Of a stretch of DNA of 64,000 bases, positions 1 to 64,000 are shown in pieces. The position numbers and the translations under genes are program-made. This stretch comes from an uncultured Rikenellaceae bacterium (GTDB lineage: Bacteria > Bacteroidota > Bacteroidia > Bacteroidales > VadinHA17): contig CAYPHL010000002.1 of assembly GCA_964410385.1 (NCBI GenBank), positions 16,720 to 80,719 of the forward strand. Reading direction: 5' to 3'. The notes under the pieces were generated by a model, which was not told the DNA's origin, did not search any database, and saw nothing but the letters and a program-made list of their open reading frames with translations. Position 1 is the stretch's first letter; each line of letters starts with the position of its first letter.

Positions 1-2838
1 CCGCCGCCACCCTTGCTTCCTTCATCAGAAACAGCTGTAAGGAAGGTTGAGATACATGATGCAAATGACATAAAGCGCTGGTACTGGAAAGCGAATGACG
101 GTATAAGGGAAACTACATGGCCTGGCGTTTATAATATGTCACGGCTGCCGGGCAGATATGATTATTTTGTTCTGCCCGACTGGGATTGTTATTCCGGCTC
201 CGGCCAGACAGTAAGGTTCACTCTTCCGGACGAGCAGTGGAATCACATCGAGATGTGGGGCAAAGCCTGGGGTCAGCTTACCCTGGAAGATGAAAACGGA
301 CCTGACTTTACTTTCGGCGTCAGAAGACAGGATCAGATAAAGTCTTTTCATCATCTGGCTGTATCTGAAAGGGGCGGTGTTGTCCGGTTCGATAATGCCC
401 TTATTGAAGAACCAATCGGGTCATTTGAAGTTTATAATATTGTTAGTGGTAGCGCACCTGAGGGATCTGCAAGTGAAACATTCATCGCAAAACCTTTTAT
501 GTCGACCCCTGAAAATAAATCCCTGAATGATGTTATCTCTTTCATCAAAGGGCGTTATCCGGCAGATGAAAGGGCCATGATGACCGGCGTACGGGAAGGA
601 AATGCCGGTAAATCCACAAATGAAAATCCGGATAGTGACATGCTACCTTTTGTACACATATTGATACCATATACAGCAAGTAAGGACAGAGGACTTGATG
701 GAATTGAAATTAGATTGCCTTCGCTGAATGTCAGCCCGACACACAGCGGTGTATATCCTGTTAATATAAGGATAAAGGATCTGTTGTGGCCCATGCGCGA
801 TCTGGCTGATTTCAGTTTTTCCGTAAAACCCGGAGAAGCTCCGGTATTGTGGATAGACACACGTGACAGGATACTGCCTCCGGATAAAGCTCTTTATCTG
901 ACTGTTGCCGGTGCCGGAAGAGATCTCACTACTGCGATGCTTTCAGGAACAAAGATCAGGCTGGTATTTAAAACTGCAGAGAACTCCTTAAATGAACATG
1001 TTACGGATCGTTTCACCCAGGTACGTGATTTGTATGCGCATATTGTTGAAGAGAGACCTGTTACCCCCAGATTAAATCTATATAACCGTTTTATATCGGA
1101 TTGTAACGACCTTTTGTCGGTACAATCCGATCACTGGCTTACACAGACATACAGGTATGCTCTCACCGGGGAAAACAGACCGGAATATAAAATACCTGAA
1201 GCGCCTGAGGGTATTCCTGAATGGGCATTCCTTCAGATAGAATATCTCAAAAAGCTTGAAAAGATAGCATCATATTATATTGATAACAGGCAGATAGCCA
1301 ACGGGGAATTCGGGGGCGGCCTTTCTGATGACGGTGATCTGACAAATATGTGGCCGGGTATGGCATTCCTGGGCATTGATCCTGATAAATTGCTTAAATC
1401 GCTCCTGCTGCAAATGTCAGCATACTATGATCAGGACCGTCCCTCAGATGAAGCCGGACTGAAACAGCGCAGTCTGCCTTTATTTACAAACGGACTGGCT
1501 ACCATTTTTACTGATGAACTGCATTCACTTGAAGAAGGGATCCAGGTAGTCGCTCAATGTATGCTTCTCGATTACGGAAATCCTCTGCATATTGAACGTG
1601 GAATGGAAACAGCCTCCAGGATGCTGAACGATATTACACAGGTTAATGATAAAGGTCATCGTCACTTCAGATCAAGATTTTACAGCGGAACACGAATTGC
1701 CGGAGAAGATCCGTGGCAGTGGTCCGTAAATCATTCATATCATGTCCTTCAGCCTGCATATCTTCTTGCCCGTTATAATGGTAACCCGCAGCTTATCAAA
1801 ATGATCACTGAACTTGCTGATGCTTTGCTTGATCATTCGGAAGACGGGAAATTACTTACCGAAATTAATTTTTCAACCGATGAGTCGAGGGACGATACGG
1901 GAAACAGGGGCAAGCCATGGTCGCTATTCCTGGCAGCATGGAAGCTCACAGGTAACAAAAAATATCTTGATCCTCTGCCTCAGAACTTCTTTTATAACCG
2001 GGATTTTAACATAAAAAAAATTGCAGATAATTACAGGAATGAAATTTCAAACCTCGGGATCCGCGAATATATAAATACCGAAGGAAGCTTATGGATCGAC
2101 AGGATATCATCATTCAACCCGGTAATTCAGGAAGACCGTCTGGGAGGGGTTGCATTAACAAGAACAAATATCCTTTATCCCATGAATCGTGTAAGCTGGA
2201 AATTTAAGGCACCGGCATCATATGAAAGTACGGCTGTATTTGTTCAGGAGTCCGGACCGGAAAAGATAAAGATAATAGCATTTAATCTGGAAAATGATCC
2301 AGTGAAGGCTGAAATGACACTCTGGGATGTGATTCCGGGAAAGTGGAGGATGACTGTGGGCATTGATACGGATGATGATCAGATACCAGATACCGACCTC
2401 GGTGAATCATCTGTTGTTACCGGCAGGGGAGAGGCGGTGGATCTTAATTTTGTGCCCCTAAAAAACACTATAATAACACTTGAGCTTAAAGAGCCTTCGG
2501 ATCAGGGATACTGGGAACTTGCGGATATTGCCATCGGCAAAGAGGATATTACGGTTTCAGAAAATGAAATTACAGTTCGTGTACATAACATCGGAGCAAT
2601 AATTTCTCCGGAAACTGAAATAGTTGTTACGGATGCGAAAGGAAAACGGATAGGTTCCGCATCGGTAACTGCCATTGATGCACCGGCCGATCTAAAACCA
2701 AAGCATACAGATATCAGGATCAAAATCCCTTCGGGGAACGGATATTCAGCCTCAAAGTTCGAACTTGATCCTGACCACAGGATAAATCAGATCACCCGTA
2801 AAAACGACTCAATAAGCTGGCAATTACTAACACCGTAA
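1..2838 (+). CDS. large hypothetical protein, 5' end cut by the window edge
   Basis: The frame is open from base 1 to TAA 2836-2838. The track's first 'M' (13) is a TTG, so the true start is probably upstream of the window. More than 940 aa, with no catalytic motif I can name. Confidence 0.6.
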   Translation, partial: PPPPLLPSSETAVRKVEIHDANDIKRWYWKANDGIRETTWPGVYNMSRLPGRYDYFVLPDWDCYSGSGQTVRFTLPDEQWNHIEMWGKAWGQLTLEDENGPDFTFGVRRQDQIKSFHHLAVSERGGVVRFDNALIEEPIGSFEVYNIVSGSAPEGSASETFIAKPFMSTPENKSLNDVISFIKGRYPADERAMMTGVREGNAGKSTNENPDSDMLPFVHILIPYTASKDRGLDGIEIRLPSLNVSPTHSGVYPVNIRIKDLLWPMRDLADFSFSVKPGEAPVLWIDTRDRILPPDKALYLTVAGAGRDLTTAMLSGTKIRLVFKTAENSLNEHVTDRFTQVRDLYAHIVEERPVTPRLNLYNRFISDCNDLLSVQSDHWLTQTYRYALTGENRPEYKIPEAPEGIPEWAFLQIEYLKKLEKIASYYIDNRQIANGEFGGGLSDDGDLTNMWPGMAFLGIDPDKLLKSLLLQMSAYYDQDRPSDEAGLKQRSLPLFTNGLATIFTDELHSLEEGIQVVAQCMLLDYGNPLHIERGMETASRMLNDITQVNDKGHRHFRSRFYSGTRIAGEDPWQWSVNHSYHVLQPAYLLARYNGNPQLIKMITELADALLDHSEDGKLLTEINFSTDESRDDTGNRGKPWSLFLAAWKLTGNKKYLDPLPQNFFYNRDFNIKKIADNYRNEISNLGIREYINTEGSLWIDRISSFNPVIQEDRLGGVALTRTNILYPMNRVSWKFKAPASYESTAVFVQESGPEKIKIIAFNLENDPVKAEMTLWDVIPGKWRMTVGIDTDDDQIPDTDLGESSVVTGRGEAVDLNFVPLKNTIITLELKEPSDQGYWELADIAIGKEDITVSENEITVRVHNIGAIISPETEIVVTDAKGKRIGSASVTAIDAPADLKPKHTDIRIKIPSGNGYSASKFELDPDHRINQITRKNDSISWQLLTP

Positions 2839-2970
2839 CGCCCTAATGCCCTAATACCGTAACACCATAACGTCGTTGCGCCCCTGCGTCTCTGTGCCTT
2901 TGTGCCACTGCGCCGTTGAACCCCTGCACCCTTTTGCCGTTGCACCGTTGCGCCGTTGCGCCTCTGCACC
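2833..2970. repeat. degenerate 8-bp tandem array (about 17 units: CCNTAANN x5 then CCNNTGNN x12)
   Basis: Read directly: ccgtaacg ccctaatg ccctaata ccgtaaca ccataacg tcgttgcg cccctgcg tctctgtg cctttgtg ccactgcg ccgttgaa cccctgca cccttttg ccgttgca ccgttgcg ccgttgcg cctctgca. The first unit overlaps the TAA of the upstream CDS. Confidence 0.9.
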
Positions 2971-3042
2971 AATACGTATAAATACCCCATTCAAAATAGG
3001 TCTTAATCCTCTTACCCGGTCTTCTGTATATCAATACTTTTG

Positions 3043-3058
3043 TTCTGATTAATCAGAA
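3043..3058. promoter_or_regulatory. perfect 16-bp palindrome TTCTGATTAATCAGAA, candidate operator upstream of the Hdr-like cluster
   Basis: The sequence is self-complementary over all 16 nt and ends 17 nt before the ATG at 3076. Confidence 0.4.
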
Positions 3059-3075
3059 GGAAATAAATCCAGGGA

Positions 3076-3789
3076 ATGCAGAATTACAGTGAAATGCTCA
3101 TGCAGGATATAAGGTTCGAAGAAGGACTTAATGCCTGTATGAATTGCGGTGTTTGTACAGCCATCTGTCCGGCAGCGGAATTTTATGATTATGATCCGAG
3201 AAAAATTGTAGATCTGGTTCAGTCGGGTGATAATGCCGAGATTGAAAAGCTTCTCAAATCTGAGACCATCTGGTATTGCGGAGAATGCATGTCGTGCAAA
3301 ACACGCTGCCCGAGAGGTAATACCCCGGCTCTGGTTGTAATGGCACTAAGAACTCTTTCACAGAAACTGGGATTCTTTACAGAATCTGAAAAAGGCAGAC
3401 AGCAATTCGCAATAAAACGAACCGTAGGTGAAAATATCTTCAAATACGGCTATTGTGTTGCAAGCTATGCCGTCAGTCCCGAAATGCACGCTGAGCAGGG
3501 CCCGATCTGGAAATATATCCTGGATAACAGTACCGATGTTTTTGAAAGAATGGGCGGTCATGTAGATGAACTCGGCGCCGGACCATTAAGAAAGATCCCT
3601 GAAGATGCAAAAGAAGAACTGAAGAAGATATTTGAAGTAACCGGAGGAATGGATTTCTATAATGATATTGAACGTCATTCAAGGAAGAAAGCTGCTGAAA
3701 TGGGACTTCAGTTCAGTGATAAAGGAATAGATAATGAATATTTTATCGAAGTATTCACTGCAAATAAAAAGGATCATCATATAAAATAA
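3076..3789 (+). CDS. heterodisulfide reductase subunit C-like 2x[4Fe-4S] protein (HdrC1-like)
   Basis: Two ferredoxin-type motifs, CMNCGVCTAICP and CGECMSCKTRCP, about 40 residues apart as in HdrC. It is the first gene of a tightly spaced five-gene cluster. Confidence 0.75.
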   Translation: MQNYSEMLMQDIRFEEGLNACMNCGVCTAICPAAEFYDYDPRKIVDLVQSGDNAEIEKLLKSETIWYCGECMSCKTRCPRGNTPALVVMALRTLSQKLGFFTESEKGRQQFAIKRTVGENIFKYGYCVASYAVSPEMHAEQGPIWKYILDNSTDVFERMGGHVDELGAGPLRKIPEDAKEELKKIFEVTGGMDFYNDIERHSRKKAAEMGLQFSDKGIDNEYFIEVFTANKKDHHIK

Positions 3790-3796
3790 TTAAGTT

Positions 3797-4858
3797 ATGC
3801 AACAGGATGGCAAGAAAAGGATATGGTCAGATTATCAGAAGGAAATAGCAGATGATCATTTCTTTTATGTGAGATCATGTATCAGACAAAGCTTCTTCCC
3901 CGGATCCGAACAGTTTTTTCTCCACTTCATGAGGGATATACTCGGGAAAGATGTATTTGAAAATCCTTCGCATACAACATGTACGGGAATAGGATATCAT
4001 GGTGATGTTGTTCCTCTGGCAACGATAATGACTGTTGTGGCAAGGCATTTTGCCCTGATGAAAGAGTCGGGATATAAAAATATTGCCATTTCATGCGTAA
4101 CATCCTTTGGCATTTACACCGAAATAATAGAAACCTGGAAGCATTTCCCCGAAGAGCTTGAAAAGACACGCGAATTCCTTTATAAAGCAACAGGCCGTGA
4201 GTTTGATGTTCCTGAGAATATGGCACATACGAGTGATATTATTTACAAATTCAGGAATGAAATAGCAGAAAAGGCTAAATATAAGCTTATAAACAAGGAA
4301 ACCGGAGAACCACTGAATGTTGTTGAACATATCGGCTGTCATTATTCAAAGATGTTCCCGAAATATGGTGTTGGAGGGGCAGAATTCCCGAACGTGCTTG
4401 GAGGTATGATAGACAGCTGGGGAGGTAAGGTAGTCGATTACCCCGAGAGAAGGCATTGCTGCGGATTTGGTTTCAGACAATACCTCGTTCAGGCCAACAG
4501 AGGGTATTCACTTTCAAATACAGTAAAGAAATTTGAATCGATGAAACCTTTCAAACCCGACTTTGTCCTTACAAACTGCCCTGGCTGTAATATGTTCATG
4601 GATAAGTGGCAATATACAATGAAGGAAATGGAAGGTACAGTATATGGCGAACACGGTGAATCGATTCCCATTCTTACATATGAGGAGCTTGCCGGACTGG
4701 TTCTGGGAATCAATCCGTGGGACCTGGGCCTGCAGTATCATATGGTTCAGTCTGAACCTCTTCTGAAAAAGATCGGTATCGAATATGATCCTGATAATAA
4801 ATTCAAAACCAAGGACGGAAGGCAGATGCCTGTTCCACAGAATCTGATCAATGCCTGA
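3797..4858 (+). CDS. heterodisulfide reductase subunit B-like protein (CCG-domain)
   Basis: Cysteine-rich CCG-type motifs (RRHCCGFGF, LTNCPGCN) plus an N-terminal degenerate copy (TTCTGIG). Its 3' end overlaps the next gene by 8 nt. Confidence 0.75.
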   Translation: MQQDGKKRIWSDYQKEIADDHFFYVRSCIRQSFFPGSEQFFLHFMRDILGKDVFENPSHTTCTGIGYHGDVVPLATIMTVVARHFALMKESGYKNIAISCVTSFGIYTEIIETWKHFPEELEKTREFLYKATGREFDVPENMAHTSDIIYKFRNEIAEKAKYKLINKETGEPLNVVEHIGCHYSKMFPKYGVGGAEFPNVLGGMIDSWGGKVVDYPERRHCCGFGFRQYLVQANRGYSLSNTVKKFESMKPFKPDFVLTNCPGCNMFMDKWQYTMKEMEGTVYGEHGESIPILTYEELAGLVLGINPWDLGLQYHMVQSEPLLKKIGIEYDPDNKFKTKDGRQMPVPQNLINA

Positions 4859-5885
4859 GAAAAAACATATTGCAGTAATAGGAGCGGGTGCTGCCGGGAT
4901 GGAAGCTGCAGGCCAGCTTGCCAGAGCCGGTTATATAATCACTCTGCTGGAAAAGGATGGAAAGACAGGAGGGCACGTTAAGGACTGGTATCATCTGTTC
5001 CCCGACAGACGAGACAGCGGAGAGGTTATTGAGTATCTTCAAAAACAGGCCGGACATAATAATATAACACTCCGGACCGGAATTACTGTTCAGGGCCTTG
5101 AGAAAAATAACGGTTCATTTGTGATAAAAACCTCCGGTGATGGTGAAATAAAATCGGATGCGATAATTGTCGCAACAGGTTTTGACCTGTTCCGGAGCGA
5201 GCGGAAGGAAGAATATGGCTACGGTATTTATGATAATGTAATCACTTCCGGCGATCTCGAGACAATGTTCAGGAAGAATGAAATAAAAAGGCATAACGGT
5301 GAAATACCCCGGAAGGTCGGATTTATCCATTGCGTGGGATCAAGAGATGAAAAGGTCGGTAACGTCTATTGTTCAAAGTTGTGTTGTGTAACGGCAGTCA
5401 AGCAGGCAATGGAGGTCAAAAAACATATTCCTGATGCAAGAGTTTTCTGCTTTTACATGGATATGAGAATGGGTGGAGCTATGTATGAAGAACTGTATAA
5501 GGAGTCCCAGGAAAAATACGGGATAAATTATATCAGGGGGAAGTTATCGGAAGTATCGGAAAATATTGAAAATAAACTTGTTGTGAAAGTTGAAGACACG
5601 CTTGCCGGCAGGCCCCTGAAAATGGAACTTGATATGCTGGTGCTGATGGCCGGGATGGAAATGTCTAAAAGCGGTCTTGATCTGGCACGATCATCAGGAC
5701 TTCAGACAGGGGAGAACCGGTTTTTCGCACCGGCCGATCATCATTTCGGTAGTAATAAAAGCAAAACAGACGGTGTATTTTATGCAGGCGCCTGCACGGC
5801 ACCCATGAATATCACCGAGACTATTTCTCATGCGCGGGCTGCAGCTGCAGATGTTATTGATTATTTCAGAAACCAGGAAAGCTGA
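4851..5885 (+). CDS. short HdrA-like FAD-dependent oxidoreductase (no ferredoxin or MvhD domains)
   Basis: N-terminal dinucleotide fold HIAVIGAGAAGMEAA...LLEKD. HdrA-type cluster motif CVGSRD...YCSKLCC. 344 aa. Confidence 0.75.
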   Translation: MPEKKHIAVIGAGAAGMEAAGQLARAGYIITLLEKDGKTGGHVKDWYHLFPDRRDSGEVIEYLQKQAGHNNITLRTGITVQGLEKNNGSFVIKTSGDGEIKSDAIIVATGFDLFRSERKEEYGYGIYDNVITSGDLETMFRKNEIKRHNGEIPRKVGFIHCVGSRDEKVGNVYCSKLCCVTAVKQAMEVKKHIPDARVFCFYMDMRMGGAMYEELYKESQEKYGINYIRGKLSEVSENIENKLVVKVEDTLAGRPLKMELDMLVLMAGMEMSKSGLDLARSSGLQTGENRFFAPADHHFGSNKSKTDGVFYAGACTAPMNITETISHARAAAADVIDYFRNQES

Positions 5886-6229
5886 TGGAGAAATTCGGAT
5901 TTTTTATATTGAAAGCCAGACATATCAATTATGATTCAAATGATAAGAGTATTGCTGAATACATCTCCGAGAGGGAACCAAGCTTCAGGATATGTATTGA
6001 ATGCGGATGCTGCTCTGCAACCTGTACGACAGGCAATTTTACCCGGTTCAGTCTGAGGGAACTTCAGATACTGCTTAAACGCGGCGAAAATGAGAGTGTA
6101 GGCGAGGTCATTAATAAATGCATGCTATGTGGTAAATGTACTCTTGCCTGCCCCCGCGGTGTCAATACAAGAAACGTGATTTTACTGGCAAGGGAAGCTT
6201 TTCAAAAAAGATTGAAAAATGCAGTTTGA
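5885..6229 (+). CDS. small HdrC-like 2x[4Fe-4S] protein (HdrC2-like)
   Basis: CIECGCCSATC and CMLCGKCTLACPRG with HdrC-like spacing. The start codon overlaps the previous stop (TGATG). Confidence 0.65.
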   Translation: MEKFGFFILKARHINYDSNDKSIAEYISEREPSFRICIECGCCSATCTTGNFTRFSLRELQILLKRGENESVGEVINKCMLCGKCTLACPRGVNTRNVILLAREAFQKRLKNAV

Positions 6230-8120
6230 TCCTTTTATAATACCTTTTAATATCGGCCTCTATTTCATCCTGATTTATGCGGTGGCCAGAAGTATAATCT
6301 GGTTCAGGGCACTTTCCCGTCCCGACAAGCTCAGACTTCAGAGAGGATTCTTCGGACGGGCATTTGGCCAGAGCCTTAAGGAAATTTTCCTCGAAAGCCT
6401 TATCCACAGGAAAATACTTAAAACCAATTTCCGTCTGGGATACATGCATATGAGCCTGGCTTTCGGATGGTTCCTTCTTATTTTATTCGGGACAATAGAA
6501 GCTGATATCTTCGGAGAATCACATCTCAATCCTCCGTATAAGGCTATATTTTTCAAGTTCTTTAATCCGGTTCACGGAAGAATGGGAATTGAAGCTGCTT
6601 ATGGTTTCCTCATGGATCTTATCCTGGCATTCATTCTTTCCGGTCTTATCCTGGCAGTCATTAAAAGATTCTGGTCACCTGTCGTAGGAATGAAAAGAAC
6701 AACAAAGCTGAAACCCCTCGACAAGGTCGCTCTTACATCCTTATGGCTCATCTTCCCAAGCAGGCTACTTGCAGAAAGTTTCACAAGCGGGGCATACGGA
6801 ACAGGCAGCTTTCTTACTGGAACTCTCGGTTCTGCCCTGGCATCCTTTCTCCCGGCAATAGAAATGGCTTACCCTTTCTGGTGGCTCTATTCACTTTCAC
6901 TTGGAACATTTTTCGTCCTTCTTCCTCTCACCCGTTATATGCATATTCCAACTGAGCTCTTCCTTATTTTTGCCAGGAATTCAGGCATCAGAACAGGCGA
7001 CCAGCCGGGTGCTTTTCAGGAAATGCAGATCTATTCATGCTCCTCATGCGGTATCTGTATCGATGCCTGCCAGCTTAACTTCTCTGCCGGTATAACAAAC
7101 ATTCAGTCAGCCTACCTGCTGAAAGGATTAAGAAATGAAACTGATGTGAGCGATATTGCTGATAACTGCCTGATGTGCGGACGATGCGATCAGAAATGTC
7201 CTGTGGGAATAGAACTCACTCCGATCAGGATGAACGCAAGAAGGGTAACGGAAACTCCTGTAAGCAATCCGGGCCTCCTGAAAAGATATTTTCCCGACCA
7301 CTCCTTCAATGTAAGATCCAAACCGGCAACAAGTCCTTCATATAACTGGCTTCCCGAGACAGACCCGGCAAAAGCCGATGTAATATACTTTGCAGGATGT
7401 ATGACCCATCTTACTCCGGCAATTAAGATTGCAATGAAAAAGATTCTTGAAGCATCGGGTGTAAATTATAATTTTATCGATGAAGACGGAGGAGTATGCT
7501 GTGGCCGCCCTCTCATGCTTGCCGGCCAGGACAGGGAAGCAAGGGAGCTGATTAATTATAATTCACGGGCTATATGGAAATCAGGAGCAAAGATACTGGT
7601 TACTTCATGTCCGATCTGCTATAAAGTATTCAGGGAAAGCTATTATCTCGATGTTGAAATTCTGCATCATACCCAGTTCATCAGACGGCTTATCCTTGAT
7701 GGTTCAATTAAACTGAATTTCCTTCGTAAAACAATTGCATATCATACTCCCTGCGAACTCGGTAGACGATCCGGTGTCTATGATGATCCGAAAAGGGTAC
7801 TGATGCATGTCGCCCGTCTTCTGAAAACCGGATTTGACGATGAAAATTCACTATGCTGCGGAGGAAGCCTCGGAAATACAAGGATAAGTTATCAGCAGAA
7901 GAATAAGATTGCATCTGACGCAGCTGCCGAACTTACAAAAGATAATCCGGATATTCTTGCCACTGCCTGTCCTCTGTGTAAAAAAACTTTTGCAGGAGCT
8001 ACTGAAACCAAAGTGGCCGATATAGCTGAAATTGTCGCAGAAGCCCTTGTTATTCAGGATCCGGTAAAAAATACATCTGGAAAGAAATTATCCAGACGGA
8101 AGGCAACTGCAATCATTTGA
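6219..8120 (+). CDS. membrane-anchored Fe-S/CCG-domain oxidoreductase (HdrE/DsrM-like membrane part fused to an HdrD/DsrK-like part)
   Basis: The N-terminal ~260 aa contain several long hydrophobic segments. They are followed by CSSCGICIDAC and CLMCGRCDQKCP, then CCG-type motifs VCCGRP, SCPICY, LCCGGS and ACPLCK. Overlaps the previous gene by 11 nt. Confidence 0.7.
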   Translation: MQFDPFIIPFNIGLYFILIYAVARSIIWFRALSRPDKLRLQRGFFGRAFGQSLKEIFLESLIHRKILKTNFRLGYMHMSLAFGWFLLILFGTIEADIFGESHLNPPYKAIFFKFFNPVHGRMGIEAAYGFLMDLILAFILSGLILAVIKRFWSPVVGMKRTTKLKPLDKVALTSLWLIFPSRLLAESFTSGAYGTGSFLTGTLGSALASFLPAIEMAYPFWWLYSLSLGTFFVLLPLTRYMHIPTELFLIFARNSGIRTGDQPGAFQEMQIYSCSSCGICIDACQLNFSAGITNIQSAYLLKGLRNETDVSDIADNCLMCGRCDQKCPVGIELTPIRMNARRVTETPVSNPGLLKRYFPDHSFNVRSKPATSPSYNWLPETDPAKADVIYFAGCMTHLTPAIKIAMKKILEASGVNYNFIDEDGGVCCGRPLMLAGQDREARELINYNSRAIWKSGAKILVTSCPICYKVFRESYYLDVEILHHTQFIRRLILDGSIKLNFLRKTIAYHTPCELGRRSGVYDDPKRVLMHVARLLKTGFDDENSLCCGGSLGNTRISYQQKNKIASDAAAELTKDNPDILATACPLCKKTFAGATETKVADIAEIVAEALVIQDPVKNTSGKKLSRRKATAII

Positions 8121-8178
8121 TGATTTTTTCACCAGATCTTCATCTGTCATACTTTATATTTATATCTACTTAATAACT

Positions 8179-8252
8179 CACCCCTAAATCCCCCGGGTGG
8201 GACTTTAAAATCTGAGCGCCCCTGGGGCAAAGGGGTGGCAGGAAGGGCGGGG
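8179..8252. repeat. dispersed element CACCCCTAAATCCCCC-gggt-GGGACTT followed by a G/C-rich tail; copy 1 of 2 in the window
   Basis: The same 16-mer plus the GGGACTT end recurs at 52737-52798. The tail contains the palindrome GCCCCTGGGGC (8218-8228). Confidence 0.8.
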
Positions 8253-8423
8253 ATTAATATAGTTGATGCTCCTGGGTTCTCTAAGGTGATACACTTTGTG
8301 TGTCAAAATGAGCCCTGATTTTTTAATGCTTTATTTAATAATTTAAAATTTTATCCGTGTACAATGGAATGGTTTTTGTAACGTTCTATATGCAGTAAAC
8401 CAAAAAAAATCTTTAAAAACGGC

Positions 8424-8975
8424 ATGAAAAGATTATTCTATTTTCTTATTGTTACAATTACAGGACTTGGCATTTTATCTTCATGTGGGAATAATGACAC
8501 AAAGACTGCAGATGAAAATGCAATGGTGAAAAAAATCATGCAGCAGCCCGACGGTACCATTTCTTTACAGTTGGATAATGCTGATTGTTACAGTGATAAA
8601 CAGGATCCTTCAGAAAATACTGCAGAATGGAACGTTGTTGTTTCAAAATCCGGAAGGTACAATGTATGGCTGTCAAGTGCCACACGTGATACAACTGATC
8701 TTAATTACAAGAATAAAGTACTTGTAAGTGTTCATGAAACCAGGATTGAAGGCCGTCCTGCCCCGGATAAGATAATAAGGAATTCAAGCGAGGTATCATA
8801 TCCATACTACAGAGCAGATTCATTTATCGGATCAATGTATATTAAAGATACCGGAGAATATCAGATACAGGTCATAAGCGAACAGATCCTGCCAGAGGAT
8901 GCATCTATGGGAGATGCTTCAAAAGAGGATTTATCAAAGCTCCTCTCTGTTTCATTCACTCCTGTCAAAAGATAA
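8424..8975 (+). CDS. hypothetical lipoprotein
   Basis: Signal peptide with a lipobox-like LSSCGNN. 183 aa, no recognisable catalytic motif. Followed by a clean terminator. Confidence 0.6.
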   Translation: MKRLFYFLIVTITGLGILSSCGNNDTKTADENAMVKKIMQQPDGTISLQLDNADCYSDKQDPSENTAEWNVVVSKSGRYNVWLSSATRDTTDLNYKNKVLVSVHETRIEGRPAPDKIIRNSSEVSYPYYRADSFIGSMYIKDTGEYQIQVISEQILPEDASMGDASKEDLSKLLSVSFTPVKR

Positions 8976-8995
8976 AAGGTAAATTTCCTGGCGAT

Positions 8996-9022
8996 GGGCT
9001 GCGGATGGCAGCCCTTTTTTTT
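8996..9022 (+). terminator. rho-independent terminator
   Basis: GGGCTGC-ggatg-GCAGCCC stem-loop followed by T8. It overlaps the stop codon of the convergent purL. Confidence 0.8.
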
Positions 9023-12000
9023 ACATGTTCTCTTCTATCCACCTGCGGGCATTTACAAATGCCTTTAACCAGGGAGTGACTTCATCTTTTTTCCTGTCTG
9101 CCGGATACCAGCCGCATTGCCATGGCAGGAAAGCCCTTTCAGGATGTGGCATCATTATAAGATGCCTGCCGTCATCAGAACAAAGCGCAGCCGCATCATA
9201 GTCAGAACCGTTCGGATTGGCCGGATAAGTATTATGGGAATATTTAACAGGAATGTTATATTTTTCCTCATTGTACGGCAACCTGAACTGCCCTTCACCG
9301 TGTGCAACCCAGACCCCGAGCTCCATGCCCGACAGATTGCCGAACATTACTGACTTGTTTTCCTGTATCCTTACATTGAGAAATATTGATTCAAACTTCC
9401 CCGATTTATTATGCAGGAGTTTTGGCATCTCTTCATGATCCGGACAGATCAGCCCCAGTTCAGCCATAAGCTGACAGCCATTACAAACTCCAAGTGAAAG
9501 AGTGTCTCTTCTTCTGTAGAAATTCTCAAGTGCTTTTCCAGCAGATCCGTTATATCTGAATGCTCCAGCCCATCCTTTGGCTGAACCGAGGACATCGGAA
9601 TTTGAAAAGCCTCCCACAAAAACTATCATACTGATGTCCTCAAGCGTCTCCCTGCCCGACATCAGATCTGTCATATGGACATCTTTCACATCGAATCCGG
9701 CAAGGTATAGCACATAAGCCATCTCACGGTCTCCGTTAACTCCCTTTTCCCTGATTATCGCAGCCTTTATACCACTCTTTTTCCTCCGTGAGGGTGAAAC
9801 ACCGAGTGACCTGAATGTCCAGTCATGTTTAAGGTTGAGGTTGAGGTTGAGGGGATGATTCTTATAGTTCAGGAATCGTTCGAGGGCAAGATCGGGCACG
9901 GTCTGCCGCCTGTCGAGAAAATAGGATGTTTTATACCAGATATCACGCAGGACATCAATATCATATGTTTCAGAAAAAGCGCCATGGGTGACTGTCAGGG
10001 TTCTTTCATTAACAGGATGACCTATTGCATAGTATGATATTCCATTTTCAAGAAGGCGTTCCGAGACATCATTCACATCCTTTACCTGTATTATAATTCC
10101 CGGATTCTGGCTGAAAAGTATCTTAACTGTATCAGCTTCATCAATTGCAGAAATATCAACAGATAATCCTCCGCTTGTGTTTGAGAAACACATTTCAAGG
10201 AGGGTTGTTACCATGCCTCCGGCAGAAATATCATGACCCGCCATTACCTTGTCTCCACGGATCAGTTCCTGTATACAATCAAATACTTCGGCGAAGTATA
10301 CCGGGTCCTTTACCGTAGGGACTTCATCACCGACACTGTTTAAAACCTGGGCAAAGCTGCTGCCTCCCGGCCTGAAAGAATCCCTGCTCATATCAATGTA
10401 CAGGATGCTTGAATACGGATCATTTACAATTACCGGTTCGATAATTCTTTTTATGTCATTTACTTCCCCTGAAGCGGAAATTATGACAGTACCCGGTGAA
10501 TAGACAACCATATCACTGTATTTCTGTGTCATCGAAAGGCTGTCTTTACCGGTTGGTATATTTATACCCAGTGCTATTGCAAAATCGCTGGCAGCTTTTA
10601 CTGCTGAATATAGCCTTGCATCCTCACCCTTGTTTTTACATGGCCACATCCAGTTTGCAGAAAGGGAAACACTTTTCAGGCTGTCGGTGAGAGGGGCCCA
10701 GATAATGTTTGTTAAAGCTTCGGCAATTGACAGGACCGATCCTGCTGCCGGATCCGCCAGAGCTGCTGCCGGGGCATGGCCTATGGATGTTGCCATTCCG
10801 TATCTGCCCTTATAATCAAGTGCAATAATCCCCGTATTATTAAGAGGAAGCTGAAGCGGTCCGGCACATTGTTGTTTCGCTATCCTTCCGGTTACCGACC
10901 TGTCCACCTTATTTGTAAGCCAGTCTTTGCAGGCAACCTCTTCAATGCTCAGAACCCTTTCAATGTACTCATTAATAAGATCCTGCCTGTATTCTACATT
11001 CCTGAATGATGAAGGTATTGTTACATCATTCATTACTGTTTTTGGAGGATCACCGAAAAGTGATTCAAGCTTTATATCAACGGGTTTTTCTCCGGTAACA
11101 GGGTTTAAAAGTGTAAACTGATGGTCGCCGGTTATTTCCCCAATCACGTAAAATGGCGCTCTTTCCCTCTCAGCGATCTTTCTGAGGATTTCAGCCGATG
11201 GTTTTTTCAATACGAGCCCCATCCGTTCCTGCGATTCATTACCTATTATTTCTTTTGCCGACAATGTCGGATCACCTACAGGTAATTTACTGATATCTAT
11301 TCTTCCTCCTGTCGCTTCAACAAGCTCCGACAGGCAGTTAAGATGTCCGCCGGCGCCATGATCATGTATCGAGATCACAGGATTCTTATCCATTTCTCCC
11401 AGGGCCCGTATCGCATTATAAACCCTCTTCTGCATCTCGGGATTGGCCCGCTGAACCGCATTCAGTTCAATGGAGCTATCGTACCTGCCAGTTTCCACTG
11501 ATGATACAGCCCCTCCGCCCATTCCTATCCGGTAATTGTCTCCGCCAAGCAGTATTATCAGATCCCCTTTTTGCGGACTGTTTTTTTCACTGTCAGCCAG
11601 CTTTCCTGTTCCTATCCCTCCGGCAAGCATTATGACCTTGTCATAACCATACAGTTTATTGTTCTCTGTATGTTCGAAGGTAAATAATGATCCGCAGATC
11701 AGAGGTTGTCCGAATTTATTGCCGAAGTCGCTGGCCCCGTTCGATGCCTTTATTAGGATATCTTCAGGTGTCTGGTAAAGCCATGGCCGTTCTTTTATGG
11801 CTTTTTCCCATGGCCGGCCACCTTCAGGACGAGGATATGAGGTCATATATACAGCAGTACCGGCAACAGGAAATGCTCCTTTTCCCCCGGCTATCCGATC
11901 CCGTATCTCCCCGCCTGTGCCTGTGGATGCTCCGTTGAATGGTTCCACGGTGGTAGGGAAATTATGCGTCTCGGCTTTCAGTGACAGAACAGCCCTGAAG

Positions 12001-12707
12001 TCTTTTATCCTGAAAAAGTCCGGTTTATCCTGAGTGACAGGTGCAAACTGTTCAATAACTGGTCCTTCAATAAACGCACAGTTGTCCTTATATGCCGAGA
12101 CAACCTTGTTGGGATTGGTCTTTGTTGTGAGCTTTATTAACTGAAACAGCGAACCATCCATTTCCTTACCGTCTATTATGAATGTCCCGTTGAATATCTT
12201 GTGACGGCAATGTTCGGAGTTGACCTGTGAAAATCCGAATACTTCACTGTCCGTAAGTTTCCTTCCAAGATCTGTACTTAATCTTTCAAGGTAATCAATC
12301 TCTTCTTCACTAAGGGCCAGTCCTTCAGTCTTATTGTATTCACGGATATTTTCAACAGCTAGTACCGGATCGGGCTTTCTTTCAATGGTGAACAGATCCT
12401 GACCGAGACTGTTGTAGATAGCCTGAAGCATAGGGTCCCAGACCGGGTTACCTGATAAGGGTACGAACTCTTCAATCCTTGAAATTCCTTCAATGCCCAT
12501 GTTCTGGGTTATCTCAACTGCATTTGTGCTCCAGGGAGTTATCATCTCCTTCCGGGGTCCTCTGAAACTGCCTGTCAGCCGGCTCTCACCAAGCAGCCTG
12601 GCATTTCCGAACAGCCACTCAAGCTTTGATATCTGATAATTATCAAGTTCGGCTGATATCCCTGCCGCAATAATTGCTTTGTTATGATTTTCAAAGAATA
12701 AGATCAT
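9021..12707 (-). CDS. purL: phosphoribosylformylglycinamidine synthase, single-chain large type
   Basis: 1228 aa. It has duplicated AIR-synthase-like domains and a C-terminal glutaminase with the nucleophile motif GVCNGCQ and HGEG. Confidence 0.95.
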   Translation of the reverse strand: MILFFENHNKAIIAAGISAELDNYQISKLEWLFGNARLLGESRLTGSFRGPRKEMITPWSTNAVEITQNMGIEGISRIEEFVPLSGNPVWDPMLQAIYNSLGQDLFTIERKPDPVLAVENIREYNKTEGLALSEEEIDYLERLSTDLGRKLTDSEVFGFSQVNSEHCRHKIFNGTFIIDGKEMDGSLFQLIKLTTKTNPNKVVSAYKDNCAFIEGPVIEQFAPVTQDKPDFFRIKDFRAVLSLKAETHNFPTTVEPFNGASTGTGGEIRDRIAGGKGAFPVAGTAVYMTSYPRPEGGRPWEKAIKERPWLYQTPEDILIKASNGASDFGNKFGQPLICGSLFTFEHTENNKLYGYDKVIMLAGGIGTGKLADSEKNSPQKGDLIILLGGDNYRIGMGGGAVSSVETGRYDSSIELNAVQRANPEMQKRVYNAIRALGEMDKNPVISIHDHGAGGHLNCLSELVEATGGRIDISKLPVGDPTLSAKEIIGNESQERMGLVLKKPSAEILRKIAERERAPFYVIGEITGDHQFTLLNPVTGEKPVDIKLESLFGDPPKTVMNDVTIPSSFRNVEYRQDLINEYIERVLSIEEVACKDWLTNKVDRSVTGRIAKQQCAGPLQLPLNNTGIIALDYKGRYGMATSIGHAPAAALADPAAGSVLSIAEALTNIIWAPLTDSLKSVSLSANWMWPCKNKGEDARLYSAVKAASDFAIALGINIPTGKDSLSMTQKYSDMVVYSPGTVIISASGEVNDIKRIIEPVIVNDPYSSILYIDMSRDSFRPGGSSFAQVLNSVGDEVPTVKDPVYFAEVFDCIQELIRGDKVMAGHDISAGGMVTTLLEMCFSNTSGGLSVDISAIDEADTVKILFSQNPGIIIQVKDVNDVSERLLENGISYYAIGHPVNERTLTVTHGAFSETYDIDVLRDIWYKTSYFLDRRQTVPDLALERFLNYKNHPLNLNLNLKHDWTFRSLGVSPSRRKKSGIKAAIIREKGVNGDREMAYVLYLAGFDVKDVHMTDLMSGRETLEDISMIVFVGGFSNSDVLGSAKGWAGAFRYNGSAGKALENFYRRRDTLSLGVCNGCQLMAELGLICPDHEEMPKLLHNKSGKFESIFLNVRIQENKSVMFGNLSGMELGVWVAHGEGQFRLPYNEEKYNIPVKYSHNTYPANPNGSDYDAAALCSDDGRHLIMMPHPERAFLPWQCGWYPADRKKDEVTPWLKAFVNARRWIEENM

Positions 12708-12752
12708 GCTTCCGTGAGGTTGACAGAAATAGTTAGAATGTATTTATAAAAT

Positions 12753-12792
12753 ACGTATTATAATACGTATTAAAAAACGTATTATAATACGT
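12753..12792. promoter_or_regulatory. two copies of the perfect 16-bp palindrome ACGTATTATAATACGT, candidate tandem operator upstream of purL
   Basis: Copies at 12753-12768 and 12777-12792 (24 bp start to start), 46-85 nt upstream of the purL start (12707, minus strand). Confidence 0.5.
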
Positions 12793-12826
12793 AGATTTGA
12801 GAATATCTTGATACGACCGGTAGGAT

Positions 12827-15493
12827 TTACCTTGCATATTCGGTTTCATCTTCATCTTCTTCATCAGAGCCAACGGCTCCCGCATATTTTGCAGGATAGG
12901 GGGCATTACCTCTGGCTGAATACCAGAGTATCCTGTTAAGGAGGTCATCATGGCCTGAATCTACTCTGTCAAAAACAGGGAGCATGCTTTTTCTGGCAAA
13001 GTGCAGTTCGCGGCCGGAAAGTGAGGACAATGGCTTGTTCATTTCATCCAATGGAATGTTATTGGGAACTGAAATGTAAGGAGTAAGATCTGCCCTGCCT
13101 GTAAAACAATCATTCATAGGATTGGCAATTGCATCCTGGACGTTCATTGGCGGAATTCCAAGTATCTGCTCGATTGTTCTGACCATCGAAGGCTGTGTGT
13201 AAAACGTACTGATAGTTTTTTTCAACCTTGAATAAGGGCTTATTACAAGTGCGGCAGTGCGATAGGCGGAAACGTGGTCCCAGCCACCCTGTGAATCATC
13301 CTCAACAACCAGGATGACAGTATTATTCCAGAATCTGCTTTTTGATACAGCTTCGACAATTCTTCCTAGCGCCAGATCATTATCGGCAACAAAGGCACGA
13401 GGAGTGGGGTAGCCTGGCCTCGTTCCGGCAGTGTGATCATTAGGAAGAGCCATTATCATAAGTTCAGGCAGCTGATCACCTTCCATAGCCTCAAATTTTC
13501 TGAGCTCTTTTATGAACACGTCGGCCCTCATCTGATCGCTGAATACATGAGGTCCGTAAGAAGGGAAGTCCGGACTGAGAATAGCCCTTACAGGTTCAAT
13601 TGTTGTCCGGTTTTCAAATTCGACCCTTTCGCCATTCATATATTTCCTGTAAACATCGGTCCAGGTCACATTATCCTGATTAAACCAGGGAGATGCAGCT
13701 TCGCCATATATCCTTACGGATTTTCCGTGCTTCAATCCGTTATCCCAGATAAATCCTGTCGGTGCATAAACAAGAGCATCTTCCTGGACATGCGGATAGC
13801 TTCTGAACCATGCATACATGTTCTTCTCTATATAATCAGTAACTATCGATGCGTCAGTCCATTGATGGCCTTCTGCAGAACATTTTCCCGATGCATGGAA
13901 ATTGTCAAGAAGAAGGAATTCCCTGCAAAGTTTATGAGTATTCGGGGTAACCTCTTCTCCGTATGTACAAAGCGACGGATCCCCTTTCCCTTCTTTCATA
14001 TCGCCCAGGAGCTGATCATAAGTCCTGTTTTCTTTAATAATATACAATACATGTTTGAACAGCGAGGGCTCACCTATCCTGTCAGGTACGGGCTTCGGTG
14101 TCTGACCTGACCTGGGAGCTTCCCTTGCCAGGACTGCTCTTGAAAGGTCGTTTACAGCAATAACTGTATCTGTATAAGCTTTGAGATCGTGTTTCACGGG
14201 GACAGGAAATACCGATACCGAAGCCATCATGTGGTGGGAATTATAAATTATATTATCCCCGTCGGGATTTTTAAGGCCTATGTGTATGCCGTTTCCCTCG
14301 ATATTTCCTACATATATCATCCCGGATGAAGTGATACAAATAGCTGACGGATAAGCTCCTGTAGGAATGAATCCGGTAACGGTGCTCGCTTTTAACCTGC
14401 TTTTCCTGGCTGCTTTCTTACCAAGAGAAACTACTGCAAGGGCATTGTCCATTCCATTTGCAACATATAGTGTATGCTGATCATGAGACAGGCATAATCC
14501 GTTTGGAGAATCTCCGAACCAGGGATTGATCTCAGGCTGAAGCCTGACACTTATAGTTTCTGTAACCCTGTCTATAGGGGTACTGATTACCGAAACATTA
14601 TCGCTGTTTGAATTGGTTACATAAATATATCTTCCTTTCGCGTCACTGATTATCTCATTCGGGTGTAATCCTGTTATGATATCTTTTATTACAAGACCGG
14701 TGGCAGGATCGATCACTGCTACACTTCCTTCCCTGGTAGCCCCGCCGGCATTATTATCCACCCTGGCCGCACCCCACGGGACCCCGGCAATATCCTTATC
14801 ATTTTCCTCAGGATACCTTCCTGCCCAGTTTGTTACATATATCTTTCCGGCTGCTTTCACAATACCGTAGGGAGCGACTCCGGGATAAGAAGTCCAGATC
14901 GTATCGCCTGTTACAAGATCCTGCTTAATTACTTTATTATTTCCGTTGAGTACTACATAAATAAACTTTTTGCCCGATTCTTTTGTTATAAGAACTTCAT
15001 TTGCAAGAGCGTAATCTGCTCCCTGATCAGGCATATAAGTGAAGATCCTTTCAAATCCGGCGATCACCCCGTTCCAGAAGGCTGATACGACAAATGATCT
15101 GTTATTGCTTCCGGTGGCGCTCCACCAGACTCTGGGACTGCCTTCGTCGATATCCCATAAGATTCCCGAGTAGGTATTACGTCCACCCCTCAGATCAGGA
15201 CTGAGGTCATTATAAAGAGTGTATTTTATCTTGTTATCTGCAGTACTTATGAAAACGATGCTGAATCTTTCCTCAACCGCAAGCCATTTTCCGTCTGGCG
15301 AGAGTGACATATCCATCACATGATTTTCGCGGGCTTCATTGCCAAAGACAATCTGCAGACCGGCGGGATTGACAAGCCTGTTATAAGGAAGCTGAAACTG
15401 CCGGGAATTTGTGGTTGTTCCTGGAACGACTGCGACCTGTGAATGTATTTCTGTGAAGATCAGCAAAAGGGAAAATACATATTTATATTTCAT
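12827..15493 (-). CDS. secreted beta-propeller (YVTN-like repeats) fused to a phosphoesterase (PLC/AcpA-type) domain
   Basis: Signal peptide. Repeated IYVTN/LYVANG propeller motifs in the N-terminal half. Phosphoesterase-family signature YIIKENRTYDQLLGD and a C-terminal metal-site region (PNDHTAG, EDDSQGGWDHV). Confidence 0.8.
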   Translation of the reverse strand: MKYKYVFSLLLIFTEIHSQVAVVPGTTTNSRQFQLPYNRLVNPAGLQIVFGNEARENHVMDMSLSPDGKWLAVEERFSIVFISTADNKIKYTLYNDLSPDLRGGRNTYSGILWDIDEGSPRVWWSATGSNNRSFVVSAFWNGVIAGFERIFTYMPDQGADYALANEVLITKESGKKFIYVVLNGNNKVIKQDLVTGDTIWTSYPGVAPYGIVKAAGKIYVTNWAGRYPEENDKDIAGVPWGAARVDNNAGGATREGSVAVIDPATGLVIKDIITGLHPNEIISDAKGRYIYVTNSNSDNVSVISTPIDRVTETISVRLQPEINPWFGDSPNGLCLSHDQHTLYVANGMDNALAVVSLGKKAARKSRLKASTVTGFIPTGAYPSAICITSSGMIYVGNIEGNGIHIGLKNPDGDNIIYNSHHMMASVSVFPVPVKHDLKAYTDTVIAVNDLSRAVLAREAPRSGQTPKPVPDRIGEPSLFKHVLYIIKENRTYDQLLGDMKEGKGDPSLCTYGEEVTPNTHKLCREFLLLDNFHASGKCSAEGHQWTDASIVTDYIEKNMYAWFRSYPHVQEDALVYAPTGFIWDNGLKHGKSVRIYGEAASPWFNQDNVTWTDVYRKYMNGERVEFENRTTIEPVRAILSPDFPSYGPHVFSDQMRADVFIKELRKFEAMEGDQLPELMIMALPNDHTAGTRPGYPTPRAFVADNDLALGRIVEAVSKSRFWNNTVILVVEDDSQGGWDHVSAYRTAALVISPYSRLKKTISTFYTQPSMVRTIEQILGIPPMNVQDAIANPMNDCFTGRADLTPYISVPNNIPLDEMNKPLSSLSGRELHFARKSMLPVFDRVDSGHDDLLNRILWYSARGNAPYPAKYAGAVGSDEEDEDETEYAR

Positions 15494-15560
15494 AGCGTTC
15501 AGTTTAAGGATTTAAACAGTATGATGCTTTCAATTTCCAGCAGGATTATCAGCTTTAAAG

Positions 15561-15595
15561 ATAAAAAAAAGAGACTGAATTTCCGGTTCAGTCTC
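15561..15595 (-). terminator. rho-independent terminator of the DUF3127 gene
   Basis: On the minus strand: GAGACTGAA-ccggaaa-TTCAGTCTC followed by T8. Confidence 0.8.
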
Positions 15596-15604
15596 ATATT
15601 CTTT

Positions 15605-15985
15605 TCAGAACGGCAGATCGCTCAGGTCGTCAATATCCGGCGGAAGGTCCTCAAGTTTAGGCTGCGGAGGAGCACCCTGGTTTCTTTCCGGGGATGACGC
15701 CCGCTCAATCTTCCAGGCATCCAGATTTGTAAAATAGTTTACTTTACCATCGCGTTCCCACCTGTTGCCTTTTATATTGAAGGTGACCTTAACTTCATCA
15801 TTAAGGAACGACTCATTTATAAGGTCACATTTGTCCTGTACAAGCTGGAATTTTATATAATCAATGAACAGAGCGGCTCCTCCCGACTCTTTCCTCTCGA
15901 TAACAAATTCGCGTTTACGGAATTTATCGCTTACCTGATTAACAGGTAAAATCTCAATGACTTTACCACTTATTTCAAATGCCAT
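15605..15985 (-). CDS. DUF3127-like OB-fold protein with an SSB-like acidic C-terminal tip
   Basis: N-terminus MAFEISGKVIEI...FRKREFVIE...VKVTFNIKGNRWERDGK is typical of the Bacteroidota DUF3127 family. It has a Pro/Gln-rich linker and ends in DIDDLSDLPF. Confidence 0.7.
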   Translation of the reverse strand: MAFEISGKVIEILPVNQVSDKFRKREFVIERKESGGAALFIDYIKFQLVQDKCDLINESFLNDEVKVTFNIKGNRWERDGKVNYFTNLDAWKIERASSPERNQGAPPQPKLEDLPPDIDDLSDLPF

Positions 15986-16014
15986 CCTGGTAAGTATATT
16001 TAATTAATGCTCTC

Positions 16015-16728
16015 TTAATTAAGAATATCAAGAAGTTCAACTTCAAAAATAAGGGTTGAGAATGGTTTGATCATTTCACCCATTCCATTTGCACCATAAG
16101 CTAAATTCTCAGGAAGATAGATCTTGAATTTTGATCCAACAGGCATCAGCTGCAACGCTTCAGTCCAGCCAGGAATTACACCCGATACCATGAACTGGAC
16201 AGGTTCACCCATTTTTACAGAAGACTGAAATTCTGTCCCGTCGATCAGAGTTCCTATATAGTGAACTTTTACCTCATTTTCAGCTGTGGGTTTGGGACCT
16301 GTTCCCATCTTAATGACTTCGTATTGTAATCCGCTGGGAGTAACAATGACTCCCGTCTTTTCTTTGTTTTTAGCAAGGAATGCCTCATTCTCAGCAATAT
16401 AGACTTTGTGTGTCTCCTTGTTAAGTTCTGCCTGTTTTGCCATCATTTCAGTTTCACGTTGGTTTAAAAACATCATTATAAATCCTCTTGCAACCTCGTC
16501 CGTCATTTCCGCTTTGCCTTTTTCTCCATCCGTCATTGCTTTTGCAACAACCATTGGATTGAGCCTGAGACTATCTGTGAGCAGTGCATTGTAATTTACT
16601 ATACCAAATGCATATGAAAGAGAATCTTCTTTTGTTTTAAGCTTTGAACCCTGAATTGCATTTTTGCCACATGATCCAATCATAATGGCAATCAATAAAA
16701 TTGGAACAACTATTCCCCTGATTTTCAT
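16015..16728 (-). CDS. FKBP-type peptidyl-prolyl cis-trans isomerase (FkpA/FklB-like lipoprotein)
   Basis: Signal and lipobox (IGSCG). C-terminal FKBP domain VKVHYIGTLIDGTEFQSS...GVIPGWTEALQLMPVGSKFKIYLPENLAYG. Confidence 0.9.
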   Translation of the reverse strand: MKIRGIVVPILLIAIMIGSCGKNAIQGSKLKTKEDSLSYAFGIVNYNALLTDSLRLNPMVVAKAMTDGEKGKAEMTDEVARGFIMMFLNQRETEMMAKQAELNKETHKVYIAENEAFLAKNKEKTGVIVTPSGLQYEVIKMGTGPKPTAENEVKVHYIGTLIDGTEFQSSVKMGEPVQFMVSGVIPGWTEALQLMPVGSKFKIYLPENLAYGANGMGEMIKPFSTLIFEVELLDILN

Positions 16729-16803
16729 TTTAGATATTTTTTAATTTAAGTTTGCGCAAAGATAATACTTTGAGCCTTGTAAAAAAGGATTGCTTACTTT
16801 TTT

Positions 16804-17460
16804 TCAGATTTTTATTGCCCGTATAATATGCCTCTTTCCGGGAGGTCCTTCAGTCACTTTTACAGAGAATCCGCATGCCTTAAGGTTACGCTTCACTTCA
16901 CCCTTAGAGGAATAGGTCACAAAAATCCCTCCCTTTACAGTTGCTTCCGATATTTTAGCAAGAATTTCCCTCGTCCACATTCCCGGTTGTTTATCCGGAC
17001 CAAATGCATCGAAATATATCAGGTCATAATTTCCGGTTATCTTTTCAGTGAGCATATCCCCTTTGATCTTATGGATGCTGAAATAGGGTGAAATACGACT
17101 CATAACACCCCATCCGGCGCTATGTATCCGTTCGAAGATTTCCTTCCCGTTTTCACCGGCAAAATTGTGGTGGTTAAGTAAACTGATTGTATTTTCATCA
17201 GGAGGATCCTTCTCTATGGCAGTATAAAAAACAGATCTGCGTTGTCCGAAAGCTTTTGCTGAAGTCAGGAGCGCATTCAGACCGGTCCCGAAACCAACTT
17301 CAAAAATGCAAACCGGATCGGTATTACAGAGATCCAGGCCGTTTTTTATGAAAATAAATTCCGATTCCTGTACTGCACCATGTATTGAATGATAGTGCTC
17401 ATTAAGCTCAGGAACAAAGATCGTATGAGATCCGTCAGCGGTTGTTACGATATTATTCAA
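16804..17460 (-). CDS. mnmD: tRNA (mnm5s2U34) methyltransferase, stand-alone MnmC methyltransferase domain
   Basis: TADGSHTIF...EHYHSIHGA N-terminus, SAM-binding FEVGFGTGLN, and DLIYFDAFGPDKQPGMW. Confidence 0.8.
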   Translation of the reverse strand: MNNIVTTADGSHTIFVPELNEHYHSIHGAVQESEFIFIKNGLDLCNTDPVCIFEVGFGTGLNALLTSAKAFGQRRSVFYTAIEKDPPDENTISLLNHHNFAGENGKEIFERIHSAGWGVMSRISPYFSIHKIKGDMLTEKITGNYDLIYFDAFGPDKQPGMWTREILAKISEATVKGGIFVTYSSKGEVKRNLKACGFSVKVTEGPPGKRHIIRAIKI

Positions 17461-17478
17461 GGTTTCTTTTTTATTCGG

Positions 17479-17597
17479 TTTCCGGCTTCCGGCGACCGGC
17501 TAGCGGCTACCAGCTTCCGGCGACCGGCAACCGGCTTCCGCATGCCGTACGCCGGATGCCGCACACCGCACACCGCACCCCGGAAGCCGCACGCCGG
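17479..17597. repeat. degenerate 7-bp tandem array (NNNCCGC/NNCCGGC units)
   Basis: ttccggc ttccggc gaccggc tagcggc ... gaccggc aaccggc ttccgc atgccg tacgccgg atgccgc acaccgc acaccgc accccgg aagccgc acgccgg. Lies between divergent gene starts (17460 minus, 17702 plus). Confidence 0.85.
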
Positions 17598-17701
17598 AAT
17601 ATTAAATAAAATTCCTGCCAACGCAAAATTATTTGAGAGTATTGTATTATTTTTATTACCTGATTTATCGTAAACAATAACAAACATACTAATAAATATT
17701 T

Positions 17702-18610
17702 ATGACCATGAGAAATTTACAATCAAGAAGAGATTTCGTAAAGATGGCAGCAGCCGGTACGGCAGGTGCCTTATTATTATCGAACTATTCCTGCAGTAAA
17801 AAGATCCCGGGAATAGGTCTTCAGCTATATACAATCCGGGATGCGATGACTGCAGATCCTGCGGGATCGCTGAAAAAAGTAGCTGAAATTGGTTATAAAT
17901 ACCTGGAACTTGCCGGTTATGCTGATGGTAAGTTTTACGGTTATGGGCCCGTCGAGTTCAAAAAGCTTGTCAATGATCTTGGTATGGAAATTTTAAGCAG
18001 TCATACCCAGGTTGAAGCACAGGGTATAACTCTTGAAAATGCTCAGAAAATGGCTGAAGACCATGCAAAACTTGGGGTTAAATATTGTATTCAGCCGTGG
18101 GTGGTCGAAGAAGCCCGGACAACCATTGCAAGTTATCAGAAGATGGCTGCCGATTGGAACAAGGTGGGAGAGATTATGAAACAGCATGGGATAAAGTTCG
18201 GCTATCATAATCATAATTTCGAGTTTGACACGGTTGAAGGAAAGATCCCGTATTTTGATGTTTTCATGAAGGAACTGGATAAGGACCTTGTTACTATGGA
18301 GATTGATATCTTCTGGACCACAAAGGCAGGTCAGGATCCCGTTGAGATCATAAAAAAATATCCGGGAAGGTTTGAACTATTCCATATGAAGGATATGTTT
18401 ACCAAAGAGGCTCCCTTCTTCACAACCGTGGGAGTTCAGGATTTTGCTCCCGTAGGTGCAGGTGTAATAGATTTTAAAAGGGTGCTTGCCGTGAAAGAAA
18501 CAGCCGGGATGAAATACATGGTTGTTGAACAGGATCTGAGCAGAGAAAACGCTCCTTTTACAGATATTCAGACAAGCCTGACGAATATTCAGACAAAGAT
18601 ACTGGCTTGA
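17702..18610 (+). CDS. TAT-exported sugar phosphate isomerase/epimerase (xylose-isomerase-like TIM barrel)
   Basis: Twin-arginine signal SRRDFVKMAAAGTAGALLL. AP-endonuclease-2/TIM-barrel-like body (GYHNHNFEF, FHMKD). Confidence 0.75.
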   Translation: MTMRNLQSRRDFVKMAAAGTAGALLLSNYSCSKKIPGIGLQLYTIRDAMTADPAGSLKKVAEIGYKYLELAGYADGKFYGYGPVEFKKLVNDLGMEILSSHTQVEAQGITLENAQKMAEDHAKLGVKYCIQPWVVEEARTTIASYQKMAADWNKVGEIMKQHGIKFGYHNHNFEFDTVEGKIPYFDVFMKELDKDLVTMEIDIFWTTKAGQDPVEIIKKYPGRFELFHMKDMFTKEAPFFTTVGVQDFAPVGAGVIDFKRVLAVKETAGMKYMVVEQDLSRENAPFTDIQTSLTNIQTKILA

Positions 18611-18658
18611 GCTATCTCCCCTCCCGGTTACCAACTTGTCCGGTATCATTAAAAACTT

Positions 18659-18686
18659 AGCACAGGATTTTTACCCTGTGCTTTTT
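18659..18686 (+). terminator. rho-independent terminator
   Basis: AGCACAGG-atttttac-CCTGTGCT followed by a T-run. Confidence 0.7.
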
Positions 18687-18758
18687 GCTCTTAGCCCTCC
18701 GCTCTTAGCCCTGAGCTCTTTGCCCTTAGCTCTCCGCTCTCCGCCCTGCTCTCCGCCC
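18687..18758. repeat. degenerate 7-bp tandem array (GCYCTNN units, about 10)
   Basis: gctctta gccctcc gctctta gccctga gctcttt gccctta gctctcc gctctcc gccctgc tctccgc cc. It abuts the stop codon (18759-18761) of the convergent HAD gene. Confidence 0.85.
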
Positions 18759-19361
18759 TTACCAGTTCGAGTCGTACCACGACCGTACATCGGTAACAAT
18801 CATACCGGCATTGCGGGCAGCCTGGATACCAAGTTCTGCATCTTCGAAGACTTCAATGAACCGGGGTTCGACATTCATCAGCTCGGCACATTTAAGGAAG
18901 GTCTCCGGATCAGGTTTGAATGCATTTACATCGTTCGCAGTTACAACAATGTCAAAGTAATGGCGCAGACCGGTGATCTCAAGTGTCCGTTCAACCGCTT
19001 CCCTGTGTCCGCCCGTACCTACCGCCATCGGCAGCTTAAGATGGTATTTCTTTACTATATCAGTTACCGGAGTAATGGGTTTTACAAGATGCTGAAGCCT
19101 GAAAAACTCTTTGAGCTTCTCACTCATTATCTCTTCAATAGTAACACTTCCGTTGAGTCCGCAGTCCGTGATTATTTCTTTGGCAATTATCCATCCGGGA
19201 CTGCCTGTATGCTTCCTCAGAAAACTGGTATCTATATGTGCACCAAACTTTTCACAGGCTTTCTTCCATCCCTGAAAATGATACGGCATTGTATCTGCAA
19301 GTGTACCGTCCAGATCAAATATAAGCCCCTTTACTCCTTGTTGAATATCGTATAACATCAT
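18759..19361 (-). CDS. HAD-superfamily hydrolase (beta-phosphoglucomutase-like subfamily IA)
   Basis: Motif I GLIFDLDGTLADT, with later motifs (VGTGG; FEDAELGIQAARNAGM). Confidence 0.85.
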   Translation of the reverse strand: MMLYDIQQGVKGLIFDLDGTLADTMPYHFQGWKKACEKFGAHIDTSFLRKHTGSPGWIIAKEIITDCGLNGSVTIEEIMSEKLKEFFRLQHLVKPITPVTDIVKKYHLKLPMAVGTGGHREAVERTLEITGLRHYFDIVVTANDVNAFKPDPETFLKCAELMNVEPRFIEVFEDAELGIQAARNAGMIVTDVRSWYDSNW

Positions 19362-19421
19362 TTCAAAACAAGGCGCAAAAATAATAAATTAATATTAAAT
19401 ATCTGAAAGATTGGTTTATAC

Positions 19422-20039
19422 TTATCCTGAACCGGAACTGTCAGTATCATCCCTGAAAAAACCTTCCAGTTCCACATTCCCCTTATTGATATCGATCTTC
19501 CTGATAATGACTTTTTCAATCTTTTGTCCGGTTTCTGCAGAAAGCTCCCTTAATAATTCCTTCCTCATATCCGGAGCGAGAAGCTCAGGCTTTCCAAAAA
19601 CAATATTAACCTGTGTAAGAGCATCCTTCCTGAGGAACAATTCAAGCAGATATGCGGAAATAATTATTATCGAATTGACAACTATGGCACCAACAACTGG
19701 TGGAGGGACATTTGCCTGAGAGTTTATTATTGAAACTCCTATTACAACAAATATATATGTCATATCCTTGGCAGTGAAATTCACAGTACGGAACCGAAGT
19801 ATAGCAAAGATGGCAAACAAGCCGAGAGCCATTCCGAGCTGAATATTAACTGTCTGAAGCAATGAACATAGCAGAAAGATTATTATTCCCATGAGTGAAA
19901 AAGAGAAAACATATTCCTTCTTCCCTGTAAAACGGTAATAAATTACTCCTACAAGTATGAAGATGACAAAAAGGTTTACTGCAAACCGTATCATTATACT
20001 GAAAAGAGTATGTTCCAGTGCAAGTGTTGAAAGCGACAT
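19422..20039 (-). CDS. DUF4956-like integral membrane protein
   Basis: Four or five hydrophobic helices followed by a charged C-terminal domain. Overall resemblance to the DUF4956 family; recognition-based only. Confidence 0.55.
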   Translation of the reverse strand: MSLSTLALEHTLFSIMIRFAVNLFVIFILVGVIYYRFTGKKEYVFSFSLMGIIIFLLCSLLQTVNIQLGMALGLFAIFAILRFRTVNFTAKDMTYIFVVIGVSIINSQANVPPPVVGAIVVNSIIIISAYLLELFLRKDALTQVNIVFGKPELLAPDMRKELLRELSAETGQKIEKVIIRKIDINKGNVELEGFFRDDTDSSGSG

Positions 20040-20058
20040 ATAAGTTCAGTTAACCGGG

Positions 20059-21126
20059 TTAAAATTCGAGACAATCTTTAAGTAGCTGAAAAACAATAGA
20101 ATTACGTTTATCAAAACCTTTGTAGAAGCCCTCAAGGTAATTGATCATTTCTTTTTTATTTTTTGCATCAAGATACTCGAATTCATTGATCACTTTATAG
20201 ATTTCCTCTTTTTTATCACGGAATTCTGCCAGTGCTTCAAGGAATTCCGATTCTGACCTGCATACACCGAGGTATTTTCGTTCCCTCACCGACTCAAGCC
20301 CCAGACCTTCAAAAGGAATTGCATAATCAGTATTTACCAGTCCTGAATAATCAAAATCATACGGGATAATGATGCCTGATTCCAGACCTCCGTATTGTCC
20401 CTGGGCTATAGTAAGTGTATTATGCCTTATCGGAACTGACCAGTCGGTATTTCCGATCATGTAATTGAAAATGGCCATCCTGTCCATTACCTGTCTTCTA
20501 ATATGCTTCTGTGTAACATGAGCGGAATCGATCTCTTTACTGTTTGTACGTTTTTCAAGGGATTTGACGGGTTCAATAAGGAAAGCAAACTCCCTTATCG
20601 GTTTACTCTCTTTGAAAGTATTAATATAATTGACCCTTACAAGTCTGACCCTGAAACTGTATTCTGTAAGGACATTGTAAATTTTGTATACCAGGAATTC
20701 CTTAAGAAGATAATCTTCACCCCCCGCGCTGCAGTGGGTTACCATTTTTATTTTGTCAATTTTACTGAACTCACCGCCAACAGAATCCTGTTTTTTGAAG
20801 TTGAGCATAATAGGAGGGAAGTCGCAGATTGACAGCCGTGATATTCCCCTTGGCCTTAACTTCAGGGTTTTCACAATTGAATCCGAAGGGCTTGTATGAT
20901 AAATAAGGGTTGCATCAAAATACTGGCTTTCATCCTTTTTTCTCCTGTAATGGGTTATGTCGAACCTGAGGGATATTTCCATAAGATCATCCCTGTCGAA
21001 GAGTATTATGTCATCCCTCACAGTATCTGATACTGCATATTTCATGTTAAGGGAATCCAGCTGGCCGAATGATGTAATTGTGCTGATCACTGACAGCAGG
21101 ATGGAGAGGAGTATTGCTTTTTTCAT
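20059..21126 (-). CDS. secreted hypothetical protein
   Basis: N-terminal signal peptide, 355 aa, conserved-looking NYMIGNTDWS...HN segment. 19 nt upstream of the DUF4956 gene on the same strand. Confidence 0.55.
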   Translation of the reverse strand: MKKAILLSILLSVISTITSFGQLDSLNMKYAVSDTVRDDIILFDRDDLMEISLRFDITHYRRKKDESQYFDATLIYHTSPSDSIVKTLKLRPRGISRLSICDFPPIMLNFKKQDSVGGEFSKIDKIKMVTHCSAGGEDYLLKEFLVYKIYNVLTEYSFRVRLVRVNYINTFKESKPIREFAFLIEPVKSLEKRTNSKEIDSAHVTQKHIRRQVMDRMAIFNYMIGNTDWSVPIRHNTLTIAQGQYGGLESGIIIPYDFDYSGLVNTDYAIPFEGLGLESVRERKYLGVCRSESEFLEALAEFRDKKEEIYKVINEFEYLDAKNKKEMINYLEGFYKGFDKRNSIVFQLLKDCLEF

Positions 21127-21218
21127 GCTAATGAGCTGTATTAAATGTTGCTGACCTGAATTTCACGACCGAATTTACTATAAAACAGCGACAAAAAAAA
21201 GTATTTCACAACAAATAA

Positions 21219-21245
21219 GAAAGGCCGCTGATGAGGCGGCCTTTC
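21219..21245 (-). terminator. terminator hairpin downstream of tkt
   Basis: GAAAGGCCGC-7 nt-GCGGCCTTTC perfect 10-bp stem. On the minus strand it is followed by a T-rich stretch (ttatttgtt). Confidence 0.6.
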
Positions 21246-21262
21246 ACGAATGATCATAATGT

Positions 21263-23305
21263 TTACTTTTTATATTGAGCCAGGTAATCCTTAACCTGGC
21301 GGTAAACATTCTCTCCTGTAAATCCGAGCTTTTCGTCCAGCACTTTATAAGGTGCGGAATATCCGAATGTATTCACGCCCCAAATTTTACCTCCGGCACC
21401 AACCAGACCCTGAAGTGTGACTGATAATCCTGCTGTAAGCCCGAAGACCGGAATGTCATCCGGTATTACCGATTTTCTGTAATCATCATTCTGTCTCCTG
21501 AATAATCCTTCAGACGGAGCGGAAATGATCCTTACCCTGAGTCCGTCATTTTTCAAAAGAGCGGCTCCATCTGTAAGTGTTGATACTTCTGATCCGCTCG
21601 CAACCAGAATAATATCGGGTTTTCCCTCGCAGTCGGAAACAATATATGCTCCGGAAACTGATTTCAGTGCATCATTATATCTGTCCCCCGATTGTGAAGG
21701 AAGATCTTTTATATTTTGTCGCGATAGAATGAGTGCTGTAGGAGTAGTTTTATTTTCAAGAGCCAGCTTCCAGGAAACTGTAGTTTCTGTTGCATCGGCA
21801 GGTCGTAATACAAGCATGCTGTTCTCCCCATGATGGTTTTTAAGGTGTTCCATGAGCCTTATCTGTGCTTCCTGCTCTACAGGCTGATGCGTCGGGCCGT
21901 CTTCACCTACACGGAATGCATCATGTGTCCAGATATATCGTACAGGCAGTCCCATCAGACAAGCAAGACGGACAGCCGGTTTCATGTAGTCGGAAAAGAC
22001 AAAGAATGTGCCGCATGCAGGGATAATACCTCCGTGAAGAGCCATTCCGTTCATAACTGCAGCCATTGTAAGCTCTGAAACCCCTGCCTGAAGAAATGCT
22101 CCGGAAAAATCACCCTTTGTAAACGGTTTTGTATTCTTAAGGAATCCGTCTGTTTTGTCGGAGTTTGAAAGATCGGCTGAAGCAACGATCATATTTTCGA
22201 CTTTCTTTGCCAGGAATCCAAGCACGGCAGCTGATGCAGCTCTGGTAGCTGATCCCTCCTTCTGCTGGATAGCCCGGAAATCTATTTCAGGAATATTGCC
22301 TGAAAAGAACATATGTAGCTTTTTGTCAGATTCACTGTTTCTGGCTGCCCATTCAGCTTTTTTCTTTTTCCATTCTGAAGCAGCTTTGCGCTTTCCTTCA
22401 AGAACTTTATCGTAATGTTCTCTTACGCCGGGGAATACTCTGAACGGATCTGACAGATCGCCTCCGAGATTTACAAGTGATTTTTCAAAGGAACCTCCTG
22501 CTTCACTGACAGGCATCCCATGAGTGGATGTTTTCCTTTCAAAACTATTGCCCTCATTATCGACAAGTCCTTTACCCATTACAGTCTTTCCAATAATAAT
22601 TACAGGCTTGTCCTTCGATTTTACAGCCTCACCAAGAGCCTTTCTGATCTGGTTCTGGTCATTACCGTCAATAGTAATTACTTCCCAGCCCCATGATGAA
22701 TACTTCTTTGCCGTATCTTCCGATGTTACAGATTTTGTTTCAGTTGAAAGCTGAATATCATTTGAATCATAAAACATTATCAGATTGCTGAGCCCAAGAT
22801 GACCTGCAAGCCTTCCGGCTCCCTGGGATATTTCTTCCTGGACACCTCCGTCGGAAATGAATGCAAATGTCTTATGTGAAAAAAGATCACCGAACCTTGC
22901 AACCAGGAATCTTTCAGCTATTGCAGCGCCCACTGCCATCGTGTGTCCCTGCCCCAGGGGACCTGATGTATTCTCCACACCTCTCATAATATCGAGTTCG
23001 GGATGCCCCGGGGTGGGACTTCCCCACTGACGGAACTGCTTAAGCTCTTCAGCATTGAAATGGCCCGTGAGGGTAAGAACAGAATAGAGCATCGGAGACA
23101 TATGTCCTGGATCAAGGAAAAACCTGTCGCGGTTTATCCATGAAGGATCACCGGGATCAAAACTCAGGAATTCAGAGAACAGGACATGAATGAAATCCGC
23201 TCCTCCCATGGCACCTCCGGGATGCCCCGATCTGGCCTTCTCTACCATAGCCATTGAAAGGATCCTGATATTGTCGGCTGCTAGTTTATTGATATCAATG
23301 TTCAT
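21263..23305 (-). CDS. tkt: transketolase
   Basis: 680 aa. ThDP motifs (SGHPGGAMG, GPLGQG, ISDGGVQEEIS...) and the C-terminal transketolase domain. Confidence 0.95.
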   Translation of the reverse strand: MNIDINKLAADNIRILSMAMVEKARSGHPGGAMGGADFIHVLFSEFLSFDPGDPSWINRDRFFLDPGHMSPMLYSVLTLTGHFNAEELKQFRQWGSPTPGHPELDIMRGVENTSGPLGQGHTMAVGAAIAERFLVARFGDLFSHKTFAFISDGGVQEEISQGAGRLAGHLGLSNLIMFYDSNDIQLSTETKSVTSEDTAKKYSSWGWEVITIDGNDQNQIRKALGEAVKSKDKPVIIIGKTVMGKGLVDNEGNSFERKTSTHGMPVSEAGGSFEKSLVNLGGDLSDPFRVFPGVREHYDKVLEGKRKAASEWKKKKAEWAARNSESDKKLHMFFSGNIPEIDFRAIQQKEGSATRAASAAVLGFLAKKVENMIVASADLSNSDKTDGFLKNTKPFTKGDFSGAFLQAGVSELTMAAVMNGMALHGGIIPACGTFFVFSDYMKPAVRLACLMGLPVRYIWTHDAFRVGEDGPTHQPVEQEAQIRLMEHLKNHHGENSMLVLRPADATETTVSWKLALENKTTPTALILSRQNIKDLPSQSGDRYNDALKSVSGAYIVSDCEGKPDIILVASGSEVSTLTDGAALLKNDGLRVRIISAPSEGLFRRQNDDYRKSVIPDDIPVFGLTAGLSVTLQGLVGAGGKIWGVNTFGYSAPYKVLDEKLGFTGENVYRQVKDYLAQYKK

Positions 23306-23429
23306 AACAAGGATTTTACCATTATTAGTTTAATGGCGGTAAAAATAGGATTTTATGTTTACAGAAAAAAATGAAAAATACCTGCAAACTTGTAATAGTA
23401 CTGGTCTATTGGTATTCCATGGAATGACC

Positions 23430-23849
23430 CTACAGATATTTTCTGTCCTCGTCGGGAACCTCGAAATACTTGTCGTATACTTTTACGTCAGGTCCTGTGC
23501 TGGCTTCAATCTTGTTACCCCGGATCTTGTAAGTGCACTTTTCACCCCCGATCCCTGAAAAGTAAATATTGAATTCCTTGCCTTCCTCATCCTTCATCAG
23601 AATCCTGACAAGGTGAAGATACTTCATGCTGTTCAGCTGTGCTCCGCAGATAGGACAGGTGTAAATGTATTCCTCTCCCTCATTTATCGGGAATGTCGGG
23701 TGGGTGGTATGAGTATAGTTCCCGATCTCGGGATTCAGATAAACCAATCCCTTCTGTGAACGATCAGCAAGGTTGGTAGCAGTAAGGATAATAGAGGTCT
23801 TTACATTGAGATGACCTCTGCAAACTTTACAAAGATATTCTACAGCCAT
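23430..23849 (-). CDS. small zinc-ribbon protein, last gene of the hydrogenase operon
   Basis: CKVCRGH ... CPICGAQ pairs, 139 aa. Its start is 3 nt after the stop of the maturation protease gene. Confidence 0.5.
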   Translation of the reverse strand: MAVEYLCKVCRGHLNVKTSIILTATNLADRSQKGLVYLNPEIGNYTHTTHPTFPINEGEEYIYTCPICGAQLNSMKYLHLVRILMKDEEGKEFNIYFSGIGGEKCTYKIRGNKIEASTGPDVKVYDKYFEVPDEDRKYL

Positions 23850-23852
23850 TTT

Positions 23853-24308
23853 TTAATCCTCCTGTCTGTTTATTCGGTTAATAATTTTATCTGCAATTTC
23901 CTTTACAATATACGAAATATTTTCTCCGAAATGAATATTTTCCGGTTGAATTGCGAGAGTATAAACCGGCATATTAAAAAAATCCGTCAGTCTTCTGAGC
24001 GAAATGTTATGGGTATTAAATGTTAAGTCCTGTATGTGATTAGTATCCAGTATTCTGATACTTCCCGGAGGAAGGTTCATGTCCGCACAGTCAATCAACA
24101 CAAGAATATCTGGGCCCAGCGAGTTTATTTTTCCGATATAGTTCTCTATTCCAGTTTCAACAGTAAGGGCAAGTATGTTGTCATTACTGATTATCCTGTT
24201 GCTTATATATACTCCGGCTCCGTCATCGCTTTTCAGGACATTCCCTATACCTGCAAAAAGTATCTTTCCTTGTTTATTTTCCAGGATCTTATCGAGCTCT
24301 TTAAACAC
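23853..24308 (-). CDS. [NiFe]-hydrogenase maturation endopeptidase (HycI/HyaD family)
   Basis: ILFAGIGNVLKSDDGAGVYI N-terminal signature and a later DCADM/H region. Overlaps the upstream gene by 8 nt. Confidence 0.8.
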   Translation of the reverse strand: MFKELDKILENKQGKILFAGIGNVLKSDDGAGVYISNRIISNDNILALTVETGIENYIGKINSLGPDILVLIDCADMNLPPGSIRILDTNHIQDLTFNTHNISLRRLTDFFNMPVYTLAIQPENIHFGENISYIVKEIADKIINRINRQED

Positions 24309-24921
24309 CTTTATATAAATATTTTACAAGGACCTGACGCAGGCAGTTGGGACAAATTATATTGAACATGTCTTTTCTTTTAAGTCCGTCCTTTATTTCC
24401 ACATCAACATCCTGTCCTTCGGCAAGCTTCAGGTTTCGGTTCAGCATATTGAGATTAAGGATTGATGAAAACGCTTTGGGGCCAAGCTTCCTGTGCATGA
24501 AATGAAGATGATCTGCCGTTGTGATGACAGCTCCGCAGTTTTCACAGACAAGCAACTCTTTTTCCTGGTATTCAATTATCGTCTTCCTGTCGAATGCAGC
24601 TATGTCAAATATCTTGTCTGATAAAGCAACTCCCTTACCTGTAATGCAGTGCTCCTGGCACATCCCACAGAAGATACATTTCCCGTAATCGCGGGTGATG
24701 GTCCTGATCTTTTTTATTTTATCATCCTTAAAAGTAATTGCATGGGGAGGGCAAACATTGGCACAGGTTTCGCAACCGACACAGTTCCTGTCATCGACAA
24801 CAGGTTTTCCGCGAAATCTCTCAAACGGAACATGAGGCTCGGCCGGAAATTTTGAAGTGTATGCCGGAGTTACCAGAGAGATTACGGCTTCTTTTAATTC
24901 TCTGAGCTTTGGATATTTCAT
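24301..24921 (-). CDS. NuoI/HycF/MbhN-like 2x[4Fe-4S] subunit with a C-terminal Cys-pair extension
   Basis: CVGCETCANVCP and CIFCGMCQEHC, then an additional CENCG ... CPNC about 70 residues apart. Confidence 0.75.
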   Translation of the reverse strand: MKYPKLRELKEAVISLVTPAYTSKFPAEPHVPFERFRGKPVVDDRNCVGCETCANVCPPHAITFKDDKIKKIRTITRDYGKCIFCGMCQEHCITGKGVALSDKIFDIAAFDRKTIIEYQEKELLVCENCGAVITTADHLHFMHRKLGPKAFSSILNLNMLNRNLKLAEGQDVDVEIKDGLKRKDMFNIICPNCLRQVLVKYLYKGV

Positions 24922-25235
24922 TTTACCACCTCCTTATAATCATCCTTCACTGTCTTGTCAGATAACCTGGTCCCGAATTGATATGAACCTCTGATAAGGG
25001 CATGAGCGGCCACTGTTGAGCTGAAAAACAGGATCGGTATGGCGATCAGCGCTTTGGCACCTGCATCACTTACCCCGAAATGGAATATCACCCCGGTGAG
25101 CATACTGCAGCAGCCAAGTGTGACGCATTTGGTGGCCGATTGCAGCCTGTTATAGACATCCGGCAGACGGATCAGCCCTATGCATCCGAAAGCATTGAAC
25201 AAAACACCTGTACAAATAAATATTATTGCAGCCAT
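24918..25235 (-). CDS. Mrp/Mnh antiporter subunit G-like
   Basis: 105 aa, three hydrophobic helices, in the position and order of mrpG. 4-nt overlap with the downstream gene. Confidence 0.65.
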   Translation of the reverse strand: MAAIIFICTGVLFNAFGCIGLIRLPDVYNRLQSATKCVTLGCCSMLTGVIFHFGVSDAGAKALIAIPILFFSSTVAAHALIRGSYQFGTRLSDKTVKDDYKEVVK

Positions 25236-25236
25236 A

Positions 25237-25503
25237 TTACTCGTTTAATTTTTTCCCGCTCAGATATTTTGCCAGTGTCAGGGTTCCCGTGAAACTTAAA
25301 ATTATCCAGGCAATACCGATGTCAAGGATGAAGGATCTTTCGGTCTGGATTGAGATTATTGCACAGATGCCGACAACCAGTATGCCAAAGATATCAATCC
25401 CTACCATCCTGTCAGGAATTGTGGGTCCCCTGATGATCCTGTAAAGACAGACCGCACTCAGACCGATCTGGATATAGAGCAGTATGTTAAGTAATCCATT
25501 CAT
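25237..25503 (-). CDS. Mrp/Mnh antiporter subunit F-like
   Basis: 88 aa with three helices, including RIIRGPTIPDRMVGID, typical of MnhF. Confidence 0.7.
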   Translation of the reverse strand: MNGLLNILLYIQIGLSAVCLYRIIRGPTIPDRMVGIDIFGILVVGICAIISIQTERSFILDIGIAWIILSFTGTLTLAKYLSGKKLNE

Positions 25504-25985
25504 TCTGCAAATCTTTTAATGTATTTTTCAAAATTCCCGGTGATTTTCTTGGTATAAACCTCAGGATCATCGGAACTTACATAAATCCAGTGGATATAGA
25601 AATCATTCTCAATAATATCGACTGTGATTGTCCCCGGAGTCATTGTTATGGAATTGGCCAGTATGGTTTTTGCAAATTCCGATCTGAGAGATGTTCTCAC
25701 TTTTACTATACCGGGTTTAATCGGCATTGCGGGATGAAGAACCCTGTAAGCTACATCGAAATTAGCTTTTATGCATGCCCACAGGAAAACGATAAGATAG
25801 ATCAGAAACCAGAACCACCGGGCAGGCTGAAGATACTTATAGACATTACTGAAATAATATCTGGCGAAAATTGCGGAGGTAAGTGCGGAAGCCACCGAAC
25901 CGGTTATGATATTGGGGACAGTGATCCTGAAGGTCAGCAGTAACCAGAATATCAGTGATAATATGAATACGGCTATATATCTCAT
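25500..25985 (-). CDS. Mrp/Mnh antiporter subunit E-like
   Basis: 161 aa. N-terminal helices plus the MnhE-like segment ANSITMTPGTITVD. Confidence 0.7.
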   Translation of the reverse strand: MRYIAVFILSLIFWLLLTFRITVPNIITGSVASALTSAIFARYYFSNVYKYLQPARWFWFLIYLIVFLWACIKANFDVAYRVLHPAMPIKPGIVKVRTSLRSEFAKTILANSITMTPGTITVDIIENDFYIHWIYVSSDDPEVYTKKITGNFEKYIKRFAE

Positions 25986-27520
25986 ATGCCAGTTATTTGA
26001 GATGGATATTTTGATGGATCCATAAGTATATCCGTTGCCGGTGTAAGAATTGTTTCTCTTATGCCGGGCAATACCAGCAGACTGAGAAGCAGGCAGATAA
26101 TGCTTAATATTATCATGCTGAACACCATAGGGAAAGGTACTTCCCTGATTTTTCCTGTATTCAGGTCTTCAGATTTATTAAAGAATGCATAGCGTTGAAA
26201 TTTAAGAAATGACGCCAGCGTAATGATGCTTACTATCACGGCAAGTACTGCAAGAAGGTAATATCTTGCCATCACAGCTGCAACGATTATTATGAGCTTA
26301 CTGAAGAATCCGTTAAAGGGTGGTATACCGGAAATTGCCATTGATGCGGTAAAGGATGTGGCAGCAGTGGCCGGCATCTGCCTGGCCAGACCACCCATCT
26401 CATGAAGATCCCGAGTCCCGGCAGCATATTCTATTGCCCCGGCATTGAGGAAAAGCAGCCCTTTAAATGCTGCATGGTTTATAAGGTGAAATATTCCGCC
26501 TGCTATCGCAAGTGAGGCAATTTCATTTCTCATTCCCTTTGAAATCATCATCATCCCGATCCCGACAGAAAGGACAACATATCCCATCTGGCTGATGCTG
26601 TGGTATGCAAGCAGCCGTTTGATATCCCATTGCCCTATGGCCAGGAAGACACCGATCAGCATTGACAATGCACCAAGTGATGTGATTAGTACCGACATGG
26701 CCTGACTGATGGCGAACATGTTAAAAAACAACCTGATAATCACATATATCCCGACAGCTTTGATCAGAACCCCCGAAAGCATCGCAGAAATAGGGGAAGG
26801 CGCCGATGAATGCGCATCCGGAAGCCAGGCATGAAAAGGAATTATTGCTGCCTTAAGACCAAATCCTGCTAAAAGGATGATCTGAACAAAAAGATAGTAT
26901 GTCCTGTCATATCCTGTACTGAACACATTACGGATATCGGCAATGTTAAGGGTTTTAGCTTTCCAGTAGATGAATCCTATTCCGAAAAGTATCATAAAAG
27001 ATGCGATACCACCCAGAACCTGGTATTTAAAAGTCGCTTCAAGTTCATTCTTTTCAACCCCGAATGCAACAAGCGCATAAGATGAGATTGCCGATATCTC
27101 AAGAAAAACGAAAATGTTAAAGATATCTCCGCTTATTACTACTCCGTTCATTCCTGATATCATGAGGCAGAAAAGTGAGTAGAAATAATTTACGGAGGTA
27201 TACTTGTTCATGTAGGATATTGAATAAAAGACCGAAAGGAATCCGATAAGATTTATTATACATAAAACCAGGGTGTTGAATCCGTCGAGGACCATGTAAA
27301 TACCGACAGGGACACCGTTGACAGGCTCCCAGCCGCCTGCTTTATAAACAGTAACCTTTTCACCAGTAGAGAAGAGAAACCAGAAACTCATAAAAGCCAG
27401 GAAAAGGAGGATAACAGAGGCAAAATATTTGTCGAAATTTCTGATGAACCTGCTCAGTATCATTATCAGGAAAGCTCCGGCCAGGGGTATTATTACAAAT
27501 AAAGGGATCAGCGGATTCAT
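25982..27520 (-). CDS. MrpD/NuoM-N-like proton- or sodium-conducting antiporter subunit
   Basis: 512 aa polytopic protein of the complex I antiporter-like family (PFHAWLPDAHSSAP, LLAYHSISQMGY). Confidence 0.85.
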   Translation of the reverse strand: MNPLIPLFVIIPLAGAFLIMILSRFIRNFDKYFASVILLFLAFMSFWFLFSTGEKVTVYKAGGWEPVNGVPVGIYMVLDGFNTLVLCIINLIGFLSVFYSISYMNKYTSVNYFYSLFCLMISGMNGVVISGDIFNIFVFLEISAISSYALVAFGVEKNELEATFKYQVLGGIASFMILFGIGFIYWKAKTLNIADIRNVFSTGYDRTYYLFVQIILLAGFGLKAAIIPFHAWLPDAHSSAPSPISAMLSGVLIKAVGIYVIIRLFFNMFAISQAMSVLITSLGALSMLIGVFLAIGQWDIKRLLAYHSISQMGYVVLSVGIGMMMISKGMRNEIASLAIAGGIFHLINHAAFKGLLFLNAGAIEYAAGTRDLHEMGGLARQMPATAATSFTASMAISGIPPFNGFFSKLIIIVAAVMARYYLLAVLAVIVSIITLASFLKFQRYAFFNKSEDLNTGKIREVPFPMVFSMIILSIICLLLSLLVLPGIRETILTPATDILMDPSKYPSQITGI

Positions 27521-27523
27521 AAT

Positions 27524-27862
27524 CTATCCTTTGAGGTTTTTAATCTCTCTTATATCGAATGTTCCGTATTTTCTGAAGATCCTGATGATAACAGCCATTA
27601 TCATTGCCGTTGTCGCAAGACCGATCACAATTGCTGTCAGCACAAGCGCCTGCGGTAAGGGATCTACATAAATTTTTGCCGGATCGGCAGGATCAACAAT
27701 CGGCGCTGTTCCGCCTTCAATATATCCGATCAGCGCCAGGAAGAGGAAGGTACTGAATTCCATAACGGAAAGCGAAATGGCTATTTTCACAAGGTTTCTT
27801 CTTGTAATTACACCATAAAGGCCTGTAAGGAACAATCCAAAACACATCAGGTATGGTATCAT
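27524..27862 (-). CDS. MrpC/NuoK-like subunit
   Basis: 112 aa with three helices, in the position of mrpC. Confidence 0.7.
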   Translation of the reverse strand: MIPYLMCFGLFLTGLYGVITRRNLVKIAISLSVMEFSTFLFLALIGYIEGGTAPIVDPADPAKIYVDPLPQALVLTAIVIGLATTAMIMAVIIRIFRKYGTFDIREIKNLKG

Positions 27863-28296
27863 CCGGGCATCTCCTCCTTGAAAATTATTAGTGCAAGAAA
27901 AATAGTAAGTATGGATGCGGCAACTTCTATACCTACAAAAATATTGTACAGGGGAATGATCCCTGCGCTAATCAGTTCACCGGCTGTTCCTTTCGGTAAC
28001 CAGTTCAGGAAAAATATCTTTGTACCGAAAATTAATCCGGAACATGCCAGGAATGCCACAATGAGAATGGCAAGGTTCTCATAAAGTGTCGATCCCGATT
28101 CCTCCTTTGTCAGTTTCATGAAATCGCTTCCGAAGGCAAGAATGAGGAGGATAAATGATCCTGCAATTATTACTCCTCCTGCAAATCCACCTCCGGGTGT
28201 AAGGTGACCATGGACGATCACATAAATTCCATAAAGAAATACAAGCCCCGCAATCAGCTGCGTTGTTTTCTTTACTATTACTGTCATCCCTTTCAT
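27859..28296 (-). CDS. MrpB-like subunit
   Basis: HGHLTPGGGFAGG signature of the MnhB domain. Confidence 0.75.
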   Translation of the reverse strand: MKGMTVIVKKTTQLIAGLVFLYGIYVIVHGHLTPGGGFAGGVIIAGSFILLILAFGSDFMKLTKEESGSTLYENLAILIVAFLACSGLIFGTKIFFLNWLPKGTAGELISAGIIPLYNIFVGIEVAASILTIFLALIIFKEEMPG

Positions 28297-28319
28297 ACTC
28301 TAATAGATCAATCTTTAGT

Positions 28320-28449
28320 TACCGTCATTGCGAGGAGTCCCGCATAAGGCGGGACGACGAAGCAATCCTTCCCTATAACCCCAACTCCTCTCCCTGCTAC
28401 CGTCATTGCTTCGTCCCACCCGCGGCGAGACGACGAAGCAATCCGTTCC
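28320..28449. repeat. two tandem copies of a ~50-bp REP-like palindromic element inside the operon
   Basis: Both copies run TACCGTCATTGC...GACGACGAAGCAATCC. Copy 1 has the hairpin GTCCCGC-ataag-GCGGGAC (28337-28355). Copy 2 has the perfect 11-bp inverted repeat ATTGCTTCGTC (28405-28415) / GACGAAGCAAT (28432-28442). Confidence 0.85.
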
Positions 28450-28465
28450 GAATTACTCCAATGCC

Positions 28466-28993
28466 TCACTTCCTCCCCTTCACCCTCAAAATCGTCAATA
28501 CCCCCAGCACCGCTGTTACCAGCACCGTAGCCTCTCCCAGTGTATCATATCCCCTGAAATCAAAGACCACCCCTGTAACAAGATTGGCACTGCCTGTCTT
28601 TGCCATCGCCCCCTCAATATATGGTTCCGCCATCCTCAGGGTGCTATAACCGAACGGGCTCAGAACGTTTGCTGCAGCCCTGAAAAACCAGAACAAAACA
28701 ATTACAACGAATATTGCAGTTACAGCATTTACATAACTCTGCGTGTCGGGACCGGAATAGAGCTCTTCCCTAGAACTGTCCAGCACCACCGCAACCATTA
28801 TTATCAATGAAATTGTTTCAACTACAATCTGAACAATTGCCAGATCCGGAGCCTTTAACAGCAGGAAACATATTACAAGGCCATAACCCACTATCCCGCA
28901 TGCAATTACTGCTGAAAGAAGATCCTTTGCATGGATTGCAAATAATGCCCCCACTATCATTAGTCCTGTTATTACGGATATTGCAATTTCCAT
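28466..28993 (-). CDS. MrpA C-terminal (DUF4040/MbhD-E-like) plus MnhB N-terminal-like membrane subunit
   Basis: N-terminal helices resemble the DUF4040 region. The C-terminal NLVTGVVFDFRGYDTLGE is the typical MnhB-related motif. Confidence 0.65.
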   Translation of the reverse strand: MEIAISVITGLMIVGALFAIHAKDLLSAVIACGIVGYGLVICFLLLKAPDLAIVQIVVETISLIIMVAVVLDSSREELYSGPDTQSYVNAVTAIFVVIVLFWFFRAAANVLSPFGYSTLRMAEPYIEGAMAKTGSANLVTGVVFDFRGYDTLGEATVLVTAVLGVLTILRVKGRK

Positions 28994-29007
28994 CTGGATT
29001 ATGTAAT

Positions 29008-30906
29008 TTATATCATGATTATCAGCATTAGTATCAGTCCGGCACAGACCCAGATTATATAACCCGGCAGAACTCCCGTGTGTGCCTCGCTGAAAATGTG
29101 GCTCAGCCGTAGTACAAAACTTTTTGACAGATCATATATGTCAAACCATTTCTCTTCAGCTCTCTTATAAATACCCGAAATAAAGCCAAACTCCGACAAC
29201 GTTTTGTAGAATTCATGTGCAGGGTATGCAGTCTGATCCTGAATTCTTTCACCCCCGATAAAACTGTCTTCTCTCCTGAAATTCTTATAGTTCAGTATAA
29301 GATAGAATATCAGTCCAAATGCTAACGATATTATTACAAGAAGTGAGACAAATGAGGAATCCCAGAATCCTGTGAACTGAAATTCACCGGTTACAGGCAT
29401 GAAAAGTCCTTTCACGACAAGATTTGTTGCGAAGATCCCGAATGCAGTACAGAATAGTGCAAGGATGGCTGAAGGCAGCCACATCAGGACTGGTACTTCG
29501 CGGACATTTTCAAGTGATTCTTTCCGGCGGCTGAGGAAAATACCCCCGATGAATTTGATAAAGCTCGCAAGGGTCAGCGCAGACCCAAGAACAGCAAGTC
29601 CAAGCCATAATACCCATAGTTTTGCTGCAATTCCTTCCTGTGCTCCCGACTCTATAATCCCCTGATATATCATCCATTTTGAAGCAAATCCGTTGAATGG
29701 AGGTACCCCCGAAATAGATACTGCAAATATCATTGCCGTAATAAATGTTACGGGCATTTTCGTCGACAGACCTCCAAGCTCGTCAATATTTACCTCTCCC
29801 GTCCTGTATTCTACATTCCCGGCTGTAAGGAAAAGACCGCTTTTATAAAGTGCATTATTTATCATATGGAACAAGCCGGCGGCAACTCCGATCATCGAAC
29901 CAAGACCAAAACCAAGGATCATATAACCTACCTGCGATACTGCATGAAAGCCCAGCAGACGCTTGTAATTGTGTTGTACAAGCGCCATCATAACAGCAGC
30001 AATTATTGAGATTGATCCGGTGATCAGCAGGACGAGTCTCATAGCATCATTCATTATGAAAATATCCGTCGTAATTCTGGCAAGAAAATAGATCCCCAGA
30101 AGTTTATCAAGAGAAGCCGGCAGGATTGCTGAAGAGGATGCCGGTGCATCTTTTGCATAATCAGGTACCCATGAATGGAAGGGGAAGGCGCCCGCTTTTG
30201 TGAAACATCCGGTAAGCAGAGCTAAAAAGGCTGTCACAGCAAGGATGTTGTCTGTGGGAAGAGATACGGAATCGATGCTGAAAGATCCTGTCAGCCTGTA
30301 AACCATGGCAATACCAATGATCATTATTGAATCCGAGCCTCCGATAAGTATAAGGGTTTTCTTTGCAGTGGCCGAACTATCTTCATCCCTGCCCGGGATA
30401 AGCTTATACAGGGTAATGCCAAGAATACCCCAGAAGATAAGGAACATTATAAGATTGTCTGCCAGAACTGCACCATATGAACATCCGAGGGTTATAAGGA
30501 ACCATTGATAATAATTCCTGGTCCTTCCGTTCTTTATATATAATATTGAATATGTAAGTATGAGTATCGAAAAGAGACTTATAAACAGTACTATAAGTTT
30601 GCTGAGATTATCGACCGAGAATGTAAAGAAGCTTTCTGCACCCTCTGTCAGATCCGAACCCAGAAGCACATTGCAGGTCCTGTCCATGATCCCTTCAAGA
30701 GTAACTATCTGGGCCGCTGATGTGAATAAAGGAATTGTAAGGTAACCGGTAATAAGACTGATCAGCAGGGCAAAGTAACCTTTAACTTTCAGATACTTTT
30801 CCGGGACCATAAAAAGGAGAATACCTGCGAGAACAGGAATTAAGATGAGAAGTTGCAGGAACTTACAGACTGAAGGATTTGATATTATTGAGAATAATCC
30901 GCTCAT
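29008..30906 (-). CDS. MrpA/NuoL-like antiporter subunit
   Basis: 632 aa polytopic protein of the complex I antiporter-like family (FPFHSWVPDYAKDAP, LLGFHAVSQVGY). Confidence 0.85.
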   Translation of the reverse strand: MSGLFSIISNPSVCKFLQLLILIPVLAGILLFMVPEKYLKVKGYFALLISLITGYLTIPLFTSAAQIVTLEGIMDRTCNVLLGSDLTEGAESFFTFSVDNLSKLIVLFISLFSILILTYSILYIKNGRTRNYYQWFLITLGCSYGAVLADNLIMFLIFWGILGITLYKLIPGRDEDSSATAKKTLILIGGSDSIMIIGIAMVYRLTGSFSIDSVSLPTDNILAVTAFLALLTGCFTKAGAFPFHSWVPDYAKDAPASSSAILPASLDKLLGIYFLARITTDIFIMNDAMRLVLLITGSISIIAAVMMALVQHNYKRLLGFHAVSQVGYMILGFGLGSMIGVAAGLFHMINNALYKSGLFLTAGNVEYRTGEVNIDELGGLSTKMPVTFITAMIFAVSISGVPPFNGFASKWMIYQGIIESGAQEGIAAKLWVLWLGLAVLGSALTLASFIKFIGGIFLSRRKESLENVREVPVLMWLPSAILALFCTAFGIFATNLVVKGLFMPVTGEFQFTGFWDSSFVSLLVIISLAFGLIFYLILNYKNFRREDSFIGGERIQDQTAYPAHEFYKTLSEFGFISGIYKRAEEKWFDIYDLSKSFVLRLSHIFSEAHTGVLPGYIIWVCAGLILMLIIMI

Positions 30907-30911
30907 TTTTT

Positions 30912-32108
30912 TCAGGTGATTTTTTTCTTCAGTTCAATGGTTCGTTTTACTGATGATTCTATAAGCTCTTTCGCGTTCATCAATCTCCTTCCGGAATTAA
31001 TGTCGAGGGCCACGGCCATTCGTTCCGTGCAGCAGTAACAAGGATCGACCGCTGCCAGTGAGATAGTTGCATCTGAAATAGTCTGACCGATACAAGATTT
31101 CTTAAAGGTTGCAATATTGACGTAGCTTGGCGCTCTAATCTTATGCCTGACAGGTGAATTGGACCCGTCAGAAACCACAAAATGAAAGACTTCACCTCTG
31201 GGAGCCTCTGCCCGGCCTGTCCCGGAACCTTCAGGTATCTCATTCACCTTAACTGCAATATCTCCCTCCGGTGTTTTTTCAAGTCCGCCAAGACATTGTT
31301 CAATAATTGAGATTGATTCATACATCTCCAGCAGTCTGACCTCTGCTTTTGCAAAAACATCACCTTCTTCCGCGGTGATCACCTTCCAGCTGACTAGCGG
31401 ATATGCTGCATAAGGATCGTCTCTTCTGATATCTATAGAAACACCGGAAGCCCGGGCAGTCGGACCTACAGCCGCAAAGTCAGTTATGTCCTGTTTTGTA
31501 AGTACCCCTACACCTTTTGTCCTGGCATGTATAACGGGATCATCCATCACTGCACCTGTCAGAAGATCAGTTTTTTTCTTTACATCTGAGAGGGTTTTTC
31601 TTATTGTGGAAATTTTATTGTTTTCAATATCCCGGCGCACACCTCCGACCTTGAATATTGCATAGCTGTTCCTGTTGCCGGTTATCATCTCAAACAGATC
31701 GAGAATGGGTTCACGGTATTTCCATGCCCACATGAAAACAGTGTTATATCCCAGGAAATGACCTGCAAGGCCAACCCACAGGAGATGACTATGGATCCTT
31801 TCAAGTTCACCGATAATGGACCTTATATATCTGGTCCTGTCAGTTATATCAATACCGGCAATCTCCTCAACAGCATTGGCAAAAGCAAAGGGATGAGAGG
31901 TGGAACAAATCCCGCAAATCCGCTCGACAAGGAAAAAGACCTGATCATAGGTTTTTGATTCACTTAGCTTTTCTATCCCCCTGTGATTATATCCCGTTTC
32001 CCACTTAATATCTTTTACGATCTCACCGTCGCAGAATAGCTTGAACAGCTCAGGTTCTTCCTGCAGAGGATGATAGGGACCAATCGGTATGAGTGTTTTT
32101 GTACCCAT
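30912..32108 (-). CDS. group-4 (energy-converting, NuoD-like) [NiFe]-hydrogenase large subunit
   Basis: N-terminal Ni-binding RICGICSTSH and C-terminal DPCYCCTER are both intact. A tail of about 35 residues follows the C-terminal motif (substrate for the endopeptidase). 398 aa, NuoD-sized. Confidence 0.9.
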   Translation of the reverse strand: MGTKTLIPIGPYHPLQEEPELFKLFCDGEIVKDIKWETGYNHRGIEKLSESKTYDQVFFLVERICGICSTSHPFAFANAVEEIAGIDITDRTRYIRSIIGELERIHSHLLWVGLAGHFLGYNTVFMWAWKYREPILDLFEMITGNRNSYAIFKVGGVRRDIENNKISTIRKTLSDVKKKTDLLTGAVMDDPVIHARTKGVGVLTKQDITDFAAVGPTARASGVSIDIRRDDPYAAYPLVSWKVITAEEGDVFAKAEVRLLEMYESISIIEQCLGGLEKTPEGDIAVKVNEIPEGSGTGRAEAPRGEVFHFVVSDGSNSPVRHKIRAPSYVNIATFKKSCIGQTISDATISLAAVDPCYCCTERMAVALDINSGRRLMNAKELIESSVKRTIELKKKIT

Positions 32109-32119
32109 TTTGCCAGTTC

Positions 32120-32575
32120 TTATTTAAACTCTTTCCTGTAAGGATAAACACCTTCTGCCCAGTTACCTTCAGATATAAGCTTTTCCTGGTTGGGATGATT
32201 CAGAAAGTTAATTCCAAATAATTCATGAATCTCCCTCTCGATCCAGTTTGATGCATTGAATAAATTTGAAAGAGACTCTATCTGAGGATTTTCACTGTTA
32301 ATTATCACAAGAATGTTAAGAACAAGTCCTGTTGAATCAAGACTGAAGTGATAATTGATCTCAAATCCTCTTTTTGTATGAAGGGCTGAAGCTATTATGA
32401 ACCTTAATCCTGCAGTCTTGTACAGATACTCAGCAATTCCGACAATGGATTCCGGTTTCACTGTTACCGTTGCCCGCCTCTCACTCTTCTTAGTCACTTC
32501 AAGTACCTCAGTTTCGAAGCTCTTCTTTAATTTTTCTATTACCAGATCCGTTCCCATTGTATATCGTTCCAACAA
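32120..32575 (-). CDS. NuoC/HycE-N/MbhK-like subunit
   Basis: 151 aa with ERE(I/V)xE(L/M)FGI-type motif (WIEREIHELFGINF). Confidence 0.8.
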   Translation of the reverse strand: MLERYTMGTDLVIEKLKKSFETEVLEVTKKSERRATVTVKPESIVGIAEYLYKTAGLRFIIASALHTKRGFEINYHFSLDSTGLVLNILVIINSENPQIESLSNLFNASNWIEREIHELFGINFLNHPNQEKLISEGNWAEGVYPYRKEFK

Positions 32576-32586
32576 AATATTTTAAA

Positions 32587-32766
32587 CTCACCGCTCACCT
32601 CTCAATACTCATCCCTCACTACTCACAACTCATCTCTCACCCCTCTCAACTCATCCCTCACCACTCATCTCCGGGTTGGCAGTTGGCAGTTGGCAATCTG
32701 ACTAACTACTTACCGCTTTTCGCCCCGCACCCCGCACCTCGCACCTTGCACCCTGCTTCCCGCACT
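32587..32766. repeat. tripartite 7-bp tandem arrays inside the hydrogenase operon (CTCANNN x12; GTTGGCA x3; NNGCACC x6)
   Basis: Blocks at 32587-32670, 32675-32695 and 32725-32766. They fill the 189-bp gap between the NuoB-like stop (32765-32767) and the NuoC-like start (32575). Confidence 0.9.
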
Positions 32767-33175
32767 ACCTTCCCGCCAGTTTCACTATCCCGGCGATGAT
32801 CGCCTCCGGCTTGGGCGGACACCCGGGTATATAAGCATCAACGGGGATGATTTTGTCAACCGGTCCCGCAAACGTAATGCCTTCGGCAAATATCCCACCC
32901 GTACAGCCGCATGCTCCTATTGCTACCACCAGTATTGGTTTGGGAGCCTGATGATATATCTCGATCAGTCTGTCTTTATCACGCTTATTGATTGATCCGT
33001 TAACAAGAAGTACATCAGCATGTCTAATGCTTCCTACAAGGAGGATCCCGAAACGTTCAAGATCATACCTTGGAGTAAGGCAATCAAGTATCTCAATATC
33101 GCAATTATTGCAGGAGGCCCCTCCGAAATGAAAGACCCATAGTGATTTTTTAAAGCAATAACTCTTAAATCCCAC
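32765..33175 (-). CDS. NuoB-like [NiFe]-hydrogenase small subunit
   Basis: Cys ligands GGASCNNC, IGACGCTGG and PGCPPKPE of the proximal [4Fe-4S] cluster. 136 aa. Confidence 0.9.
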   Translation of the reverse strand: MGFKSYCFKKSLWVFHFGGASCNNCDIEILDCLTPRYDLERFGILLVGSIRHADVLLVNGSINKRDKDRLIEIYHQAPKPILVVAIGACGCTGGIFAEGITFAGPVDKIIPVDAYIPGCPPKPEAIIAGIVKLAGR

Positions 33176-33186
33176 TTTCTGTAATT

Positions 33187-34119
33187 TTAGTAACCAAACG
33201 AAATCAAAACCAGTGCAATAACAGCGATCAGATTCATCCAGATCACGAAGAAGCTGATGGCCTGCTTTATCTTTAGTCTTGGATTTGTATTTCTTATCAA
33301 TGTCAATATCAGAACTATAAGAAGTATTTTGAGTACCGACCAGAGTATGTTTATCCCCCCGGGCCTGAACCCGTTCATTAGTACAGCAACAAGAAGTGCC
33401 GGAAGGATGAAAATCATAATGTATTTTGTAAGTTTTATGAGTGCATATGCAGGTCCGGAATACTCGATGAAAATACCTTCAGTGATCTCTGCTTCTGCTT
33501 CAGGTATATCAAAGGGGACCAATGCCAGTTTTGCCTGAACACAGAATATCCCGGCAATGAAAAGAATTACCCCTGAGATGCTGGCAATAAAAGGTGATCC
33601 TTCCTGTTGAGTGTGGATTATTGTGTACAGATCGAAATTCTGTCCGGATTTCATTATAATTCCTGCAATGAAGAGCAGGAAGGTAAGCTCGTAACTCATG
33701 ATGAGCTTCATTTCCCTCGATCCCCCGATAGCAGCAAGCGGATTTCCCGAGGCCAGAGAACCTGTTATGTACGAAAACGACGGGATTGTAAGCAGGTAGA
33801 AGATGACCAGGAGATCTCCTTTGAATCCCGTGGTGATGTTAAACAAAGGTAACAATATGAAGATACCTGCCAGTACAGCTCCGATAACCCCGAAAACAGG
33901 AGCCAGCAGAAACAGAACAGGTGATCCGTGTTTCGGCAGAATAGTCTCCTTTACAAGCAAAAGTTTGAAAAAATCATAAAAAGGTTGCAGCAGTGGAGGT
34001 CCCTTGCGGAACTGGACCCTGGCAGTGATCTTCCTGTCGAACCATGATAGAAATGCTCCTGTAACCGCGGTGAAAAGCAGCCCCGGGAAAATAAAGAAAT
34101 AAAAGAAATTGACTGCCAT
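33187..34119 (-). CDS. NuoH/HycD/MbhM-like membrane subunit
   Basis: 310 aa polytopic protein. DRKITARVQFRKGP and EAEAEITEG motifs of the NuoH family. Confidence 0.85.
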   Translation of the reverse strand: MAVNFFYFFIFPGLLFTAVTGAFLSWFDRKITARVQFRKGPPLLQPFYDFFKLLLVKETILPKHGSPVLFLLAPVFGVIGAVLAGIFILLPLFNITTGFKGDLLVIFYLLTIPSFSYITGSLASGNPLAAIGGSREMKLIMSYELTFLLFIAGIIMKSGQNFDLYTIIHTQQEGSPFIASISGVILFIAGIFCVQAKLALVPFDIPEAEAEITEGIFIEYSGPAYALIKLTKYIMIFILPALLVAVLMNGFRPGGINILWSVLKILLIVLILTLIRNTNPRLKIKQAISFFVIWMNLIAVIALVLISFGY

Positions 34120-34120
34120 A

Positions 34121-34618
34121 TTATTTTATTTCAGTTTTATAGAGATACTCTCTTATAAGAACTTTTTCGTTGAGCCGGTAAATATTCTTTTCAGGCGATT
34201 CACCGTCATCAGTCATATACGCTGTCCCGGCAGGACAGGCGTCAATGAATTTATTCGCCTCATCCTCATCACCAAGGTTGTAAAACAGTTCCCGGTTACG
34301 GTGATGAACAAAGAAATCTGTCATCATGGTACCGAAAGGACATATTGTAACACACGACTTACATGAAACGCAAAGGTTGGTATGGCGTGCAACAACTCCA
34401 TCACTATCCTTTTCAAGTGCTTCAGTCGGACAGACAGCAATACAGGGAGCATCTTCACATTTTCTGCAGGTGAACATGAAGGTTGCCAGCTCCCTTATTG
34501 TTTTCAGGCCGTTTGAATTTGGAGATTGATAGAATAATCCTTCCGGGAGTGTAAGGTCAGAATTAACTGACATTGCCTCCCGGAGCCTGATCATATCTAT
34601 TACCAGATTCTTTGGCAT
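34121..34618 (-). CDS. 2x[4Fe-4S] ferredoxin-domain protein
   Basis: CRKCEDAPCIAVCP and CVSCKSCVTICP. Confidence 0.75.
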   Translation of the reverse strand: MPKNLVIDMIRLREAMSVNSDLTLPEGLFYQSPNSNGLKTIRELATFMFTCRKCEDAPCIAVCPTEALEKDSDGVVARHTNLCVSCKSCVTICPFGTMMTDFFVHHRNRELFYNLGDEDEANKFIDACPAGTAYMTDDGESPEKNIYRLNEKVLIREYLYKTEIK

Positions 34619-34619
34619 A

Positions 34620-35444
34620 TCAGTCCCAGATATTTGGTTGATCTTTTATTTCGTTGTAGGTGAAGACAGGGCCGTCTTTGCAGACAAAGAACTCTCCCAT
34701 CATGCAATGACCACATTTCCCGAGTCCGCAGGACATGTTCTTCTCCATAGAAAGGTATATCTGTTCGTCTTTATATCCCATCTCAAGGATCTTTATAGTA
34801 CCGTATTTCATCATTACAGGCGGACCGCAGACAACAGCCACAGAGTTAGAAACATTAACCCTGACATTATTCAGAAGGGTGGGAGCAACTCCTACCGGCC
34901 CGTCCCATTCTTCATCTCCTTTGTCAACTGTCCTGTAAGCTTCAAATTTATCAATGCTGTTCAGCCTGTTAAACAGAGGTTTATAAATACAATCTGCCGG
35001 TGTTTTTGATCCGTAGCAAAGGATTACCTTCTCAAGATTGTCCTTCACATGTTCAAGGGCATAGAGCAGTGATCTGATAGGTGCAAGGCCGCAACCACCT
35101 CCAAGTATCAGAACCTCTTTCCCGAAGAACCTTTCAACAGGATAACCCCTGCCATACGGCCCCCTTATACCCATTAAAACACCCGGCATAAGATTGTGCA
35201 TGATCTCCGTAACATACCCGGTTTTCATTACAGTGACCTCAAGCCGGTCATGTATCAATGGCGATGATGAAGGAGTAAAGGGCGCTTCCCCGATACCATC
35301 AACAGATAATTCAATGAACTGCCCGGTACTGAAAATGAAATCTTCCTCAGGAAAAAGGACAAATGTTTTTATCAGAGGCGATTCTTCAATCACTTCAGTC
35401 AGTCTGGCCTTTAATGGCTTGTAAATATTTCTTTGGCCGCTCAT
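34620..35444 (-). CDS. FAD/NAD(P)H-binding oxidoreductase with C-terminal [2Fe-2S] (sulfhydrogenase gamma/AsrB/PyrK-like)
   Basis: Ferredoxin-reductase-type fold (FSTGQFIEL, LILGGGCGLAPI) and the C-terminal cluster motif CGLGKCGHC. Confidence 0.8.
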   Translation of the reverse strand: MSGQRNIYKPLKARLTEVIEESPLIKTFVLFPEEDFIFSTGQFIELSVDGIGEAPFTPSSSPLIHDRLEVTVMKTGYVTEIMHNLMPGVLMGIRGPYGRGYPVERFFGKEVLILGGGCGLAPIRSLLYALEHVKDNLEKVILCYGSKTPADCIYKPLFNRLNSIDKFEAYRTVDKGDEEWDGPVGVAPTLLNNVRVNVSNSVAVVCGPPVMMKYGTIKILEMGYKDEQIYLSMEKNMSCGLGKCGHCMMGEFFVCKDGPVFTYNEIKDQPNIWD

Positions 35445-36442
35445 AAAGCTGTCCGGGCAAGTTCCATGAACAATTCATTTTTATTTATCTTGCCTATACA
35501 GGCATCGATGCATCTTCCGCAACCGGTACAGGCAACCGGACTGAATTTTTCGGGTTTCCAGACATATTTGCACATATATCTGTTCCTGAATCTGTTGTGA
35601 AGACGAAAAAGGGAATCTTCGCCTCCGGCTACCCTTTCAAAACCAGGATACTGGCAGGCGTCAAGCTGTTTTACCTTTTCAAAACCGGGCTTGTCTATAA
35701 GCAAAAAACAGCTGCATGTGGGACAAATTGTTGCACATGCACCGCACGAAACACACTTTGATGAATATTTTGACCATAACTCTTTTCCAGCCAGGCTGAC
35801 TATCTCTCCGGTTCGCTTATAATCCGGAAGTCCCTTATTTGTTTCTGCCAGCAGAGCCTCAGTCGCGGTGTGCTCACTTTCGATAGCCGCTAGAACTCCT
35901 TCCTCCCTGCATTCATGTGATGACTCAATTTTATTCAGGAAATCTTCACCCTTCTGCGTAATTATCCTTAGATACACAATTCCTTCAATTATAATCAGGC
36001 CAAGATCTGCAATGGCTGTCGGATATGGTCTGATACCATAGGAAGTGCAATGGCAATGTTCCTGCTTTCCAATACAGTCGGAACCAATAATGATCGTATT
36101 CTCACGACGCTTCCTGAAAAAAATATCATTGAAGTCCCTGTCAAGATAAATTTCATCAAGCAGGGCAAGCGCTTCAACATCACAGTTCGGTGGTCCGATT
36201 ATTATCCTGGGTTTTTCACCAATCCTTTCGCCTGTTACATTTTCTTTAACAGGCAGGAAGAAATTTTTAAGAGGAGTTACAGGTTTCGGTTCGTTATAGA
36301 CTATTGCCTCAATATCTGAAGCGGCTATATATTCATAATCCTGACCGTGCTCACTGCTGACAGGGGCGAAGACATCATGAGATGAAAGCAAATCAAGGAT
36401 TACTTTATCCCATTCTTTCTTTGTTATACTATTATAACGCAT
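35441..36442 (-). CDS. 4Fe-4S cluster protein (sulfhydrogenase beta/AsrA-like), first gene of the operon
   Basis: CVSCGACATICPTCSC and CTGCGRCIDAC in the C-terminal half. Overlaps the next gene by 4 nt. Confidence 0.75.
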   Translation of the reverse strand: MRYNSITKKEWDKVILDLLSSHDVFAPVSSEHGQDYEYIAASDIEAIVYNEPKPVTPLKNFFLPVKENVTGERIGEKPRIIIGPPNCDVEALALLDEIYLDRDFNDIFFRKRRENTIIIGSDCIGKQEHCHCTSYGIRPYPTAIADLGLIIIEGIVYLRIITQKGEDFLNKIESSHECREEGVLAAIESEHTATEALLAETNKGLPDYKRTGEIVSLAGKELWSKYSSKCVSCGACATICPTCSCFLLIDKPGFEKVKQLDACQYPGFERVAGGEDSLFRLHNRFRNRYMCKYVWKPEKFSPVACTGCGRCIDACIGKINKNELFMELARTAL

Positions 36443-36444
36443 TT

Positions 36445-36462
36445 ATGTGACAAAGTTCACAT
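36445..36462. promoter_or_regulatory. candidate Rex operator (ATGTGACAAAGTTCACAT)
   Basis: Perfect TGTGA-N6-TCACA core, with 11 of 14 specified positions matching the Rex-box consensus TTGTGAAnnnnTTCACAA. It ends 2 nt from the start codon of the first operon gene, and rex is encoded divergently 169 nt away. Confidence 0.65.
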
Positions 36463-36630
36463 TTATAAAATTATATTCTGTATATTAATTAACAAATGAA
36501 AAATGGCTGATTTTCTTATATAAAAATATCAATAAGAGATAACAAATTAATAATCAATTAAATAAAATACTTTTTTATTTTAGGAAATTATTGATTAAAT
36601 TTCGGAAAAATAGTTTAAGCAGGAAATAAT

Positions 36631-37314
36631 GTGAAACAAATCACAAAATATGTAATAAAAAACAGCCTTAAAAGGATCTTTCTCTACAGGGCATGCCTTG
36701 TAAGACTGAAACTTATGGGAGTTGAGCGGGTATATTCCTATACTCTGGCACATGAAACAGGGGTTACTTCTGATCAGGTCAGGAAAGACTTTTCAGAATT
36801 TAAAATTACCGGAAACAAGAGGGGAGGCTATAAAATAAATGAGTTACTGGAAAAGATGGAAAGCATTTTTCACAGGAATCAGGATCATAATATAGTTCTC
36901 ATCGGGATGGGTAATATGGGTCTTGCTTTATCGAAGTACAGCCGGTTTGTTCAGAGGAACATGAATATTGTGGCAACTTTCGATATCGATCCTTTCAAGC
37001 AGAAGCAGCGATCTGATCTTCCGGTTTATTCAATGAGCAGACTGAAAGAGATCATCGACAGGTTTAAAGTCAGGGTTGCCATAATTGCAGTTCCTGAGAT
37101 ATCTGCCCAGGAGGTTGCAGATGAGCTGGTTCGCCATGGTATTAAGGGAATTGTGAATTTCGCCCCGGTCCTTTTGAAAATGCCCCCCGACGTTGTAATT
37201 AATAATGTGAACCTCTGCGATGAACTTGAAAGTGTGATCTATTATGTTCACAAACAGATTAAAGCGGACGGAACTAAAAATCTGGAGCTATTATACAAGG
37301 GTATGAAATACTGA
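36631..37314 (+). CDS. rex: redox-sensing transcriptional repressor Rex
   Basis: GTG start. N-terminal winged-helix part (LKRIFLYRACL...YSYTLAHETGVTSDQVRKDFS) and a Rossmann domain (NIVLIGMGNMGLAL). Confidence 0.85.
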   Translation: MKQITKYVIKNSLKRIFLYRACLVRLKLMGVERVYSYTLAHETGVTSDQVRKDFSEFKITGNKRGGYKINELLEKMESIFHRNQDHNIVLIGMGNMGLALSKYSRFVQRNMNIVATFDIDPFKQKQRSDLPVYSMSRLKEIIDRFKVRVAIIAVPEISAQEVADELVRHGIKGIVNFAPVLLKMPPDVVINNVNLCDELESVIYYVHKQIKADGTKNLELLYKGMKY

Positions 37315-37325
37315 TCAAGGGTCTG

Positions 37326-39554
37326 GTGCAGGGTGTCGGATTCCGGCCATTTATCTACCGGATGGCAGTAAAGCACGGATTATCAGGGGAAGTTGACAAC
37401 CGGAGCGATGGAGTTTATCTTATAGTTCAGGGCGATTCCTCTGCAATAGACAGGTTTACAAACGATGTGCTCCATAACGCGCCACCTGCATCCCGTATAA
37501 AATCAATAGAAATGAGCCCTGTAAGGACAGCCGGCTATGTAGGATTTACAATAGCGGAAAGTAAAGACTTTAACAGGAATGTAACTGAGATAAGCCCTGA
37601 TATTGCGGTCTGCAGGGAATGCCTTGACGATATGGAAACCGATCCCGCCAGGATTGCTTATCCTTTCGTAAACTGCACACATTGTGGTCCCAGGTTTACA
37701 ATTATTGAAGAATTGCCCTATGACCGTCAGAAAACGACGATGAGAAGCTTTGAAATGTGTGGTAAATGCAGATCAGAATACGGGAATATGCTGGACAGAC
37801 GCTTCCATGCACAGCCTGTTGCGTGCAACTCGTGCGGACCAGCATACAGATACGAAAACAATTCAGGTGGCTGTACAGATATAAATGAAATTATTGAAAC
37901 TATTGCACTTCAGATAGATTCAGGAAAAATAGTTGCCCTTAAAGGGCTTGGAGGCTACCACCTTCTGTGCGATTCATTTAATAATAATGCTGTCCTGACT
38001 CTCAGGAAAAGGAAGCAAAGAGACTCCAAACCATTTGCAGTAATGTTCAGAGATGTTGAGACAGCTTCGGAATATTGCTTTATAGAAAAAGAGGACAAAA
38101 ATGAACTCCAGTCGTGGAGAAGACCAGTTGTAATTCTAAGACAAAAAAATGAAATGGCTCCGGCAGTAAATAATGATCTGTCCACAACAGGGGCATTAAT
38201 GCCATACATGCCATTCCATTATTTGCTGTTCAAAAAGTTAAATACCCGCGCAATTGTTTTTACCAGTGCTAATATGTCAGATGAACCGGTAATAATCGAT
38301 GACGTGATTGCCGGTAATGAACTGACCCATGTGGCAGATTCTCTGGTAAGCTACAACCGTGAAATACTTAACAGGGCTGATGACTCTGTCGTAAGGTTCA
38401 TAGATAACAGATTGACTGTGATCCGGCGTTCAAGGGGCTTTGTTCCGGGGCCCGTTGATATCAGGTTTGAAGCAGAAGGTATTCTTGCCCTGGGTGCAGA
38501 ACAAAAAAACAGTTTCTGTATCGGAAAGGGCAGACAGGCTATCCTGGGCCAGTATATCGGCGATCTTAAAAATAAGTCAACTTTAGATTTTTTCACCGGA
38601 TCGATAGAAAGATTTGGAAAATTGTTCCGTTTTAAGCCTTCATTCTTAGCCTGTGATCTTCACCCGGATTATCTTTCTTCACAATACGCAGAAAATCTTG
38701 AAGCCAGGCTCGGGATCCCTCTTCTGAAGGTGCAGCATCATCACGCACATGTTGCATCCTGTATGGCTGAGAATTGTATCGACGAAGAAGTTATCGGAGT
38801 GTGCTTTGACGGTACAGGTCTTGGAACAGACGGAACAATCTGGGGCGGAGAATTTATGATAGCAGACCTGTGTGACTTCAGAAGATATAGTCATTTTGAT
38901 GAAATACAACTTCCCGGAGGTGATAAAGTGGCAAATGAGCCATGGAGGTCTGCGTTTTCATATCTGTGGAAATATTTTGGTGATGATTTTGACTATTATA
39001 GCATCCCTGCCTTCAGGACCATCTCACAGGAAAAATTCTTAGCATTAAGGGAGATGCTTGATAAGAAAATAAATACACCGCTTTCTTCCGGTGCGGGCCG
39101 TCTGTTCGACGCAGTATCGGCTATGACAGGATTGTGTACATTTTCATCATTCGATTCGGAAGCTCCCATCAGACTTGAATCGGCAATATGTGATTTCACG
39201 GATGACATTTATCCCTTTCAGGCCGGAAAAACAGTAGTGTTCAGGGATACACTGAAAGAAATTCTGAAAGATATCCCGGAAAGATCTGTATCACTCATTT
39301 CCGCCAAATTCCATAATACAATTGCCAGGCTTATTCTTGACGTTGCCGTTCAGATACGAAGTGAAACATCTGTTAATAAAATAGTCCTTACCGGAGGGGT
39401 TTTTCAGAACAAATATCTTCTGGAAAAATCCTTATATCTTTTAAGGAAGTGTGAATTTGAAACTTTTACCAATAATTATGTACCACCAAATGACGGGGGA
39501 ATTTCACTTGGCCAGCTGGTGATTGCATCAAAAAAGCGTGAAATATGTGCCTGA
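37326..39554 (+). CDS. hypF: [NiFe]-hydrogenase maturation carbamoyltransferase HypF (start uncertain, see findings)
   Basis: Acylphosphatase signature VQGVGFRPF, two Zn-finger pairs (CRECLDD...CTHCGPR; CGKCRSEY...CNSCGP), then YrdC-like and Kae1-like domains. Confidence 0.9.
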   Translation: MQGVGFRPFIYRMAVKHGLSGEVDNRSDGVYLIVQGDSSAIDRFTNDVLHNAPPASRIKSIEMSPVRTAGYVGFTIAESKDFNRNVTEISPDIAVCRECLDDMETDPARIAYPFVNCTHCGPRFTIIEELPYDRQKTTMRSFEMCGKCRSEYGNMLDRRFHAQPVACNSCGPAYRYENNSGGCTDINEIIETIALQIDSGKIVALKGLGGYHLLCDSFNNNAVLTLRKRKQRDSKPFAVMFRDVETASEYCFIEKEDKNELQSWRRPVVILRQKNEMAPAVNNDLSTTGALMPYMPFHYLLFKKLNTRAIVFTSANMSDEPVIIDDVIAGNELTHVADSLVSYNREILNRADDSVVRFIDNRLTVIRRSRGFVPGPVDIRFEAEGILALGAEQKNSFCIGKGRQAILGQYIGDLKNKSTLDFFTGSIERFGKLFRFKPSFLACDLHPDYLSSQYAENLEARLGIPLLKVQHHHAHVASCMAENCIDEEVIGVCFDGTGLGTDGTIWGGEFMIADLCDFRRYSHFDEIQLPGGDKVANEPWRSAFSYLWKYFGDDFDYYSIPAFRTISQEKFLALREMLDKKINTPLSSGAGRLFDAVSAMTGLCTFSSFDSEAPIRLESAICDFTDDIYPFQAGKTVVFRDTLKEILKDIPERSVSLISAKFHNTIARLILDVAVQIRSETSVNKIVLTGGVFQNKYLLEKSLYLLRKCEFETFTNNYVPPNDGGISLGQLVIASKKREICA

Positions 39555-39775
39555 GTATCCCTGCCAGAATAATTTCGATTGACGGAAGCATGGCAGAGGT
39601 ATCTGCCGGCGGGACGGTTTTTAAGGCCGGACTCCAGATGGTCGAAGATGTGATTGTCGGAGACTACATTCTGCTTCATGCCGGATTCGCAATTCAGAAG
39701 ATCAGCGAAGAAGAGGCTTCTGAAACAATGAAGCTGCTGAAAGAGATGGAAGACGCCATGAACGATACAGAATGA
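39545..39775 (+). CDS. hypC: hydrogenase assembly chaperone HypC/HupF
   Basis: MCLSIPARI N-terminus with the essential Cys2. 76 aa. Confidence 0.9.
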   Translation: MCLSIPARIISIDGSMAEVSAGGTVFKAGLQMVEDVIVGDYILLHAGFAIQKISEEEASETMKLLKEMEDAMNDTE

Positions 39776-40857
39776 AATATATCGACGAATACAGGGACAG
39801 GGATCTGATAATGAAGCTTGCCGCTCAGATAAGAAGATCGGTAAAAGGGACATATACTTTCATGGAGGTTTGCGGGGGTCATACAGCTGCCATTCAAAGG
39901 TTTGGCATTACGTCACTTCTCCCTGAAGAGGTGAAGCTTATTTCCGGTCCCGGCTGTCCGGTATGCGTGACTGAAAAAGATTTCATCGACAAGGCAATAG
40001 AGTATTCTTTGAAAAAGGATGTTATTCTGACTACTTTCGGCGATCTGATGAGGGTTCCGGGTTCGCTCACTTCACTTGAGAAAATGAAATCTTCAGGTGC
40101 TGATATCAGGATAGTTTTTTCAGGGCTGGATGCTCTTAAAACAGCCCGGATTAATCCTGATAAGAAGGTCATTTTCCTCGGTATAGGCTTTGAAACAACA
40201 GCTCCGGGCACAGCTGTTACTATAAAAAGTGCTGTGATGGAAAAAGTCAGCAATTTCTTTGTTCTCAGCTCACATAAGATAATGCCTCCTGCTATGGAAG
40301 CAATTCTTAAAGACGGAACTGCCGTTGACGGATTTATCTGCCCCGGTCATGTTGCAGTTGTTACAGGTTCATCAGCCTTTGATTTCATTCCGGAAAAATT
40401 TTCCAGGGGATGTGTTGTTACCGGATTTGAACCGACAGATATACTACTGGGTATATATATGCTTATACAACAGGTAAATAATAATGATCCGTCTGTGGAG
40501 ATCCAGTATAAAAGGGCTGTTACAAGAAATGGGAATCCTATGGCAAAAAGCGTAATGCAGGCTGTTTTTGAAAAATGTGATGCTTCCTGGAGAGGATTTG
40601 GTTCAATACCCTTAAGCGGTCTTGTCCCTGGAAAAGATTACCGGAGATTTGATGCTGAATATCAAATGCCTGTGACGGTAAATTCACTTCCTGATGATGA
40701 ATTATGTATGTGCGGCGATATTCTGAGAGGGTGGAAAACACCTGAAGAATGTCCTCTTTTCAGCAGAACATGTAATCCATTGAATCCGGTTGGTGCATGC
40801 ATGGTTTCGAATGAAGGATCATGCAATACATGGTATAAATACAAACTGGCAAAATGA
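39772..40857 (+). CDS. hypD: hydrogenase formation protein HypD
   Basis: MEVCGGHT, GPGCPVCV and FETTAP motifs. Confidence 0.95.
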   Translation: MKYIDEYRDRDLIMKLAAQIRRSVKGTYTFMEVCGGHTAAIQRFGITSLLPEEVKLISGPGCPVCVTEKDFIDKAIEYSLKKDVILTTFGDLMRVPGSLTSLEKMKSSGADIRIVFSGLDALKTARINPDKKVIFLGIGFETTAPGTAVTIKSAVMEKVSNFFVLSSHKIMPPAMEAILKDGTAVDGFICPGHVAVVTGSSAFDFIPEKFSRGCVVTGFEPTDILLGIYMLIQQVNNNDPSVEIQYKRAVTRNGNPMAKSVMQAVFEKCDASWRGFGSIPLSGLVPGKDYRRFDAEYQMPVTVNSLPDDELCMCGDILRGWKTPEECPLFSRTCNPLNPVGACMVSNEGSCNTWYKYKLAK

Positions 40858-41861
40858 AAGATATAATAACCCTCGGTCATGGCAGCGGAGGGAAACAGAT
40901 GCATGATCTTATAAAAGAAATTTTTACAGGAAGCTTTGGTATGCCTGAGCCTCTTACTGATTCGGCAATACTCGATTTCACCGGGAATAAACTTGCATTT
41001 ACAACTGACTCCTATGTGGTTGATCCTTTGTTTTTCCCGGGCGGGAATATTGGTAAGCTTGCAGTATGTGGTACTGTCAATGATCTGGCGGTATCGGGCG
41101 CCAGACCATTATATCTTTCAGCATCTTTTATAATTGAGGAAGGATTTCCTTTCGCTAAACTATCAGAAATTGCCGCTTCAATGGCAGAGGAGGCTCATAA
41201 TGCTGGAATAAAGATCGTTACCGGAGATACGAAGGTTGTTGAAAAAGGCAAGTGCGACGGGTTGTTCATAACCACTTCCGGCGCAGGAGCTATACTTCCC
41301 CGAAGAGAACATATTAGTTCAGGCAACAGGATCCGCCCGGGAGATAGGCTGATTATTAACGGACCTCTGGGAAATCACTCAATAGCCGTCCTTGGGGCAA
41401 GAAAAGAACTCAGTTTTACAACAAACGTGGTTTCGGATTGTGCAGTTTTGAATCACCTTCTCGAATCGGTCTGTAACGCCTGTGATGAGATACATTTTAT
41501 GCGCGATGTTACAAGGGGCGGACTGGCTGCTGTATTGAACGAGATTGCCGGAATTACGGGAATGGGCATGTCAGTAGATGAACCATCAGTGCCGGTTGAC
41601 GACCCGGTGAGAGGAGCATGCGAAATGCTTGGCTTTGATCCTCTTTACCTGGCAAATGAAGGTAAGGTGCTGATAATAGCCGGTGCAGGATCAGAAGACA
41701 AAATTCTCGGGATAATGCGCTCTGATCCGGCCGGAACACGCTCGGAAATAATCGGAGAAGTATTAAGCATTGAAAAAAACCATGTTATTCTGAATACTGT
41801 CACAGGAGGAAAGAGAATAATCGATATGCCAACCGGTTTACAGCTTCCAAGGATATGTTAA
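40854..41861 (+). CDS. hypE: hydrogenase expression/formation protein HypE
   Basis: PurM-like fold with the C-terminal PRIC motif. Confidence 0.95.
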   Translation: MKDIITLGHGSGGKQMHDLIKEIFTGSFGMPEPLTDSAILDFTGNKLAFTTDSYVVDPLFFPGGNIGKLAVCGTVNDLAVSGARPLYLSASFIIEEGFPFAKLSEIAASMAEEAHNAGIKIVTGDTKVVEKGKCDGLFITTSGAGAILPRREHISSGNRIRPGDRLIINGPLGNHSIAVLGARKELSFTTNVVSDCAVLNHLLESVCNACDEIHFMRDVTRGGLAAVLNEIAGITGMGMSVDEPSVPVDDPVRGACEMLGFDPLYLANEGKVLIIAGAGSEDKILGIMRSDPAGTRSEIIGEVLSIEKNHVILNTVTGGKRIIDMPTGLQLPRIC

Positions 41862-41884
41862 GATGAATTGTTAGCAGCTGATTT

Positions 41885-42616
41885 TCAGAACTTAAATCCG
41901 AATTTGATTTCAAGCCTGTTATAGTTGTCCTTAAAAGTGTAATCGTAATAATCATTGTTATTCCAGGTCTTTTGCACATAACTTGTTGAGGTATGGCGGT
42001 AGGCAAAGCTCAGATAGGGCTCCACGTCTTCTTTTGCCCAGGAAATACCTGTTCCGAAGGTTATTGACGGCCCCCCTTTAAAATTCTTCTTATCATACTC
42101 CCCATTATAGGTATCAATATCATCTGGTCCAAGGTGTAATATTCCGCCGGCCCGCACAAAAACAAACGGACAGACCCTGGTTGCCTTTAACAAATATTTA
42201 TATTCCGCGAACAGAGGCGTATAAGGAGCTCCAAGAAATTCCACACCCGATCCTCCGCTGAATATATTCCTGGTATTCAGCGTATAATTGACCATTACGT
42301 TGAAGCTGAATGGTGCAGGATAATGTGAGATCTGGGATCCGATAAGAAAACCAGCTTCAAGCGCTATGCCGAATCCTTCTGATTTTCTGCCTGTAACATA
42401 TGGAACCTCCTTGACAAACTTTTCTACATCACTGATCGGATATATGAAAAGACTCCCGTCAGAAGCCTGGATTTTATACTGGTTATCGCTTATCTCTAAA
42501 AGCTTCCCGTAAATAACACTACCGTTCCTGAGGTATAGTGCATCTTTCTTTTTTTGCGCGACAAGCGGTAATGGCATAATAGTCAGTATCATGGCAAGAA
42601 TAAAGAATTTTTTCAT
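41885..42616 (-). CDS. outer-membrane beta-barrel protein (hypothetical)
   Basis: Signal peptide, alternating-hydrophobicity strands, and a C-terminal ...KFGFKF ending in Phe. Confidence 0.6.
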   Translation of the reverse strand: MKKFFILAMILTIMPLPLVAQKKKDALYLRNGSVIYGKLLEISDNQYKIQASDGSLFIYPISDVEKFVKEVPYVTGRKSEGFGIALEAGFLIGSQISHYPAPFSFNVMVNYTLNTRNIFSGGSGVEFLGAPYTPLFAEYKYLLKATRVCPFVFVRAGGILHLGPDDIDTYNGEYDKKNFKGGPSITFGTGISWAKEDVEPYLSFAYRHTSTSYVQKTWNNNDYYDYTFKDNYNRLEIKFGFKF

Positions 42617-42688
42617 GGTAAGGTTTTATTTAGGTTAAAAAGTTTAGCATGATTTTTGATTTAATATAAACGGCTAAACCTAATCCTT

Positions 42689-43969
42689 ATGAAAGCAAAA
42701 ATCATTCCAATTATTGGCGTACTGACAATGGGGATCTTCCTTTTTAATTCCTGTGAAGATTCAACATATCGCATTTACACAGGAAATTCGCCTGTCTATA
42801 TGTCTTATGAAAACCTCAGAAAGGCGGTTAAGGTAGAGCAGAACGCAGAGCTTGAAAATCCCGGCAAGATCTATTTCAAGGACAATTATATATTCATTGT
42901 GGAAGAACTTAAAGGGATACATGTATATGATAACAGTAATCCTGCATCTCCTGTCAGAAAGGCATTTGTGAACCTTCCGGGAGTAGTGGATATTTCAATT
43001 TCGGGGTATATTATGTATGCCGATTCATTTGTTGACCTTGTTGTTCTTGATGTCCAGGATGTTAACAATATCCATGAAGCGGGAAGGATTAAAGATATTC
43101 TTCCATATACCGTACCTCCGGCCAATAATGATTATCCTTTAGCTTTTGTTGATGAGGATAAAGGTGTCGTAATTGACTGGGAGGTTGAGAAAATAAAAGA
43201 GAAAGTAAATCAGAACCGGAATCCCTATCCCATATTCTGGCTGAAGGCAGATTTTGCTGCGATGTCCAATTCATCAGGCAACTCTTCGGGAGTAAGCGGT
43301 GGTGGTGTAGGAGTAGGTGGTTCAATGGCAAGATTCGGGATAAAGGAAAATGTCCTTTATGTACTTGACCAGAATACATTAAAGGTATTTGATATTACAA
43401 ATAAGACCAGTCCCGTAAAACATAACGACCTTTATCCCGGATGGGGTGTGGAAACCATGTATCTTACAGAAAACACAATGTTCCTGGGAACAACAACAGG
43501 TATGGTCATTTTTGATATAAGTATTCCTCTTTCTCCACAGACCCGAAAATTCTTTTCACATGCCAGGAGCTGTGATCCGGTAATTGTTGATGATACGCTT
43601 GCATATATTACACTGAGAACAGGAACAACCTGCGGAGGCTCGACGAATACATTGAGTGTTGTAAATGTAAAGAACATTAATTCTCCTTCACTTGTAGCTA
43701 CCTATTCAATGACAAACCCTCACGGGCTGGGTAAGGACGGGGACCTTCTTTTTATTTGCGATGGCAATGCCGGACTAAAGATTTACGACGCTTCTGATCC
43801 GAAGACGATAAATAATCACCTTGTTTATACCTATCCCAATATCAATACCTATGACGTTATACCTCTGGGAAATGTCCTTGTCCTGATAGGTGATGACGGT
43901 TTATATCAGTATGATTATTCGAATGTACTGAATATACGGCTGATCAGTTCAATTCTGACGGAAGACTAG
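42689..43969 (+). CDS. LVIVD-repeat-like beta-propeller lipoprotein
   Basis: Lipobox LFNSC. Repeated motifs of the type YVLD...LKVFDI, GMVIFDIS and AGLKIYDASDP. Confidence 0.6.
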   Translation: MKAKIIPIIGVLTMGIFLFNSCEDSTYRIYTGNSPVYMSYENLRKAVKVEQNAELENPGKIYFKDNYIFIVEELKGIHVYDNSNPASPVRKAFVNLPGVVDISISGYIMYADSFVDLVVLDVQDVNNIHEAGRIKDILPYTVPPANNDYPLAFVDEDKGVVIDWEVEKIKEKVNQNRNPYPIFWLKADFAAMSNSSGNSSGVSGGGVGVGGSMARFGIKENVLYVLDQNTLKVFDITNKTSPVKHNDLYPGWGVETMYLTENTMFLGTTTGMVIFDISIPLSPQTRKFFSHARSCDPVIVDDTLAYITLRTGTTCGGSTNTLSVVNVKNINSPSLVATYSMTNPHGLGKDGDLLFICDGNAGLKIYDASDPKTINNHLVYTYPNINTYDVIPLGNVLVLIGDDGLYQYDYSNVLNIRLISSILTED

Positions 43970-44019
43970 GATGGTAGTATGGTCGTGCGGTCATGCGGTC
44001 GTGCAGTCGTGCGGTCTGG
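43969..44019. repeat. 8-bp tandem array (NNTGNGGT / GGTCGTGC units, about 6)
   Basis: aggatggt agtatggt cgtgcggt catgcggt cgtgcagt cgtgcggt. Starts at the last base of the TAG stop (43967-43969). Confidence 0.85.
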
Positions 44020-44057
44020 TTAAAAATTGTTAAAAAAATAATTGTTAATAATTTCTG

Positions 44058-44168
44058 CCGTTGCCCCCCCTGTACCGTTGCGCCCCTGTACCATTGTACC
44101 ATTGCGCCCCTGTGCCATTGCGCCCTTGCGCCGCTGTACCATTGAGCCATTGCGCCGCTGTGCCATTG
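44058..44168. repeat. 8-bp tandem array (CCNNTGNN units, about 14), same unit type as 2873-2970
   Basis: ccgttgcg cccctgta ccattgta ccattgcg cccctgtg ccattgcg cccttgcg ccgctgta ccattgag ccattgcg ccgctgtg ccattg. Confidence 0.9.
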
Positions 44169-44224
44169 TTTATTTTAATTCTAAATTATCAACAAATAGA
44201 GTTACTCAGTTTTTTTTTAGTCTA

Positions 44225-44242
44225 TTGTTATTAATTTCACAG
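44225..44242. promoter_or_regulatory. weaker Rex-box-like site (TTGTTATTAATTTCACAG) upstream of the [FeFe]-hydrogenase operon
   Basis: 11 of 14 consensus positions, but one mismatch falls in the left core (TTGTTA vs TTGTGA). Lies 63-80 nt upstream of the ATG at 44305. Confidence 0.35.
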
Positions 44243-44304
44243 CGCCCAAAAAAAAAGGGAAACTGTAAAACAAAATTATATTAACTAATAAAAACCGACT
44301 TAAA

Positions 44305-44772
44305 ATGTATCAATTGGGAAATCTAGTAAAGGAATTATCCGACAAGCATGGCCGGGCCAGGGATAGTCTTATCCCTATTCTGCAGGGTATTGTTGAAAGG
44401 CATAATTACCTTACCGACGAGGCAATGGTTGAAGTTGCGAAAGAGCTGGATATATCGGCAGCTGAAGTTTACGGAACGGCCTCATTCTATACCTTTCTCG
44501 ATACAACCGTGAGAGGTAAATATGTCATCAGGGTCTGTAAAACTATAACCTGTTCAATGAAGGGTAAAAGTGAAATTATTGAAACCCTCGAAGATATGCT
44601 TAAGATAAAGGTGGGAGAGACTACTTCTGATCGTCAGTTCAGTCTGATTGAAACCAACTGTATTGGCTGGTGCCATAAGGCTCCGGCAATTCTGATAAAT
44701 GAAATGCCTTATACCGAGCTTACACCGGAAAAGGTTGTTGAGATCATTAAGGGTTATATGCAAAAAAGATAA
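44305..44772 (+). CDS. NuoE/HydC/HndA-like [2Fe-2S] thioredoxin-like ferredoxin subunit
   Basis: 155 aa. Cluster Cys pattern VCKTITC...CIGWCHKAP. Confidence 0.85.
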   Translation: MYQLGNLVKELSDKHGRARDSLIPILQGIVERHNYLTDEAMVEVAKELDISAAEVYGTASFYTFLDTTVRGKYVIRVCKTITCSMKGKSEIIETLEDMLKIKVGETTSDRQFSLIETNCIGWCHKAPAILINEMPYTELTPEKVVEIIKGYMQKR

Positions 44773-44784
44773 CACTGAGGTATT

Positions 44785-45945
44785 ATGGAAAAAAGAGGAC
44801 TGAATAAAGTAGATCTGATCTTTGAAAAAATAGATCCGAGAGAAGTACTTACGATAGCTTTTAAGATGTCTCCTGCCGATATTATTCAGCAGGTGCTTGA
44901 TTCAGGACTGAAGGGACGCGGCGGTGCCGGATTCCCTACAGGGCTGAAATGGAAATATACCGCAGCGGTCAAAGAGCCTGATAAGTATGTTGTATGCAAT
45001 GCAGATGAAGGTGAGCCAGGGACCTTCAAAGATCGCGAGATTCTGGACCGGGTTGCTTACAAGGTTTATGGAGGCATGGCAATAGCAGCAAGGGCGATAG
45101 GAGCAAAGAAGGGTATTGTTTACCTGCGTGGTGAATATAAATTCCTTCTGCCTCAGCTGATGACGGAACTGGAAAAATTCCACAAGCTTGTAAAGGAAAT
45201 CGGATATGATTTCAGGATAAATTTCTGTATGGGGAGTGGAGCATATATCTGCGGTGAGGAAAGTGCACTTTTTGAATCTGTTGAAGGTGGACGGGGTGAA
45301 CCTCGTAATAAACCTCCTTACCCGACAACATCAGGGGTATTCGGCAAGCCGACTTCCATAAATAATGTTGAGACCCTGGTTACATCAATGATGATCATTA
45401 AACATGGTCCTGAATCATACAGCCAGCTTGGTACAAAAGACTCAAGGGGTTCAAAAGTGTTCTCCATATCCGGAGATACTCCGACCCCGGGGATCTTTGA
45501 ACTTGAACTTGGCATGTCGGTACATGAATTCGTCAATGAGTTCGGCGATGGTGATACAAAAGCTGTACAGGTTGGCGGCGCCTCAGGTTTCTGTGTCCCG
45601 AGAAAAAGATTTGATCAGACAGTAATAGGATTTGAAGGCGTTCCCACGGGAGGATCGATGAAGTTATTCAACAGCTCAAGATCAATGTATAACGTTCTTC
45701 ATAATTACCTGGATTTCTTCGCGGAAGAATCGTGCGGACAATGTACCCCTTGCCGGGTCGGTTGCCAGCAACTGCTCAAAGGTGTTGAGAAGGTCAAAAA
45801 AGGAGAAGTAAAATCGACTTATCTTAATGAACTGGTCAAGCTCGCCGATACTATGAAAGTAGCTTCAAAATGCGGACTCGGCCAATCAGTGGGCAATGCA
45901 TTCAAGACAATTGTTGAGAACTTCAGGGAAGAGATCATCTATTAA
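44785..45945 (+). CDS. NuoF/HydB-like NADH- and FMN-binding subunit, minimal form without extra Fe-S domains
   Basis: GLKGRGGAGFPTGLKW, CNADEGEPGTFKDR, and the N3 cluster motif ESCGQCTPCRVG with the fourth Cys in ASKCGLGQ. Only 386 aa. Confidence 0.9.
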   Translation: MEKRGLNKVDLIFEKIDPREVLTIAFKMSPADIIQQVLDSGLKGRGGAGFPTGLKWKYTAAVKEPDKYVVCNADEGEPGTFKDREILDRVAYKVYGGMAIAARAIGAKKGIVYLRGEYKFLLPQLMTELEKFHKLVKEIGYDFRINFCMGSGAYICGEESALFESVEGGRGEPRNKPPYPTTSGVFGKPTSINNVETLVTSMMIIKHGPESYSQLGTKDSRGSKVFSISGDTPTPGIFELELGMSVHEFVNEFGDGDTKAVQVGGASGFCVPRKRFDQTVIGFEGVPTGGSMKLFNSSRSMYNVLHNYLDFFAEESCGQCTPCRVGCQQLLKGVEKVKKGEVKSTYLNELVKLADTMKVASKCGLGQSVGNAFKTIVENFREEIIY

Positions 45946-45966
45946 TTACTAAATCATAGCGAAATA

Positions 45967-47748
45967 ATGATAAATCTGAGTATAAATAACCAGAGAGTTT
46001 CAGTTCAGCCGGGCACAACTGTTCTGGAGGCTGCCAGGAAACTTAATATTAACATTCCGACATTATGTAACCATCCCGACCTTTGCGTTGCAGGTAACTG
46101 CCGCGTTTGTGTAGTCGAACAGACCGGGGCAAGAACACTGATCGCCGCGTGTGCAATGCCTGCAGCAGAAGGAATGGATATACAAACAAATACACTGAAG
46201 GTAAGAAATGCAAGGAAACACATTGTTGAGCTCCTGCTTTCAGAACACAGGTCGGATTGCACGAAATGTTATAAAAATCAGAAATGTGAACTTCAGTCAC
46301 TTGCAAATGAATTTGCCTTCGGAGATACTATATTCCTCGATCTGGTTCAGGATCGCCCCTATACCATTGACAGATCCTCGCCTTCATTTATCAAGGATGA
46401 CAGCAAATGTATCCGCTGCCAGAGATGTGTGAGAACATGTACGGAGTTACAGCATATTTCTGCAATTGCTGTGGCAAACAAGGGAATGCACCAGAAAATA
46501 TCTTCATTCCACGACCGGCCTATGAGCCACGTTGTTTGTACTAATTGCGGACAGTGTGTAAACCGCTGCCCTACAGGTGCACTCGTTGAAAAGACCTATA
46601 TCGACCAGGTATGGGATGCTATCTATGATCCGGAAAAATATGTTGTTGTACAAACAGCCCCTGCAGTAAGAGTTGCCCTGGGTGAGGATCTGGGATATGA
46701 TCCCGGGGAAAGGGTTACAGGAAAAATGGTCACTGCACTCAGACAGCTTGGATTTGATTCAATACTGGATACTGACTTCAGCGCTGACCTGACTATTATG
46801 GAAGAAGGGACAGAGTTGCTTACAAGGTTAAAAAAGGTTCTGGTCGACGGCGATAAGAAAACATCAATCCCGATGTTTACATCCTGTTCACCCGGCTGGA
46901 TAAAATTCATTGAACATAAATATCCTGAGTTCCTTCATAACCTTTCTACCTGCAAATCGCCCCAGCAAATGTTCGGAGCACTTGCAAAGACATTCTATGC
47001 CCAGAAGAAGAAACTTGATCCCTCGAAAGTAGTCTCAGTATCAGTTATGCCCTGTACGGCGAAGAAATATGAAGCCGACCGTCCGGAAATGAGATCAAGC
47101 GGATATAAGGATATCGATTTTGTCCTTACAACCCGTGAACTTGCTGTAATGATCAAGCAGGCAGGTATTGACTTCAGGAATCTTGAACCTACTCATTATG
47201 ATTCTGTAATGGGTGATTCAACAGGCGCTGCCGTCATTTTCGGTGCAACCGGAGGTGTAATGGAGGCTGCTCTGCGGACTGCCTATGAGATTGTTACAGG
47301 AAGAGAAGTTCCTTTCACAAATCTGAATATTACTCCTGTCCGGGGTATGGAGGGCGTGAAAGAAGCAACAGTTAAGATCGAAGGATGTACCGATGACTGG
47401 AAATTCCTCGAGGGTGCCGAACTGAAGGTAGCCATTGCCCATGGGTTAGTAAATGCCAACAAGATCATGAGAGAAGTAAGAAAGGGCAAATCGCCATACC
47501 ACTTTGTTGAAATAATGGCCTGCCCCGGAGGTTGTATAGGTGGTGGAGGACAACCTATTCCCACAAGCATGGACATCAGGAAAAAACGTATGAAAGCAAT
47601 CTACTCGGAGGATGAACATATGGTTCTCAGGAAATCACACGAAAATCCGGATGTAATAGCTATTTACAAGGAATTCCTCGGGAAGCCAAACAGCCATCTG
47701 GCTCATGAACTGCTACATACACATTACGTCGAACGGGAAGGTTATTAA
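45967..47748 (+). CDS. hydA: [FeFe]-hydrogenase catalytic subunit (NuoG-like N-terminus plus H-domain)
   Basis: N-terminal [2Fe-2S] domain, a His-ligated cluster region (HRSDCTKC), and 2x[4Fe-4S] (CIRCQRCVRTC, CTNCGQCVNRCP). H-cluster motifs are FTSCSPGW, MPCTAKKYE and EIMACPGGCIGGGGQP. Confidence 0.9.
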   Translation: MINLSINNQRVSVQPGTTVLEAARKLNINIPTLCNHPDLCVAGNCRVCVVEQTGARTLIAACAMPAAEGMDIQTNTLKVRNARKHIVELLLSEHRSDCTKCYKNQKCELQSLANEFAFGDTIFLDLVQDRPYTIDRSSPSFIKDDSKCIRCQRCVRTCTELQHISAIAVANKGMHQKISSFHDRPMSHVVCTNCGQCVNRCPTGALVEKTYIDQVWDAIYDPEKYVVVQTAPAVRVALGEDLGYDPGERVTGKMVTALRQLGFDSILDTDFSADLTIMEEGTELLTRLKKVLVDGDKKTSIPMFTSCSPGWIKFIEHKYPEFLHNLSTCKSPQQMFGALAKTFYAQKKKLDPSKVVSVSVMPCTAKKYEADRPEMRSSGYKDIDFVLTTRELAVMIKQAGIDFRNLEPTHYDSVMGDSTGAAVIFGATGGVMEAALRTAYEIVTGREVPFTNLNITPVRGMEGVKEATVKIEGCTDDWKFLEGAELKVAIAHGLVNANKIMREVRKGKSPYHFVEIMACPGGCIGGGGQPIPTSMDIRKKRMKAIYSEDEHMVLRKSHENPDVIAIYKEFLGKPNSHLAHELLHTHYVEREGY

Positions 47749-47780
47749 AAAAAAGCCGGTTCAAACCGGCTTCTTTTTTG
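47749..47780. terminator. bidirectional rho-independent terminator
   Basis: A8-AAGCCGGT-tcaa-ACCGGCTT-cT6, directly after the hydA stop. Confidence 0.85.
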
Positions 47781-47785
47781 TCATT

Positions 47786-47864
47786 CAGTCTGTGCAGTCC
47801 TGCAGTCCTGCAGTCCTGCGTTGTTAGCCGAACCTTGCTTTGACTTTTGCCAACTGCCAACTGC
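47786..47864. repeat. bipartite tandem arrays: CAGTCCTG x3 (plus a degenerate copy), then GCCAACT x2
   Basis: Blocks at 47786-47818 and 47849-47864. The second unit is the reverse complement of the GTTGGCA unit at 32675-32695. Confidence 0.85.
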
Positions 47865-47892
47865 TTGTATGGCCTTTACATCACAGCTCCTG

Positions 47893-50829
47893 CTAACCTA
47901 TTATTTCAAGTATCTCCTTTATATCTAGATCCCTCAGTGGATTGGAAGTTGTAACAAACGATTCGGCAAGCTTCGATTTTTTCTCCTGAAGTCTCAGTAT
48001 CTTTTCTTCAAGGGTTCCTGAGGTTATGTACCGGTAAATAAAAACATTCTTATCCTGGCCTATCCTGTGTGCCCTGCTTAGCGCCTGAAGCTCGGCTGCA
48101 GGATTCCACCACGGATCAAGAATAAATACATAATCAGCCGATGTCAGATTTAATCCTGTTCCCCCTGCTTTCAGAGATATCAGAAAGATATGGATGTCCG
48201 GATCATTCTGAAAACCTTCAATAACTTTCTTCCTGTTGGTAGTGGCCCCTGTCAGCATCGAAAACCTTCTGTTTCTTTCTTCAAGCGCCTCTGAAAATAG
48301 TTTCAGGTGCATGACAAATGATGAGAATACAAGTATTTTATGTCCTTCATTGACAACATTCTCAATATTGTCCAGAATTGTTTCAAACTTCCCGGAGCCT
48401 CCTGCATATTCTTCATCTGCCATCACAGGATGATTGGATATCTGCCTGAGCCTCATAAGTCCCTGTAAAACAATGATCGCAGTCTTTACAGCTTCTTTAT
48501 TTTCCATTCCGCTCATAATGAGTTTCCTGACAGCCGATCTTTCTTCTTCATAAATCTTTGCCTGTTCCTCTGTCATCTCACAAAAAACAGTCTGCTCCGT
48601 AACCGGCGGCAGTTCCGGTGTTACCATCTCTTTCTTCCGCCTTAAAATAAATGGCTTGATAAGCTTTTTTAGTTTTATCTCAATCTCATCATTCCGCTCT
48701 TTTTCAATGGGTCTGGCAAATTCACGTCTGAAATATGAAAGCGAACCGAGCAACCCGGGGTTTACAAAATTGAGCTGAGCCCAGAGATCTGTAATTGAAT
48801 TTTCTACGGGCGTTCCCGTCAGAACAAGCTTATGATCAGATTTCAGCCTGGTAACACTTTTATATATCTGTGACGCGGGATTTTTGATGTACTGGCTTTC
48901 ATCCAGAATTATGTAATGGAAATGGAAAGATGTAAAAAAATTAATATCCTGTCTTACAGTATGATAGCTTGAAAGCACTATATCAAAGCCCGAAAAGTTC
49001 ATTGCATGACGGTCGCGTTGTGCTCCCTTATGCCTGTACACCTTCATTCCGGGGACAAACCTGTGAATTTCATTCTCCCAGTTATGGATAATGGTGGGCG
49101 GTACAATAATAAGCGAGGTAAGGCTGGCAGAAGGATCATCGAAAAGTGATAAGGACCTGCTTCCGGTAGTTTTCACGGAAGCCGGGATCTTTTCCTTGTT
49201 CAGTTGCAGGAGAGCAAGTGTTTGTATTGTCTTTCCAAGTCCCATATCATCGGCGAGACATCCTCCAAGTCCTGAGGATTGAAGCCATATCAGCCAGCCC
49301 AGGCCTTCAAACTGGTATCCCCTCATTTCGCATTTAAGTCCGGCCGGTTTAACAGGCAAAGGCAGTTCCTCAGGTATAAGGAGCTTCTCAAGATATCCGA
49401 ATGACTCATTTTCCTCCTCTTTAAGGATTTCAATAAGTAAGGGGAAATGCTGCTTGTGTATCCTTATTGATCCGTTCTGATCTTTCCCGAATTCAAATAA
49501 GCTCCGGTATTCAGTAAACCATTCAGCCGGAAGAATTGCAATGGTACCATCCGGTAACTCATACTCATGTATCTCGTTCAGGATATTATGCTTAAACCGG
49601 ATAAAAGGGAATTGATATTCTCCGATCCGGATTATGGCCTGAAGGTCAAACCAATCTCCCTCCCTGTTATTGCTGATTTCAATGTTTACCGGTCTGAGAT
49701 TATACTCTTTATCAAGCTGCCTGGAAGTAATAATAAAACCCGCGGAAACAAGGCTCTCATAATTCCGGTTCAATGCTTCAATAACCCGGTGTAAATCTGT
49801 GACAGGTTTCAGGTCATCATCCTGCAGGTAATAATTGACCAGATCATCTGAATTAAACCCCGTTTCAAGAAGGAAATCCCTGCAACCTTCTTCCCATTTC
49901 AGGTCACGGCCGTATTTGTGAAAAATAAACTCACCTCCCTTGTTCTCAAATGTTGTGAAATTTTCCGACCGGTCATCAGGCGATACCATGATACCTGAAT
50001 AGTAATAGCCCAGTATAAGAACAGGATGTCCTCTGATACTGTTCTCAAGACTTATTGATACTTTCTTTTCGGGAACAGGTGTAACAACCCTGAATCCGGT
50101 GCCTTCTGTTTTATAACAATTTACGGCGTTCAGGACAAATCCTGAGAAGTACCTGGTTTCAGTGTTCTTTGGAACTATTACAGCCTCCTTTGTAAGGAAA
50201 GGGCGAAGCTTCTGACCATCGATATCTCTGATCAGCAGTAATTTGTTCCCAGTCTTTATTATGCATGGACTATTACACAGAATATCGATGGGATTACGGT
50301 ATAATTCTATCTTTTTACCTTCCGATTCGATTTTTAATTTGTAGGTAACCGATTCATCAGACCTTTCAAACCTGAACAGAGGAACAGCCGGTTCAGGAAG
50401 AAAATCAAGCCTGTCCTCAGGATGAATAATGTTGGAATGTGATCTGCTGATGAAACACAGAATGCCTTCATCCCTGAGAAGATAATAACATTTCCTTAAC
50501 CTTTTCTCAATATAAGGTCTTATTAATTTTTCAATTTTTTCCTGTGAGACATTTTCAAGGAATTCCTTAACGCTTTTATCTTTTGAATAGAGCCTGTAAA
50601 TCGGCCTGTCGGAATATTCATTTGTGATCCTGACAAGTTCAATCTCTTCACTGTCGAGAGTTTTTAAAGTTTCCTCCGACGGGTAAGGTGAAAGACATTC
50701 TGACAGGATGAAATATTTTTTCCCGGGTACACCTGCTATAAGATAAGGAAGGAATATCTTTCCCCAGAGCCTGTGCGATGTCAGGATAAGGGCAAATTTT
50801 CTTTGTCTGTTTTCGGGTGTCTGATCCAA
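47893..50829 (-). CDS. SNF2-family helicase/ATPase with a long uncharacterised N-terminal region
   Basis: The C-terminal half carries SNF2 motifs (LADDMGLGKT, ILDESQYIKN, LTGTPVEN, helicase-C with GGTGLNLT...DPWWNP). The N-terminal ~480 aa are unassigned. Confidence 0.85.
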   Translation of the reverse strand: MDQTPENRQRKFALILTSHRLWGKIFLPYLIAGVPGKKYFILSECLSPYPSEETLKTLDSEEIELVRITNEYSDRPIYRLYSKDKSVKEFLENVSQEKIEKLIRPYIEKRLRKCYYLLRDEGILCFISRSHSNIIHPEDRLDFLPEPAVPLFRFERSDESVTYKLKIESEGKKIELYRNPIDILCNSPCIIKTGNKLLLIRDIDGQKLRPFLTKEAVIVPKNTETRYFSGFVLNAVNCYKTEGTGFRVVTPVPEKKVSISLENSIRGHPVLILGYYYSGIMVSPDDRSENFTTFENKGGEFIFHKYGRDLKWEEGCRDFLLETGFNSDDLVNYYLQDDDLKPVTDLHRVIEALNRNYESLVSAGFIITSRQLDKEYNLRPVNIEISNNREGDWFDLQAIIRIGEYQFPFIRFKHNILNEIHEYELPDGTIAILPAEWFTEYRSLFEFGKDQNGSIRIHKQHFPLLIEILKEEENESFGYLEKLLIPEELPLPVKPAGLKCEMRGYQFEGLGWLIWLQSSGLGGCLADDMGLGKTIQTLALLQLNKEKIPASVKTTGSRSLSLFDDPSASLTSLIIVPPTIIHNWENEIHRFVPGMKVYRHKGAQRDRHAMNFSGFDIVLSSYHTVRQDINFFTSFHFHYIILDESQYIKNPASQIYKSVTRLKSDHKLVLTGTPVENSITDLWAQLNFVNPGLLGSLSYFRREFARPIEKERNDEIEIKLKKLIKPFILRRKKEMVTPELPPVTEQTVFCEMTEEQAKIYEEERSAVRKLIMSGMENKEAVKTAIIVLQGLMRLRQISNHPVMADEEYAGGSGKFETILDNIENVVNEGHKILVFSSFVMHLKLFSEALEERNRRFSMLTGATTNRKKVIEGFQNDPDIHIFLISLKAGGTGLNLTSADYVFILDPWWNPAAELQALSRAHRIGQDKNVFIYRYITSGTLEEKILRLQEKKSKLAESFVTTSNPLRDLDIKEILEIIG

Positions 50830-50917
50830 TTTCGGGTAAAAAATTATAAATTTAAGAGAGGTTTAAGAATGTTCAAACTTATTTATTGAAATATTTTCTT
50901 CTTAGTTTTGAAATCAA

Positions 50918-51991
50918 TTGAGAAAAATAATTCATATCGACATGGATGCATTTTTCGCATCGGTTGAACAGCTCGATAATCCTGAGCTGAGAGGAAAGCC
51001 TGTTGCTGTCGGCGGAAGCGGTGAAAGACATGTAGTAGCTGCTGCAAGCTATGAGGCAAGGAAATTCGGAGTCAGATCGGCAATGCCTTCAGTCACTGCC
51101 CGGAAACTGTGCCCGCAGCTTATATTTGTCAGACACAGGTTTGAAAGATACCATGAACTGTCAGAAAAGGTTTTCGGGATCTTTACGGAGTACACAGATA
51201 TTGTCGAGCCATTATCTATCGATGAAGCATTTCTTGATGTAACAGTCGATAAAAAGAATATAAAATCCGCCACCCTGATAGCCCGCGAGATAAAGCAGGA
51301 AATAAAAAAGCGGACAGGACTGACAGCTTCAGCCGGCATATCTGTCAACAAATTCCTGGCAAAGATCGCTTCTGACATAAAAAAGCCTGATGGATTATTC
51401 CTTATTCCGCCTGAAGAAGCTGAAGGATTTATTGCAAAGCTGCCCGTTGAAAAGTTTTTTGGGATAGGGAAGGTCACGGCTGAAAAAATGCACAAGCTGG
51501 GTATTCATAACGGAGCCGATCTTAAGAAATGGGATCTGCCTTCACTTATAAGAAATTTCGGTAAGGCAGGAAAATTTTATTATGATATTGCCCGTGGTAT
51601 TGACGACCGTCCGGTTGAAACCGAATCCGAACGGAAATCTGTCGGGACAGAGCTTACTTATGAAAAAGATCTGACAACACAATTCGGGATCATTGCGGAG
51701 CTTTATAAGGTTGAACGGGAACTCATGCACCGTCTTGAACAGGCAGGAACAACCGGGAGGACCGTCACATTAAAAGTAAAATTTGCAGATTTCAGGCAGA
51801 TTACGCGAAGCCGGACACTCAGAAATTATATAAGGGACTTTGAAACACTTCATAAAGCTGTTACTGAAATAAGAAAATCACTCGATCTGCCAGGTAATAA
51901 AATAAGACTTCTGGGAGTGAGCATTTCAAACCTCGAGTCGGATGACGATGAAGACAGGCAGCTTCACCTGTTCGATGATGAAGAATGCTGA
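50918..51991 (+). CDS. dinB: DNA polymerase IV
   Basis: TTG start giving MRKIIHIDMDAFFASVEQ. Y-family motifs SIDEAFLDV and a little-finger domain. Confidence 0.9.
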   Translation: MRKIIHIDMDAFFASVEQLDNPELRGKPVAVGGSGERHVVAAASYEARKFGVRSAMPSVTARKLCPQLIFVRHRFERYHELSEKVFGIFTEYTDIVEPLSIDEAFLDVTVDKKNIKSATLIAREIKQEIKKRTGLTASAGISVNKFLAKIASDIKKPDGLFLIPPEEAEGFIAKLPVEKFFGIGKVTAEKMHKLGIHNGADLKKWDLPSLIRNFGKAGKFYYDIARGIDDRPVETESERKSVGTELTYEKDLTTQFGIIAELYKVERELMHRLEQAGTTGRTVTLKVKFADFRQITRSRTLRNYIRDFETLHKAVTEIRKSLDLPGNKIRLLGVSISNLESDDDEDRQLHLFDDEEC

Positions 51992-52668
51992 TCAGATCCG
52001 GATTGTTCTCCCCCGGATTTGCATCCCATGCCGGTCCTGTTATATCCTACAAAGTACTCCCGGAGTTCATCATAACGGATACTGTGAATGTTGAATAACT
52101 CAGAACCGGGTTCTGCGAATTTTTTGAAATTTTCAAAACGGGATGCAGCATTTTCGAGGATCTTATAACCTATATTTTCTTCAGTGATTCCCCTCGCACG
52201 GTAAATCTCTAAATATCTCTTAATACCCTCGCTTCCGAAAGCATCAAGATCGTCAGCAACAGAAAGTATCTTCAGGATAATATTGCTGCTTTCCGGGTCC
52301 CCGTATTCCTTGTTGTCATGATTTTCTATTGCCGTAAGTGCATCCATGTGGTCGGATAATCTTAATCTGTTCAGAGTCAGATAGCTCTCAGCAGCCATCC
52401 TGCTCCGGTAACCGTGTCGGATCCCCTGGTCTTCTGACATTCCTATGTCGTGAAAGTAGCTGGCAATTAACAGGTTACATATCATTTTAAGATCCATTTC
52501 CACTTCATCGTAATACCGGATGACCTCTTTAACATAATTCCATACCCTTCTGTGATGATCAATATCATGTGACGGAAGATCAGTTTCTCCCCAGGCTTTT
52601 TTAAAGAAATCTTCCACTGACCCGAGAAAAGAGTCTTCAGCCTGTCGGATTATCTCAGAATATTTCAT
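51964..52668 (-). CDS. HD-domain phosphohydrolase-like protein
   Basis: HDIDHHRRV ... YFHDIGM ... NHDN motifs. I place the start at the ATG giving MKYSEIIRQ (52668), because the track's longer N-terminus reads through a repeat element. Confidence 0.7.
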   Translation of the reverse strand: MKYSEIIRQAEDSFLGSVEDFFKKAWGETDLPSHDIDHHRRVWNYVKEVIRYYDEVEMDLKMICNLLIASYFHDIGMSEDQGIRHGYRSRMAAESYLTLNRLRLSDHMDALTAIENHDNKEYGDPESSNIILKILSVADDLDAFGSEGIKRYLEIYRARGITEENIGYKILENAASRFENFKKFAEPGSELFNIHSIRYDELREYFVGYNRTGMGCKSGGEQSGSDQHSSSSNR

Positions 52669-52736
52669 CTGTAGAATTTTACTGTAAATTATTGCCTTCC
52701 GTTTAGAGATTGTGTGAAAGTCTGTTCTGATCTTTT

Positions 52737-52798
52737 CACCCCTAAATCCCCCACCTTGCTCCGCCGAAGCGGCTACGCGAAGGCGAAGGGGGGGACTT
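52737..52798. repeat. second copy of the CACCCCTAAATCCCCC...GGGACTT element, carrying a 35-nt internal GC-rich insertion
   Basis: The 16-mer is identical to 8179-8194. The ends are conserved, and the middle segment accttgctccgccgaagcggctacgcgaaggcgaa is absent from copy 1. Confidence 0.8.
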
Positions 52799-52835
52799 GT
52801 TGAAATACAATTATTTATATACCTGGTTTTAAGAA

Positions 52836-52867
52836 ACAAAAAAAGCAAAAGATCCTGCCTTTTGCTT
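52836..52867 (-). terminator. rho-independent terminator of the 81-aa gene
   Basis: Minus strand: AAGCAAAAG-7 nt-CTTTTGCTT followed by T7. Confidence 0.7.
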
Positions 52868-52891
52868 TTGAACAGGTTAAGCTGTGTGAAT

Positions 52892-53137
52892 TCAGTCTGC
52901 TATCATCTTCTTAGCCATATCCAGGATGGTTGTATCATCGAATGAGACAATTCCTCCTCCCGGTCCCTGTTCAAAATGGACACCGATAGTTTCGCCCCTG
53001 TCGAAATTTCTCCCTCCGAAGTAGTTTCTGACGGTTTCTTCTTTCAGATCGAGTGTGTCAGCAATCTTCCTCATACTTCCGGAGGGTAACTGATCTTTTA
53101 TCTTCCGGAGCTCATTGAATGTGATCGTTACAGCCAT
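52892..53137 (-). CDS. small hypothetical protein, possible HTH DNA-binding
   Basis: 81 aa. The MRKIADTLDLKEETVRNYF segment looks like a helix-turn-helix. It has its own terminator. Confidence 0.5.
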   Translation of the reverse strand: MAVTITFNELRKIKDQLPSGSMRKIADTLDLKEETVRNYFGGRNFDRGETIGVHFEQGPGGGIVSFDDTTILDMAKKMIAD

Positions 53138-53369
53138 AATATTATAGGATTAAAAGTTAATAATAGTGTTTGGTAATATCTTCAAATATAAGAAAAATTA
53201 TTGTCAAAATAAAATGTACAGAAATGGTAGTGATTTGATATCATCATGTTAATCAAGGAGATACATGGAATATTCGCGGATTATCAAAAGTGTAACACTG
53301 TGAGAACTCCGTGCAACTCTGTGGTTAATCTATAAATTACATATTTCAATATATCTGAGATCAATTTAT

Positions 53370-54131
53370 TCAGAGCCTGTTCAAATAATCAAGAAACACT
53401 CTTATTGCTTCCCTTTTATCATCATTCAGGTTGAAACTGATATTTTTAGTAAGATATTCCTTAAGGATTTCACCTTTGATAATGCCTGAATCTCCAAACA
53501 TCCGGACTACTTCAGGAATGTCTGAAACGCCTTTTTTCAGGGCTGAATTGAACTCCCCGATAAATTCGCCGGGCAATGATCTGTTTGCTGTCCAGCATGC
53601 AAAAGTAAATGGCAGACTGGTAAATTTATACCATTCTTCAGCCAGGTCGATTGAAAACCTGAACCTGTTCTCATATTCAAAACACTGGTCGCCTATCAGT
53701 ACGATACCTTCATTATCGGGAATGTTTTCAAAATCAAAATTCTCAGATGTTCTGATCCACCTGAATTCTCTTTTCCAGAAATTCTTTGCAAGTATTTTGA
53801 CAAGATTTACCGATGACCTCGACCTGTAATCCAGGTTGATATTCCTGATCTCTTCGAACCGGCAGTTGCTTAAAAGCATAACTGTCCTTACTTTTCCGTA
53901 GGCTCCAAGGCAATAATCTGTGATAATATGGTATTCTTTAAGTCCGGTCAGCGCTGCAACCGGTATCAGACCGATGTCGACTTTCCCGCTTATCAGTTTC
54001 GCAGCACAATCAGCAGGATGATCTGTGGTAAGAGTTACTTTCTTGTCAAATCCGGTTATTGACATCCCGTAAATAAACGGGTATGTATTGGCATATTTTA
54101 CAGCTGAAATCTTAATTTTCTCTGATGACAT
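53370..54131 (-). CDS. mqnA: MqnA/MqnD-family menaquinone (futalosine pathway) biosynthesis protein
   Basis: IKISAVKYANTYPF N-terminus and a periplasmic-binding-protein-like fold typical of chorismate dehydratase MqnA. Recognition-based. Confidence 0.65.
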   Translation of the reverse strand: MSSEKIKISAVKYANTYPFIYGMSITGFDKKVTLTTDHPADCAAKLISGKVDIGLIPVAALTGLKEYHIITDYCLGAYGKVRTVMLLSNCRFEEIRNINLDYRSRSSVNLVKILAKNFWKREFRWIRTSENFDFENIPDNEGIVLIGDQCFEYENRFRFSIDLAEEWYKFTSLPFTFACWTANRSLPGEFIGEFNSALKKGVSDIPEVVRMFGDSGIIKGEILKEYLTKNISFNLNDDKREAIRVFLDYLNRL

Positions 54132-54197
54132 TCCGGTTTATATTGAGTATTGAATTATTGCCATATTTATCGGTTTTTTTAAGAAGTCCAAAAATAC

Positions 54198-54205
54198 TAC
54201 TTTTG
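54198..54205 (+). promoter_or_regulatory. possible Bacteroidota -7 promoter element (TACTTTTG matches TAnnTTTG) for purB
   Basis: Matches the Bacteroidota sigma-A -7 consensus and lies 43 nt upstream of the purB ATG. Confidence 0.3.
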
Positions 54206-54247
54206 TAATCATCGTTTTGTATTCAGGAAATAATTAATATCAGAAAT

Positions 54248-55591
54248 ATGGAACTGAATTCCCTTACTGCCATTTCTCCGATAGATGGACGATACAGACA
54301 GAAAGTGAATGAACTTGATCTCTATTTTTCGGAGTTTGGACTTATAAGGTACCGGCTGATGGTAGAAGTTGAATATTTTATTGCACTCTGCGATATCCCT
54401 CTACCACAGTTAAGCGATTTCAAAAAGGAGAATTACAAAACACTCAGGTCGTTTTATGAAGATTTAAATCTTACCGATGCCGAAAAGATAAAGGATTATG
54501 AGAAAATTACAAATCATGACGTCAAAGCATTAGAGTATTTCCTGAAGGAAAGATTCATAAATGAAGGCTGGGCAAAGTGGAGCGAATTCATACATTTCGG
54601 ATTAACATCCCAGGACATAAACAATACAGCCATTCCCTTATCACTCAAGGACGCCCTCATAAACGTATATTTTCCCCTTCTTTTTGATCTCAGGGAAGCT
54701 CTTGCTGCTCTGGCTGATGAGTGGAAGGATATTCCGATGCTTGCCCGGACCCATGGTCAGCCGGCCTCACCTACGCGTCTCGGTAAGGAAATATCCGTAT
54801 TCATTGCAAGGATCGATGAACAGCTGAAATATTTCGGACAAATTCCGTATTCCGCAAAATTCGGCGGGGCAACAGGTAATATGAATGCACATAAGGCAGC
54901 ATATCCTGACATTGACTGGATCACCTTTGCCGATAATTTTATTAACGGGGAACTGGGATTACAGCGTTCACATCCCACAACACAGATTGAACATTATGAC
55001 AACCTTGCCGCATTGTTCGATAATATGAGGAGAATAAATGTTATCCTCATAGATCTGTCCCGCGATATCTGGACCTACATTTCGATGGAATATTTCAGCC
55101 AGAAGATCAGGAAAGGAGAGATAGGCTCATCAGCTATGCCCCATAAGGTAAATCCGATAGATTTTGAGAACGGGGAAGGTAACCTGGGATTTGCAAACGC
55201 AATTTTCGGACATTTATCAGAAAAGCTTCCCGTATCGAGGCTTCAGCGCGATCTTACCGATTCCACTGTCCTCCGTAATATTGGTGTCCCAATAGGCCAC
55301 ACTATTCTTGCAATCAATTCAATTCTTAAGGGACTGAATAAACTCATTGTAAATACCGATAAAATAGAGAGTGATCTGGAGAACAACTGGTCGGTTGTTG
55401 CTGAAGCCATACAAACAATACTGCGGAGGGAAGGTTATCCTAAACCATATGAAGCACTGCTCGACCTTACACGTACAAATGAAAAGATCACCCGTGAAAC
55501 AATTACTAATTTTATAGAATCCCTGGATATAAATGAAACTACAAAAAATGAACTTAGAAATATTACCCCCTTCAATTATACCGGCTATTAA
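54248..55591 (+). CDS. purB: adenylosuccinate lyase
   Basis: 447 aa. SPIDGRY N-terminus and the fumarate-lyase signature GSSAMPHKVNP. Confidence 0.95.
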   Translation: MELNSLTAISPIDGRYRQKVNELDLYFSEFGLIRYRLMVEVEYFIALCDIPLPQLSDFKKENYKTLRSFYEDLNLTDAEKIKDYEKITNHDVKALEYFLKERFINEGWAKWSEFIHFGLTSQDINNTAIPLSLKDALINVYFPLLFDLREALAALADEWKDIPMLARTHGQPASPTRLGKEISVFIARIDEQLKYFGQIPYSAKFGGATGNMNAHKAAYPDIDWITFADNFINGELGLQRSHPTTQIEHYDNLAALFDNMRRINVILIDLSRDIWTYISMEYFSQKIRKGEIGSSAMPHKVNPIDFENGEGNLGFANAIFGHLSEKLPVSRLQRDLTDSTVLRNIGVPIGHTILAINSILKGLNKLIVNTDKIESDLENNWSVVAEAIQTILRREGYPKPYEALLDLTRTNEKITRETITNFIESLDINETTKNELRNITPFNYTGY

Positions 55592-55609
55592 TGAGACATA
55601 TTACCAGGG

Positions 55610-57430
55610 ATGAATAAGATAAAGTTACTCCTTAAATATATTGCACCTTATAAATGGCAGGCTTTTTACAGCGTGGTCTTCAATATTCTCAGCGCTGTTT
55701 TTGCCCTGATTTCATATACACTTGCCATTCCTTTCCTGAAAGTCATGTTCAACAGGGTCGATGTAATTCCTCATCCGGGAGAATTCCAGATGACTATCGA
55801 TTACGTTAGCTCAGCCGTAAAATACCTGCTCTCGCTTTTCATTGACCGCCACGGGCAGTCGGGTGCACTTCTGATCATAAGCATTGTCTTTGTTGTTGCC
55901 AGCCTTCTTAAAAACGGATTCATCTTTCTAGCCAACAACAGTATGGCATACCTGAGATCCTATACCGTACGGGACCTCAGGAAAAAAATGTACGATAAGG
56001 TACTTAAGCTTCCATTATCATATTTTACAGACGCTCGTAAGGGTGATATCATGACGAGGTTATCCAATGATGTCCAGGAAATCGAGGTTTCTGTAATGTC
56101 CTCCCTTACAATGCTTTTCAGGGATCCGATGTATATAATTATTTTCGTGATCTACCTGTTTATAAGCAGCTGGCAACTTACAATATACGCATTGCTTCTT
56201 CTGCCGGTTAGCGGCTGGCTGATCGGAAGGGTAAGCAGAACATTAAGATCTTCATCACTGGTACAGCAACAACAGCTCGGAAAACTTTTGTCAGTTGTTG
56301 AGGAGACACTTACGGGTCTCAGAATAGTGAAGGGATTTAATGCCGAAAAGAAGATGCAGGGGCAGTTCAGGACTATTAACGAGAAATACACTAAAATATT
56401 CCGCCGTGTGATCCGCAAATATTACCTCGCATCACCACTGAGCGAATTCCTCTCTACCATGGTGGTAATGGCTCTGATGTACCTTGGCGGCTTACTTGCA
56501 CTTAAAGGCGATACCAATATGACACCCGACAGCCTGATCGCATATCTGATAATCTTCTCCCAGATAATTCCTCCCGCAAAGAACATCACAACGGCATGGT
56601 TCAGCGTACAGAAAGGTATGGCTTCAATCGACAGGGTTGACCAGGTACTGGAAGCGGAGGAAAAGATAATGCAAAAGGAAAATGCAGTCAGGGTAAGGGA
56701 ATTCAGGGATAAAATTGAATTCAAAGGCGTATGGTATGGGTATAATGACGAACCTGTACTTAAGGATATTAACCTGACGATAAAGAAAGGCCAGACAGTA
56801 GCAATTGTCGGAAAATCAGGAGCCGGTAAATCAACACTTGCCGACCTGCTACCACGGTTCATCGATACGGATAAAGGAAATATACTGATCGACGGAGTGG
56901 ATATAAGGGACATGAACATTACCGACCTCAGGAGCCTGATGGGCATAGTAAGCCAGCATCCAATCCTTTTTAATGCCTCATTCACCGAAAATATTGCCTT
57001 TGGCTCAGACTCTCCCGATACTGGGGATGTTGAAAATGCAGCACGGATTGCAAATGCACACGATTTCATAACCGAAACCGAACAAGGGTATGAAAATAAT
57101 GTAGGAGAATCAGGAAATAAGCTCAGCGGCGGCCAGAAACAAAGAATCAGTATTGCCAGAGCTATTTTGACCAATCCGCCAATACTGATCCTTGACGAAG
57201 CAACTTCAGCGCTCGACACGGAGTCGGAACGGCTTGTACAGGACGCAATTCTGAAGCTTATGGAAAACAGAACATCTGTGGTCATAGCTCACAGACTTTC
57301 AACAATCCAGCATGCCGACCTTATTGTGGTGCTTGACGACGGGATGATTGTGGAACGGGGCACACATGCTGAGCTGATGAATAAGGAAGATGGTTTTTAT
57401 GCCCGGCTGCGGAGCTATCAGGCGATATAG
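55610..57430 (+). CDS. ABC transporter, fused permease/ATPase (MsbA-like exporter)
   Basis: Six-helix TMD, then Walker A GKSGAGKST, signature LSGGQKQR and Walker B ILILDEATSALD. Confidence 0.9.
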   Translation: MNKIKLLLKYIAPYKWQAFYSVVFNILSAVFALISYTLAIPFLKVMFNRVDVIPHPGEFQMTIDYVSSAVKYLLSLFIDRHGQSGALLIISIVFVVASLLKNGFIFLANNSMAYLRSYTVRDLRKKMYDKVLKLPLSYFTDARKGDIMTRLSNDVQEIEVSVMSSLTMLFRDPMYIIIFVIYLFISSWQLTIYALLLLPVSGWLIGRVSRTLRSSSLVQQQQLGKLLSVVEETLTGLRIVKGFNAEKKMQGQFRTINEKYTKIFRRVIRKYYLASPLSEFLSTMVVMALMYLGGLLALKGDTNMTPDSLIAYLIIFSQIIPPAKNITTAWFSVQKGMASIDRVDQVLEAEEKIMQKENAVRVREFRDKIEFKGVWYGYNDEPVLKDINLTIKKGQTVAIVGKSGAGKSTLADLLPRFIDTDKGNILIDGVDIRDMNITDLRSLMGIVSQHPILFNASFTENIAFGSDSPDTGDVENAARIANAHDFITETEQGYENNVGESGNKLSGGQKQRISIARAILTNPPILILDEATSALDTESERLVQDAILKLMENRTSVVIAHRLSTIQHADLIVVLDDGMIVERGTHAELMNKEDGFYARLRSYQAI

Positions 57431-57620
57431 AGGGACGGGGAGACGAAGGGAGAGTGGGAGATTAGGAGAGTGGGGGAGAGGGAGATGAGGAGAGAGTGGG
57501 TTGAGAAAAATGGGAGATGAGGAGAAGGGGAGATGAGGAGAATGGGAGAAGAGGAGTTGGGAGGTGAGAGATGAGTAACGGGCAAAGAATCCCTTCCGGG
57601 GAGGGGAAAGGGTTGGGTTA
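57431..57620. repeat. purine-rich (G/A) degenerate tandem-repeat block with G-tracts
   Basis: Starts right after the TAG at 57428-57430. Repeating gggagatgaggagaa-type units of roughly 15-16 bp. Contains GGGacGGGGagacgaaGGGagagtGGG (57432-57458). Confidence 0.85.
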
Positions 57621-57651
57621 AGTGTAGTATATAATTAATAAATAATTCATT

Positions 57652-59472
57652 ATGACCAGAAAAAGCATTCAGATTTTATTTGTTTTGATATTTATCCTGT
57701 TGCCGGTGTCACTTATGGCCCAGAAAGCAAAACATACATTTAGATTCAGTGCGACTGAATTTCTGCTTGATGATCTGCCTTACCAGATCATTTCCGGTGA
57801 ACTGCATCCGGCAAGGATCCCTGCAGAATACTGGAAGCACAGGATAAAAATGGCAAAAGCCATGGGATGCAATACAATTTCAGCTTATATTTTCTGGAAT
57901 TTCCACGAAAGTGAAGAAGGGGTATTTGATTTCACAAAAGACAACCATAACCTGGCTCAGTTCATAAAGACTGTCCAGGATGAAGATATGTGGCTCATCC
58001 TCAGGCCCGGTCCATATGTATGTGCTGAATGGGAACTGGGAGGTATACCTCCTTATCTTCTTCGCATACCGGATATAAAACTGAGATGTATGGATCCGCG
58101 CTATATGGCTGCAGCAGAAAGGTATATCGCCCGGCTGGCCGAAGAGATCAGACCTTATCTAATAACAAGAGGCGGACCTATACTAATGATCCAGATCGAA
58201 AATGAATATGGCAGCTTTGCGAATGACAGGAATTATTTGCAAAAGCTCAAAGAGCTCTGGGCTTCAAACGGTATAGATGTTCCTACATTTACGGGAGACG
58301 GAGCTACTCCTTATATGCTTGAAGCAGGTACTCTTCCGGGAAGCGCCGTTGGACTGGACCCGGGTAGCTCTGCTGCCGACTTTGAACTGGCTGCCAGAAT
58401 GAATCCCGGAGTTCCGGTTTTCAGCAGCGAGACTTATCCCGGCTGGCTTACCCATTGGGGTGAAAGCTGGGCACGCCCCGATACAGCAAGACTTATGAAA
58501 GAGGTTAAGTTCCTGATGGATAACCGTAAGTCTTTTAATTTCTATGTTATTCACGGTGGAACAAACTTCGGATTCACGGCCGGAGCCAATTCCGGAGGTA
58601 ATGGCTATGAACCTGATGTGACCAGTTATGATTATGATGCTCCGATTAATGAACAGGGCCGGCCAACATACAAATACCATGCACTGAGAAAGCTTATTGG
58701 ATCCTATCTTCCAAAAAAAGGAAAATTACCTGATATCCCCGATACAATACCTGCCATTGAGATACCGCTTATCTTCCCGACAAGATTTACTTCGGTCTGG
58801 GATAACCTTCCTCAGCCTGTTAATTCAGTAACTCCAAACAGTTTCGAGGCCTACGGTCAGGATTATGGTTTTATACTGTATCAGACAGAACTTATCGGAC
58901 ATAAAAAAGGAAAACTAACAGTAACCGATATACATGATTATGCTATCGTGTTTCTGAACGGGGAATATATCGGACGCCTCGACCGCAGAGAAGGGATCAA
59001 TACGATCGACCTGCCCGAAACAAAGTCTGAAAAACCTGTTCTCGAGATTCTGGTTGAAGGAATGGGACGTATAAATTTTGCCCAGCATCTTATTGACAGA
59101 AAGGGAATAACGGAACGCGTTACATTGAACGGAATGACACTTATGAATTGGAAGATTTATAAACTTCCAATGGACTGGAAATACATTTACGATCTGCGCT
59201 CATCAGGGAAAGTATTGAATAAACCCGGTATCTTCTTTAAAGGAAATTTCTCACTGGCAATTACGGGCGATACTTATTTCGACCTTTCAAACTATAAGAA
59301 GGGGATCGTCTGGGTAAATGGACATAACCTGGGCCGGTACTGGGAAATAGGTCCTCAGAAAAGACTATTCTGCCCCGAGTCTTACCTTCGGACAGGATTG
59401 AATGAAATCTTAATTTTTGACCTGCATCTGACAGAACCTAAGCCACTTCCGGCATTGAGGACACTGGAATAA
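57652..59472 (+). CDS. GH35 beta-galactosidase (secreted)
   Basis: Signal peptide. NTISAYIFWNFHE and the catalytic region MIQIENEYG. Confidence 0.9.
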   Translation: MTRKSIQILFVLIFILLPVSLMAQKAKHTFRFSATEFLLDDLPYQIISGELHPARIPAEYWKHRIKMAKAMGCNTISAYIFWNFHESEEGVFDFTKDNHNLAQFIKTVQDEDMWLILRPGPYVCAEWELGGIPPYLLRIPDIKLRCMDPRYMAAAERYIARLAEEIRPYLITRGGPILMIQIENEYGSFANDRNYLQKLKELWASNGIDVPTFTGDGATPYMLEAGTLPGSAVGLDPGSSAADFELAARMNPGVPVFSSETYPGWLTHWGESWARPDTARLMKEVKFLMDNRKSFNFYVIHGGTNFGFTAGANSGGNGYEPDVTSYDYDAPINEQGRPTYKYHALRKLIGSYLPKKGKLPDIPDTIPAIEIPLIFPTRFTSVWDNLPQPVNSVTPNSFEAYGQDYGFILYQTELIGHKKGKLTVTDIHDYAIVFLNGEYIGRLDRREGINTIDLPETKSEKPVLEILVEGMGRINFAQHLIDRKGITERVTLNGMTLMNWKIYKLPMDWKYIYDLRSSGKVLNKPGIFFKGNFSLAITGDTYFDLSNYKKGIVWVNGHNLGRYWEIGPQKRLFCPESYLRTGLNEILIFDLHLTEPKPLPALRTLE

Positions 59473-59638
59473 CGGAAGAGTGTGGAATGGGGGTTAAAAG
59501 GAGAGGGGGTGAAAAGGAGAAGGGGTGAAAAGGAGAAGAGGAGACTAAGAGCCGCAAAACCGCAAAGCCGAAACGCCGCAAAGCCGTAAAACCGCAAAGC
59601 CGCATAGCCGCATAGCCGCAAAGCTGCAAAGACTAAGA
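59473..59638. repeat. bipartite array: purine-rich ~16-bp repeats (59473-59551), then CCGCAAAG 8-bp units x10 (59552-59630) flanked by ACTAAGAG
   Basis: ggggtgaaaaggagaa repeats, then ccgcaaaa ccgcaaag ccgaaacg ccgcaag ccgtaaaa ccgcaaag ccgcatag ccgcatag ccgcaaag ctgcaaag. ACTAAGAG occurs at 59544-59551 and 59631-59638. Confidence 0.9.
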
Positions 59639-59667
59639 GTCAGAATTATAAAATAAAAACCTTTAAG

Positions 59668-60849
59668 ATGACGATAAGAAATTTGTCAGTTACTTTTCTT
59701 CTGATAGTGTTAGCAGGCTGCAGTTCAGGAAGAAGTCAGAAGAATAAATCAGAAGAACAAAAGTGGTCGGTAAGAATGGCTAATACAGTCATGACGCAGG
59801 CAGACAGTCTTATCCGTTACGTCAGCGGGAAACCGAAATGGGCTTATGATGTTGCATTCCTTGGAATGGCAATTGACAGACTGGGAAATGAAGATCCAAA
59901 ATATTCAAAGTATATGGAGGATTGGGTCAATTATTTTGTTCATGACGACGGATCAGTCACTGATTACAGGCTTGAGGAATATAACCTTGACAGGATCTTT
60001 CCCGGAAGGAATGTTCTGACTGTTTATAAAAGGAACCCCCGGCAAAAATATAAGATAGCTCTGGATAATTTTATAAAACAACTTGAGACACATCCCAAAA
60101 CTAATTCCGGTGGTTACTGGCATAAGAAGATCTACCCCTGGCAGATGTGGCTCGATGGTATATTCATGGGTTCGACCTTTATGGCCGCATATGCCAGGGA
60201 ATTCAACCAGCCTGAATGGTTTGATGTTGCTGCCCGGCAGACAAAAATGATCTATGAGAAAACACTGGATCCCGGAACCGGACTTCTGATGCATGCCTGG
60301 GATGAAAGCAGGGAACAAAAATGGTGTGATCCTCAGACCGGGAAGTCACTTTATCCCTGGAGCCGCGCTACAGGCTGGTATCTGATGGCCATAATGGATA
60401 TCCTTGAATATCTTCCGGCTGATCATCCCGACAGGAATGGACTTATTTCTATCCTTCAGAAAACAAGTGATGCACTCCTTAAGGTCAGGGATCCGGATTC
60501 GGGTATATGGTTCCAGGTACTGAACCATGGAGGGAGAGAAGGAAATTACCTGGAGGGATCAGGTTCGGCAATGTTCACATACGTATTCGCAAAAGGAGCC
60601 AGGCTGGGATACCTTGACCAGAAGTACAGGGAAATCGCTGAATCTGCATTCGACAGCATCCTTAAGGAACTTATAACTGTTAACGAGAAGGGACTTGTAA
60701 CCATACATAATATATGCGGGGGTTGCGGATTAGGTGGGAATCCTTACCGCGACGGATCATACGAATATTACATTAATGAAAAGCGGTTCGACAACGACAC
60801 CAAGGGAGTCGCTCCGTTTATTCTCGCAGCACTGGAACTTGACAGATAG
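59668..60849 (+). CDS. GH88/GH105-family unsaturated (rhamno)galacturonyl/glucuronyl hydrolase lipoprotein
   Basis: Lipobox LAGCSS. WQMWLDGIFMG, HAWDES and WSRATGW motifs typical of the YteR/UGL fold. Confidence 0.85.
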   Translation: MTIRNLSVTFLLIVLAGCSSGRSQKNKSEEQKWSVRMANTVMTQADSLIRYVSGKPKWAYDVAFLGMAIDRLGNEDPKYSKYMEDWVNYFVHDDGSVTDYRLEEYNLDRIFPGRNVLTVYKRNPRQKYKIALDNFIKQLETHPKTNSGGYWHKKIYPWQMWLDGIFMGSTFMAAYAREFNQPEWFDVAARQTKMIYEKTLDPGTGLLMHAWDESREQKWCDPQTGKSLYPWSRATGWYLMAIMDILEYLPADHPDRNGLISILQKTSDALLKVRDPDSGIWFQVLNHGGREGNYLEGSGSAMFTYVFAKGARLGYLDQKYREIAESAFDSILKELITVNEKGLVTIHNICGGCGLGGNPYRDGSYEYYINEKRFDNDTKGVAPFILAALELDR

Positions 60850-60872
60850 AGTTGTTAGAAATAAAAATTACT

Positions 60873-62918
60873 ATGAATAGCGTACGGATTCTGCTCTTTG
60901 GTCTGGTTATATCGTTATTTTTCAGTTGTAACAGGATCAGATATACTGAGGTATTGCTGCGTGATGATTTTTCCAATCTGGATACCGGCCTTTTCTCTGC
61001 TCCGGTCGGTCCTCATACCGAGTATCATTACCTTGCTGAGGCCGGTAAAAGAGGAAACTGGGAAGTCACCAGCTTTGCATCCGGAACAGGTTGGGGAACC
61101 GCATGGCAGGTAAAAAACCAGGGCAGCGGAAATGCAATGTACCAGACGATGTATAATAAATCAAACCGGTCAACACATCCTATGATCATATCAGGCGATT
61201 CATTATGGAAAGATTACAAAGTGACTGTAAAATTTTCCCCTGAGGATGATTCACAATATACAGGAATTGCATTCAGATATTTAAATGACCGTTGCTTTTA
61301 CTTCTTCGGTATAAAGGACTCACTCGCATATATTTCTTTCTTTAAGCACGGACTCACGTTCAACAAGCTTAATGAAACGGTTCTTGCTTCAAAACCATTT
61401 ATTTTTTCCCCGGGAGAGGAGCTGACAGCAACAGTAATGTTGACCGGAAACAAAATAAGTGCCTCGCTTAATGACAAAATTCAGCTCGATATAACTGATA
61501 ATACATTCAGTCACGGGAAAATTGGTCTGGTTTCAAATACGAAAACCGTATACCGATCGGTCGAAGTTCTTACATCAAAAGATGAAGTTAAGGCAATTAG
61601 AACAGGACTGGCGGCCATAGAATCTGAATTCAGGAAGCTTCAGGATTCGAATCCCGAAATGGTGGTCTGGAAGAAGATAAAAACGCCGGGATTCGGGGTA
61701 GGGCGTAATCTCAGGTTTGGCGATCTCGACGGAGACGGCGTTACTGATGTTCTGATCGGCCAGGTAATTCATCATGCATGGCCGCGGGACAGCCACAGCG
61801 AGTTAAGCTGCCTCACAGCAGTAACCTTTGACGGAAAGATCCTCTGGCAAACAGGTAAACCTGATCCTGAAAAGAACCATCTGACGAATGACGTGGGGTT
61901 CCAGATTATCGACCTTGATAACGACGGTGATAATGAGGTCGTTTATTGTATGAATTTTGAAATAATTGTTGCCGATGCCTCTACAGGAAAAACTAAAATT
62001 AAAACACCGACACCAAAATCGAAGATTGAAAATGACCGTTTCAGTCAGATACTCGGGGATTGCCTGTTCTTTTTCGATGCTGAAGGAAAAGGATGGGATT
62101 CCAATATCCTGATAAAAGACCGTTATACAAATTTCTGGGTTCTGGATAACAGTCTGAGATTGTTATGGGAAGGTAGCTGTAAAACCGGCCATTACCCTTA
62201 TGCCCTCGATACGGATAAGGATGGCAGGGATGAACTGGCTATAGGATATTCACTCTATGATGATGACGGAACACAATTGTGGTGTCTGGATGACAAAATA
62301 GAAGATCATTCCGATGGAGTCGCGGTAGTTGACTTTGACCTAAGCGATAAAACCGAACCTGCTATAATGTATTCAGCCAGTAATGCCGGATATCTAAGAG
62401 TTGAACTGACAGGTAATATACTGAGACGCTATCTTATTGGACACGTACAGAATCCTGCCGTTGCAAATTTCAGGGACGATTTGCAGGGCCTGGAGACTGT
62501 TACTATCAATTTCTGGGGCAATCAGGGAATTATCCACTTTTTTGACCAGGATGCAAAGATCTACCACGATTTCGAACCGAACCAGTTCGGAAGTATGTGC
62601 CTGCCTCTGAACTGGACAGGAAATGGCGAGGAATACTTTATCCATAATGCTAACATCAGAGAAGGCGGAGTTTATGACGGATGGGGCAGGAGAGTGATGC
62701 AATTCCCTGATGACGGACATCCCGATATGTGCAATGCTGTCCTGGATATCACAGGCGACTGCCGCGATGAAATTGTTGTATGGAATCCTGAAGAATTATG
62801 GATTTATACCCAGAGCGATAATCCTAAATCCGGGAAACTTTATAAACCGTTAAGAAATCCTCTTTACAATTATTCAAACTACCAGGCAACAGTTTCTCTG
62901 CCGGGATGGAGTGAATAA
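60873..62918 (+). CDS. lipoprotein with an N-terminal concanavalin/DUF1080-like domain and an FG-GAP/PL11-like beta-propeller
   Basis: I prefer ATG 60873 (MNSVRILLFGLVISLFFSC lipobox) over the track's TTG 60852. Repeated Ca-binding-like DLDGDGVTD, DLDNDGDNE and DTDKDGRDE motifs. Confidence 0.6.
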   Translation: MNSVRILLFGLVISLFFSCNRIRYTEVLLRDDFSNLDTGLFSAPVGPHTEYHYLAEAGKRGNWEVTSFASGTGWGTAWQVKNQGSGNAMYQTMYNKSNRSTHPMIISGDSLWKDYKVTVKFSPEDDSQYTGIAFRYLNDRCFYFFGIKDSLAYISFFKHGLTFNKLNETVLASKPFIFSPGEELTATVMLTGNKISASLNDKIQLDITDNTFSHGKIGLVSNTKTVYRSVEVLTSKDEVKAIRTGLAAIESEFRKLQDSNPEMVVWKKIKTPGFGVGRNLRFGDLDGDGVTDVLIGQVIHHAWPRDSHSELSCLTAVTFDGKILWQTGKPDPEKNHLTNDVGFQIIDLDNDGDNEVVYCMNFEIIVADASTGKTKIKTPTPKSKIENDRFSQILGDCLFFFDAEGKGWDSNILIKDRYTNFWVLDNSLRLLWEGSCKTGHYPYALDTDKDGRDELAIGYSLYDDDGTQLWCLDDKIEDHSDGVAVVDFDLSDKTEPAIMYSASNAGYLRVELTGNILRRYLIGHVQNPAVANFRDDLQGLETVTINFWGNQGIIHFFDQDAKIYHDFEPNQFGSMCLPLNWTGNGEEYFIHNANIREGGVYDGWGRRVMQFPDDGHPDMCNAVLDITGDCRDEIVVWNPEELWIYTQSDNPKSGKLYKPLRNPLYNYSNYQATVSLPGWSE

Positions 62919-63030
62919 AGAATTTTTTTCAGGATGAAGGTGGAAGTTATTCTATAAGATATCCCCTTTTGAGTGGCAAAATAAGGGGCCGGGTGGAAAG
63001 GAAAGATTGTCTGGGCAATAAAGCGTTTTC

Positions 63031-63459
63031 TTAATCTATCTTGTATATTCGTTTCATATCAGCTACTGAGGCGCTAATTATCTTTTTGAGCACAGAAGGA
63101 TTGATATCTTCAAGCTTATTGATATAAATACAGGATCCGGAACTTACTTTGAATTTACCAAGCTGACTTAAGAGATCTTTATAATTGCTGACACCTGACA
63201 TGATGTAAAATGCTATATGTTGTTTTCTTGGTGAAAATCCGATCAGAGGCCAGTCACCTTCCTGGCTGCTACGTTCGGATTTATAATGATATGTTCCGTA
63301 ACCAATCATGTTGTTATTCCAAAGGTTGGACTTCTCTTTAATTGTGCTATCGAAGATTTTCTTCAGTTCAATACTGTCTGTTCTTTTCTTTTCAGGCTCA
63401 ACACTCAGGAGAAATGTATCAACATCCTGTTCGATGGGTTTAGTTTTTATTGTACTCAT
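63031..63459 (-). CDS. DUF1801 (YdhG-like) domain protein
   Basis: 142 aa. VDTFL...MIGYGTYHYKS...FSPRKQHIAFY pattern typical of DUF1801. Confidence 0.6.
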   Translation of the reverse strand: MSTIKTKPIEQDVDTFLLSVEPEKKRTDSIELKKIFDSTIKEKSNLWNNNMIGYGTYHYKSERSSQEGDWPLIGFSPRKQHIAFYIMSGVSNYKDLLSQLGKFKVSSGSCIYINKLEDINPSVLKKIISASVADMKRIYKID

Positions 63460-63471
63460 ATTTGCAATTTA

Positions 63472-64000
63472 TTAATTATCATTTATCAATTTGCCTATAC
63501 CTGTTATTTTTGAGTTTATGGATGGATTTCCTTTGTAATAGACATATCCAACACCTGTTAAAGTTACATTAAGATCATTGAGGACATGTACTTTACAATC
63601 ACCTACACCTGTTAATGTAATGTTGCAGGTATTAACTTTCATCTCATATGCATTAATATTACCAACACCTGTGAGCCTGACTGTTAAAACGTTCTGGTCA
63701 TTACCCGATAATTCAAAATCTCCTACGCCTGTTAATTCAATATCTATTATTTCAGGTATGGTGATTTCGAATCTTATATCTTCATAATCTTCAATAGTCA
63801 CATTTTTATCAAGTCCAATTTTCAAGGACTGATTAACAACCTCATATGTCATCACATCAATTATATTTTGTTGTGCCTTGAGAACGACTGATTGAGTACT
63901 TCCAATGGTTATGTAAAAATCAGCCATACCGGTATTTGCAATCTTGTTAAAAGATGATAAATCAAGAGTCTTGATCACTATCGGACCTGTTCCAATAACT
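63472..64000 (-). CDS. GIN-domain (DUF2807) putative adhesin-head protein, 5' end beyond the window
   Basis: Repeated LTGVGD/LTGVGN beta-helix-like motifs. The reading frame stays open upstream of the track's GTG (63978) to base 64000. Confidence 0.7.
   Translation of the reverse strand, partial: VIGTGPIVIKTLDLSSFNKIANTGMADFYITIGSTQSVVLKAQQNIIDVMTYEVVNQSLKIGLDKNVTIEDYEDIRFEITIPEIIDIELTGVGDFELSGNDQNVLTVRLTGVGNINAYEMKVNTCNITLTGVGDCKVHVLNDLNVTLTGVGYVYYKGNPSINSKITGIGKLINDN

Follow-up and report, generated by a model that had tools for sequence, protein, structure and literature searches.

Natural serine at an H-cluster ligand position in an [FeFe]-hydrogenase of uncultured Bacteroidales

Sequence analysis of a 64-kb stretch of DNA from an uncultured Rikenellaceae bacterium (hereafter the window) showed that its hydA gene encodes an [FeFe]-hydrogenase catalytic subunit in which the first H-cluster motif reads TSCSPGW, with serine at the position of a cysteine ligand of the [4Fe-4S]H subcluster. 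This natural serine variant is genuine but unremarkable, being conserved and rather common; it has, moreover, been described before, in HydA1 of Acetobacterium woodii, an active enzyme of solved structure. HydA is probably a competent, serine-ligated group A enzyme and part of a HydABC complex that couples NADH to H2 without ferredoxin. By analogy with its homologues, Ser308 would bind the [4Fe-4S] part of the H-cluster through its oxygen, at a site otherwise taken by a cysteine sulfur, Cys307 would stay the last proton-relay residue, and the three remaining cysteine ligands, among them the bridge to the di-iron site, would keep their roles.

HydA and H-cluster motif 1

Three closely spaced genes, hydC, hydB and hydA, form an operon in this order (44305-47748); its end, after hydA, is likely marked by a terminator-like hairpin (Table 1). 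A consensus search allowing up to 3 mismatches revealed no Rex operator upstream of hydC (9 matches against 5.2 expected), and a sigma-70 promoter scan, of a kind unsuited to Bacteroidota promoters, gave 9 hits where 8.1 were expected. No hydE, hydF or hydG maturase genes are present within the 64-kb window.

According to Pfam, HydA contains Fer2_4, NADH-G_4Fe-4S_3, a 2x[4Fe-4S] ferredoxin domain, Fe_hyd_lg_C (E-value 1.3e-97) and Fe_hyd_SSU (3.6e-27). The protein has a [2Fe-2S] domain, a His-ligated [4Fe-4S] cluster, 2x[4Fe-4S], the H-domain and a small-subunit-like C-terminus. It scores 527 against TIGR02512 (cut-off 405.95) and 888.8 bits against NCBIfam NF040763 (curated cut-off 765), a family named 'NADH-dependent [FeFe] hydrogenase, group A6' that takes in bifurcating enzymes too; the term 'Group A6' had no occurrence in searchable papers. 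The best solved-structure match is HydA1 of Thermoanaerobacter kivui, followed by HydA1 of A. woodii, the sequence of which reads TSCSPGWIKFIE. HydA is ca. 49-51% identical to these two proteins and 42% identical to CpI of Clostridium pasteurianum.

In hydA, the in-frame codons aca tcc tgt tca ccc ggc tgg specify T305-S306-C307-S308-P309-G310-W311. A phmmer alignment with PDB sequences is gap-free around the motif (PMFTSCSPGW against PMFTSCCPGW in CpI), which puts Ser308 at the place of CpI C300 and Cys307 at that of CpI C299. The residue replaced by Ser308, which is C170 in HydA1 of Chlamydomonas reinhardtii (CrHydA1) and C299 in T. kivui HydA1, is a ligand of [4Fe-4S]H. The first-pass annotation, made from the sequence alone, had described the motif in the same way, with loss of this ligand, retention of the relay cysteine and intact motifs 2 and 3, and the translation and alignment bear it out on each point. 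Of the signatures of group A catalytic subunits, HydA contains L2 (MPCxxKxxE) and L3 (ExMxCxxGCxxGGGxP) and departs from the canonical L1, TSCCPxW with both cysteines. The second cysteine of L1 is typical of these subunits but not strictly defining, since A. woodii HydA1, an undoubted member of the group, deviates in the same way, as do 15 of the 111 related representatives.

Table 1. Features of the hydCBA region, in window coordinates.
Feature	Position	Strand	Basis
hydC, NuoE-like thioredoxin-like [2Fe-2S] subunit, 155 aa	44305..44772	+	Pfam 2Fe-2S_thioredx, E=6.8e-46
hydB, minimal NuoF-like flavoprotein, 386 aa	44785..45945	+	Pfam Complex1_51K and NADH_4Fe-4S only
HydB NADH-site signature CNADEGEPGTFKDR; Thr and Lys at T. 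maritima HydB positions 232 and 234	44995..45036	+	alignment to A. woodii HydB (GAFMD)
HydB FMN-site signature GSGAYICGEE; Tyr versus Phe in bifurcating enzymes	45232..45261	+	
HydB VGGASG, where bifurcating HydB has GGPSG	45571..45588	+	
hydA, M3-type [FeFe]-hydrogenase catalytic subunit, 593 aa	45967..47748	+	Pfam, NCBIfam
H-cluster motif 1, TSCSPGW	46879..46899	+	in-frame translation of hydA
Cys307 codon tgt, proton-relay cysteine, equivalent of CpI C299	46885..46887	+	alignment
Ser308 codon tca, [4Fe-4S]H ligand replaced; CpI C300, A. woodii Ser301	46888..46890	+	alignment, codon survey
H-cluster motif 2, MPCTAKKYE; Cys363 ligand, Met and Lys conserved	47047..47073	+	
H-cluster motif 3, EIMACPGGCIGGGGQP; Cys519 ligand, Cys523 bridging ligand	47509..47556	+	
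Terminator-like hairpin and T-run directly 3' of hydA stop codon; likely operon end	47753..47782	+	

Conservation, spread and surroundings of Ser308

The serine is invariant among close relatives. All 120 closest homologues, the best 120 in a collection of 5.8 billion proteins (89-96% identity), carry TSCSP[GA]W, with TSCSPGW in 117 and TSCSPAW in 3 of them. A scan of one genome per species detected a relative in 384 genomes, and the best 80 of these are all MAGs of uncultured Bacteroidales or 'Rikenellaceae' from sediments, fens, soils and digesters. Over 81 loci, comprising these 80 genomes (about 80 species-level) and one Logan contig, serine is encoded throughout by four different codons (TCA 37, TCT 23, TCG 11, TCC 10). 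Synonymous codons drift freely while the amino acid is fixed, and the codon pattern thus indicates purifying selection on the serine within these uncultured Bacteroidales. The Logan contig is an assembly of reads from run ERR15459720; over 7656 bp (window positions 44927-52582) it matches the window at 100% identity and has the same codon, not TGC or TGT, at 46888-46890.

We give virtually no credence to the notion that Ser308 is a sequencing or assembly error or that hydA is a decaying pseudogene. Nothing beyond the mismatch with the textbook motif speaks for it, and it is contradicted by the four synonymous serine codons, the identical assembly from a separate run, the intact open reading frame and the conservation of all other motifs; for sequencing error as the source of Ser308, the codon data and the separate-run assembly suffice to exclude it. 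The first-pass annotation had likewise considered an error unlikely, on the ground that TCA lies two substitutions from TGY. That distance is correct for the codon in the window, but TCT and TCC, used by relatives at 33 of the 81 loci, differ from TGT and TGC at one position only, which makes the change from cysteine to serine a matter of one mutation.

When 1.84 billion representatives of 50% identity clusters were searched exhaustively with HMMER, 2,139 matches at E<1e-30 were obtained. Among the best 150 of these, 131 have a full H-domain, with [TS]SCSPxW in 15 and [TS][ST]CCPxW in 96, so that the serine type makes up ca. 13.5% (15/111) of the sequences with a recognisable motif in this set. 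The serine type spans several phyla and is found in Bacteroidota, in Bacillota (A. woodii and Natronincola peptidivorans), in Melainabacteria and in a eukaryotic transcriptome. A published survey of the motif was sought, and the literature search gave only Di Rienzi et al. (2013), who noted TSCSPGW in Melainabacteria hydrogenases. The broad alignment that the first-pass annotation had proposed thus turned out against its own view of the variant as remarkable, TSCSP being common in a well-characterised active subgroup.

Serine-type HydA proteins have very different partner modules, and the idea that the serine is tied to one partner type was rejected. The partners include a short NuoF (P0126), a NuoF-GltD fusion (P0124) and, in A. 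woodii (P0137), a long bifurcating-type HydB; the Natronincola gene (P0128) has a formate dehydrogenase neighbour, and the protein from the eukaryotic transcriptome (P0141) is a HydA-NuoE-NuoF fusion. In a rough neighbor-joining tree the serine- and cysteine-type sequences are interleaved, and the protein described here clusters with several serine-type clusters and A. woodii HydA1. Fitch parsimony on this tree, with cysteine at the root, gave at least 11 changes between cysteine and serine, a count that is an upper-leaning estimate given the crudeness of the tree. A single origin of a serine clade is not supported by these changes, and the tree indicates that the variant has arisen repeatedly.

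The rest of the active site is that of an ordinary [FeFe]-hydrogenase. HydA conserves the equivalents of CpI A230, P231, E279, E282, R286, C299, S319, P324, M353, C355, K358, E361, F417, M497, C499 and C503. Of these, E279, E282, R286, C299, S319, M353, C355, K358, M497, C499 and C503 are kept in all 15 serine-type representatives, apart from one Thr at E279, and A230, P231, P324, E361 and F417 are essentially all conserved. The other three cysteine ligands of the H-cluster, including the bridge to the di-iron site, are unchanged in HydA. Most of its 22 cysteines are accounted for by the accessory clusters, these three ligands and the relay cysteine, which leaves C40, C329 and C474. C40 lies within the N-terminal [2Fe-2S] domain, and C329 corresponds to CpI position 321, where cysteine is present in 80% of the serine-type and 56% of the cysteine-type sequences. 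A comparison of all H-domain columns between the 15 serine-type and 96 cysteine-type representatives revealed no compensating cysteine specific to the serine type. The only notable covariation is glycine at motif position +2, found in 14 of 15 serine-type (93%) against 35 of 96 cysteine-type sequences (36%), a small sample with counts that ignore phylogeny; this glycine might reflect a shorter Fe-O bond.

The first-pass annotation had left a choice between serine as the ligand, ligation by a shifted neighbouring cysteine with loss of the proton relay, and an altered or sensory function. Only the first of these stands, supported by Ser301, which has been modelled as a ligand in the A. woodii structure. 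A sensory or crippled enzyme is unlikely because HydA retains an intact proton pathway with its relay cysteine, as well as motifs 2 and 3 and the three remaining ligands. Pfam detected no PAS, MCP or other signalling domain in HydA, which together with the conserved Cys307 and proton pathway led us to reject an identity as sensory HydS (group C); its operon partners, moreover, are NuoE-/NuoF-like diaphorase subunits. In another scenario, Ser308 would form no bond to iron and Cys307 would move over to ligate the cluster at the cost of the relay, giving a hydrogenase that is slow or has a sensory role. The geometry would allow this for neighbouring residues if their loop is flexible, and Kertess et al. 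(2017, PMC5855289) noted flexibility of the C170-bearing loop. We nevertheless regard such a shift as very improbable, since the entire proton pathway is kept in every serine-type sequence and HydABC of A. woodii, which has an identical motif, shows full activity and a normal vibrational signature and accumulates HoxH and Hhyd.

Direct ligation by Ser308 thus being preferred, the exchange could also be more than neutral. The several independent origins and the glycine at +2, if co-selected with the serine, would fit a recurrent adaptive device for tuning the enzyme, a proposal that we put forward tentatively and consider rather unlikely. If it were true, a shifted cluster potential or a bias to H2 evolution, as in the C170S variant discussed below, would be of advantage to hydrogenases that have to form H2 with a reductant as weak as NAD(P)H; the Bacteroidales clade studied here would combine the serine with a minimal, putatively ferredoxin-independent diaphorase.

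HydB and the electron partner

HydB consists of the FMN/NADH domain and the NuoF [4Fe-4S] region only; it has neither the N-terminal [2Fe-2S] nor the C-terminal 2x[4Fe-4S] domain of the bifurcating HydB proteins, which in solved complexes comprise 599-630 amino acids. The hydC and hydA genes flank hydB tightly and leave no room for such extensions. In bifurcating enzymes, ferredoxin is reduced at the C-terminal 2x[4Fe-4S] domain of HydB (Katsyv et al. 2023, PMC10021017).

Losey (2020) proposed four sequence criteria for distinguishing bifurcating beta subunits (Ala or Glu at position 232, Met at 234, Phe at the FMN site, and GGPSG) from non-bifurcating ones (Thr or Ser at 232, Lys, Ser or Ala at 234, Tyr at the FMN site, and no GGPSG). 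HydB shows the pattern T/K/Y/GGASG, as do all 76 related loci, which places it with the non-bifurcating proteins as far as sequence correlates from few characterised enzymes go, GGASG and GGPSG being one residue apart. It has the sequence features of the beta subunit of Syntrophomonas wolfei Hyd1ABC-type enzymes, and it has neither the extra domains nor the residues expected for a bifurcating HydABC of group A3. The best solved-structure match of HydB is HoxF of a non-bifurcating NAD-reducing [NiFe]-hydrogenase (5xf9). From the minimal HydB, the four diagnostic sites, the S. wolfei-type and HoxF matches and the membership of HydA in NF040763 we infer that the hydCBA complex is a ferredoxin-independent NADH:H+ oxidoreductase.

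Alternatively, the serine-ligated HydA could belong to a normal bifurcating or confurcating HydABC of group A3, in which ferredoxin would interact with another surface or with an unlinked subunit. The classical hydC-hydB-hydA gene order and the ca. 50% identity of HydA to the bifurcating HydA1 proteins of A. woodii and T. kivui, which fall in the same NCBIfam family, are in agreement with such an arrangement. It is distinctly unlikely, given that both additional Fe-S domains of HydB, including the ferredoxin site, are missing, that the diagnostic sites are non-bifurcating at every related locus, and that HydB of gut Bacteroides (B. thetaiotaomicron) looks quite different, with 635 amino acids and the pattern A/M/F/GGPSG. 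For the group A3 HydA of B. thetaiotaomicron, low activity after semi-synthetic maturation has been reported (PMC12578642).

In the ferredoxin-independent complex that we favour, HydA would work with the NuoE-like HydC and the minimal NuoF-like HydB, and the absence of the ferredoxin-reducing domain together with the non-bifurcating signatures makes it most likely that NADH oxidation is coupled to H2 production directly and reversibly, as in S. wolfei Hyd1ABC. Such a reaction would be workable only at low H2 pressure, which fits the sediment, fen and digester habitats of the lineage. A widespread environmental lineage of Bacteroidales thus appears to carry a ferredoxin-independent, NADH-dependent hydrogenase, and not the confurcating 'group A3' enzyme assumed for gut Bacteroides. 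For these fermenters, an enzyme of this type would alter predictions both of the H2 threshold and of how far they depend on syntrophic partners.

Comparison with known enzymes

The variant adds little to hydrogenase chemistry, a natural serine ligand being known from the structure and spectroscopy of the A. woodii enzyme and having been mimicked by mutagenesis. Its relevance lies more in annotation: the serine form is common, scattered over the tree and, to judge from the codons, under purifying selection, and motif-based annotation pipelines should therefore not call TSCSPxW enzymes non-functional.

The closest parallel is HydA1 of A. woodii (PDB 7Q4V, 7Q4W and 8A5E), which has the identical motif TSCSPGW, with Ser301 at the [4Fe-4S]H ligand position. 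Katsyv et al. (2023, PMC10021017) reported Ser301 as a ligand, the Ser-Fe bond being a model built into the cryo-EM map, and found the vibrational (FTIR) signature of the H-cluster unaffected and the enzyme fully active and bidirectional. The two proteins share the M3 architecture, ca. 49% identity over the full length, and NuoE- and NuoF-like partners. They differ in phylum, A. woodii belonging to the Bacillota and the organism studied here to the Bacteroidota, and in HydB, which in A. woodii has 599 amino acids and extra Fe-S domains and bifurcates to ferredoxin, whereas the 386-residue HydB described here carries non-bifurcating signatures. HydA1 of T. kivui (PDB 8A6T) and CpI resemble HydA in fold and cluster complement, but unlike HydA they have the canonical all-cysteine motif (TSCCPSW and TSCCPGW, respectively).

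The same ligand position has been changed from cysteine to serine by engineering in the C170S variant of C. reinhardtii HydA1 (Kertess et al. 2017, PMC5855289). This variant retained the [4Fe-4S] cluster and inserted the [2Fe] site slowly; its FTIR spectrum was unchanged, no other ligand variant was as active, and catalysis was biased to H2 evolution. Slow maturation and reduced activity set this engineered variant, which has an M1 scaffold, apart from the natural serine variants, which presumably have adapted surroundings, for example the glycine at +2.

With respect to the complex as a whole, the S. wolfei-type enzymes resemble the predicted product of hydCBA. They share the three subunits and a minimal beta subunit of ca. 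400 amino acids with T/K/Y and GGxSG instead of GGPSG (Losey 2020, Table S3). These enzymes come from other phyla. HydB of gut Bacteroides is clearly different in both length and diagnostic residues.

Tandem repeats in the spacer upstream of hydC

Two GC-rich tandem arrays occur in the AT-rich spacer that precedes hydC, the gene for the NuoE-like subunit of the [FeFe]-hydrogenase, at ca. 140-320 nt upstream of its start codon. Of 70 related Bacteroidales loci analyzed with TRF, 22 have an array in the corresponding place, mostly with a period of 7-8 and with unit sequences that differ, for example TTGTACCA (9 copies) and TTGCGCCG (24 copies). The promoter region of hydCBA thus defined by position holds a microsatellite that is hypervariable.

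Features of the hydrogenase region in the window
Feature	Position	Strand	Remarks
Group-4-like membrane-bound [NiFe] hydrogenase operon	~23853-36442	-	Second hydrogenase system, adjoins the [FeFe] one
Rex-like redox regulator gene, then HypF, HypD, HypE	36631-41861	+	Divergent from the [NiFe] operon
GC-rich tandem array, GGTCGTGC, 4.5 copies	43981-44016		8-nt period
GC-rich tandem array, 24-nt composite unit TGTACCATTGCGCCCCTGTACCAT, 4 copies	44058-44169		8-nt period

The neighboring [NiFe] hydrogenase and the maturation genes

The [NiFe] operon encodes Mrp-type antiporter subunits together with NuoH-like and NuoD-like subunits. Its first two genes resemble those for AsrA and AsrB or for the β and γ subunits of sulfhydrogenase, and the domains found in this pair are Fer4_22 and FAD/NAD-binding plus DHODB Fe-S. 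A putative reading of these genes is that an NAD(P)H-binding module is attached to an energy-converting hydrogenase. A scan of ORFs in the vicinity of the [FeFe]-hydrogenase operon detected no hydE, hydF or hydG, and the only nearby maturation genes in the window are the hyp genes, which are of the [NiFe] type.

Other database entries related to HydA

The top match of the representative search, P0121, is a protein of 4,122 amino acids in which seven separate regions match the hydrogenase (2,205 bits). This entry represents a giant protein with multiple H-domains, unless its gene was mis-called or concatenated. A HydA with 91% identity to that of the window (P0054) is encoded on a 4-kb contig (L023, JAFGCK010000098.1) binned as 'Methanosarcinaceae archaeon', in which MAG this contig is almost certainly a binning contaminant. 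A contig of Natronincola peptidivorans (L087) carries, at 6187-8148, a gene for a 653-amino-acid protein in which an [FeFe]-hydrogenase H-domain is joined to a methyl-accepting chemotaxis signalling domain; this protein is presumably a sensory hydrogenase of the group C2 type. Its gene lies beside those for a Ser-type HydA, with Ser in place of the [4Fe-4S]H cysteine ligand, and a split formate dehydrogenase.

Ser-type HydA in other gene contexts

At two further loci (L082 and L083, the context of protein P0124), a Ser-type HydA with 51% identity (BLASTP) is paired with a NuoF-GltD-like fusion protein of 1,043 amino acids, and a gene for a Rex-like regulator precedes the pair. This layout is a glutamate-synthase-linked, group A2-like arrangement. 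TSCSPGW is also present in MMETSP eukaryote transcripts (P0141 and P0277) encoding single-chain HydA-NuoE-NuoF fusions of about 1,190-1,220 amino acids, which are of the type known from Nyctotherus ovalis.
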